Below, in pieces: positions 1 through 64,000 of a stretch of 64,000 nt of DNA. Under the pieces are notes generated by a model, which worked only from the letters and a program-made list of their open reading frames with translations, was not told the origin of the DNA and made no database searches. The translations under genes were made by a program, and so were the position numbers. The stretch's first letter is position 1. Each line of letters begins with the position of its first letter. This stretch comes from an uncultured virus (IMG/VR IMGVR_UViG_3300042882_000732). Its lineage: Duplodnaviria > Heunggongvirae > Uroviricota > Caudoviricetes. The stretch spans positions 1-64,000 of IMG/VR virus record IMGVR_UViG_3300042882_000732. One strand, given 5' to 3'.

Positions 1-694
1 CACTTATTGTGCGAGAAATTTTAAATTGTGGTATATTGCGATAATATATATCATAAGTCGCTGTTGGAGTTGCTCCTTTTGGTTGTGCAGAATTTCCTCC
101 TCCAAGGCCTGGTAGAATTTTCGGATTGTCATATTCTACTTTATGAGTTATATTTACTTTATCATCAGCATAAACATAGTCTTCTAATGGCTCGATATTC
201 CACGAATCACTATATGACTTTACATACCATCCACTATATCCTGGCTCAAGATATTCTAGTGTTGCGGTATAATCTGCTGTATTAACCCAATTATCATTAG
301 TTCTATTAAAATCTAAACTAACGAATCTTACTCCACTAGCACTATATATTTCGCTACCATCACATGTTATTCTAAATAATCCACAAGAATCTGGTTTAAA
401 AATATTTTTAAGTTGTTTTATGCCATCCATTACATTTTTAATACCACTATTTTTTACAACCTTACCCATAACTGTAATTTTATTGTTAATAACTAATGGT
501 TCCCCAATCTCATTTCTTTCAACATTAGCAGAAAATTCAACCATAGGAGTCGGGCCAGCAGCCTCGTGTATTCCGCTACCATTAAAATAAACAATAACAG
601 ATCTTTGAGCCCCAGGATCATTAGGACCTTGTATAAATACCTGATTATTATCTTCACTAATTTTACTATTTAATATATCCAAAGAATAAACCAT
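1..694 (-). CDS. Partial (runs off window start) putative tail-tip/distal tail structural protein
   Basis: Not in the ORF track. Manual translation from ATG at 694 (MVYSLDILNSK...GPTPMVEF...ADYTATLEY...SDSWNIEP...IPQFKISRTIS) is open to base 1, with AAAGGA upstream. Function inferred only from position downstream of the TMP. Confidence 0.7.
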   Translation of the reverse strand, partial: MVYSLDILNSKISEDNNQVFIQGPNDPGAQRSVIVYFNGSGIHEAAGPTPMVEFSANVERNEIGEPLVINNKITVMGKVVKNSGIKNVMDGIKQLKNIFKPDSCGLFRITCDGSEIYSASGVRFVSLDFNRTNDNWVNTADYTATLEYLEPGYSGWYVKSYSDSWNIEPLEDYVYADDKVNITHKVEYDNPKILPGLGGGNSAQPKGATPTATYDIYYRNIPQFKISRTIS

Positions 695-715
695 ATTTGT
701 CCTTTCGATCCTTTA

Positions 716-2173
716 TTAAGCTGCTGACACCCATATTTCGGGTGATATTGTTCTTTGAGTCCAAGATGTCCCATTTGATGACGTAAGAGCAACCGATGAT
801 TCGTCACCGATCAGTATGAATCCATTTTTATAAATTAAATCATTCCAATTATTTCCATATACTGAATATTCAGTATAAGATACCCCATTATTTGTGGAAA
901 CAGCAACATACCCGCTATTGCTAAATATGACAATATTACTATTTCCATAAACTGCTTTTTTCCACAATCTTGAATTCGGTAAAACACTACTTCTATTCCA
1001 ATTAATTCCATCAGAAGATGTTGTTACAAATGTTGAGTCCGAAGCTACTGCAATAAACTTATTATTTACAAATGATACGCTCTGCCAATTTTCACTAGTG
1101 ACAAAAGAACCCTGTGTCCAATTAATTCCATCAGAGCTAGTAGCAAAAATATCAGACTGCGCTGCTAATATAACGTATACCCCATTACCATAAGCTCCGC
1201 TCGTCCAATCTGCTACCGTTGGCAAAGTAATTTCAGACCAATTTACTCCATTAGACGATATTGCTCCAACAGAAGATGATGATGATAATATTATATATTT
1301 ATTATTACCAAATAGTATCTTAGTACATAAATTATTAAAATTACTTAATAGCTGCCCAGTAGAATTTGTCCCATCGACAGATATATAAGATGCTGTCCAT
1401 GATGTTCCATAAATTGATTTATTTAATTTATTACTATTATAAGCACATGCTATATATTGATTAGATCCATATACCATACTGGTCCAATTTAAATTATCAG
1501 CCATAGTATAATCAGACCATGATTCTCCATTATTTGTACTGGCTGTTGCTGAATCACCTAGTGATATTACCACAGCTTTACTGCTAGTATTATTATTAGT
1601 TGGAGTAATAGTATTCGTTATGGTTAAAGTTGGAGTTAAAGTTGGACTAGTAGTATTGGTCGGTGTTAGAGTTGGCGTAATAGTATTAGTTGGTGTTTGA
1701 CTACTAGTTTGTGTTGGGGTAATGGTGCTTGTTTTTGTAACGGTGGCTGTGCGAGTAGGGGTCTTTGTAACAGTATTGGTGGGGGTTATTGTTTTTGTAA
1801 TACTTGGTGTTGGAGTAGATGTTCGTGTTGCTGTTGTGGTTTTTGTAGGTGTCGCTGTGACCGTTGGTGTTTTGGTTTTGGTGACTGTAGGAGTCGGGGT
1901 TTTTGTTACGGTAGGAGTAAGTGTTGGTGTTTTGGTTTGACTTGGAGTAGGACTACGAGTTAATCTCGGTATGGCCGTAGAATTTGGTGGCTCATATAGC
2001 GTTGTATTTTTTGATAATAACTTTCCTGTAAAATTATATCCCTTATAATATATTGAAATATTATTATTATTATAAATATTGCCATCATATATCATCTGCC
2101 CAATAGGCAGAAGGTATCTTGTAGGACTAACTGTGGGAGTAACTGTATTAGTTGGGGTCGGCGTACTCACCAA
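716..2173 (-). CDS. Virion protein with Pro/Thr-rich linker and C-terminal repeat beta-propeller (S-x-D/N-G-x-x-W repeats)
   Basis: Long TPTxT tract followed by repeated SSNGVNW/SSDGINWT/STNNG motifs (BNR/Asp-box-like). Propeller resembles that in 39587..41665. GGAG upstream. Confidence 0.65.
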   Translation of the reverse strand: MVSTPTPTNTVTPTVSPTRYLLPIGQMIYDGNIYNNNNISIYYKGYNFTGKLLSKNTTLYEPPNSTAIPRLTRSPTPSQTKTPTLTPTVTKTPTPTVTKTKTPTVTATPTKTTTATRTSTPTPSITKTITPTNTVTKTPTRTATVTKTSTITPTQTSSQTPTNTITPTLTPTNTTSPTLTPTLTITNTITPTNNNTSSKAVVISLGDSATASTNNGESWSDYTMADNLNWTSMVYGSNQYIACAYNSNKLNKSIYGTSWTASYISVDGTNSTGQLLSNFNNLCTKILFGNNKYIILSSSSSVGAISSNGVNWSEITLPTVADWTSGAYGNGVYVILAAQSDIFATSSDGINWTQGSFVTSENWQSVSFVNNKFIAVASDSTFVTTSSDGINWNRSSVLPNSRLWKKAVYGNSNIVIFSNSGYVAVSTNNGVSYTEYSVYGNNWNDLIYKNGFILIGDESSVALTSSNGTSWTQRTISPEIWVSAA

Positions 2174-2218
2174 TGATCTCCTTGTGTTATATTTAAATCC
2201 TTATTCATCATTTATTTA

Positions 2219-4873
2219 TTATAGGAAAGAGTCACGATTTTCGCATTGCGACGTTCTAATCTCCCAAAAGCCTAGAGAATTTATAGCATATTGAGTTAGT
2301 GCTGCTCCTGATCTCCAAGAACCAAATATTGTTGTAGCATGATAAAATACTGATGATCCAGCATTATTTGTTAACTCCCACCTAGAGGATGCCCCATTAT
2401 AAAATAATTTATAACTTAAATTGTCTCCGGATTTATAATATATATTACCTGATCTTATATATTCTCCTGACAATGTATTAAAATTATTAGAAGCATCTAC
2501 AAAATTACAAGCATAAATAGAATTCGGTGGTCCACTAGGTGTTACTGTAATAGTCGGGGTTATTGTTGGAGTAACACTAATAGTAGGAGTAATAGTTGCA
2601 GTAATGGTTCTGGTTGGAGTCGGAGAATTGGTTGTTGGTGGAGTTCTGCTAACAGTAACGGTGCGAGTCGGAGTAACGGTTAATGTTTTTGTAACTGTCC
2701 TTGTAGGAAGTGGTGTTCTTGGCAATCTGGTAAAGCATGTATTATTGGGCTGTTGACAAGTTACTAAATGGGTTTTTTCTTCAACAGTTAAAGATCCGTT
2801 GTCTTGCACTAATTGTGAGGTTAATACTACAGCTAAGACATTAGAATATCTTGTAATTGGAACTAGTATCGTTTCTGATACATCAGATGCTACAAAATTA
2901 ATAGTACTAATTGGTAAAAAGGCATCATACTTATCTGGCTTAGTCAAAGATAAATTAACAGTATATGAATCTCCAATTTTTAAATCATTAAAAATAATTT
3001 GTTTTATCTGATTAATAAGTTTTGGACCTTCTCCATATTGATCATAATCAACGCAAGATGGCTGTACATCAGATTGTGTTGAATATTGAAAATATCCACT
3101 ATATACTGGTCCTGCTGGAAATTTATTTAAACTAAAGTAAGCACTTTTATACCATTCATGAATATTTGGTAAAAAGTATTTTGCATCAACTGATCTTATG
3201 AGTCCACTATTAGATGATATTCCTCCGTCATATGATGGTGCTGTAAAATTATAAGCACCAATATTTGTAATTAAAGAATTACTATCAGAAACTTTATTGT
3301 GTAACCAATTGCAATATCTCGCTGCCATCGGCCACGTAATAAATATTGCTGGTTTATTATGCATATATCTATTAACTACATATTTTTCACCAGGATTATT
3401 ATTTGGAACATATGAAATACCACCTCTATCTGAGGACATTAAGTATGTATAAAGTACTCCAGTAGAAGATGCAGAATTCTGATTATATCCATTATTATAA
3501 GAGTTTAATTGAACCTGATTTCCTGAAGGATCAACTGTATTCAAAAAGTTTACATAATCTTGATTTGTAATCTGATAAGACGCAGCCCTATATCCAGTAG
3601 CCACAGAGCCAATAGCATAACTTGTTCCACCACACATATCAGTAAGTTGTGGTAAAAGTACGTTATTATTATATATGTCTTTTATAAGAGTTGTTTGACC
3701 AAAATTAGAATTAAATTCTGTATTAATACTGTACCAAGTTTGACTATCATAACTATGAGCATAAAGTATACTATTATTATGATCAAAGGTCGTTTGTAGT
3801 GTTCTGCCAGCAGCATCACCAGTAATCTTAGCTCCTGTAATATATACTGGATTTTGTCCTGACATGGTTGGAGTCAAATCAAAACAATATAAATATCCAA
3901 ACTTAGTTGTTGCATAGAGATGTCCTTTTGTTAGGCTGCCAGAAATGGAGATATCTCCAAATTGGTTGTCATAAAGATTGGGCAGAATAGGGATCGTAGA
4001 TAATGTAAAGGAAGCAAAACTATTACCACTAACTGCAAGTCCATTATTGGATACTGAGGTAAAAGATATTTTACTTAGAACGCCTGTAGACTCAGACATA
4101 AACCAATAACCACCTGACCCGCTCGCATTATTCCAATATGATGCATTGTATATTGGTTTAGTGATAGCATTATTCCAGTCAGAAATACCACTAATATTAG
4201 TTAGTGATGGAGTATTATTGCTATCATAATTTATTTTTACAGAGTAAAGTCCGGATCCATTATTTCCTGGAATTCCAAATGGCAATGTTCCAGTACCATA
4301 ATACATAAATATTAAATGATTTGTTTGATTATTATAGGCGATGGCATTGCTACCTGTTGGAAGCGAAAGCCCTGTGCTCATAATTTTTACAATTTGCTGA
4401 GAATCTGGTTGCAATCTCCATATGTTATTATCTTTATCCACGCCATAAATATTACCCTTTGGAACATTCTGAGACTGATTATTCTGACCAGAAACTGTAA
4501 CAAAATTTGATAAATTTAATGGATTAGTATATGAAAATACTCTAAACCCATTTTCATTAGTAGCATTTAAACTATTATATAAAAAAGGATCATTTAATCC
4601 TGGTCTAGTATATTGACCATAATTGTCGCTACTAATTCCAGAAAAATTGGTTGCCCAAGATCCACCATATGCTACTCTACTAAAAACGTATTCATTATTT
4701 CCACCTAAATACGTTTGTTCTTCAGTCCATTCTAGAACATTGCCTCCTTGATCATAAGTTCCCCAAAAACTTGGGTTTCCATTTTGACCAACTGCACTAA
4801 CGTTGCCAGTAAAATCATTCCATGATACACATTTATTGTAATTTGCAGTATTGAATCCTGAAATAATAGCCAT
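2219..4873 (-). CDS. FGE-sulfatase-fold (C-type-lectin-like) protein, circularly permuted, with insertion and PT linker
   Basis: GTYDQGGNVLEW, GGSW and GFRV motifs at the N-terminus; YQITNQDYVNFLN, WPMAARYCNWL and LPNIHEWYKSAY motifs later; Pro/Thr tract near the C-terminus. Confidence 0.7.
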   Translation of the reverse strand: MAIISGFNTANYNKCVSWNDFTGNVSAVGQNGNPSFWGTYDQGGNVLEWTEEQTYLGGNNEYVFSRVAYGGSWATNFSGISSDNYGQYTRPGLNDPFLYNSLNATNENGFRVFSYTNPLNLSNFVTVSGQNNQSQNVPKGNIYGVDKDNNIWRLQPDSQQIVKIMSTGLSLPTGSNAIAYNNQTNHLIFMYYGTGTLPFGIPGNNGSGLYSVKINYDSNNTPSLTNISGISDWNNAITKPIYNASYWNNASGSGGYWFMSESTGVLSKISFTSVSNNGLAVSGNSFASFTLSTIPILPNLYDNQFGDISISGSLTKGHLYATTKFGYLYCFDLTPTMSGQNPVYITGAKITGDAAGRTLQTTFDHNNSILYAHSYDSQTWYSINTEFNSNFGQTTLIKDIYNNNVLLPQLTDMCGGTSYAIGSVATGYRAASYQITNQDYVNFLNTVDPSGNQVQLNSYNNGYNQNSASSTGVLYTYLMSSDRGGISYVPNNNPGEKYVVNRYMHNKPAIFITWPMAARYCNWLHNKVSDSNSLITNIGAYNFTAPSYDGGISSNSGLIRSVDAKYFLPNIHEWYKSAYFSLNKFPAGPVYSGYFQYSTQSDVQPSCVDYDQYGEGPKLINQIKQIIFNDLKIGDSYTVNLSLTKPDKYDAFLPISTINFVASDVSETILVPITRYSNVLAVVLTSQLVQDNGSLTVEEKTHLVTCQQPNNTCFTRLPRTPLPTRTVTKTLTVTPTRTVTVSRTPPTTNSPTPTRTITATITPTISVTPTITPTITVTPSGPPNSIYACNFVDASNNFNTLSGEYIRSGNIYYKSGDNLSYKLFYNGASSRWELTNNAGSSVFYHATTIFGSWRSGAALTQYAINSLGFWEIRTSQCENRDSFL

Positions 4874-4888
4874 GTAATCCCTTTTATA

Positions 4889-7800
4889 TTATGTTGCACA
4901 TTCATTTGGTCCGCACTTTAGACCAAGATAATCATTAGCTTCTATTCCATTATTTTCATTAAATAATCTAAATCTAACAACACCCTCATCATAATTATCC
5001 AAAGACATATTAGCAATGCCCATAACAACTCCTGAGCCATTTTTGGTGAATGTCATATAGCCGCTAGATGGTTGATTAAACGTGACGTTATTTGTTAATG
5101 ATGAAAATTCATATTTATATCTATCACTAGAAGAAGCTTCTCTAATATTAACAAGCATTAATCTGGTTCCAGAGCAGCACGATCCTAGATTTAATAGTGG
5201 ACCACCAGATATTGCTACAGAAACAGGGTTGTTGGCTACGCAATCATTACACTCTATCTTATAGTCTTTACCATAGGCTATAGACTGTGAACATCCAGAT
5301 TGTTGTACACTAATATTTAGTGTAACGAACTCTGTTCGATTCTTATTGTATAAACTATTTGTTCTATACTTGAGTATAGCATCTTTAGTATTCATAGCGC
5401 ATTCGCCACTAGGAAAACAAAATCCAATATCCGTATATATTATTTTATTGTCTTGTGTTGCAATAAATGATCCGCTTTGTGGAGTTACAACTACTGGCCA
5501 ATTACTATCTAAATAATTAACAGTATATTCATATTTTTCTCCAACTACTAATCCAGAAGTTCTTGTTCTTAAAGAGAAAGCTCCCTTTGAAACACTATTT
5601 AGAGTAATTCCATCATTACTTCCAATGACAGTGCCTCCATCGCTAGTCAAAGGAGGATTATAAGTAATTTCTAATCCACCTATATTATTAGTCATAGTTA
5701 ATAATGAAGTATTACTAGATACTTTTGACAATCCAGGAGCTGCTAGTGGCTCAACCTCAAGAATAAAATTCACAAATTTAGTAAATGCTAGCTCACTATT
5801 TGTGGTTTGACACACAGAGTCTAAGTCATAAGAGAGAACGCTACTATTAACATTATTAGGACACAATCCTGTCGATTTACAGAATTGAATAGATGTAGGT
5901 ATTTCATACCCACTAGCATTTCTAATAATTCCACTGATAGGATATACTATAGCTGGCCAATTTCCGTCCAAAGATTTGTATTTATATGAATAAACAATAT
6001 CTGGTAGTAGATTTTTGATAACTGGAGTAATCCTGTAAGAATCGCGGAAACTAATTCCTCCAGTTGCAGGGATTCCTGATATAGTTACTTTTGGCAAACA
6101 ATCTGTACTATCACACTTTATAGAAAATACATTACTAAAGGCTTCTGCTTCTGGTAAATTAGTATTTAGTGCCTTTACCTTAGCTCTAACATTAAATTGT
6201 TTACGATTTTCACTATCAGAGGTATATGTATATGGCAATACATATAAACTATCACTAGGACATAGTCCTGTAGAATAGCATATATCATAATATATAGTAG
6301 CTTCACCAGAGGTATTAGGTGATACTAATGTTCCACTAATCGGATTAACTATCATAGGCCAGTTATTCTTAACAGACTCTAGAACATAAGAATATTCAAC
6401 TCCTGGGACCAAACCATTTAAATTTAATTTAATATTATTATTTGGATTAGCTTTCGAAGGATTATTAATGACCGATGTTTTGAACTCAGCAGATAAAGGA
6501 TTTACGCAACCAGAGCATATGATTGTTGTTTCATTACTATATACCGTTTGTAGTCCTGGTAAATTTGGAACTAATTCTAATTTTACTTTGGTAACTTTGG
6601 ATAACGACGCAAGTCTATATTGACTATCATTTGCTAGTGTATAATTTAAAACATTCTTTGATCCAGTTTGGCAAACGCCGGTTCCTGCACAAAAAGAAAC
6701 CTCTACAGGTATATCAAAGCTTGTGCTACTGATAATATTACCACTCATTGGATTCAATATCGTTGGCCAATTGCTATCTAGGCCAATAAATCTATATTTA
6801 TACTCTACTCCCTCCAATAAATTAACGCCAGATATAGGAAATCTTTTGGGATTTATATCGCTAAGAACTATAGTATCTGGTAGCACCACCTCTGGATCAG
6901 GTATACAACCAGAACATCTAATTAACGATTCGTTACTATACACTGTTGGCAAATCATCATCAATAGGATCAAATTCAACCTGGAATTTACTAGACTTCTG
7001 TAATGAACCTAAAGTAAATTGATTATATGATGTTACTGCGTTATATGGTAGAATATTTTTATTACCATTTGGACAAATCCCTGTTGATGCACAAAAGGCT
7101 ATTGACAAAGCAATATCACATGTTGCACTATTTACTATAGTACCACTCATTGGATTAATAACAGTAGGCCAATTACTATCAATAGATAATACTTTATATT
7201 TATATGATGTATTTGGCGATAAATCAGTTCCAACCATATTTATGGTAGCAGTATTGCTGGACCCTACTGTAACATCTTTTGGAACTTCAATAACTGGAGC
7301 AGGAATGCAGCCACTGCATTTTATCATAGCCTCATTGCTATATATTGTTGCTAAATCATTATTTAATGGCAATACTGGATCTATTTCTAGTCTAATTTTT
7401 GCAAATTTATTTAAAGATCCAAAATTAAATTGTTTATTAGATCCTGCCATATATGGTAGTATATTTGGAGATCCGTTGGGGCAAACTCCTGTGGTTTGGC
7501 AAAATGAAGTTGAGACAGATAGTGTGTGATCGCTAACTGAAGTAATTACTCCACTTATAGGATTAATGCTAACGGGCCAATTAGAGTCTAAACTTATAAA
7601 TTTATATCTATATTCTGAAGTGGGTGAAAGATTATTAATAACAACATTAAATGAGCTCTCATTATCATCTCCCACGATCACATTTGGTATAGTAGCAGAT
7701 GGCTGAGGAATACAATTATCACAAGTAACAATATAAGCATTACTATTTACTGACGGAATATCGTATCCAATAGGAGTAACTTCTGCTTTGAATCTTGCGA

Positions 7801-9277
7801 TTTTATTGTTGCAGTTTGGGGCTGCTGTATACGTTAGAACATTAGCGCAGCCATTTGGACAAAGTCCTGTGGATTGACATAGCGTAACAGAAACTGGGAC
7901 AGTATAAGTTGTGCTGCCAACATTGTTTCTTATGATACTTCCGCTTAATGGATTGATAATTGCTGGCCAATTACTATCAATATTTTTAAATACATATTGA
8001 TACTCGATTCCAGGAACCATATTATCTATTTCAAGATTAAAATCTGTATAGTTTCCATCTCCAAATGATAATGTAGTATTCAATGGTAGTCTGGCTCTTA
8101 GTAATGGAAGACAATCGTTACATACCGCAACAATATCATTACTATAAGCAACAGGAGTAGCATAGGCATTTTGGTTCAAAGACATTTTGAACCTGGATTG
8201 TTTTTTTATAGAATTTAAAGCAACACTTGATGATCTTAGATTTGTATATGGCATAATTCCAGCACTGCCACTTGGACATAATCCTGTAGCAGTACAAAAG
8301 GTTGCAACGACCGGTAATCTCATAGAGTCTGAAGTAGCAATTATGCTACCAGATTGGGGAGATAGTATTAATGGCCAGTTGCCATCAAGCCCAGCAAATG
8401 AATAATTATACTGTTCGCCAATAACAAGATTATTGATTGTTACTTCAAACTCATTATTACTATGATTACTTCCTATATTAACAAAGTTGGGAGATAGTAT
8501 CTGTATAGCTGGTATACAATCTACACAGGTTGCAGAGAATGATCCTGCAACTTTATTTTGAAATGTACTATCATTTGGAGTTAACGATACATCTATAATA
8601 GAATAAGGATCTTCAGTAAATCTTCTATTTTGTATATTCTGATAATTAATTATAGACGGATCTGTGCTTGGACAAGCTCCTGTTGATGGACAAAAAGATA
8701 GTAGTCCATTAACGGTAAAATCAGAAGATGAGGTGGTAATGATTCCTGATCTGGGCGTTACTTTTAAAGGCCAATTACCTCCTCCTCCATTCAAAACATA
8801 AGTATATTCTTGATTTGGTATTAAACCTTCACATTTAACATTAAATGTTTTTGAATTTCCATCAGTGCTTGTTAATGATAGGTCGCCATCTCCATTATTA
8901 AAAGATAAAGATAATGATGATGGAATACATTGATCACACTGCACTATGCACGGATGAGTATATAGAAGTTCATCAGAATCATTATCTCTAATTTCTAAAT
9001 CTAAAATAGTATATAAACTTTTATTATCTAGATCTAAACCAGGTGCGGTAAGACTATTTTCTGGAACATTATAAAATACATTAGGGTCAGATTCTGGACA
9101 TTCTCCAGAATTCGAACAAAAATAAACATATGATTTAACACTGTCGGGGAAAAACACACCAGACAATGGAGATATTCTTACAGGCCAGTTTCCACCATTA
9201 TTCTTAAAAATAAAATTATATTTTGTAGCAGGATCAAATCCACTTACTTTAACATTTATTGCTTGGATAGTTGACAT
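4889..9277 (-). CDS. Large Cys-rich tandem-repeat structural protein (about 135-aa repeat x10)
   Basis: Ten NWPxxxxPxSG motifs, most followed by (F/L/I)CxxxGxCP and CxxCxP; beta-rich composition. Confidence 0.75.
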   Translation of the reverse strand: MSTIQAINVKVSGFDPATKYNFIFKNNGGNWPVRISPLSGVFFPDSVKSYVYFCSNSGECPESDPNVFYNVPENSLTAPGLDLDNKSLYTILDLEIRDNDSDELLYTHPCIVQCDQCIPSSLSLSFNNGDGDLSLTSTDGNSKTFNVKCEGLIPNQEYTYVLNGGGGNWPLKVTPRSGIITTSSSDFTVNGLLSFCPSTGACPSTDPSIINYQNIQNRRFTEDPYSIIDVSLTPNDSTFQNKVAGSFSATCVDCIPAIQILSPNFVNIGSNHSNNEFEVTINNLVIGEQYNYSFAGLDGNWPLILSPQSGSIIATSDSMRLPVVATFCTATGLCPSGSAGIMPYTNLRSSSVALNSIKKQSRFKMSLNQNAYATPVAYSNDIVAVCNDCLPLLRARLPLNTTLSFGDGNYTDFNLEIDNMVPGIEYQYVFKNIDSNWPAIINPLSGSIIRNNVGSTTYTVPVSVTLCQSTGLCPNGCANVLTYTAAPNCNNKIARFKAEVTPIGYDIPSVNSNAYIVTCDNCIPQPSATIPNVIVGDDNESSFNVVINNLSPTSEYRYKFISLDSNWPVSINPISGVITSVSDHTLSVSTSFCQTTGVCPNGSPNILPYMAGSNKQFNFGSLNKFAKIRLEIDPVLPLNNDLATIYSNEAMIKCSGCIPAPVIEVPKDVTVGSSNTATINMVGTDLSPNTSYKYKVLSIDSNWPTVINPMSGTIVNSATCDIALSIAFCASTGICPNGNKNILPYNAVTSYNQFTLGSLQKSSKFQVEFDPIDDDLPTVYSNESLIRCSGCIPDPEVVLPDTIVLSDINPKRFPISGVNLLEGVEYKYRFIGLDSNWPTILNPMSGNIISSTSFDIPVEVSFCAGTGVCQTGSKNVLNYTLANDSQYRLASLSKVTKVKLELVPNLPGLQTVYSNETTIICSGCVNPLSAEFKTSVINNPSKANPNNNIKLNLNGLVPGVEYSYVLESVKNNWPMIVNPISGTLVSPNTSGEATIYYDICYSTGLCPSDSLYVLPYTYTSDSENRKQFNVRAKVKALNTNLPEAEAFSNVFSIKCDSTDCLPKVTISGIPATGGISFRDSYRITPVIKNLLPDIVYSYKYKSLDGNWPAIVYPISGIIRNASGYEIPTSIQFCKSTGLCPNNVNSSVLSYDLDSVCQTTNSELAFTKFVNFILEVEPLAAPGLSKVSSNTSLLTMTNNIGGLEITYNPPLTSDGGTVIGSNDGITLNSVSKGAFSLRTRTSGLVVGEKYEYTVNYLDSNWPVVVTPQSGSFIATQDNKIIYTDIGFCFPSGECAMNTKDAILKYRTNSLYNKNRTEFVTLNISVQQSGCSQSIAYGKDYKIECNDCVANNPVSVAISGGPLLNLGSCCSGTRLMLVNIREASSSDRYKYEFSSLTNNVTFNQPSSGYMTFTKNGSGVVMGIANMSLDNYDEGVVRFRLFNENNGIEANDYLGLKCGPNECAT

Positions 9278-9296
9278 TATTTCCTCTTTATTTTTA

Positions 9297-10121
9297 TTAA
9301 GTACAATTTGATGGTGTGCTGAGTGATATATTTACACTTTTAGTTGCTTGACTCTCTTGAATTGCTATGCAATCAGAACAATAAAATTTAGCTATATTAC
9401 TGTCATGTACAATATCGGAATACTCTGTATCGGAATACGATAATCTAATAGTAACTTCAGGATTATACCAATGCAATTTTGGATGATTATTAATTGAATA
9501 ATTTAAAACTCCATATCTACCATTATAACAAACTCCTGAATTCTGGCAGAATCCAGCATCTATATTTAATACTACTGGATTTGCTGGAGTTCCACCGCTA
9601 CCAGAATGAAAATATCCTGTTGGTGAAGAAACAACGAATGGCCAATTAGCATCTAAAGAATATATAGAATATTGATAAGTTTTTTGTGGAGTAAGATTAA
9701 TAAATTTAATACTCAAATTTGTTTCATCGTTCGTAGTCAATAATGTTTGGGAGGCTGTTATCTCGGCTTTTGGTAGACTATAATTGGAGCTTAATTTAAA
9801 TGCAGAACTTTGATAAATTTTCGTTGGATCTCTTACTAGATTAAAATCAATAGCTATATTACTAAAATAATCGTCCCCTACTGTACAAAAATGTTCTGTG
9901 CATGGAAGATATCCCTCATAATTTTCATCACAACTGGTTTTAGTTGGACAAAAATAAGCGGAAGCAGATATGGTCCCACTAGTACTAGTTGAAGAAAATA
10001 TTCCACTAATAGGAGTTATAGTTATGGGCCAATTAGAACTTATGCTTTTGAAAGTATAGTTATACTTTTCATTTGGAGTTAAATTGGTCAATGTTACAGT
10101 AACGTCTTTTGGATTTGGCAT
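9297..10121 (-). CDS. Cys-rich repeat protein (two copies of the NWP repeat)
   Basis: SNWPITITPISG and ANWPFVVSSPTG, FCQNSGVC, CSDC; GAGG upstream. Confidence 0.7.
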   Translation of the reverse strand: MPNPKDVTVTLTNLTPNEKYNYTFKSISSNWPITITPISGIFSSTSTSGTISASAYFCPTKTSCDENYEGYLPCTEHFCTVGDDYFSNIAIDFNLVRDPTKIYQSSAFKLSSNYSLPKAEITASQTLLTTNDETNLSIKFINLTPQKTYQYSIYSLDANWPFVVSSPTGYFHSGSGGTPANPVVLNIDAGFCQNSGVCYNGRYGVLNYSINNHPKLHWYNPEVTIRLSYSDTEYSDIVHDSNIAKFYCSDCIAIQESQATKSVNISLSTPSNCT

Positions 10122-10157
10122 TATAATACCTCAAAACATATGGTAATCAATGGTTAA

Positions 10158-10163
10158 TACACC
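10158..10163 (-). promoter_or_regulatory. Putative late promoter element GGTGTA
   Basis: GGTGTA in intergenic gap about 37 nt upstream of start 10121; recurs in six other gaps. Confidence 0.55.
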
Positions 10164-10188
10164 ATATTAGATTGTTAAATTTGATCAA

Positions 10189-11175
10189 TTATTCTGTTAT
10201 TTTGAAACTAATATTAGGCAAAGATGGTGTCGTGTTAAGGTTAGAGGTGGCGTATTTTAATATTATATAATCGCTATATACAGTATTATCATTTAGGCAA
10301 TCATCACATTTAAGTGATGCTCTAATAATTACTCTATAGTCGATACTGGATCGCCAAAGAATAGGATAATCAGGTGTTGTATATGGATTCAATATTTCTG
10401 GATAAGAATCACAGGCGCCAGATGCACAAAATACTAATCGGTTAGTTACAGATGATATATCTTCTATTGTGTCTAATGTATTTTTACCAGTAGTTAATGT
10501 GCCAGAAGGTTTTCCAACAAAATAGGTTGGCCATTCAGCATCAATAACATCAACACTATAGGTGTAGTTTTTATAAGATTGTAATCCAGTAACGGCTATA
10601 TTAAAACTATAAGTATTATTAGTCGCATTAAATGAATTAGGTATAATGGCTTGGGTGCCCATTGTCTCATTATTGGTGTTTCCTTCGGATCCTTCAACAA
10701 CAGGAGGAACAACAACTGGATTATTTTCTGGAGATGTTATAGAAGCAGACGGATAGGACATTGCTGTTAAATTAGAAACAGGCACTGTTGAAGTTATTAT
10801 TTTAATAGATGGTAAATTCTGTATATCATCTATAAATCCTTCTAATGGACCTCCGGCTGCTGGGATATTTATTGGTAATTGTGCAGATTCTCTCATTATA
10901 AAATAGTAAGACTGTCTAGGCTGTAATGACACTAGCGTAGAATTCGAGTCTGGTTGATATATTTTTACTCCATTCTCAACTGCCAAAGGTTTTGTCCAGA
11001 AAGTTGGAACTGCTCCGTTGGGAGGATTTTGACTTGCATATATAGTACTAACAGATTGTAATAATTTGTTAAAATCTATTAATTGATCCGGCGTCAAATT
11101 TGCTGATTGACCGGTTAAATTTAATGGAGTTTGTCCAGCATAGTGTGTTATACATAATGGACTATTTATTATCAT
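10189..11175 (-). CDS. Hypothetical structural protein with one degenerate NWP-type repeat
   Basis: YTYSVDVIDAEWPTYFVGKPSG...FCASGAC...CDDC. Confidence 0.65.
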   Translation of the reverse strand: MIINSPLCITHYAGQTPLNLTGQSANLTPDQLIDFNKLLQSVSTIYASQNPPNGAVPTFWTKPLAVENGVKIYQPDSNSTLVSLQPRQSYYFIMRESAQLPINIPAAGGPLEGFIDDIQNLPSIKIITSTVPVSNLTAMSYPSASITSPENNPVVVPPVVEGSEGNTNNETMGTQAIIPNSFNATNNTYSFNIAVTGLQSYKNYTYSVDVIDAEWPTYFVGKPSGTLTTGKNTLDTIEDISSVTNRLVFCASGACDSYPEILNPYTTPDYPILWRSSIDYRVIIRASLKCDDCLNDNTVYSDYIILKYATSNLNTTPSLPNISFKITE

Positions 11176-11220
11176 AATAGACTCTTTTAATAATGAAGTT
11201 TATATGGCTGTAATGAGATA

Positions 11221-11226
11221 TACACC
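11221..11226 (-). promoter_or_regulatory. Putative late promoter element GGTGTA
   Basis: Intergenic GGTGTA about 45 nt upstream of start 11175. Confidence 0.55.
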
Positions 11227-11227
11227 C

Positions 11228-12121
11228 TTATATATTTGTGACAGGAGTAAACGTGTGGCCAACTGTTCCTCCAATAATGACCGACGAAATAAACGGTATA
11301 CTCTGTGGCTGAGTATCATCCAAAAGAGAAAAATCTTTTAATGGTAGCATGATCACAGAGTCATAACTTTCTTCTGCATCGTCTGGAATAAATTGGGCTA
11401 ATATTTTATTATTTATTGAATATGTCCAATTATTAGATTGGTCTAAAATAGTATATTTAGGATATTCATGTAAATTAATTCCTACACACTCTGACTTTGT
11501 TATTGTAAAACTTCCAGAATATTCACTTTTATTTAATTTAGGATTATTAATAGAAGATTCAATTAGTCCTGCTATAGGAGCTGCATTCAGCTCAAACGTA
11601 AAAGGATCTATATTTTTTCCTATTTTTACTCTAAGAGTTTCTGGTATTAATGGATTAGTTAAAACATCACCCTCTGTTACTAATGATGGAGCTAATTGAT
11701 TAGCTTCTGACATGACGAATAATCTGCCGCCATTAGGACCATAATTAGCAGGAGTTTCAGCTAAAATCTTTCCATTAATAGAGAAAGATGTATTGACAGG
11801 AGAACAATTAACCAAGATATAGTCTATATGAACAATAACATTAGAGATATCTTTTATTTGTAATCTAATTAAAATTTTTGTATATATCTTATGAGACAAT
11901 TTTCCTTTTGCTATTGCTGTAATGGGACTATTATTTGACCCGCTTATTGCGTAAGAAGAAGGAGCAAAAGTAATATCTGTTAAAACATTATCTGGTATAA
12001 TATTAGTAGTGCTAAAATAGCAAATATATTCTTGATGTAAACTCAAAGAGCTTGGAGACGGAAAAGTTAATATAATACCATTTTCTAAATTATTTATATT
12101 AGTATTGAATTCGTTAATCAT
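11228..12121 (-). CDS. Hypothetical protein (tail-tip region)
   Basis: 297-aa ORF tightly packed in the operon; no motif recognised. Confidence 0.6.
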   Translation of the reverse strand: MINEFNTNINNLENGIILTFPSPSSLSLHQEYICYFSTTNIIPDNVLTDITFAPSSYAISGSNNSPITAIAKGKLSHKIYTKILIRLQIKDISNVIVHIDYILVNCSPVNTSFSINGKILAETPANYGPNGGRLFVMSEANQLAPSLVTEGDVLTNPLIPETLRVKIGKNIDPFTFELNAAPIAGLIESSINNPKLNKSEYSGSFTITKSECVGINLHEYPKYTILDQSNNWTYSINNKILAQFIPDDAEESYDSVIMLPLKDFSLLDDTQPQSIPFISSVIIGGTVGHTFTPVTNI

Positions 12122-12125
12122 AGTA

Positions 12126-12656
12126 TTACACGCACTGTATTGTTATTAGTTTTTCAATAATTTTTTGACTAATATCTGTTCTTGATACTGAAAACTTGAA
12201 AATACTAGTTGATTGTTGTGGATTCGGTATAGATAAAGTAACACGAACAGAAACCTTTGATTGAGTTATTCCATTATCTGTATATGTACTATAAACAGGT
12301 TCAGATATAGCTATATTACCAACAGAAGAATTATTCGTTAGTTCTACAAATTCAAAAGAGTAATCAGTAAAATCGTTTATTATGGGTAGAACTTCAAATT
12401 CCAGAGCATCACCAGTGCTGCAAAAGTTACTAATTAAATTTGTACTTACTAGCGAAGATTTATAATATAATCTAGCATCTGTTGATAGAGTGTTACTAGG
12501 ACAAACAATTTTACCAGACCATTCTATTATTGATCCGTCAGTAAGTTTGGAATATAATTTACCAGTTTTACTATTCATGACTAATTCACCAATGCTCACC
12601 TGATCTGGGCCAGGGAACCCTAGGCTTGTTTCATCTCTTTTTAATAAAATTTTCAT
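12126..12656 (-). CDS. Small fibre-associated protein with N-terminal KR...GE...GKLY module
   Basis: Start corrected to ATG at 12656 (TAATG overlap with the upstream stop, GGAG RBS). MKILLKRDE...IGELVMNSKTGKLY resembles the N-termini of the fibre genes at 47966 and 51092. Confidence 0.65.
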   Translation of the reverse strand: MKILLKRDETSLGFPGPDQVSIGELVMNSKTGKLYSKLTDGSIIEWSGKIVCPSNTLSTDARLYYKSSLVSTNLISNFCSTGDALEFEVLPIINDFTDYSFEFVELTNNSSVGNIAISEPVYSTYTDNGITQSKVSVRVTLSIPNPQQSTSIFKFSVSRTDISQKIIEKLITIQCV

Positions 12657-15600
12657 TAACACACTCCTGTAAATAATACCATACCAAAGTCCCAATTAGA
12701 AAAACTACTATCTATTGTGTCAAATGGCGCTCCAGGATTTGTTCCAGAAACATAGGAGTAAGCAAATGCACTTTGATTATTTAAACTATTATAATTATTC
12801 CAAGCAGAAACTCTATAATAATAATCTAAACTAGAACTTGTTCCATATATGGTTTCTGAGGTATCATCTATTAAATTAGATGTATTATTGTAATCCTGCC
12901 ATGTTAACCCCTTATCTGTTGACTCTTGAATAGTATAACCTATAATTGCAGATCCTCCAGCATCGCTTGCAGACCAACTTAATGCAATGCTTGATGTATT
13001 ATTATCATTAAAGGTTCTAGTATACGTTATGTTATTTACGGCCTTTGGAGCAGAGGACGCTGGGGTTATTGCTGAAGAATTCTGTGAAAAAGATCCAATT
13101 CCAACATTATTTTGAGCAGCGACCCTAAAACGATAAGTGTTTAAAGAAGATAATCCTAAAATTGAACAATGAGTAGAATTACTTAGTGCCCTGTTTAAAG
13201 TATAATTACCCACAGGCAATCTTGTCCATGTTGAACCAGAATCCAAAGAAAATTCTAGTATATAAGCTAGTATTGAAGTGCCGCCATTACTTTGAGGAGC
13301 TGTCCAAGATAAAGAAACCTCACCATTACCAATACCGTTGCCTTGTGTTGCTGATAGATTTTGAGGAGCAGTTGGAGTTGTGTAATTGGCTGTTGGAATT
13401 TGTGAAACTATTTTGCCATTACGATCTAAAGTTAAAAATGCATTTGCTATATATTTACCAGTATTATTTGTACTTGGAGCTGGTCTTAAATATATATCTT
13501 CAGATACTATTTCGGATGCGTAAGCAATACCATTTACGGTTAAATCTGAATATAAATAACCATATCCTGTTACTGTTATACCATTAGCTTCGTATGTTCC
13601 AGTTGCTAATGAACCTAAAATATATGGAGTATCAGTATTAATAGTGGTTTTAGATTTTCTATCATAAGACCATCCTGATGCAGTTGACTTGGCTCTGTCT
13701 AAAAATGTAGTAAAAGAAACTCCACCATAAGCATTTCCACTCAATGCATTATTAATTTTGGGATACAAATATAAACCTGGGTCACCAGTATTAGCATAGG
13801 CTCTGATACCCTGATCAAAAGTAGTTACAACTTTATTGTTTATTATTGAAGAAGTTGATGATGATATTACATTTCCCGAAATATCTATTTGTTCAAGACT
13901 TATGTACTGTACTTTTTTGGCTCTTATTCCACTTGATTCTATTATGCCTGGACTGACTAGCGCGGGAACATCAGAGCTTGCTGATCCAACCATAATATTA
14001 TCTGAATACAGCCAGCCACTAACTGTTAAACTTGCTGGAATGTTACTGGGTTGTTGAAAAATTACATTTTGCCCAGATGGTATAGTGAATAAGTTTGATG
14101 TATTGATTCCTACACTTGAACCACTAGCTTGTACAAATAAAGCTGGACTATTATTCAATCCATAGATTTCAAAATTTGTATCTTTTTTGGATGTATTAAA
14201 TACTGTACTGAAATTGGGTCTAATGCTCAAAATATGAGATGTTGAGTCGGAAGTTTCATTGTCTGCGTATCTAAAAAGACTTAAATATCCACCCTTGGTA
14301 ATAGACTGTATAGTAATATCGTTAGTATCACCAAAAGGAACGGCTGTATCTAATAACATTTCTGTAATTTGATTACCACCATTTAGTGTTATTGTATCTA
14401 TATTTCTATAATAATTAGTGCCCGATAAACTAATTAGTATTTGATCATCAACAGAAAACTCATTTGAACTAATTGGATTTACTAATATAACTTGTCTTAA
14501 ACATACTGTAGCTGATTTTGGAGAATATTTATTCCATGTTATATCTTTTTGCGTTAAGAAATAATCATCTGTATTATAAATACCAGTTACCAAGCCATTG
14601 GATGTTGTACTGAGTATTCTGTTTGAGGGAATAGGTAAATTTAAAGACCCATTGCTATTAATTGTTATCTGACTATTAGCAATTTTACCATTAGACATTG
14701 TTAACAATCCACTTTGAGATAAACTGCTAACATAAATATTTGGAGAAGTTATATTTTGAGAATTAATTGTATTTAAATATGAAATACCAGTTATTGTTAC
14801 TGTTTCAGATGATACTGTGGTTGATGAGGATCCGACCTCTATCTGGTTTGACCCATTAGACAGTATCATATTTCCATTATTATTAATAGTAATTTTAGTG
14901 TTTGGATATCCTAAAATAGTATTTTCAACACTAGTATTGAGTGTTTTTACCCCTGTACTTCCTGATACAACTATCAAATCAATCGCGCCTCTTTCGGATC
15001 CATGAGATGAACTTACTGCTCTAGCTTCTATTTTTCCATAGTTTGTTTGGATGCCAGAAGAATTAGATGCTGATAATTGTAGTCTTGAGACTATAGTATT
15101 AGCTGGAATATTAGTTGATGGTTTATAATATAAAGTAATATTTGTAGGATAAGTCGAGGCCCTATTTTCTAATCTAATACCTTCTTGACAATTTTGACAT
15201 AGATTATTAACTATGTGTAATAATGTTGATGGCTTTACTCCTGATGGCATATTAATACCTAATTTACCATCATACGAGAAAAATAAATTTCTATTATCTG
15301 TACCACTACCATAAACTATAAAATCATTAGCTGCATTGTTTTTATTAAATAGAAAATTATTTGTTCCTGATGTCGCAAGAACCGAGTTCGCATCATTGAG
15401 GTTATCAGCACCCAATAATAGAGCTTGTCCACTAGCAGTAGAATACCAGTACGCTTGTGAGGATCCAAAAGTTGTATCATCATATTTATATTGTAAAGAA
15501 TAGTTAGAGCCTACAGGATTAGATAACATTGATACTGAATCATTTTCAGATAATGACTGTATATTAGCAGACTCTGATATTTTGTTTAGTACTACCCAAT

Positions 15601-16174
15601 CCTCGCCAGTAGAAACCAGTCTGATATAATTATTGCTACCCACAAGAACAGTTAATACTCTATCGTTATAATCTCTAATAGTTAAAGCATTAGATGATTG
15701 TATTACTTTAAATTCTAGAAAAATATCTTTTTTAGATGGACTTGGTAATGTTAGAGATATGTCTCCATTAGAAGTATCTACTAAATATATAGCACTTATA
15801 TTATCTAATATTGAGCTACGATCTAATATAATAACATTATTTAATAGTGTATCAAAATAACTTTGATTAGCAAAAACATAAAATTCATTACCAGAATCTG
15901 GAAAGAAAACTGATTTATTTTCATTAGAAGATGATGAAATAGAGTTTCTTTTAACGGAGATATTACCAGCGCCATCAAATACTATTTCTCCAACACCAGT
16001 TTCAAAATATTGATAAGATATATTTCTTGCTATATAAGGTATATAAAAACCAACATGAGTAGAATTTAATGAATTATAATTTTTAAGTTTTGATAAAATT
16101 TTAAAATGATCATTTTCTATCGTAAATGAAAATCCAACATTATCAAATACTTTTATTAGTTTATTATTTATCAT
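12656..16174 (-). CDS. Tail-associated protein with two C-terminal fibronectin type III domains
   Basis: PTAPQNL...VSLSWTAP.SNGG..I..Y....Y.FRVAAQN.VG.G, and a second repeat ending YYYRVSAWN; YLVDTSNGDISLTLP fibre-like motif. Confidence 0.75.
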   Translation of the reverse strand: MINNKLIKVFDNVGFSFTIENDHFKILSKLKNYNSLNSTHVGFYIPYIARNISYQYFETGVGEIVFDGAGNISVKRNSISSSSNENKSVFFPDSGNEFYVFANQSYFDTLLNNVIILDRSSILDNISAIYLVDTSNGDISLTLPSPSKKDIFLEFKVIQSSNALTIRDYNDRVLTVLVGSNNYIRLVSTGEDWVVLNKISESANIQSLSENDSVSMLSNPVGSNYSLQYKYDDTTFGSSQAYWYSTASGQALLLGADNLNDANSVLATSGTNNFLFNKNNAANDFIVYGSGTDNRNLFFSYDGKLGINMPSGVKPSTLLHIVNNLCQNCQEGIRLENRASTYPTNITLYYKPSTNIPANTIVSRLQLSASNSSGIQTNYGKIEARAVSSSHGSERGAIDLIVVSGSTGVKTLNTSVENTILGYPNTKITINNNGNMILSNGSNQIEVGSSSTTVSSETVTITGISYLNTINSQNITSPNIYVSSLSQSGLLTMSNGKIANSQITINSNGSLNLPIPSNRILSTTSNGLVTGIYNTDDYFLTQKDITWNKYSPKSATVCLRQVILVNPISSNEFSVDDQILISLSGTNYYRNIDTITLNGGNQITEMLLDTAVPFGDTNDITIQSITKGGYLSLFRYADNETSDSTSHILSIRPNFSTVFNTSKKDTNFEIYGLNNSPALFVQASGSSVGINTSNLFTIPSGQNVIFQQPSNIPASLTVSGWLYSDNIMVGSASSDVPALVSPGIIESSGIRAKKVQYISLEQIDISGNVISSSTSSIINNKVVTTFDQGIRAYANTGDPGLYLYPKINNALSGNAYGGVSFTTFLDRAKSTASGWSYDRKSKTTINTDTPYILGSLATGTYEANGITVTGYGYLYSDLTVNGIAYASEIVSEDIYLRPAPSTNNTGKYIANAFLTLDRNGKIVSQIPTANYTTPTAPQNLSATQGNGIGNGEVSLSWTAPQSNGGTSILAYILEFSLDSGSTWTRLPVGNYTLNRALSNSTHCSILGLSSLNTYRFRVAAQNNVGIGSFSQNSSAITPASSAPKAVNNITYTRTFNDNNTSSIALSWSASDAGGSAIIGYTIQESTDKGLTWQDYNNTSNLIDDTSETIYGTSSSLDYYYRVSAWNNYNSLNNQSAFAYSYVSGTNPGAPFDTIDSSFSNWDFGMVLFTGVC

Positions 16175-16208
16175 TTAATTTATACCTTATGAAATATACA
16201 AAATATTT

Positions 16209-19200
16209 TTATGATGGTCGTCCCATAATACTTGGTTTAGCGGCACTATTCATGCCTCCTTCAAAAACAGTTTTATCATATTGCATGACGGTGTCTTGGG
16301 CAATATTTTTTGAACTAACAGAAGTATTGTCGTATATATTTTTTTCCATATTACCTTTTATAGATTCTAAACCAATATGGTGAAGTGATGTTGTTTGCGT
16401 AACATTAGCAGATAATGACGTTGGTATAGCATTTGCATGTTCTCCAAATTGAGCGGTGGCTGTTTGGAATGTGTTGATAGATGATGACAAACTTTTTTGT
16501 GCAGCACCAAACTGTTCAGTAAAATTAGCCCCAATTTGCTCTGTATATTCATTAAATTGACCAATAGCATTTGTAACAGCATCCTGTATGGATGATGATA
16601 TATTAGCCGTATCTATACTAACATTATTAGATACACCACCGGCAGAGGATGCGGTTTGTTTAAGTGTCTGTACAACATTAGAAAGAGGTGCTAGTTGTGA
16701 GGCTCCACCAGAAGAATTCATGCCAGTATTTGATAATTTATTTAATAGTTCTGGTAATATATTAGAATTTGATATACTAGCCATTGATCGACCACCAGCA
16801 GCAAGATATTGTGGACCGACTATACCTCCATTGGCCAAATAATTAACAATTCCGCCTCTATTTAAATGACCACTATTAATAGCATTGAGAAGTGGCATAT
16901 GTTTTTTAGTAGCTTGTCTATTTATTACAAATTCTCCTTTAGTTAACATTGCAGGAGTATCATCTGTAGTTCCATTGTTAGCATTAATAAAAGCTCCATT
17001 ATTAGCATATACTAATCCTCCCTTACTATATCCATGGAATTTCATTAATTTTTTTAAAATATTTTCTGCTCTTTTATTACCCTTTACCTTTTCCATATGT
17101 TGCATCAAGGTGCTTAGTAGTTCATATGGGGCTTTTTTGATTTGACTTGCAGAATATCCTTTGCCTCCTGTTATAGCAACTAATCCCTTCGGATCATCAA
17201 CAAATGACTCGATTTCCTTCATTAGTCCTGATAGCTGTATTTTTTTACCTCCAAAAGGATCACCCTTCATTCCAGCAGTTTTAGTTTGAAAAGAGTGGGC
17301 TAATTCATGCTGTACTACTGATGTTTTTGTCTTAGCGTCCTTAAATATCATTTTGTTACCTGAAGTAACCATGCCGTCTGGGGCTTTTACCGGACCTATG
17401 GTCTTAGCAACTTTCTTTTTGGCCTCAGCTAGTGCTTTAGGATCAACAGATACCGATTGCGGTGTAGACTTTTCAACAAATTCTGACAAGAACTGATCTC
17501 TTTTTGCTGGAGTAGCATAATCAGCCAAATCACTAGCTAAATTCTCTTGAACTTGTCTTAGTGTTTTGGTATCAGTAACATCTATAACTTCTGGAAGTGG
17601 TCGTTTGATTGGTAATGTTGTTGCATCTGGTTTTGTTCTGGCCATAAATTCTTCAGCAGTAACTCTTGGCTTGCTGGCTCTGGCAGCAGATCTTGCTTCT
17701 TCTGCACGTTTTGTATATTCTGCTGCCGTAATTCTGGGCTTAGCAGCTGATTTGGCAGCTTCTTGTAAAGGATCTAATATTGGTTGTGATTGTTTTGCTG
17801 ATTTACCAAGTTTAGACATATCCATAGGGTCACTGCGTAATGACGGCACTTTTACTTCTCTCAAATCTTTTAATGATCTAGATAAAGCTTCCCCTCTGCT
17901 TAACCGTCCCATGGACCCTATAGAACCTGTAGCCTCTGAAGGTATTGGCAATTTTTCTACATAATTTTGGATCATTTTAGGAATAGTAGATTCTGTGGCA
18001 CTGGCTATGGATGATCTTTGTGCTGCTTCGTAGGCTCTTTGCGAAACTTTATAGGCTTTTTCTGCAGCTTTGTCCATATCATCCAATCTGCCAGCAACGC
18101 TTCTAACTTTACCAGCTCCAGGAATTGGTAATGGCATAACCGAATCAGCAGTAACATCTCTAATCACATTAGCGGCCCTAACTACGGGCCCTAAAGGTCC
18201 AGCTTCAGAAACATTTCTTTCGTCGAATATCATTCCTGCTGAATTATTTTTAAGTAAAGGATCTGCTTCTAATCCAAAAGGAATACCGGCATAGGTGGCT
18301 AATCTGCCTGTTTGTTCAGCTAGTCTATTAATATCTGAAATACCAGCACCAACAGAATCAGACGCTTGACTTAATGCCTTATCGCCAAAAGCTCTAGCCA
18401 TAGTATCGTCATAACCAAGCACCTTTTGAGTTTCTGCAATGCCTAATGATGCCCCACCCAACAATGCTCCCCCACCTCCGCCAATAATTCTAAAGGGACT
18501 AGTAGCTACTGCAGTAAGATCTCCAATGTATCTGCCTGTAGTTCCAAGACCTCTATAAAAAGAATTACTACTATTTTCAAAACTAAAATCTTTATTTCCA
18601 GCTAGTTTTTCTCTTTCTCTATAAGCATCACGACGAGCATTAATGTCTTTCATGTCTTGACTATCATTACGAGCACGATCTTGTGGTAATGCTCCAACAA
18701 TAGCTTGTGTTAAAGTATCTCCAACATAAGCAGCATTTCCTAGTGGCCCCTCATAATTTTTAGCCCTATCGAATGTTTCTCGTGTTTTTTTCTCTTCGTC
18801 TTTTATTCTTGTATTTTCATTATTACGCCCTACTGATGGATCCATTCTAGTAGCTCTACCAAGAGCATCGGCTGCTGTATCTCCATATGTGGATCTAAAT
18901 GCCGCAGCATATTGTGGTTCCGTCATATTAACAACATGGGAAACCCCTGCCTTAAATCCTTCAGCAGATGCCTCATTTTCTTTTCTTATTCTTGCTTGTC
19001 TGTCAAGATAATCTTGTCTTGCTCCTTGAGCAGCAAAGTAGTCCTCAGCACTAGTATATTGTTTAGCTCCCCATCTTTCAGCATTTTTTCTAGATGAGTA
19101 ATATGATTCTGGCTGACGACCAATAGGATTCATGTTACCAGAAAAATTAACTCTTGCGCTATCTCTTTCTCTTTTTCTCTTGTCTATTTCTTCGTTTGAA

Positions 19201-22200
19201 AAGTCTGGTCGTCCATCTCCGTCGTTGTCTGCTCTGGCTTCATTTAGTCTTTGTTCATAATAGTCTATTACTTTTTTACCTTCGTCTTTTCTTTTTTCCA
19301 CTATGCTTTTTGATCTTTCAGCCTGTGATTGTATGGCATTTTTAGCTGCTGCATTGGCTTCTGCTAATGTTCCGCCATTATTAGCAACTGCATTAAATGC
19401 TCGTCTGCTTGCTGAAGATCCAATAAATTCTTTGGTTAGTCGTTCAGTTTTAGTGGTTTGATCACCAGATGTTGGGGTGGCTATGGAATAATCTGGTGTT
19501 TTTTTATTTAAGGCTTGGTTTATAATATTTGTAGTTAAAGCTGCTTGTCTTTTTTCTCTTGCTGGATTATTCTCTATAGGTCTCTCTATAGGTCCACCAA
19601 AAAGTATTTGTTCCAAAAGGTCTGCTGTTTCTTGATCAGCCTCTGTTGACAATCCTAATGCTAATCCAGCCATTTTTCTCTTTTTAGCCTGATTAGCCTC
19701 ATAAGCTCTATTATTAGCTGTACGATTAACCATTCCTTCTGAAGGATTTCCTGTTTGAACACCTGAAGAGACTGCAGGATCGGCTATGTCAGGTCTTGCA
19801 CTCTGATTTATTCTAGCGACAGTTGCTGGATCAATAGGGTCGGGTTTTCCTCCGTTACTAGTTATTGGAGGCAACGCAGCACTAAATGATAGGGCTCGTA
19901 AACTTCCTCTATTTCTAGGATCAGAGCCTAACTCTTTTAGGGCTGATCTTTCTTCTGATGTTATCTCATTAGACTGAGCACCTTTACGATAGGCACTATT
20001 TACTAAAGAAGAAATATTACGATCTTTTTCTACAGTATACGGGCCTACCTCTCTTTTTATTTGATTAGATTTTAAAGTTGCATATTCTGTTTCTTCTTCT
20101 GAGCTTATTCCTTTGCTTCCTTTAAGCCATAATGATCGTCTTCGTGACTCTTCAGATTTAATTTTTTTTCTCTCATTGATAGTTTCTTGTGTTGGTCCAA
20201 TCTTTATTGCCGCTCCTCTGCCCCAAGGTATTTTTGTCATATCGGGTAGAGGAACTGCTACTGGAGCTGGTTGCTCCATAGAGCTTTGAGTCATTTGATT
20301 ATTTGATGCTTCCGTTTCAGCTTCAGCCGCACTAGCTTTTTCAAATCTTTCTTTAGCTCTTTTCTTTTCTTCATTATAAAAATTAACCCCAACAATACCA
20401 GAGTTAGGATCCTCCTTTATACTGCCATATCCTGCATCGTTAGCACTTCTGAGTTGTGCGTCATTCTGTCTATTATTATAATTATCCCATCTGTTTTGAA
20501 ATTCTGGTTCATATTTTTTAGTTTCTGATTGTCTTTGTTCTTCTGTCATACTTTGCCATTTATTACTACCTACCTGAGATTCTGCCCAACTAGATGATGT
20601 TCTAGAAACTACCTCATCAGGTCTTCTTCCGGCTGCTTCTGACATCATCCATGATTCTTTTTGAGCATCTATTCTTTCTTCTTTTCTTTTTTGTACTTCG
20701 CCACCATTGGCTAAATAATTTACTGGCCCTCCTTTACTATATCCGAATGGTCTAGTAAAATATGCTTGTCTATAATCCATTTGTCCAAATGATCTTGTTA
20801 GATATAATTCTTTTCGACGTTGATAAATCTGTCGTTCTTCATCTGTAATTGTTCCATCTTTATTTAGATCTATATCTTCGTCAATATTAGTTCCTGCTTT
20901 ACCACCCTTTTGTAAATAAACCACTCCACCCTTACTATAATTTCCACTATTAATAGCTTTCAATAATGGTAAATGTTTTTGTGTAGACTTAGAATTGATA
21001 ACAAATTCGCCAGGACTTAACATGGCAGGAACAGTGTCGGTACCTTTAGGCTTAAAATCAATAAGCTTTCCACTACTAGCATATATTAATCCTCCAGATG
21101 ATCTGGCCGCAGCAGGAGCAGGAACAGCCACCCCAGGATTAACTATTCTGTTACCAGCAGCGTCCATACCTATATTAGCATTATTCAGATTTCCTTCGAT
21201 GCTTGCTCTTAAATCATCAATACTAATACGTAAATTATCATTAGAATTTTTTAGTATGGATTGTGATTCTAATAAAGCCAGTTCTCCTTGTGCTTTTGTA
21301 GCATCGGCTCTTAATCCAACAGCTTCTAAATATCTTTCAGCAGCCTGTTGCATAGCAGGATCTGCTTTGCGATCCTCTAGGACAGCCAATGACTGTTGAA
21401 CAAGTGGATTATTTATCATTCCACTTTCTATCGCCATTTGTTTGGTTACTTGTAATTGCTGTTTTTGAAAATATTCTGCTACTGCTTGATCAGCATCTAC
21501 TCCTGGTCTTCCTCGGTTCTGAGCATATTGATTTCTTATCTGTAATTCTTGAGCAGCTCTGAATCCGGGATCCTGCATCAATGATAGTGTTTCTTTTCTT
21601 TGATTAGCAAGAACAGTATTTCCGGCGCGAGTTGCTTCTCTTACATTTCCGGTCTTAAATAATGTTTCATTAAATGCTTTTCTAGCGTCTCTTTGATTAT
21701 ATGCACTATTGAGTCCTCCAGAAAGATTTCGTTGTAATCTAATAAAACTTTGATTAAGTTTATCTGCTTCTTCTGGCGTATTAGTTAATAATTGATTAAC
21801 AAAATTTTGTCGATTATTCTGTAATTCTGCAGTATTTTGCAAGTTGTTGAAAGCTTTATCTACTAATTCTGTACTATTAGCAAGCATATCTAATGCTTCT
21901 CTATTATCTCTTAATTGATCATCTAATTTATTAAGCTGTTCAACATTGTTACGCAAAGCGTCTTTATCTGTAAGGGTATTTTGTTGATTCTGTAGAGTAT
22001 CTCTTTGCTCAGCAAGCATTATTTGTCTATTTTTAATTCCCTGAACAGTTGTTTCACCTCCTGCTAAACCACCAACATCACCCATAATTCTATTAAATTG
22101 TTCATCATATGTTTCACCGTATCCACTCAAGACTTCTCTTAGGTTCATATTGCCTTCGTTAGAGATTTCTCTTGATCTTCTAAAATAGTTTTGAGATTCT

Positions 22201-25200
22201 TTAGCTGCTTTGCTAGCTTCATTCAAGCCCTTAGCAAATTTATCTAATGCTCCTTCTTTGAATGATGATAGACCTTTTATAGAATCTAATAATTTTTTAC
22301 CAAAATCACCTAAAACACTAGTACCTTCTTCTAGTTCTTTTCTAAATTCTGATACTTGCGTAGTATTATCGGCATTGTTATCTTTAGCTTTTTTAGCTAT
22401 AGTTTCTATCCTGGCCGTAGCTATTTGTTTTAATTCATCTTTTTGTTGTCTAGATAAATTAGCATTATTTTCTATTTCATTTTTAGCAGTATCAACTGCT
22501 GCTTTTTTAAGTTCATCTACTCCTGAGCCGGCGCTCTTGTCTAAAACAGTTGCTATGCTTTTTGTTATATTTTTTGGTATGTTTTGTTGTAATTGAGCAC
22601 CGCCAATCAGTTGTTTTCTAAGTCCGTCACTTAATCCTGCTGTGGCACTTTGTAGTGCTGCAGTAAATTCTGCTTCAGAATATGCATTGGGATTTTCTAA
22701 AATATTTCTTTCTCTTAGTTTTGGACCAGAACCTCTGGACTCTCCACGTAATGATGATGCATATTGGTTTGCCGCTTCTACTCTAGCATCAGACTCAAAT
22801 GATATTCTATTAACAGATTCATTTACTATATCTGCTATTTTATCAAAACTTGCTGCTAATCTTCGTCCTGCTTTATCAGCAATTTCCATAGCTCTTGCTA
22901 ATTTTGCAGCTTCTTGAGAAGCTTTTGCTAATTCATCATTAGCTAAAAATGCTTGTTGCGCTGCTGTACCAGCAATAGCTTCTTTACCTTGTGGTCCGGC
23001 AGCCATATATAAAGCTCGTTTTTCAGAATCAGCTAGAATCATGCCTTTTATAGATTCTCTAACTATATTTCCAGCTTCATTAGTAGGATCCATAATTTGA
23101 TCATTAGTGAATCCTTTTGCATATAGCCTTTCTAGATCGGTATATCCAGCATTAGCTATTTTTTGAAAATTTTCTGCTTCTTTTTGAGCATCAACTCTTG
23201 CTTCTTCCATGCCATAAGAGCCTTGTTTGGATTTTGCAAGCGTTACAGGGTCCATGTCTTGGTAGAATGGATTCATACCAACTCCAATTTCTCCAATGGC
23301 CAACAATATTCCTCTGCCAAAATCTGACCAATTACGCTCCGTCTCTGCTTTATTCTTTCCTGTTATTCCTGTATCTGCTGTGCTTTCCAGGGCAGTATCT
23401 GTTAAGCTTTTAATGGTTGATGCTGTTTTTGCTCTAAGTTCAACGTTATTAGCATCTCTGCTTAATTTTTCCAAAGCATTTGATAGATTATCACTAGCAG
23501 CAGATAATTTATCATTTAATAAAGCTCTTGCCATTTCTTGAGCTGCTTTTTTGGCAGTGCCTGAGAAATCATATACAGCATCAGCGCCAGCATACAGTGC
23601 TGTGCCTATAGCAGCAGCAGCTCCTAACATAGGATTTATAGCAGCTAATTGTGCTGATGTTGTTAGACCAACAGACAGTGTTGTTGCTGCTTTATCGATT
23701 CTTGCGCCTGTATCTGCCGCTTGTATTTTGCCTTTATCGGTTTTAGTATCAAATAATGCTGATGCTATGTTGTCTCCTTGTCCAGCAACTAATCCTGCCG
23801 CTAATCCAATGTCGCCCAATCCTCTCTGCATACTTTTTCCTAGATCTCCAGTAAAGTATCTTTCTCTAAATGCTCGATTAATAGGACTATTTCTAGTATC
23901 CATTAATCCAGCAGCTCCAACACCTCGTTCTCCTCTCATTTTTGCCAGATCATTTATAGCTTCTCTTCGTTTGCTAACTTCTTCCTGTGCTAATTTTTTA
24001 GCTTCCTCTGCAGAAGCAACGCTAATACCTCTAACAGTTCCAGCATTCTTATACTCTTCCATTCTCATAGCTATTAACTGCTGATCCATTTGTCTGAGAG
24101 TTTTTCTATCTCTCATAGAATCAGAAATATATTTTTGAATATCATTTCCAGTTATATTTAGATTTTTTAATTCACTTTCTGTTATATTCCCTTTTATGCC
24201 AGTAGAAGTTTTTGTTCCTGTAGCCGCTGCTGTAGCTCTAGAAAATGCTTGCGTTTTAATATCATTTAATTCAGAAGATATAGCTTGGGCGACCTGATCA
24301 GCTAAGTCTGATGGAGATATTGGTTGTTTGGATGATGATACTATATCAGCTTCTATAGCCTTTTTTCTTTTATCTATTAATCGTCGCTCTTCTTTTTCTG
24401 CTAAAGATAATATTTTTTGTTGCGTAGCTCCTGATCCTAATTTTTTACCAACTGAACTTTCTTTAAATCCAGACTCTAAAAATTGACGATTAGTAACATC
24501 AATAAGTCCTTTATTTCTAATATTAGACAATGCCTTTTCAGCTTCTATAATTTTATCAATAGATGCTCCACTAATTTTTAATCTTTCTAGATCTTTATTA
24601 CCAGCTTCTAATACTGCTTGTATAGATAATTGTTTATTTTCATTTAATAAACGATTTAAATACTTCATGCCGTCTCCGGCATCATAAAGAGTGTCCACAA
24701 ATGCTTTTGTATCTTGCAGAATAGATGGGTCTACAGCTATTGTACTAGTATCTATTGAATTTGGGCGATTATTAGTAATATTTTGTGTTCTTCCTAAATT
24801 ACTTGCTATGCTTTGTAATCCAGAAAGAAAGCCATCTACACCTCCACCTAAAGCAAATCTTTGTACTCCTCCTACAATTCCTCCTTTATTGTATCCTTGT
24901 ATTTTATCTGCTTTATTTAATTTTTCTAACTTGCCATATCCTATTTTTTCTGCTGCTTTTTTATTAACAACAAATTCACCAGGAGTTAATAATGCTGGTA
25001 CAGTATCCTGCGCAGACCCACCATTTGCAAATTTTCTTTTATTCTGCATCTTCTTTAGAAGAGACGGATCTATATTTGGACCATATTCATATAGCAGAGA
25101 GGATGCCATATTATCGGCAACTTCTTGTATTTTAGAAAGATTACCAGCTTGCTTAAATTCTGCATAATTACCAATGTTACTACTTTCTTGTTTTAGTCCG

Positions 25201-28200
25201 CCTAATATATTGTATCCAAAACCATTCTTTCGTCTGGAAATTCTAAAATTAATATCTGGATATTGATTTAATATTTTTTGTCTTATTTTTTCAAATTCAT
25301 TTTCTTTACCAAATGCCATTCCTCCATCTTTAAACTGCTGAACTTTCATTCCTTCTATATGACGAATATTTCCACCTAATAATTTATCTTCTTGATCTTT
25401 ACTAAATATTCTATCAATATCATCTATTCTAAATTTTGAAGTTTGTGGGAGAATGAATTCTTTTTCTATTCGTGTTGCTGATCGACTTCTGCTTAGAAAA
25501 TCTGCTCCGCTTTTTCCAGAGACAGGGTCTATATATTTTGATAATGCTTTTATAATATCTTCTTCTGTGGAGGTATCAAATATTGCCTTATCAACATCAA
25601 TAGATGGAATATTTTTATTTCTAATGATACTCAACATTGCACTAGAACCATTTTCTGGCTGAAATACACTAGCTGTATCCGGGGATTCACTAGTTGATAA
25701 TAATGAGCCATTTAAATTAAAGTTTTTACCAATAGCATCAGAAATATCTTTATTAGAGTTTAAAGGATTATTAATTTGAGTTAAAATGGTTTTTAATTTA
25801 CCACCAGCAACAGTGGAATATAATTTACCAGAACGCTTTGAGCCACTCATTGATTCTTGGCTAGTAAACATTTCCAATAAATCTTTTGCAGCATTCTTTG
25901 TGGCATCATACGCCTTTGGAGGATCAGCATGGAAAGTTTTAAGATATTCCATGAAAGAATCATTATCTTCTAAATATCTATTTATAAATTCGCTATCAGT
26001 TCCACCACCAGGAAATGGTCCTGTTCTGTATTTGGCTAATGAGACTAGTTGTTGTGGAGTATATACTTCTCCGCCGTCAGCAAAAGCTGTTACTTTTTCT
26101 GGATCAGGAATGCCGTATTGTTGTCTAAAATATTTTTGAAATTCTTCAACAGCTTTACCTCTACTATTACTATCTATTGTTCTTTTAACTTCTGTTGGAA
26201 TATCAGGATCGATACCAAATATTTTTGCTGCTTTAGGTCCGATACCCATTGGAAAGTCAATTGGTCTTGTTCTTAATGCATCGTCTAATATTGTGGCATC
26301 TGCTGATCCAAAAATTTGTTCTAGTAAAGCACCCTCAATATTTCCTTGTCCTAATGTTTCTCTTTGTTTTTTAGTTAATTCTTTAGGAGTAATACCAAGA
26401 AGCTTTGATGCTCCTTGTACTATTTCTGCTGTTTGTCCACTAAGATAATCAATAACGTTTTGGAATTCTGTTGGTAGTCCTCTTTGTACTATTGAAGCGT
26501 CTATTGATCTTTCTTGGCCAGACGGATCGACTCCAAGATTCCAAGTCTCTGGACCCAATAATCCAGTATATCCTAGCGGATTTAATCCAACTAATCCTAA
26601 TTGTTTGGAAGATAACACAGCATTAGTTGTATCTTCTAGAGCTGTAGCCTTTTGAATTCCTTGTGATTCATTAAATTTGTCTATTAGATAGTCTCTTGTT
26701 GCAATATAGTAAGCGAGCTTATCTTCTTTTGTTTCTGGTCTAAAAGCAGAATTCCAGTATTTTAATTTTCCTCCTTCGGCTGTATCTCTTACTGTTTTTC
26801 CTGAGAATGGGCCAAAACTTGGATCATTTGGTAATCTTTGAGTTCCAAATCTTTTTAGAATCTCTGATCCTTGTGTTGGTAATATTCCAGAAGACTTTTT
26901 GACCTGGGTGGCTTTTTCTACATTTTTTAGTATTGCCTCTTCTAGTCCAGAAGGCATAGCTGTTGGAACTCCACCAAACTCACCAGCCATCTGTTCTGAA
27001 ATTTGTGCTGCTATGGCCTCTCTGGTTATGTCTGATGGTTGCGCAGATACGGCGGATTTTCTTGATGGGTCTAACCCATAAGTTTCTGGATATTTGGCAG
27101 ATAGGGCGCTTATTATATTAAATGCTCTATAGCCGAATGCTCCTTTAGATACTCTATCTCTTTTGTCTCTTATCTGCTTAACTTGCTCAGCTATTTCTGG
27201 ATAATTTTTCTTTAGATCAGCACTAACATTACCATATGGACCACCAGGAGCATTTGATAATATTTCTGTAACCTCAGCATTGGATCGTACTTTATCTTGA
27301 TCAACAAACTTTTGTATTTCTTCGATGAGCATAGGAACCATAGTGCTACGATTACGTAATTGTGCTCTATTGCCCATTAATATTGATGCTATATCAGGAT
27401 TCATTAAACTAGTAAGTGTTTTATCGTCACCATTAAATAATGCGTCTCTAACTGCAGTAGCACTAATATCTTCTATTCTAGGAATATCTGTAACGTCTAT
27501 TCCTGCTCTTTGGTATTTGCCCAATGTTTTATCGTCTTTACCAGAAGTTATTGCCATGGCTCCTTTTAATCTGGCGAATTTTCTTCTATCTCCAGCATCA
27601 GTAACTTCCATAAATTTTGGTAAACCACCACCCGTCTGGCTTTGAGTGCTAATCATAGCATTTCCAAAATTCATTTGGCTAAATAAGGTTCTTATGTCTG
27701 ATGGGAAAATACCATATCGTGCAGCGTGGTCTATGCCTTCTTTATCAACAATCATTGGAAGGTCAGGAGCAACACTAACAAGAATATCTTCTAAAGAAGA
27801 GTTTGGGTTCTTTGCTAACATGTTTTCTAATAAAGTATCTAAAGCTCCTCTATGGCCTCTTGTTGGTGGGGCAAAACCACCCATATAAAATCCACCAGCC
27901 TGAACTATTTCTGGTAGTTCGCTTTCTCTTTTACGTCTTAAACCGAAACTATCTTTTTTTCTTCCTAATACTGTGGCTCTTTTGCCAAGTTCATCTCGTA
28001 ATATGGTTTCTTCCAGACCAAAATCAATATCAGCTGCTCTTGTGGTTCCTGGTTTACGACCATACAATCCTTCTCCTGTAATGTCTCTGCTCTCTCTATT
28101 TGACCTAACTCTATCTTGTTCCTCTCTGCTATTAGAGCTTAATACATATGCTCTATCAACATCTTTTAAATAAGCATCTAATTTAGTCTGACTAGCTGTC

Positions 28201-31061
28201 GATGTTAATACTATAACTTCATTAACTTTGTCTATATCTTCAGGCGTTAATATTTGAGAGCGAATTGTTTTTCTTAAAGTAGCATCATCATTAGCTCCCT
28301 TTCCGGTTGCTAAACTGCTTTTTCCACTTCCAGCAGCTCCAGCAATAGCTCTAAACCTAGATAGCGATCCACTTTTTCTAGCATTGCCTGCCAATTCTCC
28401 AAGTTTTGTTGTATAGTCACTAACATCAGTTATTCCAAGCTTTTCCATTGCTGGCCTAACTATCGCCGCATTAGCCTCATCTCTTAGTACGTCCGTATCA
28501 ACTACTCCAATTTTTCTTTCTACTTTTCCTCCAACCATGAACTTAGCCAATCCTTTAGTCTCTGTCATTTTCTTAATAAAACCAATATCAGAGATAGTTT
28601 TTAATGGCCGGGAGTCGTCTTGTATTATATTCCCTGAACTGTTAAACCTATCCTTAGATCCTGCTGGCATATAGTTAAACATATAATCATCTTTAATAAC
28701 CCTATCCCATGATGACTTATTAGTATTGCCGAATCCTGAATTTTTCTTCATTATCTCTAGTCTATTTGCTAGTTTATCTGCTTGAATAATGTCTTGACCT
28801 TTTTTAGTTCCACTATATTTTGCAACATTCTCTCCTACTAATTTTTTATTAAGAGCACCAATTTCCGCCATTGGTCTGCCATAGTAATCTACTTTATTAG
28901 CGTCGATAAAAATTTTAGCTAATTTTTCTTTACCAAGTCCACTTATAAAATCTATAGTTATATCTTTGGCTCTTTTGCCTTTCTCTCTATTACTAGCATA
29001 TGCCGGACCTTTTCCTCCTTGACTAGCATACTCTTCTCTTTCTTTTTTTGATGCTTTAATTTCAAAAGCATCTATTCCTTCAAGTCTGGATGTGACTTTA
29101 AATTTACCTTTTTCACTAGGATAAATTAAATCGCCAGTTAGTTTTTTAAAACGTTTATTAACTAGTGTTTGTGTTGGATCAACCAATAAATTTATACTAT
29201 CTGCATCATAAGCTTTGAGCCTACCAGCATACTGCTTGTTAGACTTAGAATATTCTTGAACATCAATATCGTCATATAGTTTACCTCCACCCCCAAATCT
29301 TTTTCTTCTATTTGATTTTCCTGCTCGTATACTTCCACCACTTCCATACTTATTCATACTATGAAGACTATCAGTACCAATAGTTTCAACAGCTTTTTTA
29401 CGTATAACAAATTCTCCTGGCTCTAACATTGCTGGTACAGTATCTCCACTACCAGTACCAGGAACAACACCACCTCGTGCGAATTTTCTTATAACTCCGC
29501 CATTAGCTTTACCATCTGGTCCTCTTTTAACTCCTGTGGCAAATCCTGTAGTAAATTCTGTTAATGCTTTAAATCCCTTAAATGCTGCAAGTACTGCTAA
29601 TGCTGGTAGAATTCCTTTAACAGCATCTGCTACTTTTATCAAACCACTAGTTAGAGACAACGCTCCTCTGATTAAACTTTGAAATCCTTTGGATTGACCT
29701 ATTTCACGAAATAGTGAGAAAAATTCTTCACGAACTTTACTTATTTGATTAGCTAAACTTAATTGTGCTGTTGCTGCATCTTTAGCTAGCGAACCTTGTC
29801 CTTGTTGAGCAACTTTTAACGCCTGTTGAGCCACACTAAATTGTTGAATTAATGGAATAACTTTACCAATTTGTCTAAATCCACCAAGTTCTTCAACTAT
29901 TCTTGAAAAGTCCAAACTTCTAGGGTCTATTTTACCTAATCCTTTACTTAACAATTCGACAGCCTTATACGCTCCAACGAACTTACCCTCAGCATCTGTT
30001 AAGTTAACACCAAACTCTTTTAGGGCGTCTATCGTTGTTCCTCTTTGGATACGAGTAAATATTGTTCGTAATCCAGTAGCAATAGTTTCAGCGCTTTCAC
30101 GGGTAGTTGCTCTAACACTGGTAAATACCGAAATAAATTCATTTAAAGCGTCTTTTCCTTCGCTTACCCCTTTACTCGCAGTAGCGAATACGCTACCTGT
30201 TCTTTGCACGGCGGTAATGATGTCACTAGATTCTACTGCGAACCTTGCTGCCACGGTATTAACCGCACCTAATGATGCCTCCAAATCAGCAGCACTAATA
30301 CCAAACTGTCTCATTATAGCAATACTACCTTCCACAGTCTCATTCATATTATCAAATGACGGAGCTAAACTACTAAGTGCTAAGGCTTTTAAAGCTTTCT
30401 CAGTTTCTCTGGCACTTAAACCAGCCTGAGCTAATGTTGATGCTACTTGAGTTAGCTCTTTAGAACTAACACCAAATTCTACAGCTAAATTACTAATTTG
30501 AGATTGTAGTTTGGATAATCCGGCAGCAGATTCTCCAGTAACCTGTTGTAATTTTACAAGCTCTTTATCATAATCAATAAAAGCCTGTATACCATTATTT
30601 ATACTATTTGTTACTCCATATATAACACTTGTAACAGCACTAAATGCAACGAATCTTCTAACTGCTAAACCAGCTTGCTTGCCGAATTCCTGCATCTCTG
30701 TTGCGGCATTTTGCAATCCTCCAGATGTTGATGAGGATACTTTATTTAATTTAGCAATTGCTGATGAAGTTTGATTAATTTGTTGAGGGACATTGTTAAT
30801 TTTAACAGAATTTACGCTATTACCAAAAGCCTTTATTGCTGATGTGGCAGCATTGGCTGATTTGACAGTTGAGGCAAAATTAGCATTCAAAACTTTTAAA
30901 GAAGACGATAATGCTGCAACATTTTTTGATGCTGCCGGATCAAGTTTAAATTGTACATTTGCATTAAGAGCGCCAAGATCTTTTTTAATTTGAGCAGCTA
31001 TTTGCTTAACGTTTGTTGGACCTTTAAGATTCAACTGTGCTGTTAGATTAAAAGTTGCCAT
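16209..31061 (-). CDS. Giant tape-measure protein (TP901-family N-terminal domain) carrying multiple enzymatic cargo domains
   Basis: The N-terminal about 500 aa has TMP-like content (YDKELVKLQQVTG, FGVSSKEL, TTRESAETIATGLRTIFTRI, VEELGGFRQIGK). It also has hydrophobic Ala/Gly segments, long helical regions, and lies downstream of the tail tube and chaperone-like genes. Confidence 0.88.
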   Translation of the reverse strand: MATFNLTAQLNLKGPTNVKQIAAQIKKDLGALNANVQFKLDPAASKNVAALSSSLKVLNANFASTVKSANAATSAIKAFGNSVNSVKINNVPQQINQTSSAIAKLNKVSSSTSGGLQNAATEMQEFGKQAGLAVRRFVAFSAVTSVIYGVTNSINNGIQAFIDYDKELVKLQQVTGESAAGLSKLQSQISNLAVEFGVSSKELTQVASTLAQAGLSARETEKALKALALSSLAPSFDNMNETVEGSIAIMRQFGISAADLEASLGAVNTVAARFAVESSDIITAVQRTGSVFATASKGVSEGKDALNEFISVFTSVRATTRESAETIATGLRTIFTRIQRGTTIDALKEFGVNLTDAEGKFVGAYKAVELLSKGLGKIDPRSLDFSRIVEELGGFRQIGKVIPLIQQFSVAQQALKVAQQGQGSLAKDAATAQLSLANQISKVREEFFSLFREIGQSKGFQSLIRGALSLTSGLIKVADAVKGILPALAVLAAFKGFKALTEFTTGFATGVKRGPDGKANGGVIRKFARGGVVPGTGSGDTVPAMLEPGEFVIRKKAVETIGTDSLHSMNKYGSGGSIRAGKSNRRKRFGGGGKLYDDIDVQEYSKSNKQYAGRLKAYDADSINLLVDPTQTLVNKRFKKLTGDLIYPSEKGKFKVTSRLEGIDAFEIKASKKEREEYASQGGKGPAYASNREKGKRAKDITIDFISGLGKEKLAKIFIDANKVDYYGRPMAEIGALNKKLVGENVAKYSGTKKGQDIIQADKLANRLEIMKKNSGFGNTNKSSWDRVIKDDYMFNYMPAGSKDRFNSSGNIIQDDSRPLKTISDIGFIKKMTETKGLAKFMVGGKVERKIGVVDTDVLRDEANAAIVRPAMEKLGITDVSDYTTKLGELAGNARKSGSLSRFRAIAGAAGSGKSSLATGKGANDDATLRKTIRSQILTPEDIDKVNEVIVLTSTASQTKLDAYLKDVDRAYVLSSNSREEQDRVRSNRESRDITGEGLYGRKPGTTRAADIDFGLEETILRDELGKRATVLGRKKDSFGLRRKRESELPEIVQAGGFYMGGFAPPTRGHRGALDTLLENMLAKNPNSSLEDILVSVAPDLPMIVDKEGIDHAARYGIFPSDIRTLFSQMNFGNAMISTQSQTGGGLPKFMEVTDAGDRRKFARLKGAMAITSGKDDKTLGKYQRAGIDVTDIPRIEDISATAVRDALFNGDDKTLTSLMNPDIASILMGNRAQLRNRSTMVPMLIEEIQKFVDQDKVRSNAEVTEILSNAPGGPYGNVSADLKKNYPEIAEQVKQIRDKRDRVSKGAFGYRAFNIISALSAKYPETYGLDPSRKSAVSAQPSDITREAIAAQISEQMAGEFGGVPTAMPSGLEEAILKNVEKATQVKKSSGILPTQGSEILKRFGTQRLPNDPSFGPFSGKTVRDTAEGGKLKYWNSAFRPETKEDKLAYYIATRDYLIDKFNESQGIQKATALEDTTNAVLSSKQLGLVGLNPLGYTGLLGPETWNLGVDPSGQERSIDASIVQRGLPTEFQNVIDYLSGQTAEIVQGASKLLGITPKELTKKQRETLGQGNIEGALLEQIFGSADATILDDALRTRPIDFPMGIGPKAAKIFGIDPDIPTEVKRTIDSNSRGKAVEEFQKYFRQQYGIPDPEKVTAFADGGEVYTPQQLVSLAKYRTGPFPGGGTDSEFINRYLEDNDSFMEYLKTFHADPPKAYDATKNAAKDLLEMFTSQESMSGSKRSGKLYSTVAGGKLKTILTQINNPLNSNKDISDAIGKNFNLNGSLLSTSESPDTASVFQPENGSSAMLSIIRNKNIPSIDVDKAIFDTSTEEDIIKALSKYIDPVSGKSGADFLSRSRSATRIEKEFILPQTSKFRIDDIDRIFSKDQEDKLLGGNIRHIEGMKVQQFKDGGMAFGKENEFEKIRQKILNQYPDINFRISRRKNGFGYNILGGLKQESSNIGNYAEFKQAGNLSKIQEVADNMASSLLYEYGPNIDPSLLKKMQNKRKFANGGSAQDTVPALLTPGEFVVNKKAAEKIGYGKLEKLNKADKIQGYNKGGIVGGVQRFALGGGVDGFLSGLQSIASNLGRTQNITNNRPNSIDTSTIAVDPSILQDTKAFVDTLYDAGDGMKYLNRLLNENKQLSIQAVLEAGNKDLERLKISGASIDKIIEAEKALSNIRNKGLIDVTNRQFLESGFKESSVGKKLGSGATQQKILSLAEKEERRLIDKRKKAIEADIVSSSKQPISPSDLADQVAQAISSELNDIKTQAFSRATAAATGTKTSTGIKGNITESELKNLNITGNDIQKYISDSMRDRKTLRQMDQQLIAMRMEEYKNAGTVRGISVASAEEAKKLAQEEVSKRREAINDLAKMRGERGVGAAGLMDTRNSPINRAFRERYFTGDLGKSMQRGLGDIGLAAGLVAGQGDNIASALFDTKTDKGKIQAADTGARIDKAATTLSVGLTTSAQLAAINPMLGAAAAIGTALYAGADAVYDFSGTAKKAAQEMARALLNDKLSAASDNLSNALEKLSRDANNVELRAKTASTIKSLTDTALESTADTGITGKNKAETERNWSDFGRGILLAIGEIGVGMNPFYQDMDPVTLAKSKQGSYGMEEARVDAQKEAENFQKIANAGYTDLERLYAKGFTNDQIMDPTNEAGNIVRESIKGMILADSEKRALYMAAGPQGKEAIAGTAAQQAFLANDELAKASQEAAKLARAMEIADKAGRRLAASFDKIADIVNESVNRISFESDARVEAANQYASSLRGESRGSGPKLRERNILENPNAYSEAEFTAALQSATAGLSDGLRKQLIGGAQLQQNIPKNITKSIATVLDKSAGSGVDELKKAAVDTAKNEIENNANLSRQQKDELKQIATARIETIAKKAKDNNADNTTQVSEFRKELEEGTSVLGDFGKKLLDSIKGLSSFKEGALDKFAKGLNEASKAAKESQNYFRRSREISNEGNMNLREVLSGYGETYDEQFNRIMGDVGGLAGGETTVQGIKNRQIMLAEQRDTLQNQQNTLTDKDALRNNVEQLNKLDDQLRDNREALDMLANSTELVDKAFNNLQNTAELQNNRQNFVNQLLTNTPEEADKLNQSFIRLQRNLSGGLNSAYNQRDARKAFNETLFKTGNVREATRAGNTVLANQRKETLSLMQDPGFRAAQELQIRNQYAQNRGRPGVDADQAVAEYFQKQQLQVTKQMAIESGMINNPLVQQSLAVLEDRKADPAMQQAAERYLEAVGLRADATKAQGELALLESQSILKNSNDNLRISIDDLRASIEGNLNNANIGMDAAGNRIVNPGVAVPAPAAARSSGGLIYASSGKLIDFKPKGTDTVPAMLSPGEFVINSKSTQKHLPLLKAINSGNYSKGGVVYLQKGGKAGTNIDEDIDLNKDGTITDEERQIYQRRKELYLTRSFGQMDYRQAYFTRPFGYSKGGPVNYLANGGEVQKRKEERIDAQKESWMMSEAAGRRPDEVVSRTSSSWAESQVGSNKWQSMTEEQRQSETKKYEPEFQNRWDNYNNRQNDAQLRSANDAGYGSIKEDPNSGIVGVNFYNEEKKRAKERFEKASAAEAETEASNNQMTQSSMEQPAPVAVPLPDMTKIPWGRGAAIKIGPTQETINERKKIKSEESRRRSLWLKGSKGISSEEETEYATLKSNQIKREVGPYTVEKDRNISSLVNSAYRKGAQSNEITSEERSALKELGSDPRNRGSLRALSFSAALPPITSNGGKPDPIDPATVARINQSARPDIADPAVSSGVQTGNPSEGMVNRTANNRAYEANQAKKRKMAGLALGLSTEADQETADLLEQILFGGPIERPIENNPAREKRQAALTTNIINQALNKKTPDYSIATPTSGDQTTKTERLTKEFIGSSASRRAFNAVANNGGTLAEANAAAKNAIQSQAERSKSIVEKRKDEGKKVIDYYEQRLNEARADNDGDGRPDFSNEEIDKRKRERDSARVNFSGNMNPIGRQPESYYSSRKNAERWGAKQYTSAEDYFAAQGARQDYLDRQARIRKENEASAEGFKAGVSHVVNMTEPQYAAAFRSTYGDTAADALGRATRMDPSVGRNNENTRIKDEEKKTRETFDRAKNYEGPLGNAAYVGDTLTQAIVGALPQDRARNDSQDMKDINARRDAYREREKLAGNKDFSFENSSNSFYRGLGTTGRYIGDLTAVATSPFRIIGGGGGALLGGASLGIAETQKVLGYDDTMARAFGDKALSQASDSVGAGISDINRLAEQTGRLATYAGIPFGLEADPLLKNNSAGMIFDERNVSEAGPLGPVVRAANVIRDVTADSVMPLPIPGAGKVRSVAGRLDDMDKAAEKAYKVSQRAYEAAQRSSIASATESTIPKMIQNYVEKLPIPSEATGSIGSMGRLSRGEALSRSLKDLREVKVPSLRSDPMDMSKLGKSAKQSQPILDPLQEAAKSAAKPRITAAEYTKRAEEARSAARASKPRVTAEEFMARTKPDATTLPIKRPLPEVIDVTDTKTLRQVQENLASDLADYATPAKRDQFLSEFVEKSTPQSVSVDPKALAEAKKKVAKTIGPVKAPDGMVTSGNKMIFKDAKTKTSVVQHELAHSFQTKTAGMKGDPFGGKKIQLSGLMKEIESFVDDPKGLVAITGGKGYSASQIKKAPYELLSTLMQHMEKVKGNKRAENILKKLMKFHGYSKGGLVYANNGAFINANNGTTDDTPAMLTKGEFVINRQATKKHMPLLNAINSGHLNRGGIVNYLANGGIVGPQYLAAGGRSMASISNSNILPELLNKLSNTGMNSSGGASQLAPLSNVVQTLKQTASSAGGVSNNVSIDTANISSSIQDAVTNAIGQFNEYTEQIGANFTEQFGAAQKSLSSSINTFQTATAQFGEHANAIPTSLSANVTQTTSLHHIGLESIKGNMEKNIYDNTSVSSKNIAQDTVMQYDKTVFEGGMNSAAKPSIMGRPS
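17080..17400 (-). other. HExxH zincin-like metallopeptidase motif region within TMP
   Basis: SVVQHELAHSFQ (HELAH at 17295-17309) with downstream APYELLS glutamate; boundaries approximate. Confidence 0.55.
25340..26065 (-). other. VIP2/C3-like ADP-ribosyltransferase domain within TMP
   Basis: LAKYRTG...FINRYL, LYST (YRG position), LLSTSES, EKEFILP.TSKFRI; bounded by AFADGG and QFKDGG. Confidence 0.7.
26100..26400 (-). other. Possible PD-(D/E)xK nuclease-like domain within TMP
   Basis: GNIEGALLEQ...RPIDFP...PTEVKRT gives an E...D...ExK spacing. Confidence 0.4.
27380..27900 (-). other. HIGH-superfamily nucleotidyltransferase (NMNAT/cytidylyltransferase-like) domain within TMP
   Basis: GGFAPPTRGH (GxFxPxTxGH) and C-terminal ISATAVR (SxTxxR). 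Confidence 0.75.
27930..28370 (-). other. P-loop kinase-like domain within TMP
   Basis: Walker A AIAGAAGSGKSS; lid-like RxxxRxxR (RVRSNRESR). Confidence 0.65.
28815..29230 (-). other. Staphylococcal nuclease (thermonuclease)-like domain within TMP
   Basis: YDADSI (cf. DGDT), RLEGIDAFE (cf. RLxGIDxPE), DYYGRPMA (cf. DxYGRxLA), NKKLVGENVA (cf. NxxLVxxGxA). Confidence 0.75.
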
Positions 31062-31090
31062 AATATTATCCTATAAAGAATTAACGATCC

Positions 31091-31135
31091 AAAAAAATAT
31101 TCCCAACCACAAGGTTAAACTCATGGTTAGGAATA
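31091..31135 (-). terminator. Intrinsic terminator upstream of TMP
   Basis: Minus strand TATTCCTAACCATGAG-loop-CTTGTGGTTGGGAATA followed by T7. Confidence 0.7.
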
Positions 31136-31165
31136 CCTATTAAATTAATATTATTATTAATCTTA

Positions 31166-32074
31166 TTATGAACTAACAGGCTCCGTAGATTCTGCAACAG
31201 TGCTTTTTGGTGGTTCAGAAACTGGGGGTTCTTTTGCTGTCTCTGTTTGTACTGCTGTTGGTTCATCTTTTTTGTCTTCTTCTAAAATAATTGGATTTCC
31301 ATTATCATCAAGGAACGGCTGAGGGTCAACCAGATAATCTCCATCAGAATTTACCTTGTTACCATATTTATCAACAAAATTCCCTTCTTCATCTATGAAT
31401 CTACCACTTTCATCTACTAGTCTACCTTCAGCATCAACGAGCCTACCTTTTTTATCAACAAGTCGCAATTTATCGTCAACAAATTTAAATTTCTTTAAGA
31501 ATTTGTTTTCTGGCAGATTGCTTTCATAGTCATTATCCAATCCATATAACATATTAGCCAAATTTTGCGCTCCTAACAAACCAACCTGATCGGTTGACCT
31601 ATTAAGATAATCTTCCATATTATTAAAGTATGGTTGTTTAGTATCATTATACACCACACAAACACTAACCAAATAATTAAACCTGGCATTATCAGCTTGA
31701 CCTTCGGCACTATGATTATCTAAACTAGTTCTAACACTAATTAGATCTCGTATCTCATCTCTAATGCCCTTCATTTTAATAGCTAGGTCTTTGGCTTCAT
31801 TTAAACTAAATCCACCCTTTGCTAGTCTTTTTTCACCGTCTAAAAGTTCTTTTTGTAAAGTGGTGAATTTAGCCTGTTTCTCATCATTCCATAAACCTTG
31901 ATCTTCTAAAAGATCGTCTAACTTTGCTCTTACAACACTTTTGCTTTTTATAGCATCAGTGAAAGCTTGATTATACACTTTTTGTGCTTCTCTTTGATCA
32001 TTTAATGATGGTGTCTTGACAACAAATTCTTTTTCTGTACCGTCTATAGTAACCTTAAAATTTTTAGTTTTCAT
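31166..32074 (-). CDS. Putative tail assembly chaperone
   Basis: Immediately upstream of the TMP; helical; C-terminal 7-residue DxxG(R/N)hh repeats and acidic tail; AGGAG RBS. Confidence 0.5.
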   Translation of the reverse strand: MKTKNFKVTIDGTEKEFVVKTPSLNDQREAQKVYNQAFTDAIKSKSVVRAKLDDLLEDQGLWNDEKQAKFTTLQKELLDGEKRLAKGGFSLNEAKDLAIKMKGIRDEIRDLISVRTSLDNHSAEGQADNARFNYLVSVCVVYNDTKQPYFNNMEDYLNRSTDQVGLLGAQNLANMLYGLDNDYESNLPENKFLKKFKFVDDKLRLVDKKGRLVDAEGRLVDESGRFIDEEGNFVDKYGNKVNSDGDYLVDPQPFLDDNGNPIILEEDKKDEPTAVQTETAKEPPVSEPPKSTVAESTEPVSS

Positions 32075-32357
32075 ATTTATCTCCTAGTTCCTTATTATTA
32101 AAATTATATGTTTGTTTAGTTTTATACGATCTATATACCACAGATGATAGAGTCTCCAATGCTAATCTTATTTGTTTATTTCCATTATTTAAAATAGAAT
32201 TTCTAGTATACTCCCAAAGATCTATGTATTCTTGCTGATCTGGTCCCGGTTCTTCCCACAAATGACCAAAAGATTGTTCGAATCTTGCTAATGAACCTAT
32301 CATAGTTGTTTTTAATCGTGTTTCGATTTCAGTAATTAGTTGTTGTTGATAATCCAT
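32064..32357 (-). CDS. Hypothetical protein (tail assembly region)
   Basis: 97-aa ORF coupled to its neighbours. Confidence 0.6.
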   Translation of the reverse strand: MDYQQQLITEIETRLKTTMIGSLARFEQSFGHLWEEPGPDQQEYIDLWEYTRNSILNNGNKQIRLALETLSSVVYRSYKTKQTYNFNNKELGDKYEN

Positions 32358-32360
32358 AAA

Positions 32361-33374
32361 TTAATTCCTATTTTTAGTCTCTTTTTGAATATCTGGTAAT
32401 TCTGTATGTTCTATATGTTGATATTTATTAATTACATGTTCTCTGTGAGCAATATCCATAATTGCTTCATCAGAATTCATTGACATAACTTCTTGGATAC
32501 CCTCATCAGAATCTGTAAAAATAAATACTTCTTGTGCTTTACCCAATTTATTATTTGTTTTTAACATCTCATCTTGTTTCTTTGATTTTTCTATTGCCCT
32601 ACGTTGTATTATCATCCATCCATCAAGCATATCATCATCATTGATAACATTATCTGTAGGTTTTTCTGGATGCTCATATACACTGTCATACATCATACTA
32701 TAACTGACTATAGTTAATTGTTCTTCTGTCCATTCTGATACTGCATTTTTAAATATATTAGTTTTTCCAACATTCCACAAAGATCTCCATAAATCAGATT
32801 TAGCAATTCTTCTATAGTCTGATACAGAAAGTCCGTGCTTGTCTATTTCTGATACAATATTAGTAAATTTATTTAATGAATTTTTTAATGATTTAAATTT
32901 ATCAAAAGCTTTTTTACCATTATGGTAAATGGTATTAACCATTATGAATTCATTTTTTATACTTTCAGCATATCCCTCTAGTGTTTGCATATAGTATGTT
33001 TGTTTGATTCCATTTAACTGACCTAGTTTGGCTCTTAAATTATTTAATTGTAATTTTGTTCTATTTGTTAGTTTTGCATTAAGTCTATTATTATATAATG
33101 ATACTTTAAGATTATCTATTTCTTGTTCTGATTTTTTCATAAATGCTGACATCCCAGGTTCCCACACCCCCATATATTGCATATATTTATCTAAATTTTC
33201 CAATCTGATCCACTCATTATACTTTTCATCATTAATAATAGATTCATAAATTAAATTAGCTTTATATTTTAATATTGGTTTAGGAAATGTCAATACATAT
33301 TTTTTTTTATTATAAGAAAATAGTAATTTCCCAGACAATATTCTATATATATCCCTCTCTAATTCTTGCACCAT
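32361..33374 (-). CDS. Hypothetical, possible tail assembly chaperone
   Basis: Between tail tube genes and TMP; YDSVYEHPEKP...DDDMLDGW motif; function positional only. Confidence 0.5.
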   Translation of the reverse strand: MVQELERDIYRILSGKLLFSYNKKKYVLTFPKPILKYKANLIYESIINDEKYNEWIRLENLDKYMQYMGVWEPGMSAFMKKSEQEIDNLKVSLYNNRLNAKLTNRTKLQLNNLRAKLGQLNGIKQTYYMQTLEGYAESIKNEFIMVNTIYHNGKKAFDKFKSLKNSLNKFTNIVSEIDKHGLSVSDYRRIAKSDLWRSLWNVGKTNIFKNAVSEWTEEQLTIVSYSMMYDSVYEHPEKPTDNVINDDDMLDGWMIIQRRAIEKSKKQDEMLKTNNKLGKAQEVFIFTDSDEGIQEVMSMNSDEAIMDIAHREHVINKYQHIEHTELPDIQKETKNRN

Positions 33375-33383
33375 ATCATTATA

Positions 33384-33545
33384 CTATTTTTCCATATTAT
33401 CCTTAGGACTGTTTACTAATTTACTTTTAAGTGCTAAGATTTCTCCATCCTTAATTTTTATTTGTTCCTGGAGATTTTCTAAAAACTTTTGAGCATGATA
33501 CATATCGGTATACAATTTTCCTATTATCTGAAATAATTCATCCAT
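33384..33545 (-). CDS. Small coiled-coil hypothetical protein (53 aa)
   Basis: Not in the ORF track. MDELFQIIGKLYTDMYHAQKFLENLQEQIKIKDGEILALKSKL..., AGGA upstream, fills the gap. Confidence 0.65.
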   Translation of the reverse strand: MDELFQIIGKLYTDMYHAQKFLENLQEQIKIKDGEILALKSKLVNSPKDNMEK

Positions 33546-33594
33546 TTTAATCCTAAATCCTTGTTCTATAAATTCCTAATTAAATATATTTTTA

Positions 33595-34707
33595 TTATAC
33601 TGTTGGCACATCAGCATAACTGCCGGTGGCTCTAACATAAAAATCATTATAGTTTCTAAAACCATAAGTAATAGTAAGATTTCCACCACCAGTGTCACCA
33701 CCAGCATAATTAACAGATGTTAGTTTATTACCAGAACCTAAATAGAATTGTAAACTATTATTATTGCTACTAGGATCACCACTACCACAAATCTTTAATC
33801 TAATAGGAAATTCTGTTAGATTATTATAGTTAACACCACAGCCACTACTAAATATAAAGTCATTTGCGGTAATATAATCGCCGACCTGACCAATAATTTC
33901 AAATTCACTAGTAACTTCAACAGGAAAGGTTGCATATCTATAGTATGGAGCTAACTGACCAAGCTCGTTAATTTGCTCACGACCAAGATTAGCACTTATT
34001 GTTATATTCTGTAAGTATAAATCAACATCAACACCAGTTGGCAAACCGCCGCTTTTAAATACTCCATTAAATCCTGTTGGTAAGACTGATTCGCTAATAT
34101 TTATATACTGTCTACGAGCTAATTTATTAGCTGTTTTATTTATTGTGGCAGCTGTCATATCTCCCATAGTACCGCCACTATTTTTAGCCCATTTTTTATT
34201 ATTTCCAACTAAAGTGATTTCTTCAGTAGCATTTCCATCCACTGGGAAAGTATAGTTTAAACTAGATAAATACATAGGAGTACATTCAACCCAGTCAGTT
34301 GTGGTACCATTAACTGTAGATTTAATATCACTATATATTCCTAATCTAAAGTCTACAGTATTAAATGCTAATCCAGCAAAACCTTTATTTTTAAGTTGAT
34401 TTGAATCTGTGAAGCTGCTAGTATTAGCTCCTTCGATTCCAGTTTCGCCACCCATGGCCATTAAATATAAAGGACATGTACCGTCTAGAGCCTTATTAAT
34501 AGTAACTTCAACTTCAGGAGTATTCTCACTAATAGCATAAATATCTATAGCACCTAATTGAAACGCCTGCTCAGTAGATAGTGTATTATTGAATCCAACA
34601 CTCTGAACACCTTGGGGCTGATACCATGAACCATACTTATTTCCGGTTGTTGATGGTTTTAATTGAGCTATCTGTGAGCCGTAAAAAATTCTATTATTAT
34701 TACCCAT
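33595..34707 (-). CDS. Major tail tube protein paralogue 3
   Basis: Shares NRIFY, GVQSVG, PEVEVT, PVDGNATE, TFPVEVTSEFE and NYAGGDTGGGN with the two upstream genes; GGAG RBS. Confidence 0.7.
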   Translation of the reverse strand: MGNNNRIFYGSQIAQLKPSTTGNKYGSWYQPQGVQSVGFNNTLSTEQAFQLGAIDIYAISENTPEVEVTINKALDGTCPLYLMAMGGETGIEGANTSSFTDSNQLKNKGFAGLAFNTVDFRLGIYSDIKSTVNGTTTDWVECTPMYLSSLNYTFPVDGNATEEITLVGNNKKWAKNSGGTMGDMTAATINKTANKLARRQYINISESVLPTGFNGVFKSGGLPTGVDVDLYLQNITISANLGREQINELGQLAPYYRYATFPVEVTSEFEIIGQVGDYITANDFIFSSGCGVNYNNLTEFPIRLKICGSGDPSSNNNSLQFYLGSGNKLTSVNYAGGDTGGGNLTITYGFRNYNDFYVRATGSYADVPTV

Positions 34708-34732
34708 TTAAAAACTCCTATTTAATTGATGT

Positions 34733-35959
34733 TTAGGTTAATGTACCAGAGGCATAGGCTGATCCATTATGGCTAAGATATTTAGCATAAGAGCCCTCAG
34801 GAATAACATTGAACTTGTTGAATGTTTGATAGCTATATGTAACAGTAGCATTACCACCACCAGTATCTCCTCCTGTATAATTAACTGAGGTTAATCTATT
34901 CTTTGTTCCAAGATCTAGATATAAAGCATCAGCATTTGTTGCTCCACAAACTTTAATAACAATTTCTTCATTAGGAGTATTGCTATAATCTGTTGCGCAT
35001 GTTGCAGAACTGATGGGGTTATCTTCATTGTCATAAGCCATAAAATCATTAGCATTGATAAAATCACCAGATACTGATACCAATTCAAATTCACTGGTCA
35101 CTTCAATAGGAAATGTGGTATATTTGTAATATGGACCAAAGAATCCTAATTCATTAATATTTTCTCTATTAAGAGAAGCACTAACTGTTATATTTTGTAC
35201 TTTAGGAGTATCTTCTCCTCCGTTAATTTCTCGCTTATATGGAACTAGTATTCCAGTTGGTAGCATAGTAAAGGCAGGAAAAGTTGTAATTTTATCATTT
35301 TCATCTCTGACTGTGCTTAGCGTAGCAAGAGCCCCAGTTATTGCAACATGCTGTCTTCTAACAACAAGACTTGCTAAGTCTCCAAGAGCCTCAGCAGCAG
35401 CCCCATTAGGAACAGTAACTGAACCACCCCATGTTTTTCTACTACCGGCTAATGTTACTTGCTCAGTAGCATTTCCATCAACAGGGAAAGTGAAAGACAC
35501 ACTATTCAAATACATACCAGAGCATAAAGTATGATGACTAAGTGTTCCACTAGCTTTAGAACTAGTATCTTTAGCAACAGCAAATCTAGCATTAACCATA
35601 TTTGTTGATATTTCAGTAATATCTTTATTTTTAGATACAACAGCGGTTCCATTGGTCCATGCTGTGCATAAAGAATATAAAGGAGCTGTTCCATCTACTA
35701 ATTTAGATAATGTTACTTCAACTTCTGGAGATGTTTCTACTTGAGTATAAATAGATAATGTTCCAAGTTGAGAAACTGGTTCATTATTAAATGTTGTACT
35801 TATACCAGCACTTTGTAAACCTAGTGGTTGAATCCATCGACCATAAGTAACATAATGACTTGGGTCTCTATAATTTATAGGGACGGCATTTCCAGTAGAT
35901 ACTGGTTGAAGATTAATACTTTGTGTAGCATAAAAAATTCTTTTATTAAGATTACCCAT
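34733..35959 (-). CDS. Major tail tube protein paralogue 2
   Basis: Same conserved motif set; GGAG RBS. Confidence 0.7.
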   Translation of the reverse strand: MGNLNKRIFYATQSINLQPVSTGNAVPINYRDPSHYVTYGRWIQPLGLQSAGISTTFNNEPVSQLGTLSIYTQVETSPEVEVTLSKLVDGTAPLYSLCTAWTNGTAVVSKNKDITEISTNMVNARFAVAKDTSSKASGTLSHHTLCSGMYLNSVSFTFPVDGNATEQVTLAGSRKTWGGSVTVPNGAAAEALGDLASLVVRRQHVAITGALATLSTVRDENDKITTFPAFTMLPTGILVPYKREINGGEDTPKVQNITVSASLNRENINELGFFGPYYKYTTFPIEVTSEFELVSVSGDFINANDFMAYDNEDNPISSATCATDYSNTPNEEIVIKVCGATNADALYLDLGTKNRLTSVNYTGGDTGGGNATVTYSYQTFNKFNVIPEGSYAKYLSHNGSAYASGTLT

Positions 35960-37166
35960 TATAAATATCTCCAGTATTTGATTCTAATGTGGAAGTTGAT
36001 GCTGGTGTGGTGGCCGACACTGTGGGATTATTTATTTGTTGAACATTAACAGCATTATCATCGTCATTGATAGTAACTCCCTTAGCATACGTACCACTAG
36101 CATCTATTTTAAAGTCATTGAAATTTCTAAAACTATATGTTACTGTGGCATTTCCACCACCAGTATCGCCGCCAGCATAATTAACTGCAGTTAATGTATT
36201 TTTTGACCCAAGATCAAAAACCATAGAATTACTACCATTAGTATGGTCAAAGTCACAAATGGCTAATCTAATAGTTTTGTATGCTAAATTAGTTTTAGAT
36301 GTTCCGCAAAAACTATCACCACTAAAGTCTTTGAAATCTAAACCATCGCCATCTTCTGCAATAATTTCAAATTCGCTAGTAACTTCAATAGGAAATGTTG
36401 CATATCTACAATATGGACTAAATTTACCTAATTGATTGATACTTTCTCTTCCAAGATTAGAACTCATGGTAATATTTTGAATATGAGGTAATTTGGAGTA
36501 TGTTGGACCACCAATGCCACCTGTTCCAACAGGAAGTGTTGATTGTTGAATATTAAAATATTGTCTACGTAAAATTCCACTACTACTTGATGGTCTTACT
36601 CCATTCGCTACTTTTCCTTGAGTAAATGTATCACCAACTGAAGGTGCTCCAGTGTTTATTCCAGGATAATTATAATTCCATCTTTTGTGATTTCCTACAA
36701 GTGTAATTTCTTCAGTAGCATTTCCTTCTACTGGCAATGTATAATTAAAACTAGACAAATACATTCCTGTGCATACAACATATGAAGCTGCTGCATCTTC
36801 TGTGAATTGTTTGTTATCTTCATAAATTCCTAAACGAAAATGAACTCTATTATTTGATAATGAGACTAAACTAGCATTTATGGCATCTCCTATCCCGCCG
36901 CCACCGCCCATTGCCATTAAATATAAAGGACTAGTACTATCTATTATTTTGTTGATAGTTACTTCAACTTCTGGAACGGTTTCAACATTATCATATATTT
37001 CTACTGTTCCTAGTTGAAAAGTTTGTTCTCGGTTAAAATTTGTTGTCATACCAACGCTTTGAACACCTAGAGGATTATACCAATAGCTTGTTACGCTGGA
37101 TCCAGTATCATTACATGGTCTTAACTGAGCAACCTGAGAAGCATAATAAATTCTGTTGTTCGGCAT
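35952..37166 (-). CDS. Major tail tube protein paralogue 1
   Basis: Same motif set; preceded by a GGTGTA element and GGGAG RBS; sits after the neck genes. Confidence 0.7.
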   Translation of the reverse strand: MPNNRIYYASQVAQLRPCNDTGSSVTSYWYNPLGVQSVGMTTNFNREQTFQLGTVEIYDNVETVPEVEVTINKIIDSTSPLYLMAMGGGGGIGDAINASLVSLSNNRVHFRLGIYEDNKQFTEDAAASYVVCTGMYLSSFNYTLPVEGNATEEITLVGNHKRWNYNYPGINTGAPSVGDTFTQGKVANGVRPSSSSGILRRQYFNIQQSTLPVGTGGIGGPTYSKLPHIQNITMSSNLGRESINQLGKFSPYCRYATFPIEVTSEFEIIAEDGDGLDFKDFSGDSFCGTSKTNLAYKTIRLAICDFDHTNGSNSMVFDLGSKNTLTAVNYAGGDTGGGNATVTYSFRNFNDFKIDASGTYAKGVTINDDDNAVNVQQINNPTVSATTPASTSTLESNTGDIYNG

Positions 37167-37204
37167 TGTAAACTCCCGCGAAATAGGATGTATATTTTAT
37201 AGAA

Positions 37205-37210
37205 TACACC
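37205..37210 (-). promoter_or_regulatory. Putative late promoter element GGTGTA
   Basis: GGTGTATTCTATAAAAT about 38 nt upstream of the tail tube start. Confidence 0.65.
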
Positions 37211-37216
37211 AAATAC

Positions 37217-37969
37217 TTAGTAATAAATTATATTGTTTTGTTCTTTCTTTATTGACTCTAATAAGCTATGTGAGATTTCTTTGGAAACTGCATAATTATC
37301 AAAACTCATAAAAAATTTATGTAAAGCGTCTTGGCTTTCAATCATGGCTATCATGGGTTTTTGATATAATATAACATTATCATTAATATTTATTATATCT
37401 GTATTTAATTGATCAATTCTACTACCATCATACACCAAAAAATAATAACTGTTATTCATTTTAGCATTGGTAGATAAGACATGACTAATAGCATCATCTA
37501 TTACTATATCATATAAAAAATTATGAGCTTTCCACTTACAGTTTTTCAGTAAGGAGTTGCAAAGATCATTGTGTTTTTCAGGTAAAAATGGCCTAAATGA
37601 CCTTGATCTGAACATAAAAGATATTGCAACTGGCGGAATATCTAAGTTGGATAGTTTGGCAATAATATTATCAAAATCAATAGAAGGATCAGAACAATCA
37701 ATTATTAAATATAGTCTAATTAAAGTATTAGTATTTATCATTTGTTCTAAAGATCCATCTATAAAATTTTCTTTATATTGGTTATATATATTTTGAGAAA
37801 ATCCATATCTACAAGCATAATTTTGAATATGATTATATCCATTCTCATCAATAGATATTTCTTTAATATTCATAATTTTAGATATAATATCTTTTGAACA
37901 TCCTTTTAATGTATTCGAATCTTCTACTGGACTAGCAAACATACATTCACAACATTTTGTATTTACCAT
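37217..37969 (-). CDS. Hypothetical protein with N-terminal Cys cluster
   Basis: CCECMF...GC...YACRY; very AT-rich; AAGGA RBS. Confidence 0.6.
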   Translation of the reverse strand: MVNTKCCECMFASPVEDSNTLKGCSKDIISKIMNIKEISIDENGYNHIQNYACRYGFSQNIYNQYKENFIDGSLEQMINTNTLIRLYLIIDCSDPSIDFDNIIAKLSNLDIPPVAISFMFRSRSFRPFLPEKHNDLCNSLLKNCKWKAHNFLYDIVIDDAISHVLSTNAKMNNSYYFLVYDGSRIDQLNTDIININDNVILYQKPMIAMIESQDALHKFFMSFDNYAVSKEISHSLLESIKKEQNNIIYY

Positions 37970-37978
37970 AAATATTCC

Positions 37979-38623
37979 TTATAAATATTGTTCTATATTT
38001 TTTTGTATAATTTTATATATATTATCTTCTACACTATTAATAGCTCTAGTAGTCCAATTATTATCCTCTGTTCCTGCAAATTCCGATGGTACTTTCCATG
38101 CTCCGCTAGAAGGTTTCATAATTGCCATGCCAGATCTAGAATATGAGAAATTACCATAAACAACTTCATAATTTTGTACTATTATTTCATTTCCTCCATA
38201 TAATAACCATTCTAACCAAGGAAGCACATATCCTTTATTTTCATCTGAAACAGTAGCTATATTTGCTGATATAACGCCGTTCATATCATCGGATTTCATC
38301 ATAGTTATAGTAAAACCACCTATTATACCATTTGAAGATATTTTTGTATTTGAATTTTTAACATCTAAGGTATCTATTAATGCATCTATTACTAGAGGTA
38401 TTGATCCTGGATTTGATATTCCAAACTCTGCTTTTAATGTTCCTGCCATTAAAGAAGAATATTCTGGTTGAGATCTTAGTGCTTCTGCTATCAAAAATTT
38501 AATTTCATTAGAAATAATTTTAATTGATTTATTTATAGCATTATCAATAACTTTTTTAATTTCAATAAGTATCAAGTCTTTAATTTTACTATCTGTTTCT
38601 AGTAAAGTTAAAGATATTTTCAT
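37979..38623 (-). CDS. Putative neck/tail-completion protein
   Basis: Start moved to the ATGA overlap at 38623; LPWLEWLL and NNWTTRA motifs; position between head-closure-like and tail tube genes. Confidence 0.5.
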   Translation of the reverse strand: MKISLTLLETDSKIKDLILIEIKKVIDNAINKSIKIISNEIKFLIAEALRSQPEYSSLMAGTLKAEFGISNPGSIPLVIDALIDTLDVKNSNTKISSNGIIGGFTITMMKSDDMNGVISANIATVSDENKGYVLPWLEWLLYGGNEIIVQNYEVVYGNFSYSRSGMAIMKPSSGAWKVPSEFAGTEDNNWTTRAINSVEDNIYKIIQKNIEQYL

Positions 38624-39141
38624 TTTCTTTTCCACATACAAATTATATAAGCATTGTCTCCTAATCCCGCAAGTTCAGGATCTCCATGTCTTTCATATAC
38701 AAAATTACCATATTTATTAATACTATTATCTACAACTAATTCTGTAGCATTTCTTAATTTTGGCAATAATTCAATTTTACATATTGTTTGAACCATTGAG
38801 TCAGGTATATTCAATGTTTTTGATGACCAATTTATCCAATGTTTGCTATCAAAAATACAAGCAAGGTAGACAACTTCTGTACCAATATTAGATTGCATCA
38901 TTCCCATTCCCATGCAAACAGGACAAATAGTTCCTTCTGTAAATGATACTGGTCCTGTGCCGTTATATTTATTAGTAGATAATTGTGATATGCTATCAAA
39001 AATACAATTATTGCAATATATTGGGCTATTAATTCCTGTGTATCTCAAAGTACATGGCACAGTTAGGCCACTGCTATCCAGTAATATATTTATAGCATCT
39101 TTATACAGGTTTTTAAATTCTTTACCAAATAAATTATTCAT
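38620..39141 (-). CDS. Putative head-closure/head-tail joining protein with zinc finger
   Basis: CNNC...CPVCMGMG; size and position typical of stopper proteins. Confidence 0.5.
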   Translation of the reverse strand: MNNLFGKEFKNLYKDAINILLDSSGLTVPCTLRYTGINSPIYCNNCIFDSISQLSTNKYNGTGPVSFTEGTICPVCMGMGMMQSNIGTEVVYLACIFDSKHWINWSSKTLNIPDSMVQTICKIELLPKLRNATELVVDNSINKYGNFVYERHGDPELAGLGDNAYIICMWKRK

Positions 39142-39142
39142 T

Positions 39143-39337
39143 TTATATATAAATTATATCTGAGGATGTTGTGTCTTTAATATCTATTAACGATTCAATA
39201 ACTAGTCCATACAATGTTGTACTAGTATTAGATATATAAATGGTTTTATTAATTAAGTCTATAAGATTTACAGATAAATCTTTTTGATAAATTTCTAGTG
39301 CAACTTTTGTAATATTAGTTTGTAATGTTATATTCAT
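39143..39337 (-). CDS. Small hypothetical protein
   Basis: 64-aa ORF exactly filling the gap. Confidence 0.5.
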   Translation of the reverse strand: MNITLQTNITKVALEIYQKDLSVNLIDLINKTIYISNTSTTLYGLVIESLIDIKDTTSSDIIYI

Positions 39338-39339
39338 TA

Positions 39340-39570
39340 TTATGATAACTTTTTAGGTTCTCCTGCTAATCCTGGACCGGCTGGAGCATACGGGGCATTC
39401 TCATCAATTATTGCTTGTATGCACAACTGAGCCCATGATTCTGCTTCTGCTGCCGATGACCATGCTGTCCCATTTGGCCAATCTGGCTGATATATAATTG
39501 GTTCTGGTCTATCGTCAGAATATATTTTAACAGAAAAATTATTACTATCTATTGAATAAGTTAAATTCAT
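39340..39570 (-). CDS. Small hypothetical protein, possibly fibre-associated
   Basis: QPDWPNGTAWSSAAEAESWA; directly follows a propeller-bearing gene. Confidence 0.6.
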   Translation of the reverse strand: MNLTYSIDSNNFSVKIYSDDRPEPIIYQPDWPNGTAWSSAAEAESWAQLCIQAIIDENAPYAPAGPGLAGEPKKLS

Positions 39571-39586
39571 TTATTTTTCCCTTTAA

Positions 39587-41665
39587 TTATGTAAGATTAA
39601 TCCAATTATAATTATCTATTGATCTTTGAGTCCAGTTTATTCCATTCGTTGATGTTAATACTGTGGTGGTACTTCCTATAATAATAAAAGTATTATTTTT
39701 GTAAATAATTTTATTCCATGGTCCATTTAATACTATATTACTAGTCCAATTTATTAGGTCATTAGATACTATAATATTAGCTAAATTATATCCTATAGCA
39801 ACATAAGTGTTATTACCATATGCTATAGATTTCCATCCTGCAGATTCGGGAAGATCAGCTGTTGTCCATGATATGCCATTTGTGCTGTATGCTATTTTAT
39901 CAGTTTGTGAAGCAACTATAGCGAATTTATCTCCATAAATAATATCGTTCCAGTTATTTGTGATTGGTAAAGATCTTTGTGTCCATGTTATGCCATCAGT
40001 GGATGTTGCAATGGTTGACGAATTATAATTCATTGCTACAAAAATACCATTACCGTATGCACAGCCGTTCCAACTGGACGCTGATGGGGCATTTGGTCCA
40101 CCAATATAAATTTGAAACGGCAATGTAAACTTTGTCCAATTTATACCATCTGTTGATATTATTCCATTGGCAGAGGAGTTTGCTAATATAATAAATTTAT
40201 TATTGGCATAAGTTATACATGTCCATTGATTATTAACATTTGTTACATTAAAATTTGAGCTAGTCCATGTTATACCATTTGTCGAATATTCGTAATCTGA
40301 ACTACCATATGCACAAGCAATAAATTTAGAGGCTCCATAAGCTACATCTTTCCATGATCTGGTGGCTGTTAGATTATTAAGTGACCATGAGGACCCATTA
40401 TTACTACTTAACGCTGTTACATTAGAATTATCTGCAATTGCTATAAAATTATTTACAATATTAATTAGAGTTGTAGTAGGAGTAACAGTTTGTGTCTTAG
40501 TGGGTGTTGGCGTAGGACTAACGCTCATAGGGAGAGTAGAAGTTGCAGTTGGTGTTTTAGTAGGCGTTACTGTGGGACTAGCACTTGGTGCTTTAGTAGA
40601 TGTTGGTGTAGGACTAACACCCAGTGCTGGAGTAGAAGTCACAGTGGGCGTGACAAGCGGAGTTGTGCCCGTTACAATAGTAGAAGTTGGAGTTGGTGTT
40701 GTTTGTGTCTTGTGGTAAGGCAATATCTCTATAGACCATCTTACTATTCCATTATATAAAGTGCTACTAAGTGTATTTAATTCACCTAATGAAGTATTAA
40801 TAATAGTAAAATAATTATATTGAAATTCATCTACTAATTGTGGATAATTTTTACCATTAGGATTGATTGCCCCATATTTATCTAGTCCAAAAGAAAGTGT
40901 TTTTGCAACAGCGTCAGAATCATATAGATGAAGAACTTTATCTTTTTGTGCTATTAATATATCTATTATAGTATTTCGTTGAGTAGCAGATTGTGCAAAA
41001 ATATGAAGAAATATTTCTTGAGTCCAAATATTTTCTGTAGTACCTAATTCATACGGTTTGAGTTTGGTGCTGGGAGCTAATTCTAAAATTATTGCTGGCA
41101 ATTGAACTCTATGAATAGAGGTTATAGCATAGTCTCCATTTGCTTTATAATTTGAGGGACTGTATGTCTCTTTTTGTACTTCTTTCCACCAAATAGAATC
41201 GCTAGCTTTATATGTTTGTATATATCTATAAGAATAGCTAGCAATAACAGAACTAGATGATGATACTGCATTATTAAATTTTATTTGTCCAAGAGGATAG
41301 TTAACAGAGTATCCGTATCCTCCGCTTCCTGTTGGCGCCGGTAGAAAAATATTATTTAGATATAATCCAGAAAATACTGACGGGGCCGTACTGTTATAGT
41401 TTACTCCTGACTCATATACCCAATCTTTACGGATAGACTGCCATAATCTGCTTCCTACTACTGTTGGATCTGGTGCTAGTTTAAGAACATGAAATCCAGA
41501 TGTTCCGGATATTGCTGGAGAAGGATTTGGCACATTAACAAAACCACCTATATTCAAAAAAGACCAATCTAAGAATGATTTTAAATTATCTTCTAATGAA
41601 GAAATTTTATCTTTTTGAGTAATAGATCTTACATTATGAAATTGAGTCATTAATATACTTGCCAC
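39587..41665 (-). CDS. Putative tail-terminator/neck protein fused via PT linker to a repeat beta-propeller
   Basis: N-terminal about 315 aa (HRVQLPAIILE...PYELG...HIFAQ...RNTIIDIL), Pro/Thr tract, then ST(N/D)GI(T/N/S)WT repeats; GTG start. Confidence 0.55.
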   Translation of the reverse strand: MASILMTQFHNVRSITQKDKISSLEDNLKSFLDWSFLNIGGFVNVPNPSPAISGTSGFHVLKLAPDPTVVGSRLWQSIRKDWVYESGVNYNSTAPSVFSGLYLNNIFLPAPTGSGGYGYSVNYPLGQIKFNNAVSSSSSVIASYSYRYIQTYKASDSIWWKEVQKETYSPSNYKANGDYAITSIHRVQLPAIILELAPSTKLKPYELGTTENIWTQEIFLHIFAQSATQRNTIIDILIAQKDKVLHLYDSDAVAKTLSFGLDKYGAINPNGKNYPQLVDEFQYNYFTIINTSLGELNTLSSTLYNGIVRWSIEILPYHKTQTTPTPTSTIVTGTTPLVTPTVTSTPALGVSPTPTSTKAPSASPTVTPTKTPTATSTLPMSVSPTPTPTKTQTVTPTTTLINIVNNFIAIADNSNVTALSSNNGSSWSLNNLTATRSWKDVAYGASKFIACAYGSSDYEYSTNGITWTSSNFNVTNVNNQWTCITYANNKFIILANSSANGIISTDGINWTKFTLPFQIYIGGPNAPSASSWNGCAYGNGIFVAMNYNSSTIATSTDGITWTQRSLPITNNWNDIIYGDKFAIVASQTDKIAYSTNGISWTTADLPESAGWKSIAYGNNTYVAIGYNLANIIVSNDLINWTSNIVLNGPWNKIIYKNNTFIIIGSTTTVLTSTNGINWTQRSIDNYNWINLT

Positions 41666-41686
41666 CCTTCTGGTTTATTATTTGAG

Positions 41687-42646
41687 TTAGGGCTGATAAG
41701 TTACTACTAGTTTCCATCCATCCATATAACCTGATCCTACAGGAGATGCATCCGGATCGGTGTCTTTGATTAATAATGACCATACTCCGGTTATGCTGTG
41801 TCCAATAAGATATCCAAAATTTGATGATAAAGTTTCATTAGAATATTTAACTATGTCAGTTTTGTCGTATATATTACAATATGATCCATTATTAATATTA
41901 TATACATAAGATGTTGGTAGTGCTTTATTAGAAAACATAAAATTAAAATTAGTTTTTGGCATTTTATGATTTGCAGATAATAGTATCTTATTACCGGACG
42001 GTGGAGCTAAAAATATTTGTAAATCTTGTGGAGATGTATGATTTAGATTATTTATAACAACTTCTATATTTTCTATATTATTAGTATTTGTGGTCGTTAT
42101 ATTACTATTTGATATTGATAAATCGTTTATTATTAATCCTGATCCTTGATATGCTGTGGAATAAATATCTAGATTCAAGCAATCTGTATCTAAACATAAA
42201 TTTTGGAATTCTGTTAAAGATTCTGACGGAACTGGAGTTGTTGATGGGGTATCGTTACCGTTTGTTGAGGGGGTACTAAGAATACAATTAGGAAATGGTG
42301 TTTGTCTTTTAATTATATTAATAGTACCATAGACCAATCTAGTTATTTTGTCTCCAATAAGAACATCAAGATCATAAATAGCATTATCAAATTGAAAACT
42401 TTGTGTTAAAGCATTACTAATTTTTAATGTTATTAATCCTTTGTCGTTAGAAAATAACGATGTGTTACCAATTTTTTTAGTAGAAAATCCAAAAGAGTCA
42501 CCAGAATTTGGAATAATTTGCATAACAACGCAAGATGTATTACTATCTCCGAGATTTACTGGCTGACCATTAGAGTCATTATATTGAAAATTAACTTCAA
42601 AATCACTACCTTGTTCTATAGGAAAATTGTAATTTACTGCTGCCAT
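41687..42646 (-). CDS. IEQG-type adaptor domain fused to a proprotein-convertase P-domain
   Basis: N-terminus paralogous to 52133..52537. C-terminus has IENIEVVI.NL.HT.PQDLQIFL.PPSG, GVWSLLIKD and GYMDGWKL, the P-domain pattern. Confidence 0.65.
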   Translation of the reverse strand: MAAVNYNFPIEQGSDFEVNFQYNDSNGQPVNLGDSNTSCVVMQIIPNSGDSFGFSTKKIGNTSLFSNDKGLITLKISNALTQSFQFDNAIYDLDVLIGDKITRLVYGTINIIKRQTPFPNCILSTPSTNGNDTPSTTPVPSESLTEFQNLCLDTDCLNLDIYSTAYQGSGLIINDLSISNSNITTTNTNNIENIEVVINNLNHTSPQDLQIFLAPPSGNKILLSANHKMPKTNFNFMFSNKALPTSYVYNINNGSYCNIYDKTDIVKYSNETLSSNFGYLIGHSITGVWSLLIKDTDPDASPVGSGYMDGWKLVVTYQP

Positions 42647-42658
42647 AAAACTTCCTTA

Positions 42659-43168
42659 TTAATATAAATCTCTTCCTCTGTTATCAGAGAATAGTGATCG
42701 TGGGTCAAATTTATTACCAACAAACGGACTAAGAATTGCTCTAATGGCAGTAGCCTGACTGACATCCCAGTGAGAAGTCAATTCATCATATGATGCACAT
42801 GGTCCTTTTTCTAGTATCTTTATGAATCCTTCCAAACTTCCTTTTACTGTCAATGTTGCCGACCCAAGTGATGCTCTTATACCCTCTAAAGCGGCCTTTG
42901 TTCTTAGAACACTTTGATCAATAATACAAGCAGCTTTAAGAGAAACTAAGCTAATAAAAATTTCATCATTATGATCAGTTGGATCAGGACTAATGTTACC
43001 TTCTATCACATCTACATTGTAAGAATGGTCAAGAACAACATCAAATTGAACATATTTAGCAGCAACGGCTATAATTTGTTTTATTCTATCGTCACTATAT
43101 GTTGGTTGATCACCAAGATCGTTAATTAGTGTTCTGACTATTATTGGTATTTCAGCATCCCATGACAT
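42659..43168 (-). CDS. Putative head-tail connector/adaptor, copy 2
   Basis: Highly similar to 52556..53071 (IAVAAKYVQF, LEGIRA.LG, AILSPFVGN). Confidence 0.55.
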   Translation of the reverse strand: MSWDAEIPIIVRTLINDLGDQPTYSDDRIKQIIAVAAKYVQFDVVLDHSYNVDVIEGNISPDPTDHNDEIFISLVSLKAACIIDQSVLRTKAALEGIRASLGSATLTVKGSLEGFIKILEKGPCASYDELTSHWDVSQATAIRAILSPFVGNKFDPRSLFSDNRGRDLY

Positions 43169-43210
43169 AATACGGCCTTTTTATTAGAGTATATGCTGTA
43201 TATAATAGTA

Positions 43211-43216
43211 TACACC
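43211..43216 (-). promoter_or_regulatory. Putative late promoter element GGTGTA
   Basis: GGTGTATACTATTATA about 42 nt upstream of 43168. Confidence 0.65.
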
Positions 43217-43226
43217 CATACATTTA

Positions 43227-43562
43227 TTATGGATTGCCACTGGTAGAAATCACAGTTACTGTTCCATCTTCATTCATTGTAAATTGGCCAATAGCGGCCC
43301 AACCTTCTTGTATACTCTCTGGTTTTATACTATTAATTAATAGTCCCAATGCATAGTGTAATTCAAATACTTCCCTAGCATCTGTTCCTAGAGCCTCTGC
43401 TATTTGTGTTGGTGTTAGTCCACGAGGATTTTGCCAAAAGATTTTTGATCCTTCATTAAAAGCATTAACCATATTTTGAAAAGTTTGTCTGGTTTGATTT
43501 TTAATTCTATTAGCAACTTGGTTTGAGATAGAATTCTCTCCGATATTATCTAGTATGCTCAT
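43227..43562 (-). CDS. Hypothetical protein
   Basis: 111-aa ORF coupled to the sulfotransferase gene. Confidence 0.65.
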   Translation of the reverse strand: MSILDNIGENSISNQVANRIKNQTRQTFQNMVNAFNEGSKIFWQNPRGLTPTQIAEALGTDAREVFELHYALGLLINSIKPESIQEGWAAIGQFTMNEDGTVTVISTSGNP

Positions 43563-43563
43563 A

Positions 43564-44370
43564 TTAATTTCTCCATATTTCTAGATTACTATATTTATTT
43601 ACTAATTCTTTACCTAAAATATCTAAACTGTCTTTGTATACAGATTTAACTTCTGATCTTATCGTATGTAAACCAGGTATTCTATGAACACCATCATCGT
43701 CTTCTTTAGTATATTGTTGTACATTATTAAAATCGTGTTGAAAGTTTGGAAATTCCAAATAATTATATATTTGTTTTAGGGTTTCATTAGGTTTTTGTGT
43801 TAAATCATCAAATTCAACAAAAAATAATTTATTTTTATATCCTCTATTTATAGCATCTTTAACACGATTGTATGCTAATCCGACAACTTGGCTTTGATGA
43901 GCTAAAATATCACATCTTCCTTCAATAGTTTGACTTTTAAAATAATCCTCTTTTTCAAAATGCCATTGAGTAGAACCTGTACTATTTCTCCATAGTTTTT
44001 CAAAACTACTAAAAATTTCTTTCATATCTCGCACAGGAACTATGATCTTTGGAGTATATCCTAATATAAATTCGGCCATCTCTATCAAACTTAGCCAGCC
44101 CCTACCCTTATCTACTATAAAATTTTTATCTGTAGAATGATAGCTATTAAGCACACTCTGTAGAACTCTTTTTAATTGATTTTTATCAATTCCTTCTGCT
44201 TTATGTTCGATTAAATTATCCCATTGATTTCGTATATTAAATAATATATCATGACATCCACTAGTAGCTTTACTAACAAATAAATTATCGTTTTGTGCTA
44301 ATATATTACAAAGAAGTGTGCTTCCAGAACGAGGAAGACCACTAATAAAAATAAAATTTTTCATTATCAT
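43564..44370 (-). CDS. Sulfotransferase-family protein
   Basis: 5'-PSB motif FISGLPRSGSTLL, VDK, and IIVPVRD...SS (3'-PB-like); start at the ATGA overlap with the fibre gene stop. Confidence 0.8.
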   Translation of the reverse strand: MIMKNFIFISGLPRSGSTLLCNILAQNDNLFVSKATSGCHDILFNIRNQWDNLIEHKAEGIDKNQLKRVLQSVLNSYHSTDKNFIVDKGRGWLSLIEMAEFILGYTPKIIVPVRDMKEIFSSFEKLWRNSTGSTQWHFEKEDYFKSQTIEGRCDILAHQSQVVGLAYNRVKDAINRGYKNKLFFVEFDDLTQKPNETLKQIYNYLEFPNFQHDFNNVQQYTKEDDDGVHRIPGLHTIRSEVKSVYKDSLDILGKELVNKYSNLEIWRN

Positions 44371-47300
44371 GTTCCATATTTTGTTTTGATGCAATCAACA
44401 ACAGCAACCCATCTCCATGTTTGACTACTTATTCCTGTAACTTTAATACTTAAAAAGTCATTTGTATTGTCAGCAGTGATACTGATACTTGTTCCAGCAG
44501 CCTCGTCTGTTCCTAGTGTTATTATAGATCCAACTAAACTGGTTGTTCCACCAACATTTTTTATAGTAAATTGTCTAAGATATCGAGCCACTGCTGAACC
44601 ATCACTACGAGATCCTATTATATTAATTGTTCCTGATAATATTTGACCGCTATTTATTGTTAATCGTACAGAAGCTCCGTCAAGACCCATTTCTGTAGCC
44701 GTATTATTCGTTGTTTTGGTTCTTAGTACAAATATACTGTGTTGAGCATCTCCATCATCAGCAAATTTTCCAGTAGCATGACTTATTTCGCCTCGACTGC
44801 TAGCCAAAGCATCTATACCACCAACAACAGCACTAGCATAACCACTTGCGGTATTTGATAATCCTCCAGCAATAGTAGATCCTGGACCACTAGCAAGATT
44901 GTTTGAGCCTCCGCACACTACAGAGTCACTATTTCCACTGGCTGTATTGTATCTTCCACCACCGACCGTGCTACCAGTAGCGGTCGCACTATTAGAATTT
45001 CCTCCACCAATTGTTGACTCGTATGAACTAGCGCTATTAGAAAATCCTCCTGCAACTGTACAATGGTATCCACTAGCGGTATTTGATATTCCTCCACCAA
45101 CTGTGGCAGCAACACCATCACAAGTATTATTTGATCCTCCTCCAATAACACTTTTTGTGAACAAACTATCACTATAGGTATCACTTCCAATAGTGTTATT
45201 TTCTCCTCCTCCGATGGTTGAATAGCTACTATAGATAGCATTACTATAGCCTCCTCCAACAAATGCATACAGACCATAGAAACTAGAATATGAACTTCCA
45301 GTATAGTTATATTGTCCTCCTGCTATAGTTGAATAGTTCGCAAAAGCACTTATGGTATTAGTTTTTCCACCAGCTATAGTAGAGGCGTCCGCACCAGCAG
45401 TATTATCATCTCCTCCACAAACTGTAGAAAGACTACCAGAAGCACTGTTACTATTTCCTCCACAAACTGCGGATATGTACCCAGCAGCACTATTACTTCT
45501 TCCTCCACCAACTATAGAGTATTCACCACTACTACTGTTATAACTTCCACCACTAATTGTTGACTTATTAGCGATAGCACTATTACCAATTCCTCCACCA
45601 ACTGTAGAATGCGGAGCACCAGCACTGTTACTCTGTCCTCCACCAACTATAGAATAGTTACCACCAGCACTATTACTGCTTCCTCCACCCACTGTTGACT
45701 TTTCCCCAACAGCAATATTATTTTCTCCTCCTCCAATTGTTGAGCAATTTCCTGGATAATAATCACCGCCAGCAGTATTGTTGCTTCCTCCTCCAATAGT
45801 ACATAGTGGACCCATAGCATTATTGTTTGACCCACCTCCTATAACACTATAACTACCATGAGCTACTCCAGAAACAGAAACTCTGCTTCTTTGTAAGTCT
45901 ACACTATATATGCCTCTTGAGTTTCCAGCATCATCTGCCTGTAATGCTCCGCTAGCATTTGGTTTTATTATTAGATTACCATTGGTATTGGTGGCAGATA
46001 TCATGTTATCAGTAACGCTTATGTTGCTAGCGATTATGCCGCTGCTAAATATTCCACTGCCGATAACATGTAGTTGTCCGCTTGGAGTTGATGTTCCAAT
46101 ACCAATATTATTACCACTTTGATAAATAATGCTATTACTTAATCCACTAGTACTATTCCATCGTGGTAAGTATCCTGATGTTGAAGCTCCAGTACCAGTA
46201 CCAGTAACAGGATTAGTTAAAATAGTTTGAAGTCCACTAGTATTGATTGTTATGGTCCCACTGCCATTAGTTATAGCTATTCCAGTACCAGCAGACAAAG
46301 TATTAGCAACTAAACTTGTTCCGCTACCAATTAGTAATTGTCCATTACTATAAGAAGTTATATTTGTACCGCCCTTATTAACTGGTAAAGTTCCAGTAAT
46401 TTGAGAAGTATTTATACTTGTTAATAATGCTAATGTTCCGCTAGTATTTGGCAGATTTACTACTATATTATTTCCATCTTCTGTTGTGGTACGCAATGTG
46501 GTATTAGCAGAAGCAAGGGTGGTTGCTGGAGTCACATCAAATATCAATCTATTAGCACTAACAGCAGCTCCATTATCATAGTAATTTATTACCCCCACAC
46601 CGCTATTACCGGCAAATAACAATCCACGACTAATAGTCAGAATTGGGTCATTAGCATTTAGACCTATTAATAATTCTCTAGAATCTATAACATTAGTAGA
46701 AGAGTCACTAAAATTAAAAGAATTACTACCTATACCCAGACCATTACTAGTTTTACCAAATAAAACAATAGCATCCTGAGACACTCCCAGTTCTATCGGA
46801 ACACCAGCACCATTACCAACTACTTTTAAACCATCAGCAAATGTTTTAACTCCACTAATAGTTTGAGTTCCAGTAGTTCTAACAATATTACTACTATCAA
46901 AATTACCACTATGCCAAACAATATTATTGTTAACTAATAATGCACTAGAGAATAATCCAGTACCAATAACATGAAGTTGACTAGTCGGAGTTGTTGTTCC
47001 AATACCAACATTAGTACCATTATCAAAAACTAGACTATTACCAATAGTCGAACCACCAGTAAACTTACTTATATAGTTAGTTGTTCCTCCGCTACTAGAT
47101 ATTACTCCAGTGCCATTCACACTTAAAGAAGTAAAATTCCCGCTACTACTAGGAACCCAGTAATCGGTGGATGAATTATATTGTAAGAATTGACCATTAG
47201 TCACCCCACTAACATTAACATCGTGGTTGTCATTCAAATGGCCATAACTAGTTGGTCTTACAAAAATTTTGCCATTACTAGCAGCATCCAAAATTATAGC

Positions 47301-47966
47301 AGTAGAAATAGAGTGTTTTGGTTCAACGTTGGTTAACTTACCAGATACAGTAGGGTGAACATATAATATGTCACCGTCTGCCCAAGTTTCATTTCCAACA
47401 GCTATATTGCTTGCTACATTTCCGCGAGTGTCAATTTCTGTTACATGTCCAAACTGTATAGCATAACCATTATTATTATTATTTATATTTTCTAAAATGA
47501 GTCCAATGAAACGGACTTCACGAACACTACCATTTGCAACATATAGGGACGGTGTAATAATTCCATTGCTGTGAACACCAGTAGCATAAACAGCTTGGCC
47601 TTTATAAAGCACAGACCCAGTTTGATTTCTTACTCTATAAAAATTATGTTGGCCAATATGAATATCAGTATTATCTGTAAGAGCTACATTAACAGTACCT
47701 TCGGTGTCATTCCATCCAATTTGACCTCTTAATAAATCGGGTTCAACATTGGTATTAAATTGGATAGTCTGAAATGTACCACTAGCTGGGGTAATATATG
47801 TTCCACTTATACTACTAACACCAAGATTAATAATAGCATTACTACTATTTTTAGTATATAATTTACCATCTCCTATATTTATTCCTAATTCACCTTGGCT
47901 TAGTCCAGTAGCTAGCGGAACAGCACCAGGAGTGCTACTCCTTTTATGTTGTATAATATTTGGCAT
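44367..47966 (-). CDS. Tail/head fibre protein with Gly-rich GGxxNxA repeats
   Basis: N-terminal HKRSS...GELGINIGDGKLY, two GIGTxTP...LHV motifs, many roughly 15-aa S(T/V)(I/V)xGGxxNxA repeats, C-terminal beta domain. Confidence 0.8.
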   Translation of the reverse strand: MPNIIQHKRSSTPGAVPLATGLSQGELGINIGDGKLYTKNSSNAIINLGVSSISGTYITPASGTFQTIQFNTNVEPDLLRGQIGWNDTEGTVNVALTDNTDIHIGQHNFYRVRNQTGSVLYKGQAVYATGVHSNGIITPSLYVANGSVREVRFIGLILENINNNNNGYAIQFGHVTEIDTRGNVASNIAVGNETWADGDILYVHPTVSGKLTNVEPKHSISTAIILDAASNGKIFVRPTSYGHLNDNHDVNVSGVTNGQFLQYNSSTDYWVPSSSGNFTSLSVNGTGVISSSGGTTNYISKFTGGSTIGNSLVFDNGTNVGIGTTTPTSQLHVIGTGLFSSALLVNNNIVWHSGNFDSSNIVRTTGTQTISGVKTFADGLKVVGNGAGVPIELGVSQDAIVLFGKTSNGLGIGSNSFNFSDSSTNVIDSRELLIGLNANDPILTISRGLLFAGNSGVGVINYYDNGAAVSANRLIFDVTPATTLASANTTLRTTTEDGNNIVVNLPNTSGTLALLTSINTSQITGTLPVNKGGTNITSYSNGQLLIGSGTSLVANTLSAGTGIAITNGSGTITINTSGLQTILTNPVTGTGTGASTSGYLPRWNSTSGLSNSIIYQSGNNIGIGTSTPSGQLHVIGSGIFSSGIIASNISVTDNMISATNTNGNLIIKPNASGALQADDAGNSRGIYSVDLQRSRVSVSGVAHGSYSVIGGGSNNNAMGPLCTIGGGSNNTAGGDYYPGNCSTIGGGENNIAVGEKSTVGGGSSNSAGGNYSIVGGGQSNSAGAPHSTVGGGIGNSAIANKSTISGGSYNSSSGEYSIVGGGRSNSAAGYISAVCGGNSNSASGSLSTVCGGDDNTAGADASTIAGGKTNTISAFANYSTIAGGQYNYTGSSYSSFYGLYAFVGGGYSNAIYSSYSTIGGGENNTIGSDTYSDSLFTKSVIGGGSNNTCDGVAATVGGGISNTASGYHCTVAGGFSNSASSYESTIGGGNSNSATATGSTVGGGRYNTASGNSDSVVCGGSNNLASGPGSTIAGGLSNTASGYASAVVGGIDALASSRGEISHATGKFADDGDAQHSIFVLRTKTTNNTATEMGLDGASVRLTINSGQILSGTINIIGSRSDGSAVARYLRQFTIKNVGGTTSLVGSIITLGTDEAAGTSISITADNTNDFLSIKVTGISSQTWRWVAVVDCIKTKYGT

Positions 47967-47984
47967 TTAATTTTCTCTAACTAT

Positions 47985-50900
47985 TTAGAACGTTCCGCCA
48001 TCTAGTGAGCAATCAACAATAGCAGCACATACTGTTCCTGCGGTTAAGTATGTTGCCGTGGTTACTGCTGTAACGTGTCCCATTCCATCAACAGTAAAAC
48101 TAGCAATACCATTACTTCCTTGGGCACCAGTCAATGTTGAAGTATCATTATGGCCAATCGTTATGCTGCCACCTCCATTAGTAATATCTATTGCTGTTCC
48201 TTGTGTCAATGTGGCTTTAGTTAATGTGTTACCAGTAGTATTGCCTATTAATAATTGACCATTAGTATAAGAAGTTTGGCCGGTTCCTCCTTTGTCAACA
48301 GCAATCGTGGTTGCATTCCATGTTCCAGTAACCACTGTGCCGAGAGTTGTAAGATTAGCACTACCAGCCCAAGTACTAAGAGCAGTATTCTCTACATTAC
48401 TTAATCCTACCTTAGATTTGGCTAAACTAGTTATCCATGATGGGTCGGCATATGAACCATTAGTATATACTCCATTGGTTACTGTACCAGCATTACCTGT
48501 TACACTAATATTCCAAGTACCAGTAGCATTAGTTCCGCTTATAGAAGGCGCACCAATACTGTTATAAGAAATTGTTCTGGCCGCACTACCATTAAATGTA
48601 AAACTAGAACTATCTCCGGCTCCACCATTATTAACGGTAATAGAATTTGTGGTATTTCTAGTATCACTCAGTCTGCTATCATTACCTTGACAAAAAGTAT
48701 TAGCTGTTGATCCAAAGCTTCCTGTTGTTAATGCTCCAGCAGTTGTTGTTATAATTGGCAAGTTTGCTGTTGATCCTATAGCTCCAGCATTTGTTATGTT
48801 TCCGTGAGTGTGATTAGCAGTAGCAAAACTACTAGAATTTAAAGAGCTGTCTCTAACAATCTTTCCTGTTGTTCCATCAAACATAGCAAAGTTGCCGCTA
48901 GTGGCGCTAGTTGGGCCGGTTACTAAAATACTAGCATCAACAATGTTTGTTTGTAAAATATTCCAATTACTACCAACAGAGGCATGAGTGCCAGCAGCAG
49001 TACCGTCTGTTCCACAAATTATTGTATCGTTAACTTCTACTACTGGGCCAGAAGCCCCACCAATTCTACCAGCAACACTAATTTTATATACCCAACCTCT
49101 ATCGGCCGCTGGATAATTAGGATTAGTTGAACAGTCTATTGTTCCCTTGAAAATCATAGCATCATTGGTGGCAATGCCACTACCAATCATATTGTCAACA
49201 TAGGTTTTAACAGCATCCGCTCTTGGTAATGCTGATGATCCACCAGTTAGTATTGTTTCAACACTATAAGGGGCCGATATTGCATTAGTTCCATTACCCA
49301 CAAGGATATTATTAGAGGTTAGCGTGGTGGCTCCAGTGCCTCCTTTATCCACAGAGATTGTGGATGCTCTCCATTCACCATTAGTTATAGCGGCTCCTCC
49401 AACAAGATCAAAAGCTATTCTGAATGGAGCAGTTGTGATATCCGAATGAGTACCCACTAACAAATATCCAGAAGATGCACCTTGTTGACCAGTATAATAA
49501 TCAAAATAATTGTCTCCACCGCCAACAATATTCAAAGATGGTATATTAGCAAAGGATCCAGTATGGGATATATTTATTCTATTACCAAAAGTCTTAACTC
49601 CATTAATGCTTTGATTGCCAGTTGTGCGAACAACAGTACTATCAACAGCAATACTATCGGCACTAACGGTTATACCATCTCCCTGACCAATATTAAATGT
49701 TCTATCAGCACTAAGATCTCCCCCACCAACCAATCCACTTCCAGCAGTTAAAGTTCTAGACGATAAAGCAAGTCCTGTTGCTGCTATTGTGATAGTACCA
49801 GAACCGTTGGTAATTTGAACATTAGAACCAGCTGTTAAAGTATTAGCTGCAAGACCTGTACCACTACCAATTAATAACTGACCATTAGAGTATGAAGATC
49901 GTCCAGTACCACCTCTATTTACTTCTATTTGCTCACCCCTCCAAAAACCTTGAGTGACAGCACCATAACCATTATATCCGGTTGGATCGATTATAAAAGG
50001 AAATAAACTATTGTAACTTACGTTATCAAATGTTGTAATTGCATTTAAATTTATACTATTATTTAGCTGACTAGCATTGTTAATAAAAGAAGCAAGCTGT
50101 CCACCGCCATCGCCCCAATTGATGACTAGTGCATTTCCAGTTAAATAATTTATTGTATCCCCAATACTAATACCGCTATTGAATGTGGATGCATTGCCAA
50201 ATGTTTTGCTTCCATTGATAGTTTGAGTTCCCGTTGTTCTTACTACAGTATTGTCAACAGCAATAGCATCAGCACTTACGCTAATACCATCACCTTGACC
50301 AATATTAAATGTTCTATTAGCAGCTAATGTTCCTCCACCAGCTAATCCACTTCCAGCAGTAAATGTTACTGATGATAATGCTGTATTTTCAACATTTCCT
50401 AGTCCAATATCTCCCTTAACCTGTGCTGCTGTTCGAGCTTTAATAACTCCGCCATTAGAATAATTTGTAAAAGCTGCAAAGTGAGTTCCTGATGAGCTTG
50501 TTGTAGCAGCAGCTACGTCCACTCCTGTGCCGTTGCCACCATCTCCTATTTGAACTCCAGAACTTCCAGTTAAAATAACTTTACCAAAAGTAGATTCTAT
50601 AGTAGTATTGCCAATAGTTCCATTTTCTAGTGACATATCTTTATCATACCAACCTAGTGCATTATATCTGTAGTTGCTGGTAAAAAGACCAATAGAAGCC
50701 GTATCAGCATCCATAAGGACATTAGAACCAGCACCACCAGAACCAATTATTCTAATAGTATCTTCTACAAACACAGTAGATCTAAATGTTTTTTCCCCAT
50801 TAACATTTTGATTTCCTGTTGTATAAACAGCATTTGTTGCGTAGGCGGAGTTTCCATTGATACTTATTGGCCATGTTCCAGTAGCATTAGTTCCACCTCT

Positions 50901-51092
50901 TAATGAATATGCTCCACTACCAGCTATAGCAGGCACCGCTGTTGATATTCCACCTACTCCGCTTCCATAAGCATAATATAAAATATTATCATTTTCATTA
51001 AAGGCTAATTCTCCATTATATAGTGATGCTGCTGATGGTGATCCAGCAGATCCGCTTGATGGTCTTCTTTTAATTCTGATAGTATTGGCCAT
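47985..51092 (-). CDS. Long fibre protein with internal repeats
   Basis: MANTIRIKRR...GELAFNE; duplicated TAGSGLxGGG...GQGDGIxVSAD.IAVD.TVVRTTG; VENTALS x2; ends LDGGTF. Confidence 0.8.
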   Translation of the reverse strand: MANTIRIKRRPSSGSAGSPSAASLYNGELAFNENDNILYYAYGSGVGGISTAVPAIAGSGAYSLRGGTNATGTWPISINGNSAYATNAVYTTGNQNVNGEKTFRSTVFVEDTIRIIGSGGAGSNVLMDADTASIGLFTSNYRYNALGWYDKDMSLENGTIGNTTIESTFGKVILTGSSGVQIGDGGNGTGVDVAAATTSSSGTHFAAFTNYSNGGVIKARTAAQVKGDIGLGNVENTALSSVTFTAGSGLAGGGTLAANRTFNIGQGDGISVSADAIAVDNTVVRTTGTQTINGSKTFGNASTFNSGISIGDTINYLTGNALVINWGDGGGQLASFINNASQLNNSINLNAITTFDNVSYNSLFPFIIDPTGYNGYGAVTQGFWRGEQIEVNRGGTGRSSYSNGQLLIGSGTGLAANTLTAGSNVQITNGSGTITIAATGLALSSRTLTAGSGLVGGGDLSADRTFNIGQGDGITVSADSIAVDSTVVRTTGNQSINGVKTFGNRINISHTGSFANIPSLNIVGGGDNYFDYYTGQQGASSGYLLVGTHSDITTAPFRIAFDLVGGAAITNGEWRASTISVDKGGTGATTLTSNNILVGNGTNAISAPYSVETILTGGSSALPRADAVKTYVDNMIGSGIATNDAMIFKGTIDCSTNPNYPAADRGWVYKISVAGRIGGASGPVVEVNDTIICGTDGTAAGTHASVGSNWNILQTNIVDASILVTGPTSATSGNFAMFDGTTGKIVRDSSLNSSSFATANHTHGNITNAGAIGSTANLPIITTTAGALTTGSFGSTANTFCQGNDSRLSDTRNTTNSITVNNGGAGDSSSFTFNGSAARTISYNSIGAPSISGTNATGTWNISVTGNAGTVTNGVYTNGSYADPSWITSLAKSKVGLSNVENTALSTWAGSANLTTLGTVVTGTWNATTIAVDKGGTGQTSYTNGQLLIGNTTGNTLTKATLTQGTAIDITNGGGSITIGHNDTSTLTGAQGSNGIASFTVDGMGHVTAVTTATYLTAGTVCAAIVDCSLDGGTF

Positions 51093-51141
51093 TTTAACCT
51101 CTATTGATTGGATTATTTTATTTAAAAGAACTATTATAAAT

Positions 51142-51147
51142 TACACC
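51142..51147 (-). promoter_or_regulatory. Putative late promoter element GGTGTA
   Basis: GGTGTAATTTATAAT about 49 nt upstream of 51092. Confidence 0.65.
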
Positions 51148-51852
51148 TTAAACCATCCCTCCATCGATCTCAGTCGAATTCTTCCAATTTTGACTAGTTG
51201 TGTCATATTTTATTAAGCTATTATCTAAAAGAGAGTTTGTAAAAGCAATTTCATTTAATTGACTAAGCCTTGGATTTATAAAAGATCTGGCTAAAATTAC
51301 TCCATTAACAGGATTGGCACTAGATATAATACCTACTAGTATAATGTTTTTATTTGGTTTAATCTTTGTAAGTTTGCCATAATCAAATGGGTGTACATAT
51401 AAAACATCGCCATTAGACCAAGACTCATTGCCGTCTGATATATTAGAAATTGCTCCACTAGTATCAAGATTATATATACTTCCAAAATTGACAATGAATC
51501 CATAATCTCCATCAGAAGCGTATTCTAACATTAACCCTGCATATAGCTGTTCAGATATGGTGCCATTGGCAATGTATGGGCTTACTAATGGTACGCTATA
51601 TTCTGTATCATAACCTGTAAAATATACGGCTTGTCCCTTTTGTATAGAAAACCCGGTATTATTATAAACTTTAATTAAATTTTCTGATGTACCAATATAG
51701 TTTAAATTATTCCACCTCAAAGATCCATCGCCAATTTTAAGTCTTCCTGTATCTATTTCAAATCCCATCTCGCCGTTTGCTAAAATAGGATTTGCTGAAA
51801 CCCATTGTGATTTTGTTCCTCTTCTAATTTGTACTAAATTTCCGCGAGGCAT
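51148..51852 (-). CDS. Fibre protein with Mtd_N (major tropism determinant N-terminal)-like domain
   Basis: VQIRRGT...W..ANPILANGEMGFEIDTGRLKIGDG..W..L.Y; second domain similar to part of the 44367..47966 N-terminal region (KGQAVY, GDxLYVHP). Confidence 0.75.
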   Translation of the reverse strand: MPRGNLVQIRRGTKSQWVSANPILANGEMGFEIDTGRLKIGDGSLRWNNLNYIGTSENLIKVYNNTGFSIQKGQAVYFTGYDTEYSVPLVSPYIANGTISEQLYAGLMLEYASDGDYGFIVNFGSIYNLDTSGAISNISDGNESWSNGDVLYVHPFDYGKLTKIKPNKNIILVGIISSANPVNGVILARSFINPRLSQLNEIAFTNSLLDNSLIKYDTTSQNWKNSTEIDGGMV

Positions 51853-52136
51853 TATGGAGTACCTCCATTTATAGAAATAGCAGATTGTTGAGGAATAAAT
51901 GACTGTATATATGTTGCTAGACCACTAACTCTTGTGTGCGGTAAATCTCCAACAGTATCATTAATAGGATAGCCTGTTGGTAATTCTAAGAGAGATAATG
52001 TTGGATATTGAGAAGTTATATTTATTTGTGCATTACCGTATCTATCTATTTCTACTATATTAATATCGTCTATTTTACCAGATTCTATTGTTAGATTAGA
52101 ATACTCTAAATCAACAGTAACAGTATAATCGTTCAT
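51852..52136 (-). CDS. Small hypothetical virion protein
   Basis: Start either 52145 or the ATGA overlap at 52136; ends INGGTP. Confidence 0.55.
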   Translation of the reverse strand: MNDYTVTVDLEYSNLTIESGKIDDINIVEIDRYGNAQINITSQYPTLSLLELPTGYPINDTVGDLPHTRVSGLATYIQSFIPQQSAISINGGTP

Positions 52137-52537
52137 GGTTGACACTCCAACAATGAAGAAGAAGTGCTGAATCTTTTTACAATAATTATTGTTCCATATA
52201 ATAATCTAATAATCTCATTACCACCACCAGAATACATTTCATTAGGACTTTCTAATTCTAAATCATATTTAGCATTTTCAAATAAAAATCCATTTGTTGT
52301 TACTGCTGGTATTTGTAATAAAATTCGTCCTTGAACACCAGATATTTGAAATTTATATATACTATGATCTAAATTATTAGTATTAAATGTTTGTGTTACT
52401 CCCTCATCTGTGGTCCATGTTAATCTGGCGCACCAACCAGTAATATTAATTGGATTATCATCGTTATCTTTATATGTTAAAGATAATTTATAAGATGCTC
52501 CTTGTTCAATAGAAAAGTCATATTTTGATGCTGGCAT
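52133..52537 (-). CDS. IEQG-type adaptor (BppU-like) protein
   Basis: YDFSIEQGA...PINITG..AR...YDLEL...RLLYG.I pattern. Confidence 0.6.
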   Translation of the reverse strand: MPASKYDFSIEQGASYKLSLTYKDNDDNPINITGWCARLTWTTDEGVTQTFNTNNLDHSIYKFQISGVQGRILLQIPAVTTNGFLFENAKYDLELESPNEMYSGGGNEIIRLLYGTIIIVKRFSTSSSLLECQP

Positions 52538-52555
52538 ATTTTGACCTTTAAAATA

Positions 52556-53071
52556 TTATGAATATAGATTTCTGCCTCTGTCATTAGTATACGGTAACAT
52601 CTCAGGATCAAATCTATTACCAACAAAAGGACTGAGTATAGCGGCGATGGCTGTGGCATTTTGCACATCCCAATGTTCTGCTAAATCAGAATATAGTTTA
52701 CACGGACCATGATCTATAATAGACTGCCATCCTGCCAAACTACCGGCAACAGATAGTTGTGCTGGGCCTAGGGCAGCCCTTATGCCTTCTAAAGAAGCCT
52801 TGGTTCTGAAATTACTTTGATCTAGTATGCATGCTGTTTTTAATCCAACTAAACTAACAAATATACTATCGTTATATATAGTAGGATCTGGAGTTATTTC
52901 TGGTTTAACAACATTAACTTCATATGATCTGTCAAGAACAACTTCGAATTGAACATATTTAGCTGCTACTGCTATGGTCTGATATAATCTTTGATCACTA
53001 TAAGAATACGGCTGATTAATATCATTAATTAATATTCTTACTATTGATACTATTTCTTTTTGCCATGACAT
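52556..53071 (-). CDS. Putative head-tail connector/adaptor, copy 1
   Basis: First gene after the MCP; IVRILIND...YSD pattern typical of adaptor N-termini; GGAG RBS. Confidence 0.6.
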   Translation of the reverse strand: MSWQKEIVSIVRILINDINQPYSYSDQRLYQTIAVAAKYVQFEVVLDRSYEVNVVKPEITPDPTIYNDSIFVSLVGLKTACILDQSNFRTKASLEGIRAALGPAQLSVAGSLAGWQSIIDHGPCKLYSDLAEHWDVQNATAIAAILSPFVGNRFDPEMLPYTNDRGRNLYS

Positions 53072-53106
53072 TATGAAGTCTCCAAGAGTGGTGGACTATA
53101 TTATTT

Positions 53107-53112
53107 TACACC
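53107..53112 (-). promoter_or_regulatory. Putative late promoter element GGTGTA
   Basis: GGTGTAAAATAATATA just downstream of the MCP terminator. Confidence 0.65.
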
Positions 53113-53123
53113 TTATATATAAC

Positions 53124-53147
53124 AAAAAAGGCTGGCAAAAGCCAGCC
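53124..53147 (-). terminator. Intrinsic terminator after major capsid gene
   Basis: GGCTGGC-TTTT-GCCAGCC followed by T6. Confidence 0.85.
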
Positions 53148-53179
53148 CAGTTTGTCATATAGAAATATGATTGTTTATA

Positions 53180-54202
53180 TTAGAGTGAGCCAAGAAGCAC
53201 TCTACGATTGTCTAGAACTGCGAAGCCCTGTTCAGCCCATCCGTAGAATCCGGCTCTCTTTTGACGATGTAGTGTATTATCTTCAAAAATTTGAACCTCT
53301 TCACGAACTGGCATTACAAAACTGTCTCTCTTGCGTAGATCAAGACCAACAACAACTTCAACGTCGGTGTTTGGTGATGACTGTGGCATAGAGCCACCGA
53401 GAGTACTTGTGTAATACAACTGATACTCTTGGCCTTCTCCTAGCTCGTCGATATCATGTAGATTGATACCGAATACGCGATTCAAAGAACCATCAGCAGC
53501 AGTGTAGATTTCGCGTCTGGTTGTTTCATCAACTTGATCAACACCCCAGTTACGAATATCTTCCATAGCCTCTGGACTGACATAAAGATCAGTTAGTTGG
53601 CCACGGTTATTACTAGCAGAGTTACCTCCGCCGTTTCTACGCATTACTGTTTTCATCAAACTTACCAATCTCTTGGTAAATTGACCAACAGCAGCATCGC
53701 TGTCGAATACAACAATATTACGATCATAGCCAGCAGCAAGAATGGTGTGCCAACCATCATCATTCATCTTCTTAACAAATTGAGCTTCTAAAACTTCCAT
53801 TGCACGACCAACGACATCCCAACGGGCATCGCGGGCATACTTTAGAAGATAGTCGATACTAGCTCCAATGTCATAGGTTGGAACCATGACGTAGTCGCTC
53901 TCAACATGACGCTCTGGAATATATCCATGATTAGGAATTGTATAAGCAACAAAGTCCTTTTCGGTGCCAGGAGCAAGAAAATCTAAGGGGAACTCTGGGG
54001 TAGCACTTTGAGCCAAACGAATTGGTTCAAAGATACCGCTCAGAATATCGCCACTAAGAACGCCCTGCCTTAGAGGTAATTCTAGAGCTTTAGCAAACTC
54101 TCTGTTTGCACTTAGAGATACTTCTGCATTTAGTGAGCCAGAACGAACAAGCAGATCTGTTAATTCTGGAGTCGGTTGAAAAACCTGTGTGTCTCTAGCC
54201 AT
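53180..54202 (-). CDS. Major capsid protein (HK97-fold expected)
   Basis: 340 aa after the protease and decoration genes; LYVSPE, and C-terminal GFYGWAEQGFAVLD typical of the HK97 fold; higher GC, strong RBS, followed by a terminator. Confidence 0.85.
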   Translation of the reverse strand: MARDTQVFQPTPELTDLLVRSGSLNAEVSLSANREFAKALELPLRQGVLSGDILSGIFEPIRLAQSATPEFPLDFLAPGTEKDFVAYTIPNHGYIPERHVESDYVMVPTYDIGASIDYLLKYARDARWDVVGRAMEVLEAQFVKKMNDDGWHTILAAGYDRNIVVFDSDAAVGQFTKRLVSLMKTVMRRNGGGNSASNNRGQLTDLYVSPEAMEDIRNWGVDQVDETTRREIYTAADGSLNRVFGINLHDIDELGEGQEYQLYYTSTLGGSMPQSSPNTDVEVVVGLDLRKRDSFVMPVREEVQIFEDNTLHRQKRAGFYGWAEQGFAVLDNRRVLLGSL

Positions 54203-54236
54203 TTTTAGTTCTCCCTTGATTTATTGATTAATTTAA

Positions 54237-54692
54237 TCAGACAATGTTTACTGAAACTTTTGCATAGCCGTCAGCATCTTTACTGCTGAGGAATTGACCA
54301 ATCTTAGCAGCACTACTGGCACTTGATGTGCCAATTAAACCACTAACACCTACATAAGCAGCATCTCCAGCGGCTGGACTAATTCCAGCGACTAGCATGT
54401 TTGTTACAACTTCTCCTTGACGCAAAAGTGTAACTTTGCCACCAACCTGAACCTCATCTTTGTACCAATTGATATGTTGTCTTGTGAGATCAAGATCAAC
54501 AACATCATTTAGTAAAACGCCAACTGGTTTGCCAGTGACGGCTGATGCATATTCTACGACAGCGCCTGCATCGTCCATAGAAGCTCCGGCTCCGCTTGTT
54601 TTAACACAAGCAATGCCGCCTCTAAACTCTTTTGCTGTCATGAAGAAAGAAACGTTTGTTAAAAGTTCTACGCGATCTGGTTTTAGAGCCAT
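54237..54692 (-). CDS. Capsid decoration/cement protein
   Basis: Between scaffold and MCP; PVGVLL, GKVTLL, AGDAAYV.G, IGQFLS pattern. Confidence 0.65.
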   Translation of the reverse strand: MALKPDRVELLTNVSFFMTAKEFRGGIACVKTSGAGASMDDAGAVVEYASAVTGKPVGVLLNDVVDLDLTRQHINWYKDEVQVGGKVTLLRQGEVVTNMLVAGISPAAGDAAYVGVSGLIGTSSASSAAKIGQFLSSKDADGYAKVSVNIV

Positions 54693-54694
54693 TT

Positions 54695-56215
54695 TTATTC
54701 TCCCTTATTGAGTGTTTTGCCTAATCTGCTACAAACAAAATCTACTAAAGCAGCTCTGGTATTGGAAACTTCTGTTTCAGGTTCGCCTCCAACTCCGAGT
54801 TCTACTGTCTGTTCTGGTTCTGCTGTTTCAAGAACAGATTCATCAGCAATTTCTTCTGATGCTTTCTTCTTTTCTACAACTTCTGGCTTAGCTTCTTTTT
54901 TCATAGCAGAAACTAGAAGAGTTTTGATGCCTTCAAAAGAAGAATCATCAAGATGCTCAAACTGATCTACTGTAGCAATGACTGTATCATTATTAAGACC
55001 AGTTTCAAGAAGATCTGCTACTCTTTTCATTTTCTTTTCTTTTTTAGCCATTTCTTCTTCTTTCATTTTATATCCAGCGATTACTTCATTAGCAGCTTCA
55101 AGTTCGCTTTTGACTTTTTTCATTTCTTCTTCTTTGGTCATTTCTTCTTCTGTTTTTTTCTTGGCTGCTTCTTCTTTCTCAATAACAGCAGCTTCTAAAG
55201 CAGCGGTTAGCTCAGCGATTTTATCTTCATGAGCTTTAATAGCAGTTTCTAAAATATTGGTTTGTTCTTTTAGCTCTGAAGCCTGAGCATAAGCATCTTT
55301 TACGGCATCTGAGCAATTGTTCATAGCCTCTAGTTTTGTTTTCATATCAGCTATTTCTTGTTCTACGCTCATAGTGACATTCTCCATTTGTGCTGTTGAC
55401 GTAATTGTAGATACACCTGATAATATTAAATCGTCTTTTTTTTCTGTCAAATTAACTAAATTTTGATTATCTTTATCGTTTAATAAAATGTCTTTGGTAA
55501 ATATAACACTATCTGGATTAGCTGGTCTATCAACAAAGCCTTTGCCAGAAAAGGTTACATTTCTTAAAACTCTACCAACTTTGTATCCATCATGTTCTCC
55601 TATTCCACCATAAGCCCTAAGGTGTTTGGTCAAAAATGCAGTGTCATTATTCCTGGCTAAAACTTTAAATTCTCCAGTATCTTTATTTTGTAATCCATAA
55701 TCAAAACCCTTAAAATAGCATTCCATACTAACGTATTTTGTTCCATTTTCTATTTCAGATATTAATTTTTCTGATCTTCCTTTTAACTCAGGATTAGTAA
55801 ATGCTCTATAAATAACAGATCCAGTTAATATGTGATATTTATTTGGAAGATTTTCTATTGGAGTATTATCATTTATTAATATTCCGTCATCCGTAATAGG
55901 CCAATTTGATGTTATGTGCCCTATTATAAGAGCTTCGTCATGTTCTAAATTTGTTGGCTTATCTTCTGGAGTGTGTCTAGCTAGCCATATTTCTGATTTA
56001 TCAAATATATCGTCATTTTTATTCCAGCTAGAAGTTACTAAGATAGATTGAACATAATATAAGTCATTATCACTTAAAGAAGCTAAAGATTTGATATTTT
56101 TAATATTATGATTATTAGATTCTGATGGTTCTACATGACAAGCATAACTAATAGATGCTTGCGATTTGATGCGTTCTTCTAAGCCATCTTGAATTTCTTG
56201 TTCAAAAACTAGCAT
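54695..56215 (-). CDS. Prohead protease fused to coiled-coil scaffold
   Basis: NKNDDIF, NLEHD, VSMEC and GFVDRPANP motifs, then a Glu/Lys-rich coiled coil; between portal and MCP. Confidence 0.7.
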   Translation of the reverse strand: MLVFEQEIQDGLEERIKSQASISYACHVEPSESNNHNIKNIKSLASLSDNDLYYVQSILVTSSWNKNDDIFDKSEIWLARHTPEDKPTNLEHDEALIIGHITSNWPITDDGILINDNTPIENLPNKYHILTGSVIYRAFTNPELKGRSEKLISEIENGTKYVSMECYFKGFDYGLQNKDTGEFKVLARNNDTAFLTKHLRAYGGIGEHDGYKVGRVLRNVTFSGKGFVDRPANPDSVIFTKDILLNDKDNQNLVNLTEKKDDLILSGVSTITSTAQMENVTMSVEQEIADMKTKLEAMNNCSDAVKDAYAQASELKEQTNILETAIKAHEDKIAELTAALEAAVIEKEEAAKKKTEEEMTKEEEMKKVKSELEAANEVIAGYKMKEEEMAKKEKKMKRVADLLETGLNNDTVIATVDQFEHLDDSSFEGIKTLLVSAMKKEAKPEVVEKKKASEEIADESVLETAEPEQTVELGVGGEPETEVSNTRAALVDFVCSRLGKTLNKGE

Positions 56216-56231
56216 AATTTAACCCTCGTTT

Positions 56232-58418
56232 TTAGTTAGTTGTATATATAAAAGAATAAAATGATGACTTTGCATATTTTTGTTCTTCAACAGTTAATTG
56301 CTTATCAAGCTGAGAAGATAATGACTTTAACCAATTATTATACCCCGTAATGATGTTTTTATTGTCTTCTTGATTAATATTACCAAATATTTTATGTATT
56401 AAATCATTTGATATATTGTCAAAAGGATTCATGGAAAAAAAGATTTTATTTTTAACCTGATCTAATTCTTTATTTTGTTCGTTTGATAGACTTCTTAAAT
56501 TTTTCTTATTAAAAAACTCTAACATAATAGGATTAATAATTTCATTAATTTTATCTTGGGCATCATTAGCCCAAATCAATAAGCTGGCTCCTGTTTGAGG
56601 AGAGAATACTTTGGTTTTCCTTTTTTCTTGATCTCTACTATTTTTTGGTCTACCTTGTCCTGGTTGTCCTGGTAATTGTTCATTAATATTTGGTTTAGGA
56701 GATTTAATTGGTGATGAAGGTATTTTTGACTCAAGAGCAGACTTTTCTCCTGGTTTTTTCTTATCTAATTCTAGACCGACCTGACTTGGTGTTACTATTC
56801 CTGTTTGTAGAGCAATTTTTCTCAAAGAATTGTCAAGCTCTGGATCAAACCACGGCCCTGCTTTTTGTACCATTCTATCACTATCTCTTTCTCTGCTTTC
56901 TCTATTTAGTCTAGTTTTTTCTATGTCTGGATCAAAACCAAATCTGCTTTGTAATAATTCATCACTTATTAGATTTCTATCAGCTAATTGAATGAGTAGT
57001 GCTTTCTCAGTATCCTCATTGCTTAGGTCCATTCTATCAAATTCAATTTTAGCTGGATATCTAAATCCCATAGCTTTTTGAACTAATGCTATCTCTTTTT
57101 CCCAAAAATCTATAAGAACATCTCTACCATACTGTAATCTTTGGGTTAATGTTTTTAAAGAAATAAAATTATTGGTAGTTCCTGCTGCTCCAAAAGTACC
57201 TGTAAGAGTTGGAGGAATACCAAGTCCAGCGTATATACTATTTAAATGTGGTATATATTTACTTTCTCCAAGAAAATTATGAACATTGGTGTTGCTCTCT
57301 AATAATTCTATATCTGGCCCCCAAACTAAATCCATTGTGCCTCCACCAACATTATTTCCTAAAATCTGAGCAAGCTTAGCTGTTGCTGCTTTAGTAGGGG
57401 CTATCTTATGCTCTAGACTGCCCAATTTAAAAATACGTATATTTGATATGGCTCCGTCTAAAGCTGCCATATCTGCTAATTTAAGTTTTTCAACTACTGT
57501 GATATCATCCATGATTGCATATATCATAGGAAATGCCCATATCTGCCAATCATCTTTTTTATAATGAAACACTAGTGTTTTGTTTGGGTCTAGAGGATAT
57601 GGTTTTTTGGCCCTAGCAGCTTCTATGATTTGTGATGGTAAATTACTAACTACTTCTTTTTCTCCTTCTGTACGAGGATTAAGAATAATTTTTCTTAAAG
57701 TACCAGGAACAATTAAATCGTATCTTTTATTACTTACGAATGAAGATAATTGACCAGCGCTCACTTCAACAAATACTGGATCGATAAATGTATATTTCCA
57801 AGGTATCTCTCTTTTTTCAAATTTATCATTATCTATGTCTAATACTTCTATATCTGCAGCCGCGGTGGCTTTATACATTTTATCAGCAGCTTTAATACTA
57901 AGTTTTGCTGTTTGTCTATGTACTACTACATTTGCCGTTTTATATAGATTATTTAAAAATCTTTCACTTCTATCTTTACCTTTAATCTTTTTGAACCAAG
58001 CTCTATAAAATCTTTCTATTCTTTTGTTTTTATGAACTAATTTTATTCCTTGAACAGCAAAGTCTCCCATGAGATCTATAACATTTTTTACTAAACCAAC
58101 TCTCTGATATATGTCTTCTGCTTTTCTAATGATTTCTTTACTTTTATTTGGAACTGCTTCGTCTGGCCTAAAATAATCATATGCGCTTCTGGTTAGTCCT
58201 GGGCGACTACCAGTATTTGTATCTAGTCTAGAATAATCCAATCCCCATCTTCTATAAGCTTCTGATTTTTGTATACCAGAATATTCTTCTAGAGAATGAG
58301 ATGATTCTTTTAGTGCATTTTTTTTGCTTTCTAAGTCATCTCCCCATGTAACATATGCTTCTTGATTTATTAAACTGGCGTCTTGTATAGCTTCACTTTT
58401 TGGATATTTTTTGGCCAT
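56232..58418 (-). CDS. Portal protein
   Basis: Directly after the large terminase; VKNVIDLM, IYAGLGIP, IEFDRMDL...LIQL.DR.LIS portal-like pattern. Confidence 0.8.
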   Translation of the reverse strand: MAKKYPKSEAIQDASLINQEAYVTWGDDLESKKNALKESSHSLEEYSGIQKSEAYRRWGLDYSRLDTNTGSRPGLTRSAYDYFRPDEAVPNKSKEIIRKAEDIYQRVGLVKNVIDLMGDFAVQGIKLVHKNKRIERFYRAWFKKIKGKDRSERFLNNLYKTANVVVHRQTAKLSIKAADKMYKATAAADIEVLDIDNDKFEKREIPWKYTFIDPVFVEVSAGQLSSFVSNKRYDLIVPGTLRKIILNPRTEGEKEVVSNLPSQIIEAARAKKPYPLDPNKTLVFHYKKDDWQIWAFPMIYAIMDDITVVEKLKLADMAALDGAISNIRIFKLGSLEHKIAPTKAATAKLAQILGNNVGGGTMDLVWGPDIELLESNTNVHNFLGESKYIPHLNSIYAGLGIPPTLTGTFGAAGTTNNFISLKTLTQRLQYGRDVLIDFWEKEIALVQKAMGFRYPAKIEFDRMDLSNEDTEKALLIQLADRNLISDELLQSRFGFDPDIEKTRLNRESRERDSDRMVQKAGPWFDPELDNSLRKIALQTGIVTPSQVGLELDKKKPGEKSALESKIPSSPIKSPKPNINEQLPGQPGQGRPKNSRDQEKRKTKVFSPQTGASLLIWANDAQDKINEIINPIMLEFFNKKNLRSLSNEQNKELDQVKNKIFFSMNPFDNISNDLIHKIFGNINQEDNKNIITGYNNWLKSLSSQLDKQLTVEEQKYAKSSFYSFIYTTN

Positions 58419-58432
58419 AATTTTTTAATTAT

Positions 58433-58458
58433 ATTGTAATAGGATTGTAATAGAATTG
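58433..58458. repeat. 11-bp tandem repeat upstream of portal
   Basis: ATTGTAATAGG ATTGTAATAGA ATTG on the + strand. Confidence 0.6.
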
Positions 58459-58467
58459 ATAAATTTA

Positions 58468-58473
58468 TACACC
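58468..58473 (-). promoter_or_regulatory. Putative late promoter element GGTGTA
   Basis: Immediately after the terminase stop, about 49 nt upstream of the portal start. Confidence 0.6.
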
Positions 58474-60510
58474 CTAGCGGTATATTCCTTTATATATATC
58501 ATCATTAACTTCAGAAGTAAACCAATCTGGCCCTTTATACATTTGACCATTAACATTAGATGTTAAATTTTTCATATTAGCTCCAATAACTTCATATTCT
58601 ATCGGTTTAAGACTATTTGTCATTTGTCGAGCCATCATATTAGCTATCACTAATGCGCTATAACGGTCTTTTCGCAATCTTCCTCTTTTTCCATTTGGCA
58701 TTTTAACTTCAGGAGTATCCCATCTATCTCTAGCGTTTGCTCCTGTGCTAGTTTGTGTCATTACAATAGTTGTTAATTCATTTTTTAGTTCTTCTATTTC
58801 TAAAATACATTCACTTAAACTATCATATAATGGATTTAAATCTGTTGACATAATATCTTTGCCTTCGCTATCTAAAGCTAATCCAAGACTAAGATTGTCG
58901 AATCTAGGAAATAAAGTTACCTTATCTTCAAAATCTTTTCTTAAACCATGGTTAGCCTGACCTGTCCAATCAGCCTTAGCAAATTGAACTAGCTCTAGTA
59001 TATGTAATCCTTGCTGATCATCGGTATCTTTTATTTTACTATTGTCTATAAAAGGCCATATTGGCAATTCATCAGCTTCAATTTTTGATGGGTCGTGCAA
59101 AGCTTCTTCTATCGCAACTCCGCCGCCCTGAGCATCCATCCCTATCCTAGCACATGGAAATGTTTTCATGAGATTCCTTATTTTTCTCGCACAAAATCCG
59201 TAAAAATCATGTTCATTAATAGTGCCGGCTTTTTGTCGTTCTTTAAAATTTGCTCTATTAGTTGTCCATACATAAACTATACGTCGATGGTTTGGATGTA
59301 TTTCTAAAACAACAATACTAAAATTATCTTGTTCGGATGCTGGGTCTATACCATAAACATATTGTAGATTTGCATTGCCTGTGGTTGTTGGTTCGAATAA
59401 AATGGGTTTATCGTCTATTAGTAGAGGTTTAGTATCTGAAACAACACAAGCTTCTATAAGGCTTCTGCGAAAGAATCCGTCGCTGTCTTCTGTAAAACAA
59501 GCAGCATATTCCATATTATATATACCGGTATGTATAGTAGCTTTAGCTCTACTTACCTGTTTGTCATCCATGAAACCTTTTGGAATTAATTCATATGGTA
59601 TTCTAATAATACTATAGTCTTTCCAATTAAAATTAGAGGGAACTTCTCCTTTAAAAATTTCTTGTAATTTTTGAGTGTCTCCTCTACTACTTATAATTTC
59701 TTTATATCTTCTCCAGTATACAGCAAAATGTTTAAAAGAATAATCAGCGGTACCAGAGATAATTGCTTGATTACCCATTTTTATACTAAGTTCTTCTAAT
59801 TTTTCGTTCCAAACTCCGGACTCTATCATTGCTTGTTTTTTTGCTTCTTCTTTAACGTTTTGTATAGGGTTTGCGGATACTGCTGCGAATCCAGACACAA
59901 CTGTTTCATATATGTCAGGAGATATGGATGCAAACTCGTCAGCTATGATTATGTGTGCTCTTAAGCCTCTAATCTTGGAACCGTCACCCATTGGTATAGC
60001 AACTGTCCAGCTATCTCCTAATCTCATTGTGCATCTATCAACGTCTCGTCTTGGCCCATCGTCATTACCATTATATATGCTTCTTAATATTGCGCTATTT
60101 TTCCAAATAGTTTCCATATATTCGAATATGATTTTACTTTGACGAAATGCTGCGCCAACAACAACAATTTTTGTACCAGGAATAAAGACGCATTTTAATA
60201 TACAATATAAAGCCATTAAAAAAGATTTACCAAATCCACGACTAGCTATGAACATGGGGAATGGTCTTATCCAAAATTCTTGTAATATTGCAACTTGTAT
60301 GGGGTGAAGCTCTATTCCAAATAATAGCTTTACTGTACTACCAAGATACTTGGGATCTTTTATAATTCTCATAAGATGCAAATCTGGATTTTCAATATCC
60401 TCTTTGCTTCTGTTGATCATAAGATTATGATCGATATTAATTAATGATAGATCTCCTAGGCCAAGCCAGGCATCATCAAAAAATTGGCTTGTCTTTTCTT
60501 TCGACTTCAT
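58474..60510 (-). CDS. terL: Terminase large subunit
   Basis: Walker A ASRGFGKS, IRGLR, Walker B IIIADE, nuclease YGIDPA and KDRYSAL. Confidence 0.92.
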   Translation of the reverse strand: MKSKEKTSQFFDDAWLGLGDLSLINIDHNLMINRSKEDIENPDLHLMRIIKDPKYLGSTVKLLFGIELHPIQVAILQEFWIRPFPMFIASRGFGKSFLMALYCILKCVFIPGTKIVVVGAAFRQSKIIFEYMETIWKNSAILRSIYNGNDDGPRRDVDRCTMRLGDSWTVAIPMGDGSKIRGLRAHIIIADEFASISPDIYETVVSGFAAVSANPIQNVKEEAKKQAMIESGVWNEKLEELSIKMGNQAIISGTADYSFKHFAVYWRRYKEIISSRGDTQKLQEIFKGEVPSNFNWKDYSIIRIPYELIPKGFMDDKQVSRAKATIHTGIYNMEYAACFTEDSDGFFRRSLIEACVVSDTKPLLIDDKPILFEPTTTGNANLQYVYGIDPASEQDNFSIVVLEIHPNHRRIVYVWTTNRANFKERQKAGTINEHDFYGFCARKIRNLMKTFPCARIGMDAQGGGVAIEEALHDPSKIEADELPIWPFIDNSKIKDTDDQQGLHILELVQFAKADWTGQANHGLRKDFEDKVTLFPRFDNLSLGLALDSEGKDIMSTDLNPLYDSLSECILEIEELKNELTTIVMTQTSTGANARDRWDTPEVKMPNGKRGRLRKDRYSALVIANMMARQMTNSLKPIEYEVIGANMKNLTSNVNGQMYKGPDWFTSEVNDDIYKGIYR

Positions 60511-60955
60511 ATATTTTTCTCATGAGAGCTTCTGCTATTTTTTCTGCATTATTGGCAGATCCACAAAATAATATTCTTATACCAAAATATATTTGAAATT
60601 CGTTAATATTTTTAATAATAAATGCTGGAGATATTTTTAATTTTTCCCAAACATGTCTAGGAACATTAGATCCAACTGGAAAATTATATATATCCTCCAA
60701 ATTAAATTCAAATAACATAAAAGGATATTTGTATTCTTTCATTCTATTAAGAACATCTTTAAATCTTTTTTCAGTAATATTGTTGGCAATTTCACTAACG
60801 CTCTTTTTCCTCTCAATGCATAGGATATTCTCTAATCCTTCTATGCTATAGTCTCCAGTGTCTAGTTTTCTTGAGGCAGTAGCTTGATATTTGAACTTCC
60901 AAGGCTGTTGCTCTCTAGTATCAACTATGATTGTAAAATCAGGATAACTTGTCAT
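60476..60955 (-). CDS. ERCC4-type nuclease
   Basis: IIVDTREQ, LDTGDYS and CIERKKS, the ERCC4 GDxnERK signature. Confidence 0.85.
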   Translation of the reverse strand: MTSYPDFTIIVDTREQQPWKFKYQATASRKLDTGDYSIEGLENILCIERKKSVSEIANNITEKRFKDVLNRMKEYKYPFMLFEFNLEDIYNFPVGSNVPRHVWEKLKISPAFIIKNINEFQIYFGIRILFCGSANNAEKIAEALMRKIYEVERKDKPIF

Positions 60956-61217
60956 TATTTTTACTCAGTATGATTCTTAAAAAGGCCACCTCGTATTGCT
61001 CTTCCATCCCTTTTATTGTATTGTGATGATCTCTGCACAAAGTTATTCCATTTGAGGTAACGAATCGTAAATTAGGATAATCGCTCCATTTTTTGATATG
61101 ATGAGCATTTAATTTTTTATTACTAGAGCACCCTGGCCACTGACAAGTGAATTTGTCTCTTTTATAAATATCAGATCTCCACTTTTTATATAAAGGATCA
61201 TCAAAATTTCTAAGCAT
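60939..61217 (-). CDS. HNH endonuclease
   Basis: RDKFTCQWPGC...AHHI...SNGITLCRDHH. Confidence 0.88.
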   Translation of the reverse strand: MLRNFDDPLYKKWRSDIYKRDKFTCQWPGCSSNKKLNAHHIKKWSDYPNLRFVTSNGITLCRDHHNTIKGMEEQYEVAFLRIILSKNNDKLS

Positions 61218-61219
61218 AA

Positions 61220-62206
61220 TTAATCTTTCTCTAGTTTTATATCTGAATCTACCATATCTTTTATTAAATTATCAAATGATATTTCTGGACGCCAGCCCAG
61301 TTCATTTTGAGCTTTTGTTGAAAGTCCTTTTAAATACTCTACCTCTGCTGGTCTATATAATTCAGGATCTATTTCGACGTATTCTTTATATGACAATCCT
61401 GCGTAATCAAATGCTTTTCTAACAAAGCTTAATACTGAATGGCTTTCTCCAGAAGAAATAACATAATCAGAAGGAGAATCTTTTTGTAACATTAGATGCA
61501 TAGCCTTTATATAGTCTTTTGCATGTCCCCAATCTCTGCTAGAATTTAAATTTCCAAGTTTAAGATTCTCATTAGTTTTTTTATTAATAACTTTGCCTAT
61601 ATATTTTGTTACTTTTCTTGTTACAAAGTTCTCGCCTCTTCTTGGGCTTTCGTGATTGAATAGTATTCCAGAGCACGTAAAAATATTATACGCATTTCTA
61701 TATATTTGAACCATTCTATGACTTGCTAATTTGGCAACACCATATGGATTTTGTGGCAAAAGTTCCGTATTCTCATCTTGGTATTTATTTCCTAAAGAAT
61801 CAGTAGAGAAATTTCTACCAAACATTTCACTGGTACTTGCTTGATAAAATTTAGTATCTGCAGAATAATGCCTAATAGCCTCTAGTATATTAATTACTCC
61901 AATAGTTCCTATCTCAAAAGTTGTTGAAGGTTGTTTGAAACTTGTTCCAACATGACTTTGTGATGCTAGATTATAAAATTCATCTGGCTGATATTTAGAA
62001 ATTAAAGATCCAACCACAGATGGATCTGTTACATCAAACTCCTCCAAATAAAAATTTGTATTCAATAAACTATGAGATAGTCTACTAAAATTATTAACAC
62101 TGGACCTTCTATGTAAACCAATAACTTTATATCCTTTTTCTAATAAATGATCCGATAAATAAGATCCGTCCTGTCCTGTTGCTCCGGATATCATTGCTAT
62201 TTTCAT
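61220..62206 (-). CDS. gmd: GDP-mannose 4,6-dehydratase
   Basis: GATGQDGSYL, YNLASQSHV, YQASTSEMFG, PYGVAK, LFNHESPRRG.NFVTRK, RDWGHA. Confidence 0.95.
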   Translation of the reverse strand: MKIAMISGATGQDGSYLSDHLLEKGYKVIGLHRRSSVNNFSRLSHSLLNTNFYLEEFDVTDPSVVGSLISKYQPDEFYNLASQSHVGTSFKQPSTTFEIGTIGVINILEAIRHYSADTKFYQASTSEMFGRNFSTDSLGNKYQDENTELLPQNPYGVAKLASHRMVQIYRNAYNIFTCSGILFNHESPRRGENFVTRKVTKYIGKVINKKTNENLKLGNLNSSRDWGHAKDYIKAMHLMLQKDSPSDYVISSGESHSVLSFVRKAFDYAGLSYKEYVEIDPELYRPAEVEYLKGLSTKAQNELGWRPEISFDNLIKDMVDSDIKLEKD

Positions 62207-62207
62207 A

Positions 62208-63035
62208 TCATTCCTCGTCCTTAATAATGCTTTCTGGAGTTAATAAAGGTCTATCTAATTTTTTATCATTATAAGAATGGTATTCTTGTAATTTATTCTT
62301 AAATTTTTCTGTAGCCATGGATAAAATTTCCATTTCTCTTCCTTCTCGTTCTCTTACTTCTTCATCTTCAAGCATTCTAATTAGTCCAACCCAGCTGCTT
62401 TTCCCATCTTCTATCCTTTTGATTCTTTGTTCTCTCGTTGCTTTAAGATCCTTACTGATTTTTTGCTGCTCATTAAGTAGTTTTGTATACTCGTTAGTAT
62501 AATTAGCAATGCTATTACGAGCAAAGCTAAGTTGAGTTTCAAGATTGGCTAATTTTGGAATATCTCTTTGATCTTCTGGTTTTTCATATTCTTTATCTAC
62601 TTGTCTTTGAAGTTTTTCAGTTTCTGCTATGTGCCTTTTTCTTTCTTTCATACTACGATTTATTAGAATATCTATTGTAATAAACTGTTTAATTTGTAAT
62701 TCTTCTGCTGGTAATACGTCTTCTCTAAATTGTTTAATAAGACTTACCCAAGTATTTTCGAAGTATTCTAGTTCGCCAGTGTCTTCGTCAAATTGTCTTT
62801 TTATTTCAGACCAAAAGTTTTTACTGTGTAATTTAATTTTTAAATATTCTATTTCTTCTTTAGAATCACCAGCTAATAATTGTTCCTCATTAATAAATCT
62901 TTTAATAGGATCTATATTTCTATTTAGATTATCTGCTATGCTTTGCAATGGCAGTCTTTGAACATTATCTCTGATGTATCTTTCTTCATCAAGACTTAAT
63001 TGTCCTCTTTTTTTAGGAACTTGTTTACTATCCAC
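62208..63035 (-). CDS. Coiled-coil protein with N-terminal HTH-like segment, possible terminase small subunit
   Basis: LQSIADNLNR HTH-like segment followed by helices; upstream of the packaging genes. TerS call is positional. Confidence 0.4.
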   Translation of the reverse strand: MDSKQVPKKRGQLSLDEERYIRDNVQRLPLQSIADNLNRNIDPIKRFINEEQLLAGDSKEEIEYLKIKLHSKNFWSEIKRQFDEDTGELEYFENTWVSLIKQFREDVLPAEELQIKQFITIDILINRSMKERKRHIAETEKLQRQVDKEYEKPEDQRDIPKLANLETQLSFARNSIANYTNEYTKLLNEQQKISKDLKATREQRIKRIEDGKSSWVGLIRMLEDEEVREREGREMEILSMATEKFKNKLQEYHSYNDKKLDRPLLTPESIIKDEE

Positions 63036-63679
63036 TCGTTATCCTCCATTAATTTTTGAATATGTTTTTGCAATTTAACTAAATTTTGTTTTGATAACTT
63101 TTCCCCATTTTTTAATTTGCAATAGTATTCTCTATATTCTGTCTCTATATTTTGATCTAGAAAATCTATAATCTCTTTATTTTGGATAGAAGATAATAGG
63201 TTATTTTCTGAAAAAATAGGATTATCTATTTCATTATCAATATACGTTGGTTGCATAATATTTTTCTTAGCATCATTTCTAGCTGCCCAAGCCGCATATA
63301 AGTCACAATCTTTTTTATTAGTATATTTAGAGCATTGATTATTTGAACACTTGTATGCTTTATCAAAAAGGGGACAAGTAAAACATGGCTTATCTGGTCT
63401 CTGGTAATTATTTCTTTTATAATTGAAAAGTCGATTTCTTACGTGGGTCCACAGAAAATTTTCTAATGGCCTAGAAGAGTCGTATTTTTCTAATCCTTCT
63501 AAAGCAAAAATAGCAGCCTGCTGCTTCATATCATCAAATTCATGATAGCCAAACTTGAATTTATGGCCTAGTCTTTTTGTTATATTATCTAATACCTTTA
63601 AAAAGTCCTCTTCGGAAACATCTTTTGGTAAAGATTTATTATTAGTTATTTTTAACTTTTTCTGTTTCTTTTGTCTCAT
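62996..63679 (-). CDS. Phage RNA polymerase sigma-70-like factor with Cys-rich insertion
   Basis: DDMKQQAAIFALEGLEKYD...NFLWTHVRNRLFNYKR is region-2-like; C-terminus is region-4-like. Confidence 0.75.
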   Translation of the reverse strand: MRQKKQKKLKITNNKSLPKDVSEEDFLKVLDNITKRLGHKFKFGYHEFDDMKQQAAIFALEGLEKYDSSRPLENFLWTHVRNRLFNYKRNNYQRPDKPCFTCPLFDKAYKCSNNQCSKYTNKKDCDLYAAWAARNDAKKNIMQPTYIDNEIDNPIFSENNLLSSIQNKEIIDFLDQNIETEYREYYCKLKNGEKLSKQNLVKLQKHIQKLMEDNEWIVNKFLKKEDN

Positions 63680-63803
63680 CTAGTAACTCTGCTATGGTCT
63701 TTGATTCTGGTAGATTTAATTCTTCTTCTGATATATGAAAATCAGCAGTTGCTTTAACATCTAATACAGATGGGACCAATTCAGAAAAATTTGGCTTATT
63801 CAT
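63642..63803 (-). CDS. Small hypothetical protein (53 aa)
   Basis: ATG at 63803 with AAGGAG RBS. Confidence 0.5.
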   Translation of the reverse strand: MNKPNFSELVPSVLDVKATADFHISEEELNLPESKTIAELLDETKETEKVKNN

Positions 63804-63892
63804 TAAAAACTCCTTGCGTAAAGTTAGCAACTCGTTACTATTATATAGTTTTATACACTTTAGTCAATATTTAATTATGAAAGGACCATATT

Positions 63893-64000
63893 ATGGCAAC
63901 ATATAAAAGATGGAATCAGGAGGAGTTGGAGTTCATCAAAAATAATCAAAAGCTATTGAGTGATGAAGAGATGGCGGCAAAATTAGGTCAAATGACTGGT
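63893..64000 (+). CDS. Partial divergent gene, possible HTH DNA-binding protein
   Basis: MATYKRWNQEELEFIKNNQKLLSDEEMAAKLG (W-x-x-E-E pattern, Myb/HTH-like); AAAGGA RBS. Confidence 0.65.
   Translation, partial: MATYKRWNQEELEFIKNNQKLLSDEEMAAKLGQMTG

Follow-up and report, generated by a model that had tools for sequence, protein, structure and literature searches.

Can a tape-measure protein (TMP) carry enzymes that act on the infected cell? This question is raised by a 64,000-nucleotide stretch of DNA (hereafter, the window; IMG/VR record IMGVR_UViG_3300042882_000732) from an uncultured member of Caudoviricetes. The original prediction, made from the sequence without database searches, was that a single uninterrupted ORF of 4950 aa combines a TMP N-terminus with motif sets for thermonuclease, P-loop kinase, HIGH nucleotidyltransferase, PD-(D/E)xK-like nuclease, VIP2-like ADP-ribosyltransferase (ART), EF-hand-like loops and HExxH peptidase. 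The usual view of TMPs is that they serve as rulers, form channels and carry, at most, a cell-wall hydrolase. All the motif sets named in the prediction can be found in the ORF, and independent support varies between them (features in Table 1).

Table 1. Features of the giant TMP and their positions in the window
Feature	Residues (aa)	Window position	Strand	Basis
Whole giant ORF	4950 aa + stop codon	16209..31061	minus	open frame; 30/30 depth bins in 4/4 runs
Tape-measure core, conserved; hydrophobic at ~aa 130-150 and 474-501	1-520	29502..31061	minus	PF10145 and TIGR01760 over cut-off
Linker 1, Gly-rich stretch and PAMLxxGEFV element, lambda gpH-type	521-595	29277..29501	minus	profile match
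SNase-like module (lead only), then helices	596-840	28542..29276	minus	conserved strings, Atlas 0.86
P-loop domain, Walker A aa 908-915	845-1050	27912..28529	minus	motif, predicted fold
HIGH-motif nucleotidyltransferase and helical C-terminal domain; TxGH 1067-1070, ISxTxxR ~1199-1205	1051-1345	27027..27911	minus	
Module M2	1346-1520	26502..27026	minus	in 24 library relatives; pLDDT block means mostly 64-94
Module M3, most widespread cassette, NxEG...IDFPxGLG...IPTEVKR	1521-1660	26082..26501	minus	alignment
ART-like module, LYS...LLSTS...ExEFILPxxSKF, Arg replaced by Ser	1665-1909	25335..26069	minus	PF03496, motifs
Module M5, small alpha/beta domain	1916-2010	25032..25316	minus	
Linker 2, gpH-type element	2011-2075	24837..25031	minus	profile match
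Long Ala-rich segment, hydrophobic stretch aa 2472-2496	2076-3320	21102..24836	minus	composition, hydropathy
Linker 3, gpH-type element	3321-3390	20892..21101	minus	element repeat
Short segment flanked by GG motifs, with a single canonical EF-hand-type loop (aa 3396-3409)	3391-3455	20697..20891	minus	
Charged segment, few hydrophobic residues, varies among relatives	3456-4430	17772..20696	minus	composition, alignments, Pfam
HExxH module, candidate zincin peptidase; HELAH aa 4585-4589 (17295-17309)	4431-4680	17022..17771	minus	
Linker 4, gpH-type element	4681-4750	16812..17021	minus	element repeat
Q/N/S/T-rich C-terminal region, kept in relatives	4751-4950	16212..16811	minus	relative alignments

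The 4,950-aa ORF is real. It contains no internal stop, and four of four independent lake-metagenome runs (2016-2024) cover it in full with no indels listed, so that the assembly is not chimeric and the predicted single frame stands. The module junctions are bridged by contig pieces (for example, 21634-25516, 22246-26006, 25613-27453 and 27080-30032), four full-length relatives that are 49-91% identical each retain a single ORF of 5,565-5,882 aa, and dozens of such ORFs are present in the protein library. An artefact might be suspected, whether a contig that is chimeric or a frame that reads through several genes, given that the DNA is metagenome-derived, that one contig of low depth (2.8; run X11) contains an odd joint linking 22301 to 31141 with 18 other letters between, and that 26 loose ends (17 of the 26 shown) mark where several contigs depart from the window. 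Set against the coverage without indels and the intact frames of the relatives, this explanation is extremely improbable.

Profile searches bore out the TMP assignment and identify the N-terminus as a bona fide TP901-type tape-measure core. In the whole-protein Pfam scan, PF10145 was the sole match (aa 188-380, E 1.1e-21, 78.1 bits against a cut-off of 33.2); TIGR01760 matched aa 147-492 at the equivalog level, with 97.2 bits (cut-off 28.8) over 341 of the 349 model positions, and five PHROG TMP families also match the N-terminus. A whole-protein phmmer search of the PDB yielded no match. About half of the protein consists of long helical, Ala-rich stretches; the segment at aa 2076-3320, which is 49-52% identical in all four full-length relatives, is the probable ruler and channel part, and the C-terminal region would be the tip-proximal end. 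Terminase, capsid and fibre genes lie upstream of the TMP gene, and a conserved fn3-bearing ORF of 1,150-1,172 aa follows it in all five genomes compared. Among the neighbouring genes in the window, most of which have no recognisable family, no sheath, tube, chaperone or Dit/Tal families were recognised, and tblastn of the capsid protein against 50,697 GenBank phages gave no match.

The TP901 signal could, alternatively, come from a borrowed TMP-like N-terminal domain of a polyvalent ejection protein that is packaged in the head or associated with the tail rather than resident in the lumen, with a separate protein as the ruler. The size and globular content of the protein, which are hard to fit in a tube, and the many unrecognisable neighbours are compatible with such an arrangement, and for polyvalent proteins, delivery together with the DNA has been proposed (PMC5512222, main text). 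It appears quite improbable nonetheless: the core is matched over its full length as an equivalog-level domain, a C-terminal element of the lambda gpH type occurs four times, the gene appears to sit within the tail module, with the same conserved ORF after it in every case, and no second TMP candidate came up in the window.

Sequence comparison places the protein in a large uncultured TMP family (1.5-7.3 kaa) in which a conserved core is combined with shuffled internal cassettes. Among 1.84 billion representatives, 103 proteins were found at E<=1e-3, nearly all of 2.4-7.3 kaa; the core was matched by 79 of these 103 library relatives, the 40 best listed at E 1e-175 or lower. Related IMG/VR loci were searched with a pattern from the N-terminal alignment (the alignment of M1, comprising the P-loop and HIGH-motif domains, is too diverse and has no conserved stretch), and 241 of the 365 matches are relatives. 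Members with a core at least 55% identical span 1,565 to more than 7,000 aa because globular cassettes have been gained and lost; in the small ones, the core and the linkers remain and the first bay is short. Of the 71 locus ORFs, 21 contain M1, 46 M3, 7 the ART-like module, 9 M5 and 4 the SNase-like module. Comparison by blastp with the four full-length relatives shows blocks in a mosaic pattern, and another relative (L072) carries the ART-M5 cassette at E 3e-141, without M1. The blastp blocks, the module tallies and the small members agree with the expectation that cargo varies among related TMPs while the scaffold is conserved.

The prediction that this TMP carries enzyme-like globular modules of a non-muralytic kind was also supported. 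Pfam scans of 15 relatives in large pieces returned the TMP core and weak noise only, with no muralytic domain in the window protein or in any of the 15, and scans of 15 separate window modules returned nothing above cut-off. Targeted scans of the window's genome for PF00565 (SNase), PF01467 (CTP_transf_like), PF05636 (HIGH_NTase1), PF06414 (Zeta_toxin) and PF18818 (MPTase-PolyVal) gave no candidate at first look; these five scans are uninformative because they also missed the structurally confirmed nucleotidyltransferase described next.

M1 is the best supported of the cassettes. Its predicted structure consists of two compact alpha/beta domains (pLDDT block means mostly 81-96). The second has a Rossmann-like nucleotidyltransferase fold, and profile and predicted fold together confirm the module as a HIGH-motif nucleotidyltransferase resembling NMNAT, PPAT and TmcAL. 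The TxGH motif (TRGH in the window) aligns with HxGH of solved enzymes and is kept in 12 of 12 divergent relatives read, the ISxTxxR signature aligns with GISGTKIRE of MJ0951, 27 sequences show almost no variation at residues S1200, T1202 and R1205, and both signatures persist across relatives only 30-40% identical. No match over cut-off was obtained with the Pfam families CTP_transf_like and HIGH_NTase1, and we therefore file the enzyme under the HIGH-motif superfamily and not under any single family; HIGH_NTase1_ass remained below cut-off (E 0.059 in the window and 0.025 in relative L007). A shallow M1 profile from 4 sequences found nothing meaningful in the PDB, and tblastn of M1 against the 50,697 GenBank phages had no match. 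In the first domain, the Walker A motif GxxGSGKS is invariant in all four close relatives and was found in 11 of 12 divergent ones read, and the confident alpha/beta model has a P-loop NTPase fold. The P-loop part of the predicted P-loop kinase is thus moderately supported, and its kinase likeness comes from a borderline zeta-toxin-like match.

The predicted thermonuclease stands as a motif-level lead, its fold not being confirmed. Strings of the type D..D / R / D..E / R are found at aa 620-740, and YD[AG]D[SG], RLxGxDxxE and [YF]GRP are kept in the window and its relatives (five divergent sequences); the comparison is with D, R, D, E, R, which we take to be the catalytic and Ca-ligand motif of SNase. 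In a language-model (Atlas) search, the ten best named matches all belonged to the SNase family or clan, with a top score of 0.86, which is a lead only. The window module has no Pfam (PF00565) match and, with a shallow profile, no PDB match, a Pfam scan of the SNase-like modules of three relatives found nothing, and word-index searches for shorter stand-alone relatives recovered only fragments of the same giant proteins. AlphaFold gave no confident fold for the SNase-like part (pLDDT block means 34-78) and no usable model of the ART-like region (26-58).

M3 occurs in 61 library relatives. It contains a conserved D...ExK motif, which would agree with the predicted PD-(D/E)xK-like nuclease, and its model has pLDDT block means of 64-93. 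Neither M2 nor M3 matched solved or viral predicted folds or PDB profiles (the profiles are shallow), and no nuclease appeared among the profile and fold matches of M3, with a 665-residue multi-domain model as the query, which limits the search. The nuclease assignment stands as a motif-level lead.

For the ART-like module, affinity to the C3/iota-type ART family is supported by sequence. The window module matches PF03496 (ADPrib_exo_Tox) at E 0.0041, with 16.9 bits against a cut-off of 23.4, and in a targeted scan at E 9.3e-4 (13.7 bits, 25386-25730); the same family matches 7 of 8 modules at E<=10, with the best E of 1.9e-7 in a relative, and the PDB profile matches are mostly ART toxins. 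STS (aa 1789) and the ExE of the ARTT motif (aa 1866) are present with canonical spacing in 18 of 18 modules and in register with CdtA and iota Ia. Like C3, iota Ia, CdtA and VIP2-type enzymes, the modules combine aromatic-hydrophobic-STS with ExE-hydrophobic-LP-xx-S-x-F. Unlike in these enzymes, the first triad position reads LY[S/T/A] in all 18 modules although the search pattern allowed Arg; the window has Ser there, scores under the Pfam cut-off and is not modelled with confidence. The equivalent of the catalytic Arg is presumably the position ~40 aa upstream of STS, as judged by spacing and by what we take to be the Y-R motif. The family part of the predicted VIP2-like ART is thus supported and the canonical catalytic residue is lacking, and the module may be inactive because Ser, Thr or Ala occurs where R-S-E enzymes have Arg.

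Towards the C-terminus, the predicted EF-hand-like loops came down to one canonical loop, which scores E 0.0061 and 16.4 bits with EF-hand_5, below the cut-off of 25.9; no partner hand was seen. The HExxH motif occurs once in the window protein against 0.0033 expected from composition, that is, ~300-fold over chance; HELxH is kept in both aligned relatives (L006 and L007), and at least one HExxH of recurring types is found in 38 of 77 long family proteins, such motifs being enriched family-wide. Thus, the motif behind the predicted peptidase is conserved and enriched, and no named family or PDB entry was matched in Atlas, shallow PDB-profile, word-index, MPTase-PolyVal and Pfam searches, with word-index searches for shorter stand-alone relatives again returning only fragments of the same giant proteins. 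In Atlas, LPD families (LPD1 and LPD23) and peptidase families score only 0.76-0.77, which is chance level, the other matches are unnamed viral clusters, and none of the Pfam LPD and MPTase-PolyVal families matched the window TMP.

The segments between GG motifs, which had been proposed as the units of the protein, are real units edged by a strongly enriched motif. Phi-x-x-G-G-x-V occurs 17 times in the window protein compared with 1.6 in shuffles (maximum 7 in 500) and, in 78 relatives, 13 times on average compared with 2.0. The motif coincides with the start of M1 in 51 of 70 cases and with the end of M3 in 21 of 24, and flanks M5 on both sides in 10 of 10, as against 491 of 3950 positions drawn at random. 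In addition, the protein holds four copies of a Gly-rich stretch followed by a PAxLxxGEFV element. The two best PDB matches of the linker profile are both TMPs, a 1699-aa gp16 (E 0.039) and lambda gpH (aa 741-784, E 0.055); the match, which relates the linkers to solved TMPs, is weak (E 0.04-0.055). In processed TMPs of the lambda gpH and T5 pb2 type, a Gly-rich region similarly precedes xPAxxxxGEFVxxKxA, and cleavage within the Gly-rich C-terminal region of gpH yields gpH* and gpHC (PMC12617516, main text). A processed polyprotein is plausible because the four elements match the gpH C-terminal element beside the cleavage region; gpH, in contrast, has one element near the C-terminus and no enzyme domain, whereas in the window TMP four are spread along the protein with enzyme-like modules between them, and cleavage is putative.

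Could the protein simply be a very long ruler, with all 4,950 aa extended in a tail of ~0.7 micrometres and the enzyme modules decayed or retained as structural passengers without a role in the host? Comparably large systems are on record: Thermus phage P23-45 has a TMP of 5,002 aa (PMC10770324), the tail of Thermus phage P74-26 measures nearly 1 micrometre (PMC10034513), and Gordonia phages with 9-kb TMP genes have 500-nm tails (PMC4919401). The long helical, Ala-rich half of the protein and the missing Arg of the ART-like module fit this explanation as well. It is unlikely, however, in view of the compact M1 model with signatures that survive at 30-40% identity, the range from 1,565 to >7,000 aa that members with a core at least 55% identical cover through globular cassettes, the enriched and conserved HExxH, and the fact that the enzyme fused to the P23-45 TMP is itself functional (PMC10770324, main text).

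Our preferred reading, to which we assign a probability of roughly 0.55, is that this is the TMP of an uncultured freshwater long-tailed phage and that in its lineage the TMP became a cassette-based delivered polyprotein. A conserved scaffold, made up of the TP901-type core and the C-terminal end together with long helical segments and hydrophobic ones, would be interrupted by bays that are edged by the Phi-x-x-G-G-x-V motifs and the four gpH-type elements and hold interchangeable globular modules. The bay cargo would comprise the SNase-like module, M1 (a kinase-like P-loop domain and, joined to it, an adenylyltransferase-like HIGH-motif enzyme), M2, M3, the C3/iota-type ART-like module with its non-canonical first position, M5, the Ca-loop and a zincin-like HExxH domain. 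TMPs leave the tail first at infection. The giant TMP would do the same, probably delivering its modules into the host, and might be cleaved at some of the linkers, where its HExxH module could be the protease. Before phage genes are expressed, enzymes directed at nucleotides, NAD or RNA could in this way reach the envelope or cytoplasm of the host, where they would serve takeover or pre-empt defence. Folded domains of 20-55 kDa, in three to six copies, cannot fit a tube lumen of ~4 nm, and the modules would travel unfolded or sit outside the narrow lumen.

The destination of the cargo could also be the envelope alone, with modules that act in capsule, biofilm, periplasm or membrane in place of muralytic domains and have no part in takeover or anti-defence. 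No peptidoglycan hydrolase was found in the window protein or the 15 scanned relatives, and another way through the wall would therefore be needed. Zeta-type kinases have a cell-wall precursor as their substrate, and SNase-like nucleases and Ca-binding loops occur typically in secreted proteins, which counts for an envelope role, as does the known cargo of TMPs, mostly peptidoglycan hydrolases (PMC12617516, main text). We consider this improbable, since nucleotidyltransferases, P-loop kinases and ARTs require ATP or NAD+, both cytoplasmic, and Pfam scans gave no signal of a glycosidase, amidase or peptidoglycan peptidase family.

A far-reaching form of delivery into the cytoplasm, doubtful when all its steps are taken jointly, is that this lineage of lake phages uses the TMP as a programmable injection polyprotein. 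The gpH-like Gly-rich linkers and Phi-x-x-GG motifs would be sites cut by embedded zincin modules, and up to ~eight pre-made enzymes would be freed inside the host in the first seconds after adsorption. The zeta-like kinase and HIGH adenylyltransferase could act on a nucleotide cofactor of the NAD+/CoA type, which they would rebuild or rewire, or on tRNA, by modification or repair, and would thereby disarm abortive-infection defences ahead of any phage transcription. The Arg-less ART-like module might be a new catalytic variant.

A TMP that carries an enzyme is less unprecedented than originally assumed because gp96 of Thermus phage P23-45, likewise a giant of about 5,000 aa (5,002), is a TMP fused to the virion RNA polymerase, a cytoplasm-acting enzyme proposed to work at the TMP pore during DNA entry (PMC10770324, main text). 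That protein has one enzyme, located N-terminally, whereas the window TMP has the core at its N-terminus and several unrelated modules in internal bays; Pfam scans gave no RNA polymerase signal in it. In the literature searched, the P23-45 polymerase is the one enzyme acting in the cytoplasm that is documented on a TMP, and no multi-effector TMP was found described there. TMPs of SPbeta (YomI) and of the mycobacteriophage type share the TP901-type core (22-26% identity over aa 31-497) and also carry catalytic domains, but their cargo is a cell-wall transglycosylase or peptidase, neither of which was found by Pfam in the window TMP or the 15 relatives. A virion-delivered ART is known in T4 Alt. 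The arrangement of unrelated modules in series within a huge, modular and shuffled polypeptide resembles that of polyvalent proteins, which include ARTs, nucleases and zincin peptidases thought to self-process and are delivered with the DNA (Iyer et al. 2017, PMC5512222, main text). The difference is that here the carrier is the TMP itself; the main text of that paper has 0 occurrences of tape-measure proteins.

If delivery by the giant TMP is correct, a phage family that is large (at least 241 IMG/VR loci) and persists in the environment would use its TMP as a carrier of shuffled, mostly unrecognisable enzyme cassettes, merging the concepts of polyvalent protein and tape measure. It would provide a natural model for the passage of large cargo through a siphophage-type tail, a defined linker motif as a candidate processing signal, and a catalogue of candidate first-strike effectors invisible to Pfam (M1, M2, M3, M5 and several HExxH families), with possible use in engineering phage- or tailocin-based protein delivery.

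The listed sequencing runs that hold the sequence are 24 lake or freshwater runs from 24 studies (2016-2024), none of them an RNA run, and 86-100% of the sampled words of the sequence are present in each. Ten of these 24 runs were flagged as a possible source of the window DNA. In genome collections, the matches were three short MAG contigs, whose labels disagree with one another, and a weak match to Flavobacterium.

The giant ORF is genuine and no assembly artefact. On the minus strand (16209..31061), it runs through 4,950 uninterrupted codons, within a parent IMG/VR virus record of 71,393 bp that has an estimated CheckV completeness of 48%. Between 86% and 100% of the words sampled from a 10-kb part were present in 24 listed sequencing runs, which belong to 24 studies filed as lake-water or freshwater metagenomes (2016-2024). 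Ten of these runs were flagged as a possible source of the window DNA, and four unflagged runs were used for the contig check on the chimeric assembly that the original prediction had considered. Each of the four covered the stretch 16000-31300 in all 30 bins, with no insertions, deletions or joints listed across them, and the module junctions were bridged by contig pieces of up to 3.9 kb (21634-25516, 22246-26006, 25613-27453 and 27080-30032). The counter-evidence consists of a low-depth contig (2.8) from one lake-metagenome run, X11, that joins 22301 to 31141 across 18 intervening letters of other sequence, and of 26 loose ends within 16000-31300, that is, contigs diverging from the window. 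An artefactual ORF is nevertheless scarcely credible. The simplest reading of the loose ends is that they derive from co-occurring relatives with other cassettes, and the discrete divergence, together with the X11 joint, suggests that cassette variants circulate in the same lakes. Several divergence points of the co-occurring contigs lie near module borders (e.g., ~26165, 26917, 25259 and 16860). An 88-kb IMG/VR record (L003) carries an ORF 100% identical to that of the window and is possibly not independent of it.

Judged by its profile matches, the N-terminus is a tape-measure core, in agreement with the original prediction. It matched PF10145 in the Pfam scan (78.1 bits; cut-off 33.2), TIGR01760 (97.2 bits against 28.8, with 341 of the 349 model positions covered) and five PHROG tape-measure protein (TMP) families; its identity to SPbeta YomI-type TMPs is 22-26%. 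The Pfam scan of the whole protein detected no domain beyond this core, and a phmmer search of the PDB with the whole protein gave no match. The motif strings named previously are all present in the ORF, with unequal independent support. The segment map below was built from the repeated linker elements together with the positions of a short boundary motif (GG motif).

Segments of the 4,950-aa TMP, and occurrence of modules among 71 locus ORFs of the family, read to ~3,850 aa
Segment	Position (aa)	Loci with module
TMP core	1-520	
Linker 1	521-595	
SNase-like module	596-840	4/71
M1 (P-loop domain + nucleotidyltransferase)	845-1345	21/71
M2	1346-1520	
M3	1521-1660	46/71
ART-like module	1665-1909	7/71
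M5	1916-2010	9/71
Linker 2	2011-2075	
Long Ala-rich part with hydrophobic stretch	2076-3320	
Linker 3	3321-3390	
Ca-loop segment	3391-3455	
Charged region	3456-4430	
HExxH module	4431-4680	
Linker 4	4681-4750	
C-terminal region	4751-4950	

Each linker contains a Gly-rich stretch followed by D-T-V-P-A-M-L-x-x-G-E-F-V (four copies, at aa 540, 2019, 3342 and 4700). Among 177,635 distinct PDB sequences, the top two matches of the four-linker profile were both TMPs; the profile weakly matched lambda gpH (aa 741-784, E 0.055) and a 1,699-aa gp16 carrying two copies (E 0.039). According to a study of lambda (PMC12617516), gpH is processed by a protease of unknown identity, and gpH* afterwards forms a trans-envelope channel. 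By analogy with gpH, the repeated elements are candidate processing or docking sites. The GG motif, Phi-x-x-G-G-x-[VIAL], occurs 17 times in the TMP, whereas 500 shuffles averaged 1.6 copies and never exceeded 7; 16 of the 17 copies are located at segment ends, the exception (aa 1058) falling within the nucleotidyltransferase (NTase). In 78 relatives, the mean is 13 copies versus 2.0 in shuffles; the motif coincides with the start of M1 in 51 of 70 cases and with the end of M3 in 21 of 24, and flanks M5 at each end in 10 of 10, whereas just 491 out of 3,950 positions drawn at random are close to a copy.

A whole-protein scan of IMG/VR identified four relatives in addition to L003, all of them single ORFs (5,882, 5,882, 5,642 and 5,565 aa). 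A HMMER search of 1.84 billion representatives with aa 841-2004 returned 103 proteins with E<=1e-3, almost all of them 2.4-7.3 kaa long; 70 of these contain a near-full-length M1, and 79 share the N-terminal core, the best 40 at E 1e-175 or lower. An IMG/VR scan with the core alignment produced 365 pattern matches, 241 of which are relatives; 78 loci were retained, the longest contig measuring 243 kb and the shortest closed ORF 1,565 aa. The cluster members examined are annotated only as 'hypothetical protein'. Neither M1 nor the capsid protein matched GenBank phages; the window terminase is ~25% identical to those of Bacillus siphoviruses and Microcystis phage MaeS, and the genome-collection search yielded no host.

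Across this family, the scaffold is conserved and the cargo varies, the pattern looked for in the original prediction. All four full-length relatives contain residues 1-595, residues 2004-3388 and the C-terminus; aa 596-848 are absent from one, aa 1650-1914 occur in only two, and aa 4429-4694 in the other two. The modules also differ among the 71 loci, one of which (L072) encodes the ART-M5 cassette (E 3e-141) without M1. Small family members retain the core and linker 1, then a short first bay (module-holding interval), linker 2 and a helical remainder.

The best-supported enzymatic module is M1. Its profile, from an alignment of 27 sequences, matches MJ0951/UPF0348, a TmcAL-type HIGH NTase (E 4e-8), and an NMNAT (E 2e-4). 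The predicted structure of aa 596-1345 has a mean pLDDT of 76.8, with M1 block means mostly 81-96, and Foldseek matched the M1 model to NadM (E 4e-4); the TxGH and ISxTxxR motifs are conserved. With these matches and motifs, the predicted HIGH NTase assignment holds, at the superfamily level only. Possible roles of M1 are NAD or CoA-type cofactor chemistry, suggested by the PPAT/NMNAT fold beside a zeta-like kinase, tRNA modification, suggested by the likeness to TmcAL, and RNA repair. Two proposed nuclease folds did not gain such support. The thermonuclease-like (SNase-like) module had no Pfam or PDB-profile match and a poor predicted model; an Atlas score of 0.86 makes it no more than a lead, and its conserved strings correspond to the D, R, D, E and R of the nuclease motif. 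M3, the proposed PD-(D/E)xK nuclease, has a conserved D...ExK string and no fold or profile match.

The predicted VIP2-like ADP-ribosyltransferase (ART) stands as to family, although its canonical Arg is missing and its fold prediction failed (AlphaFold pLDDT block means of 26-58). With an eight-sequence profile of the module, 14 PDB sequences were matched (E<=10). For six of them the depositors' name is ADP-ribosyltransferase or iota toxin Ia, and six more are likewise ARTs (SpvB and Tre1, two each, ExoT and XopAI). The STS and ExE motifs are in register with the PDB ARTs. Scanned singly, seven of the eight modules matched PF03496 (best E 1.9e-7); that of the window reached E 0.0041 and 16.9 bits, below the cut-off of 23.4, and a targeted PF03496 scan of the genome gave a match exactly at the module (E 9.3e-4). 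By spacing, the catalytic Arg corresponds to a position that is occupied by Ser, Thr or Ala in all 18 modules. These similarities, with the missing Arg, identify the module at the sequence level as an ART-family domain of uncertain activity.

His is extremely rare in the TMP (16 of 4,950 residues), so that only 0.0033 HExxH motifs are expected by chance and a conserved one stands out. The HExxH of the window is conserved in two related loci (L006 and L007); the module, the putative peptidase of the original prediction, matched no named family. At least one HExxH, of a few recurring types, is found in 38 of the 77 long family proteins, including that of the window. At least four contexts recur among the related proteins P0004-P0092, LYHE[LM]THQL, LAHE[ST]FHD[IV]QGYL, TVAHETGHLAD and the window's HEL[AG]H[SL]FQ, which implies several distinct families of putative zincin-like cassettes; these were not recognised by Pfam in the relatives scanned. 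The proposed EF-hand-like loops are reduced to a single canonical loop, with a score below the Pfam cut-off.

The reading that we favour, with a probability of roughly 0.55, is of a TMP that also serves as a polyvalent carrier. Such a TMP would exit the tail first at infection, and cleavage at the linkers may follow, with its own zincin module as the possible protease. Enzymes directed at nucleotides, NAD or RNA would thereby be placed in the host ahead of transcription. The difficulty of cargo bulk, raised in the original prediction, stands, as 3-6 copies of the folded modules exceed the tube lumen; an ejection protein that travels outside the lumen and has borrowed a TMP domain is a quite improbable alternative. 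Close known kinds of the proposed carrier are polyvalent proteins, processed lambda and T5 TMPs, and TMPs bearing muralytic domains. Also close is the P23-45 TMP-RNA polymerase fusion, 'a previously unsuspected association' in its authors' words (PMC10770324). Another reading, of the modules as an envelope-penetration toolkit, is rather unlikely. Tails of ~0.7 micrometres, for which the protein might serve purely as a ruler, exist in P23-45 and P74-26 (PMC10770324, PMC10034513); we regard this reading, too, as doubtful. The text of the founding polyvalent-protein paper (PMC5512222) never mentions tape measures, and no description of a multi-effector TMP was found in open-access papers and preprints.

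Directly after the TMP gene, a 1,172-aa ORF (12656-16174, minus strand) contains an fn3 domain and is probably a distal-tail or hub protein; it matched no distal-tail or hub family, and its position and length are kept in all four full-length relatives (1,151-1,155 aa). Among the large ORFs clustered downstream of the TMP is one of 884 aa with an FGE-sulfatase-type domain (2219-4873, minus strand; E 4.4e-8), and a sulfotransferase gene (43564-44394, minus strand; PF13469, E 1.6e-14) is located among the tail-fibre genes; the two may have to do with recognising or modifying sulfated glycans on the surface of the host. The minus-strand region 47985-51852 encodes a 234-aa ORF with an N-terminal Mtd_N (major tropism determinant) domain and a 1,035-aa ORF with repeated BppL_N domains; an adjoining 1,199-aa ORF (44367-47966) has a weak BppL_N match, below the cut-off (E 0.00084). 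Genes for an ERCC4-type nuclease (60476-60955), a nucleotide-sugar epimerase (61220-62206) and a sigma-factor-like protein (62996-63679), all on the minus strand and assigned by PHROG, adjoin the terminase gene.

What the first reader, a model, noticed from the sequence alone, without database searches (positions are those of the whole stretch)
16790..29515. About 20 [F/Y/L]-x-x-G-G motifs demarcate the TMP modules: candidate di-glycine cleavage sites
Seen: KANGG, KFARGG, KYGSGG, RFGGGG (about 29290), KFMVGG (about 28535), AFADGG (about 26078), QFKDGG (about 25328), KFANGG, GYNKGG, RFALGG, ARSSGG, NYSKGG, YLQKGG, GYSKGG x2, YLANGG x2, HLNRGG, YLAAGG. They fall at domain borders: the SNase-containing module lies between RFGGGG and KFMVGG, and the ART lies exactly between AFADGG and QFKDGG. 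Known: adenovirus and ASFV proteases and deubiquitinases cleave after GG. Inference: these are maturation sites releasing individual effectors and/or recombination joints for module swapping. No clan-CE protease is visible in this window, so the processing enzyme is unidentified.
Basis: partly seen in the sequence, partly recalled or inferred. Interest (0 to 1): 0.88.

Follow-up and report, generated by a model that had tools for sequence, protein, structure and literature searches.

The report
Di-glycine joints in giant tape measure
A 4,950-residue phage tail "ruler" protein carries swappable enzyme modules separated by a short, strictly two-glycine signal that phage lambda's ruler also has near its unmapped cutting site; the signal really marks where modules are exchanged, but whether the protein is cut there is still untested.

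Summary
The motif is real: [FY]xxGG occurs 14 times against 2.0 expected in this tape measure protein (TMP), and 1,493 against 257 in 120 relatives. It is not enriched in other phage proteins. Fourteen sites are the ends of four copies of a ~70-residue cassette (FAxGG…GEFV…YxxGG) that lambda gpH carries once, at 728-792. Five are lone copies. Relatives swap modules there, codon-exactly for the ART-like module. Selection acts on the protein: codons are free, and neither glycine is replaced, not even by turn-friendly Asn/Asp, so a partner with a narrow pocket probably reads it. Cleavage after GG by a deubiquitinase- or adenovirus-type enzyme is disfavoured: no such protease in two complete relatives, and proline follows GG at background rate. 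A cut between the glycines stays open (about 0.45), against an uncut docking or hinge role (about 0.35). Not every domain is separated, and much mosaicism in the second cargo slot ignores the motif. Crassvirus cargo protein C1 shows the same short motif without the cassette. The scan found this before, on near-identical DNA and in related TMPs.

The parts
16209..31061 (-). Giant tape measure protein, 4,950 aa
   Evidence: PF10145 E 1e-21; TIGR01760 103 bits, cut-off 28.8
29517..31061 (-). Conserved N-terminal ruler part, aa 1-515, free of the motif
   Evidence: 1 motif in 57,309 aa of family N-parts
29283..29516 (-). Cassette 1 (aa 516-593), joint 1: KANGG, FARGG, DTVPAML..GEFV, YGSGG, FGGGG
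28533..29282 (-). Cargo module, SNase-like (aa 594-843); lead only
   Evidence: atlas; 9 of 9 homologues bounded by motifs on both sides within 25 aa
28527..28541 (-). Lone motif FMVGG (GG at aa 844-845), joint 2
   Evidence: folded domain starts at the Val after GG
26076..28526 (-). 819-aa cargo block: P-loop kinase-like domain, HIGH-type nucleotidyltransferase-like domain, third unknown domain; no boundary motif inside
26070..26084 (-). Lone motif FADGG (GG at aa 1663-1664), joint 3
   Evidence: DNA homology with L098 starts at the Phe codon
25335..26069 (-). ADP-ribosyltransferase-like module with STS and E-x-E-type motifs; first Arg position not Arg across nearly the whole family
25320..25334 (-). 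Lone motif FKDGG (GG at aa 1913-1914), joint 4
   Evidence: DNA homology with L099/L100 ends right after the GG codons
25032..25319 (-). Unknown 100-aa cargo module
   Evidence: 4 homologues, 3 with motif at the start, 4 at the end; absent from P0004
24843..25031 (-). Cassette 2 (aa 2011-2073), joint 5: FANGG, GEFV core, YNKGG, FALGG
21105..24842 (-). Conserved middle ruler part, about 1,250 aa
   Evidence: median 1,248 aa in 114 proteins
20901..21104 (-). Cassette 3 (aa 3320-3387), joint 6: RSSGG, GEFV core, YSKGG, LQKGG
20742..20900 (-). 56-aa module with an EF-hand-like loop
   Evidence: Pfam E 0.01; skipped in P0008, P0010
20700..20741 (-). Motif doublet YSKGG..YLANGG (aa 3441-3454), joint 7
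17031..20699 (-). 1,228-aa cargo block, internally mosaic without motifs; HExxH metallopeptidase-like motif at 17295-17309
16791..17030 (-). Cassette 4 (aa 4678-4757), joint 8: YSKGG, GEFV core, LNRGG, LANGG, LAAGG
   Evidence: HExxH module is followed by the motif in 11 of 11 homologues
16212..16790 (-). C-terminal 193 aa, counterpart by position of lambda gpHC (inferred)
   Evidence: last motif lies a median 153 aa from the end in 121 proteins

Best explanation
The motif ([FY>ML>KR]-[AS]-x-G-G-x-[VIA]) is a boundary signal read at the protein level. SHOWN: it derives from the ends of a ~70-aa cassette that ordinary TMPs such as lambda gpH carry once near the C-terminus; this family has multiplied it to punctuate two cargo slots between three ruler parts of nearly constant length; relatives exchange whole modules at it; both glycines are under strict selection. 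INFERRED: a partner with a narrow pocket reads it during tail maturation or ejection. The most likely partner is a protease that cuts between the two glycines (aromatic at P4, Gly at P1 and P1', Val at P3'), so that enzyme blocks, not always single domains, leave the channel-forming ruler and act in the host. Module exchange falls on the motif because only modules that keep a signal at both ends stay usable. The protease is unidentified.
For: Full consensus 742 observed against 10.6 expected; single replacements N-G 3, D-G 1, G-N 9, G-D 32, A-G 30, so turn-friendly residues do not stand in; GA, AG, GS, SG not enriched, spacing specific. Gly codons at 81 motifs of 6 genes match background, p 0.25. 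61 of 133 block ends at >=90% identity away from cassettes lie within 15 aa of a lone motif, 4.3% expected. The kinase-like domain folds from the Val after GG onward; the motif itself is low-confidence, outside the domain. Cassette profile matches lambda gpH 728-792, E 1.7e-5, GG at 736-737; gpH loses about 14 kDa from this glycine-rich region, site and enzyme unknown (PMC12617516 passages). T5 pb2 and TP901-1 Tal shed enzyme domains by cleavage, Tal at a glycine-rich motif (passages). Motif confined to the TMP: 21 against 19.6 expected in 138 other ORFs of a complete relative. Length follows cargo (rho 0.93), hardly core (rho 0.21).
Against: No cut is shown. The published estimate for lambda gpH* is residues 1 to about 710 (range tried 691-730), upstream of GG 736-737. 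The 5,002-aa enzyme-bearing TMP of P23-45 is full-size in virions. Doublets 9 residues apart (134 of 194 short spacings) would release 8-12-residue peptides. In crAss001 C1 the resolved stretch 425-552 runs through two GG pairs, one aligned with a strict motif in a homologue. No protease gene of known Gly-Gly specificity was found. Low confidence upstream of GG may reflect non-homologous rows. Most block ends at lower identity are not at motifs (698 of 2,831).
Confidence: 0.45

Rival explanations
1. Uncut docking or hinge element: the motif binds a tail-assembly chaperone, the tube or tip, or the same motif of sister TMP chains, keeping cargo domains threaded in register; the TMP is delivered whole, or cut only once near the last cassette.
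For: P23-45 TMP stays full-size with its enzyme. JBD30 authors predict residues 1022-1066, which is this cassette (E 0.036), to form a hook that anchors the TMP; their speculation (section 16). Nine-residue doublets and V/I at -6 (35%) and +3 (64%) suit short strands. GG pairs lie inside the folded portal-bound domain of crAss C1.
Against: A plain turn should accept Asn-Gly or Asp-Gly; these occur only in the cassette-internal copy (111 of 119 [FY]AxNG near a core) and not in the boundary consensus. The cassette alone gave only a weak model, pLDDT 63, pTM 0.28.
Confidence: 0.35
2. One reading: a clan-CE or deubiquitinase-like protease cuts after Gly-Gly and frees each effector singly.
For: Strict GG, tolerant next residue; domain starts two residues after GG.
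Against: Pro follows GG in 56 of 1,507 motifs (3.7%, background 3.7%; 43 contexts, 47 proteins) while it is depleted at the two x places (5 and 14); such enzymes cut poorly before Pro (recalled). No C48, C5, JAB domain in 4 records, 2 complete. Multi-domain blocks are not subdivided.
Confidence: 0.1
3. DNA-level recombination signal or mere scar of module capture, with no protein function.
For: Crossovers are codon-exact at the motif; 7 of 28 distinct DNA block ends lie within 30 nt of a motif, 6.5% expected, p 0.002; relatives encode RecA.
Against: Synonymous codons are free and in-register exact DNA runs between motif pairs are mostly 3-6 nt, at most 11; decayed forms are absent.
Confidence: 0.07
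4. The TMP's own HExxH metallopeptidase-like module processes the protein at the motifs.
For: Proposed role of MPTase domains in polyvalent proteins (PMC5512222 passages); one HExxH at aa 4585.
Against: 70 of 121 proteins have no HExxH yet keep the motifs; the module is itself swappable cargo.
Confidence: 0.03

Closest known systems
Phage lambda tape measure gpH and its maturation to gpH* plus gpHC (PDB 8IYK; PMC12617516)
   Same: One copy of the same cassette at 728-792 with FATGG and YATGG ends, about 120 aa from the C-terminus, in the glycine-rich region where gpH is cut.
   Different: Lambda has one cassette and no cargo; here four cassettes and five lone motifs bound enzyme modules. The lambda cut is estimated 6-45 residues upstream of the first GG.
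TMPs of JBD30, Douge, Chi (PDB 8RK3, 8ZDO, 8VJH)
   Same: Cassette matches at E 0.036, 2.7e-11 (two copies) and 0.29; JBD30 authors predict a two-helix hook there and speculate on a cut at 1066.
   Different: No cut shown; the Douge paper never mentions cleavage; no modular cargo slots described.
Thermus phage P23-45 TMP-fused RNA polymerase (10.1101/2022.12.01.518664)
   Same: A 5,002-aa TMP that carries an enzyme into the host.
   Different: One fixed N-terminal enzyme, found full-size in virions; I did not test it for the motif.
Polyvalent proteins of phages (PMC5512222)
   Same: Strings of unrelated enzyme domains (ART, metallopeptidase, nucleotidyltransferase) delivered with the genome.
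   Different: Not described as TMPs in the passages seen; release ascribed to MPTase domains, which 70 of 121 proteins here lack; no boundary motif seen in the passages.
Crassvirus cargo protein C1 (gp45; PMC10172136)
   Same: [FY]xxGG enriched in 7 homologues, 20 against 4.5 expected; strict motifs at 263 and 562 flank the resolved stretches 214-245 and 425-552.
   Different: Podovirus ejection protein; no detectable homology to the cassette (hhalign probability below 1%; PF25725 absent).
Adenovirus and ASFV Gly-Gly processing; TP901-1 Tal glycine-rich site
   Same: Glycine-pair signals at domain borders of virion proteins (adenovirus/ASFV recalled; Tal in PMC11409707 passages).
   Different: No clan-CE protease here; Pro tolerated after GG; Tal's motif has no aromatic anchor.

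Membership tests
TP901-type phage tape measure protein | TIGR01760 / PF10145 domain near the N-terminus | tested here: met
   103 bits against cut-off 28.8; PF10145 E 1e-21
TP901-type phage tape measure protein | Sets tail length | not testable with these tools
   No particle; core length near constant, median 1,932 aa, cargo 0-5,400 aa
Lambda gpH C-terminal cassette | Profile homology over FAxGG..GEFV..YxxGG | tested here: met
   E 1.7e-5 among 177,635 PDB sequences
Lambda gpH C-terminal cassette | Cut at or next to the cassette | not testable with these tools
   Site unknown even in lambda
Clan-CE / deubiquitinase-type Gly-Gly substrates | Cognate protease (C5, C48, JAB) in the genome | tested here: not met
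   0 of 4 records, 2 complete; a host enzyme or a remote homologue is not excluded
Clan-CE / deubiquitinase-type Gly-Gly substrates | Proline avoided right after GG (rule recalled) | tested here: not met
   56 of 1,507, equal to background
Clan-CE / deubiquitinase-type Gly-Gly substrates | Strict Gly-Gly with large residue upstream | tested here: met
Polyvalent proteins | Several unrelated enzyme domains in variable order in one virion protein | tested here: met
Polyvalent proteins | MPTase (HExxH) as processing hub | tested here: inconclusive
   Present in this protein, absent from 70 of 121
Crassvirus C1 cargo proteins | crAss_CARG1 domain or profile homology | tested here: not met
R-S-E ADP-ribosyltransferases (cargo module) | Arg, STS and ExE motifs | tested here: inconclusive
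   STS and ExE-type motifs present; first Arg in 1 of 31 rows with residues there

The most novel reading that the evidence does not exclude
Proteins that tailed phages eject first (lambda-type TMPs, the cassette-bearing gene of T4-like cyanophages, crassvirus C1) share one aromatic-x-x-Gly|Gly processing code read by an undescribed protease. Lambda gpH is cut at FATG|G (736/737), and this family has turned its ruler into an effector polyprotein by multiplying that site.
Probability: 0.25. Interest if true: 0.85.

Novelty: new variant of a known kind. Interest (0 to 1): 0.62.

Why it matters
The site and enzyme of lambda gpH cleavage have been open since 1974 (PMC12617516 passages). This family points to one peptide bond that a single mutation in lambda can test. 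If cut, a tape measure serves as a polyprotein that delivers several enzymes at infection, with a portable boundary code. If uncut, the motif still defines how 500-5,400 residues of swappable cargo are loaded in a tail. The cassette is in 31,370 protein representatives and has no Pfam or NCBIfam model.

Tried and rejected
Three-copy complex of the cassette: no answer, score 0.02, not evidence either way. Cassette model pLDDT 63 gave no match in pdb or pdb_via_wide. Cassette against crassvirus C1: not homologous; the first of these alignments was poor. Lambda gpK-like JAB or NlpC/P60 protease as enzyme: absent. Prohead protease: one weak S78 match, E 0.014, in 1 of 4 records; the head proteins lack the motif. 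Stand-alone ART homologues of 140-448 aa: one fragment only. Stand-alone cassettes: of 120 short hits listed I read 16 from longer contigs; most look like broken TMP pieces, one (P0289) looks whole, its locus was not found. PDB sequence searches with the ART-like and SNase-like modules found nothing. Protein self-BLAST printed nothing; DNA self-BLAST showed only the cassettes. Control with other GG dipeptides also showed some excess of block ends (15 of 49 against 15%), probably K/R/M variants of the motif. No sequencing-read tools were used; they cannot show proteolysis.

Full report
OBSERVATION. The finding lies in one ORF, 16209-31061 on the minus strand, 4,950 aa, a TP901-type tape measure protein (TMP) in the tail region of an uncultured phage record of 71 kb, about half complete. 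All listed words are there, 19 sites. [FY]xxGG occurs 14 times against 2.0 in shuffles, 0 of 2,000 reaching it; [FYL]xxGG 19 against 4.9. Twenty-one other window proteins hold 4 in 12,569 aa, and 138 non-TMP ORFs of the complete relative G001 hold 21 against 19.6 expected.

ANATOMY. Fourteen of the 19 sites are ends of four copies of a cassette, FAxGG..G.G..DTVPAML.PGEFV..K.A...IG...L..MN.Y..GG. Five are lone (aa 844, 1663, 1913, and the doublet 3444/3453). That makes 8 joints. They divide the protein into three conserved ruler parts and two cargo slots. In 114 of 121 proteins that could be partitioned, the medians are 520, 1,248 and 153 aa for the ruler parts; total length follows cargo (rho 0.93) and barely core (rho 0.21); a few rows are off because a cassette was missed. 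Motif density per 1,000 aa outside cassettes is 0.02 in the N-part, 2.8 in slot 1, 0.6 in the middle, 0.8 in slot 2. Cargo here: SNase-like (lead), a P-loop kinase-like domain (model pLDDT 81; best fold match zeta-toxin kinase, E 4e-4, TM 0.37) with a HIGH-type nucleotidyltransferase-like domain (phrog E 9e-4), an ART-like module, a 100-aa unknown, an EF-hand-like piece, and a 1,228-aa block ending in an HExxH domain.

FAMILY. The N-terminal 515 aa found 866 proteins; I analysed the best 120 listed. They hold 1,493 motifs against 257 expected, and the count rises with length (rho 0.80). Only Gly-Gly at this spacing is enriched (5.8-fold; GA, AG, GS, SG 0.9-1.3; spacing +3 2.5-fold). The full consensus [FY][AS]xGGx[VIA] is 742 against 10.6; replacing either Gly leaves N-G 3, D-G 1, A-G 30, G-N 9, G-D 32; the upstream place accepts F, Y, then M, L, then K, R, H. 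These counts are not independent events, as the proteins are related.

SWAPPING IS SHOWN. At 90% identity or more, 117 of 236 block ends lie within 15 aa of [FY]xxGG, 7% expected; away from cassettes 61 of 133 lie at lone motifs, 4.3% expected, falling to 698 of 2,831 at 60% identity. P0004 has the same ART-like module from motif to motif with different neighbours on both sides. At DNA level homology with L098 starts at the Phe codon of FADGG and homology with L099/L100 ends right after the GG codons. Of 28 distinct DNA block ends from 8 loci (3 gave no block), 7 lie within 30 nt of a motif, 6.5% expected; six ends in slot 2 do not. So the motif is the main but not the only place of exchange. 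Gly codons at 81 motifs match background (p 0.25) and shared DNA runs are short: the constraint is on the protein.

LINK TO KNOWN TMPs. A 72-row profile finds lambda gpH 728-792 (E 1.7e-5, GG at 736-737), Douge TMP twice (2.7e-11), JBD30 (0.036) and Chi (0.29), many TMP PHROGs, 185 named phage records, a gene in the baseplate cluster of T4-like cyanophage S-SM2 and 31,370 representatives. In passages of PMC12617516, gpH loses about 14 kDa from a glycine-rich C-terminal region; site and catalyst are unknown; gpH* is put at residues 1 to about 710, range 691-730. The first GG is thus near but just downstream of the estimate. Section 16 of PMC11445458 predicts a hook of two helices and a hairpin for the matching JBD30 residues and speculates on a cut at 1066; my model shows two helices at low confidence. 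T5 pb2 is cut between ruler and enzyme (passages) but did not match the cassette profile. TP901-1 Tal is cut at a glycine-rich motif (passages). The P23-45 TMP carries an RNA polymerase and is full-size in virions (passages).

IS IT CUT? Against a cut after GG: Pro follows GG in 56 of 1,507 motifs, equal to background, in 43 contexts. A cut between the glycines escapes this and puts the aromatic at P4, as for several viral proteases (recalled). Against any cut: doublets 9 residues apart, undivided multi-domain blocks, the P23-45 precedent, and no enzyme. C48, C5, JAB and NlpC/P60 are absent from 4 records, 2 complete. HExxH is missing from 70 of 121 proteins. Both complete relatives encode a trypsin-like and a subtilase gene side by side and a ClpP-like gene, away from the tail cluster (118 of 139 ORFs of G001 were scanned); these are candidates only.

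A WIDER LEAD. The atlas listed crassvirus cargo protein 1 as a distant look-alike (0.78, often chance). Seven C1 homologues hold 20 motifs against 4.5 expected, two of them inside a conserved micro-domain. In crAss001 gp45 strict motifs at 263 and 562 flank the stretches resolved in the tail (214-245) and at the portal (425-552), but the second stretch runs through two other GG pairs. The cassette itself is not homologous. The passages seen do not mention cleavage.

NOVELTY. Enzyme-bearing TMPs, TMP cleavage and polyvalent proteins (PMC5512222 passages; PMC1796659 passages) are known. I found no paper that describes this cassette as a repeat or the motif as a module boundary (searches; open-licence library only; I saw listings and passages, no supplements). 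Earlier notes of this scan report the same on near-identical DNA and on related TMPs and crassvirus cargo; they are not independent evidence. Tested here beyond their short summaries: codon-exact crossovers, the substitution and proline tests, the fold boundary, and the protease survey. Verdict: new variant of a known kind, interest 0.62.

Noticed in passing
window 25335-26069 (-) and 35 modules in 260 family proteins: ART-like cargo family keeps STS and ExE-type motifs but has Ser/Thr/Ala where the first catalytic Arg is expected (Arg in 1 of 31 rows); activity uncertain.
   Followed up: partly
window 27312-28526 (-): P-loop kinase-like domain (fold nearest zeta-toxin kinase) directly followed by a HIGH-type nucleotidyltransferase-like domain, each in about 80 of 260 proteins; recalls NadR-type NAD salvage pairs (recalled) and may serve nucleotide or NAD metabolism at infection.
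   Followed up: partly
window 17031-20699 (-): Second cargo slot is mosaic at places without any motif (aa 3505, 3576, 3613, 3661, 3753, 4442); aa 4161-4280 has no homologue among 120 relatives.
   Followed up: partly
G001:C1 1994-3386 and 32921-33493; G003:C1 195936-197358 and 216547-217038: Adjacent trypsin-like and subtilase genes, and a ClpP-like gene, in both complete relatives.
   Followed up: partly
window 41687-42646 (-): Protein with a proprotein-convertase P-domain in the tail gene region, also in G001.
   Followed up: no
P0289: 149-aa basic protein seen on 57 contigs with a YNDGG motif and a C-terminal cassette; looks like a stand-alone gene; locus not found.
   Followed up: partly
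L089:6678-8978 (S-SM2 gene 012) and L123-L202: T4-like cyanophages carry the cassette in the middle of 430-840-aa proteins of the baseplate hub cluster.
   Followed up: partly
L088:21988-24516 (crAss001 gp45) and L090-L095: Crassvirus C1 proteins are punctuated by the same short motif.
   Followed up: partly
window 29262-29519 (-): Cassette 1 reads as near-nonamer repeats (GGVIRKFAR GGVVPGTGS GDTVPAMLE PGEFVIRKK); 9 is the commonest short motif spacing.
   Followed up: partly
window 43564-44394, 61220-62206, 2219-4873 (-): Sulfotransferase, GDP-mannose dehydratase and an FGE-sulfatase-like domain among virion genes; G001 has a long sugar-modification cluster.
   Followed up: no
window 31166-33374 (-): Three ORFs (337, 97, 302 aa) just upstream of the TMP, at the usual place of tail assembly chaperones; no family match; frameshift site not examined.
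   Followed up: no
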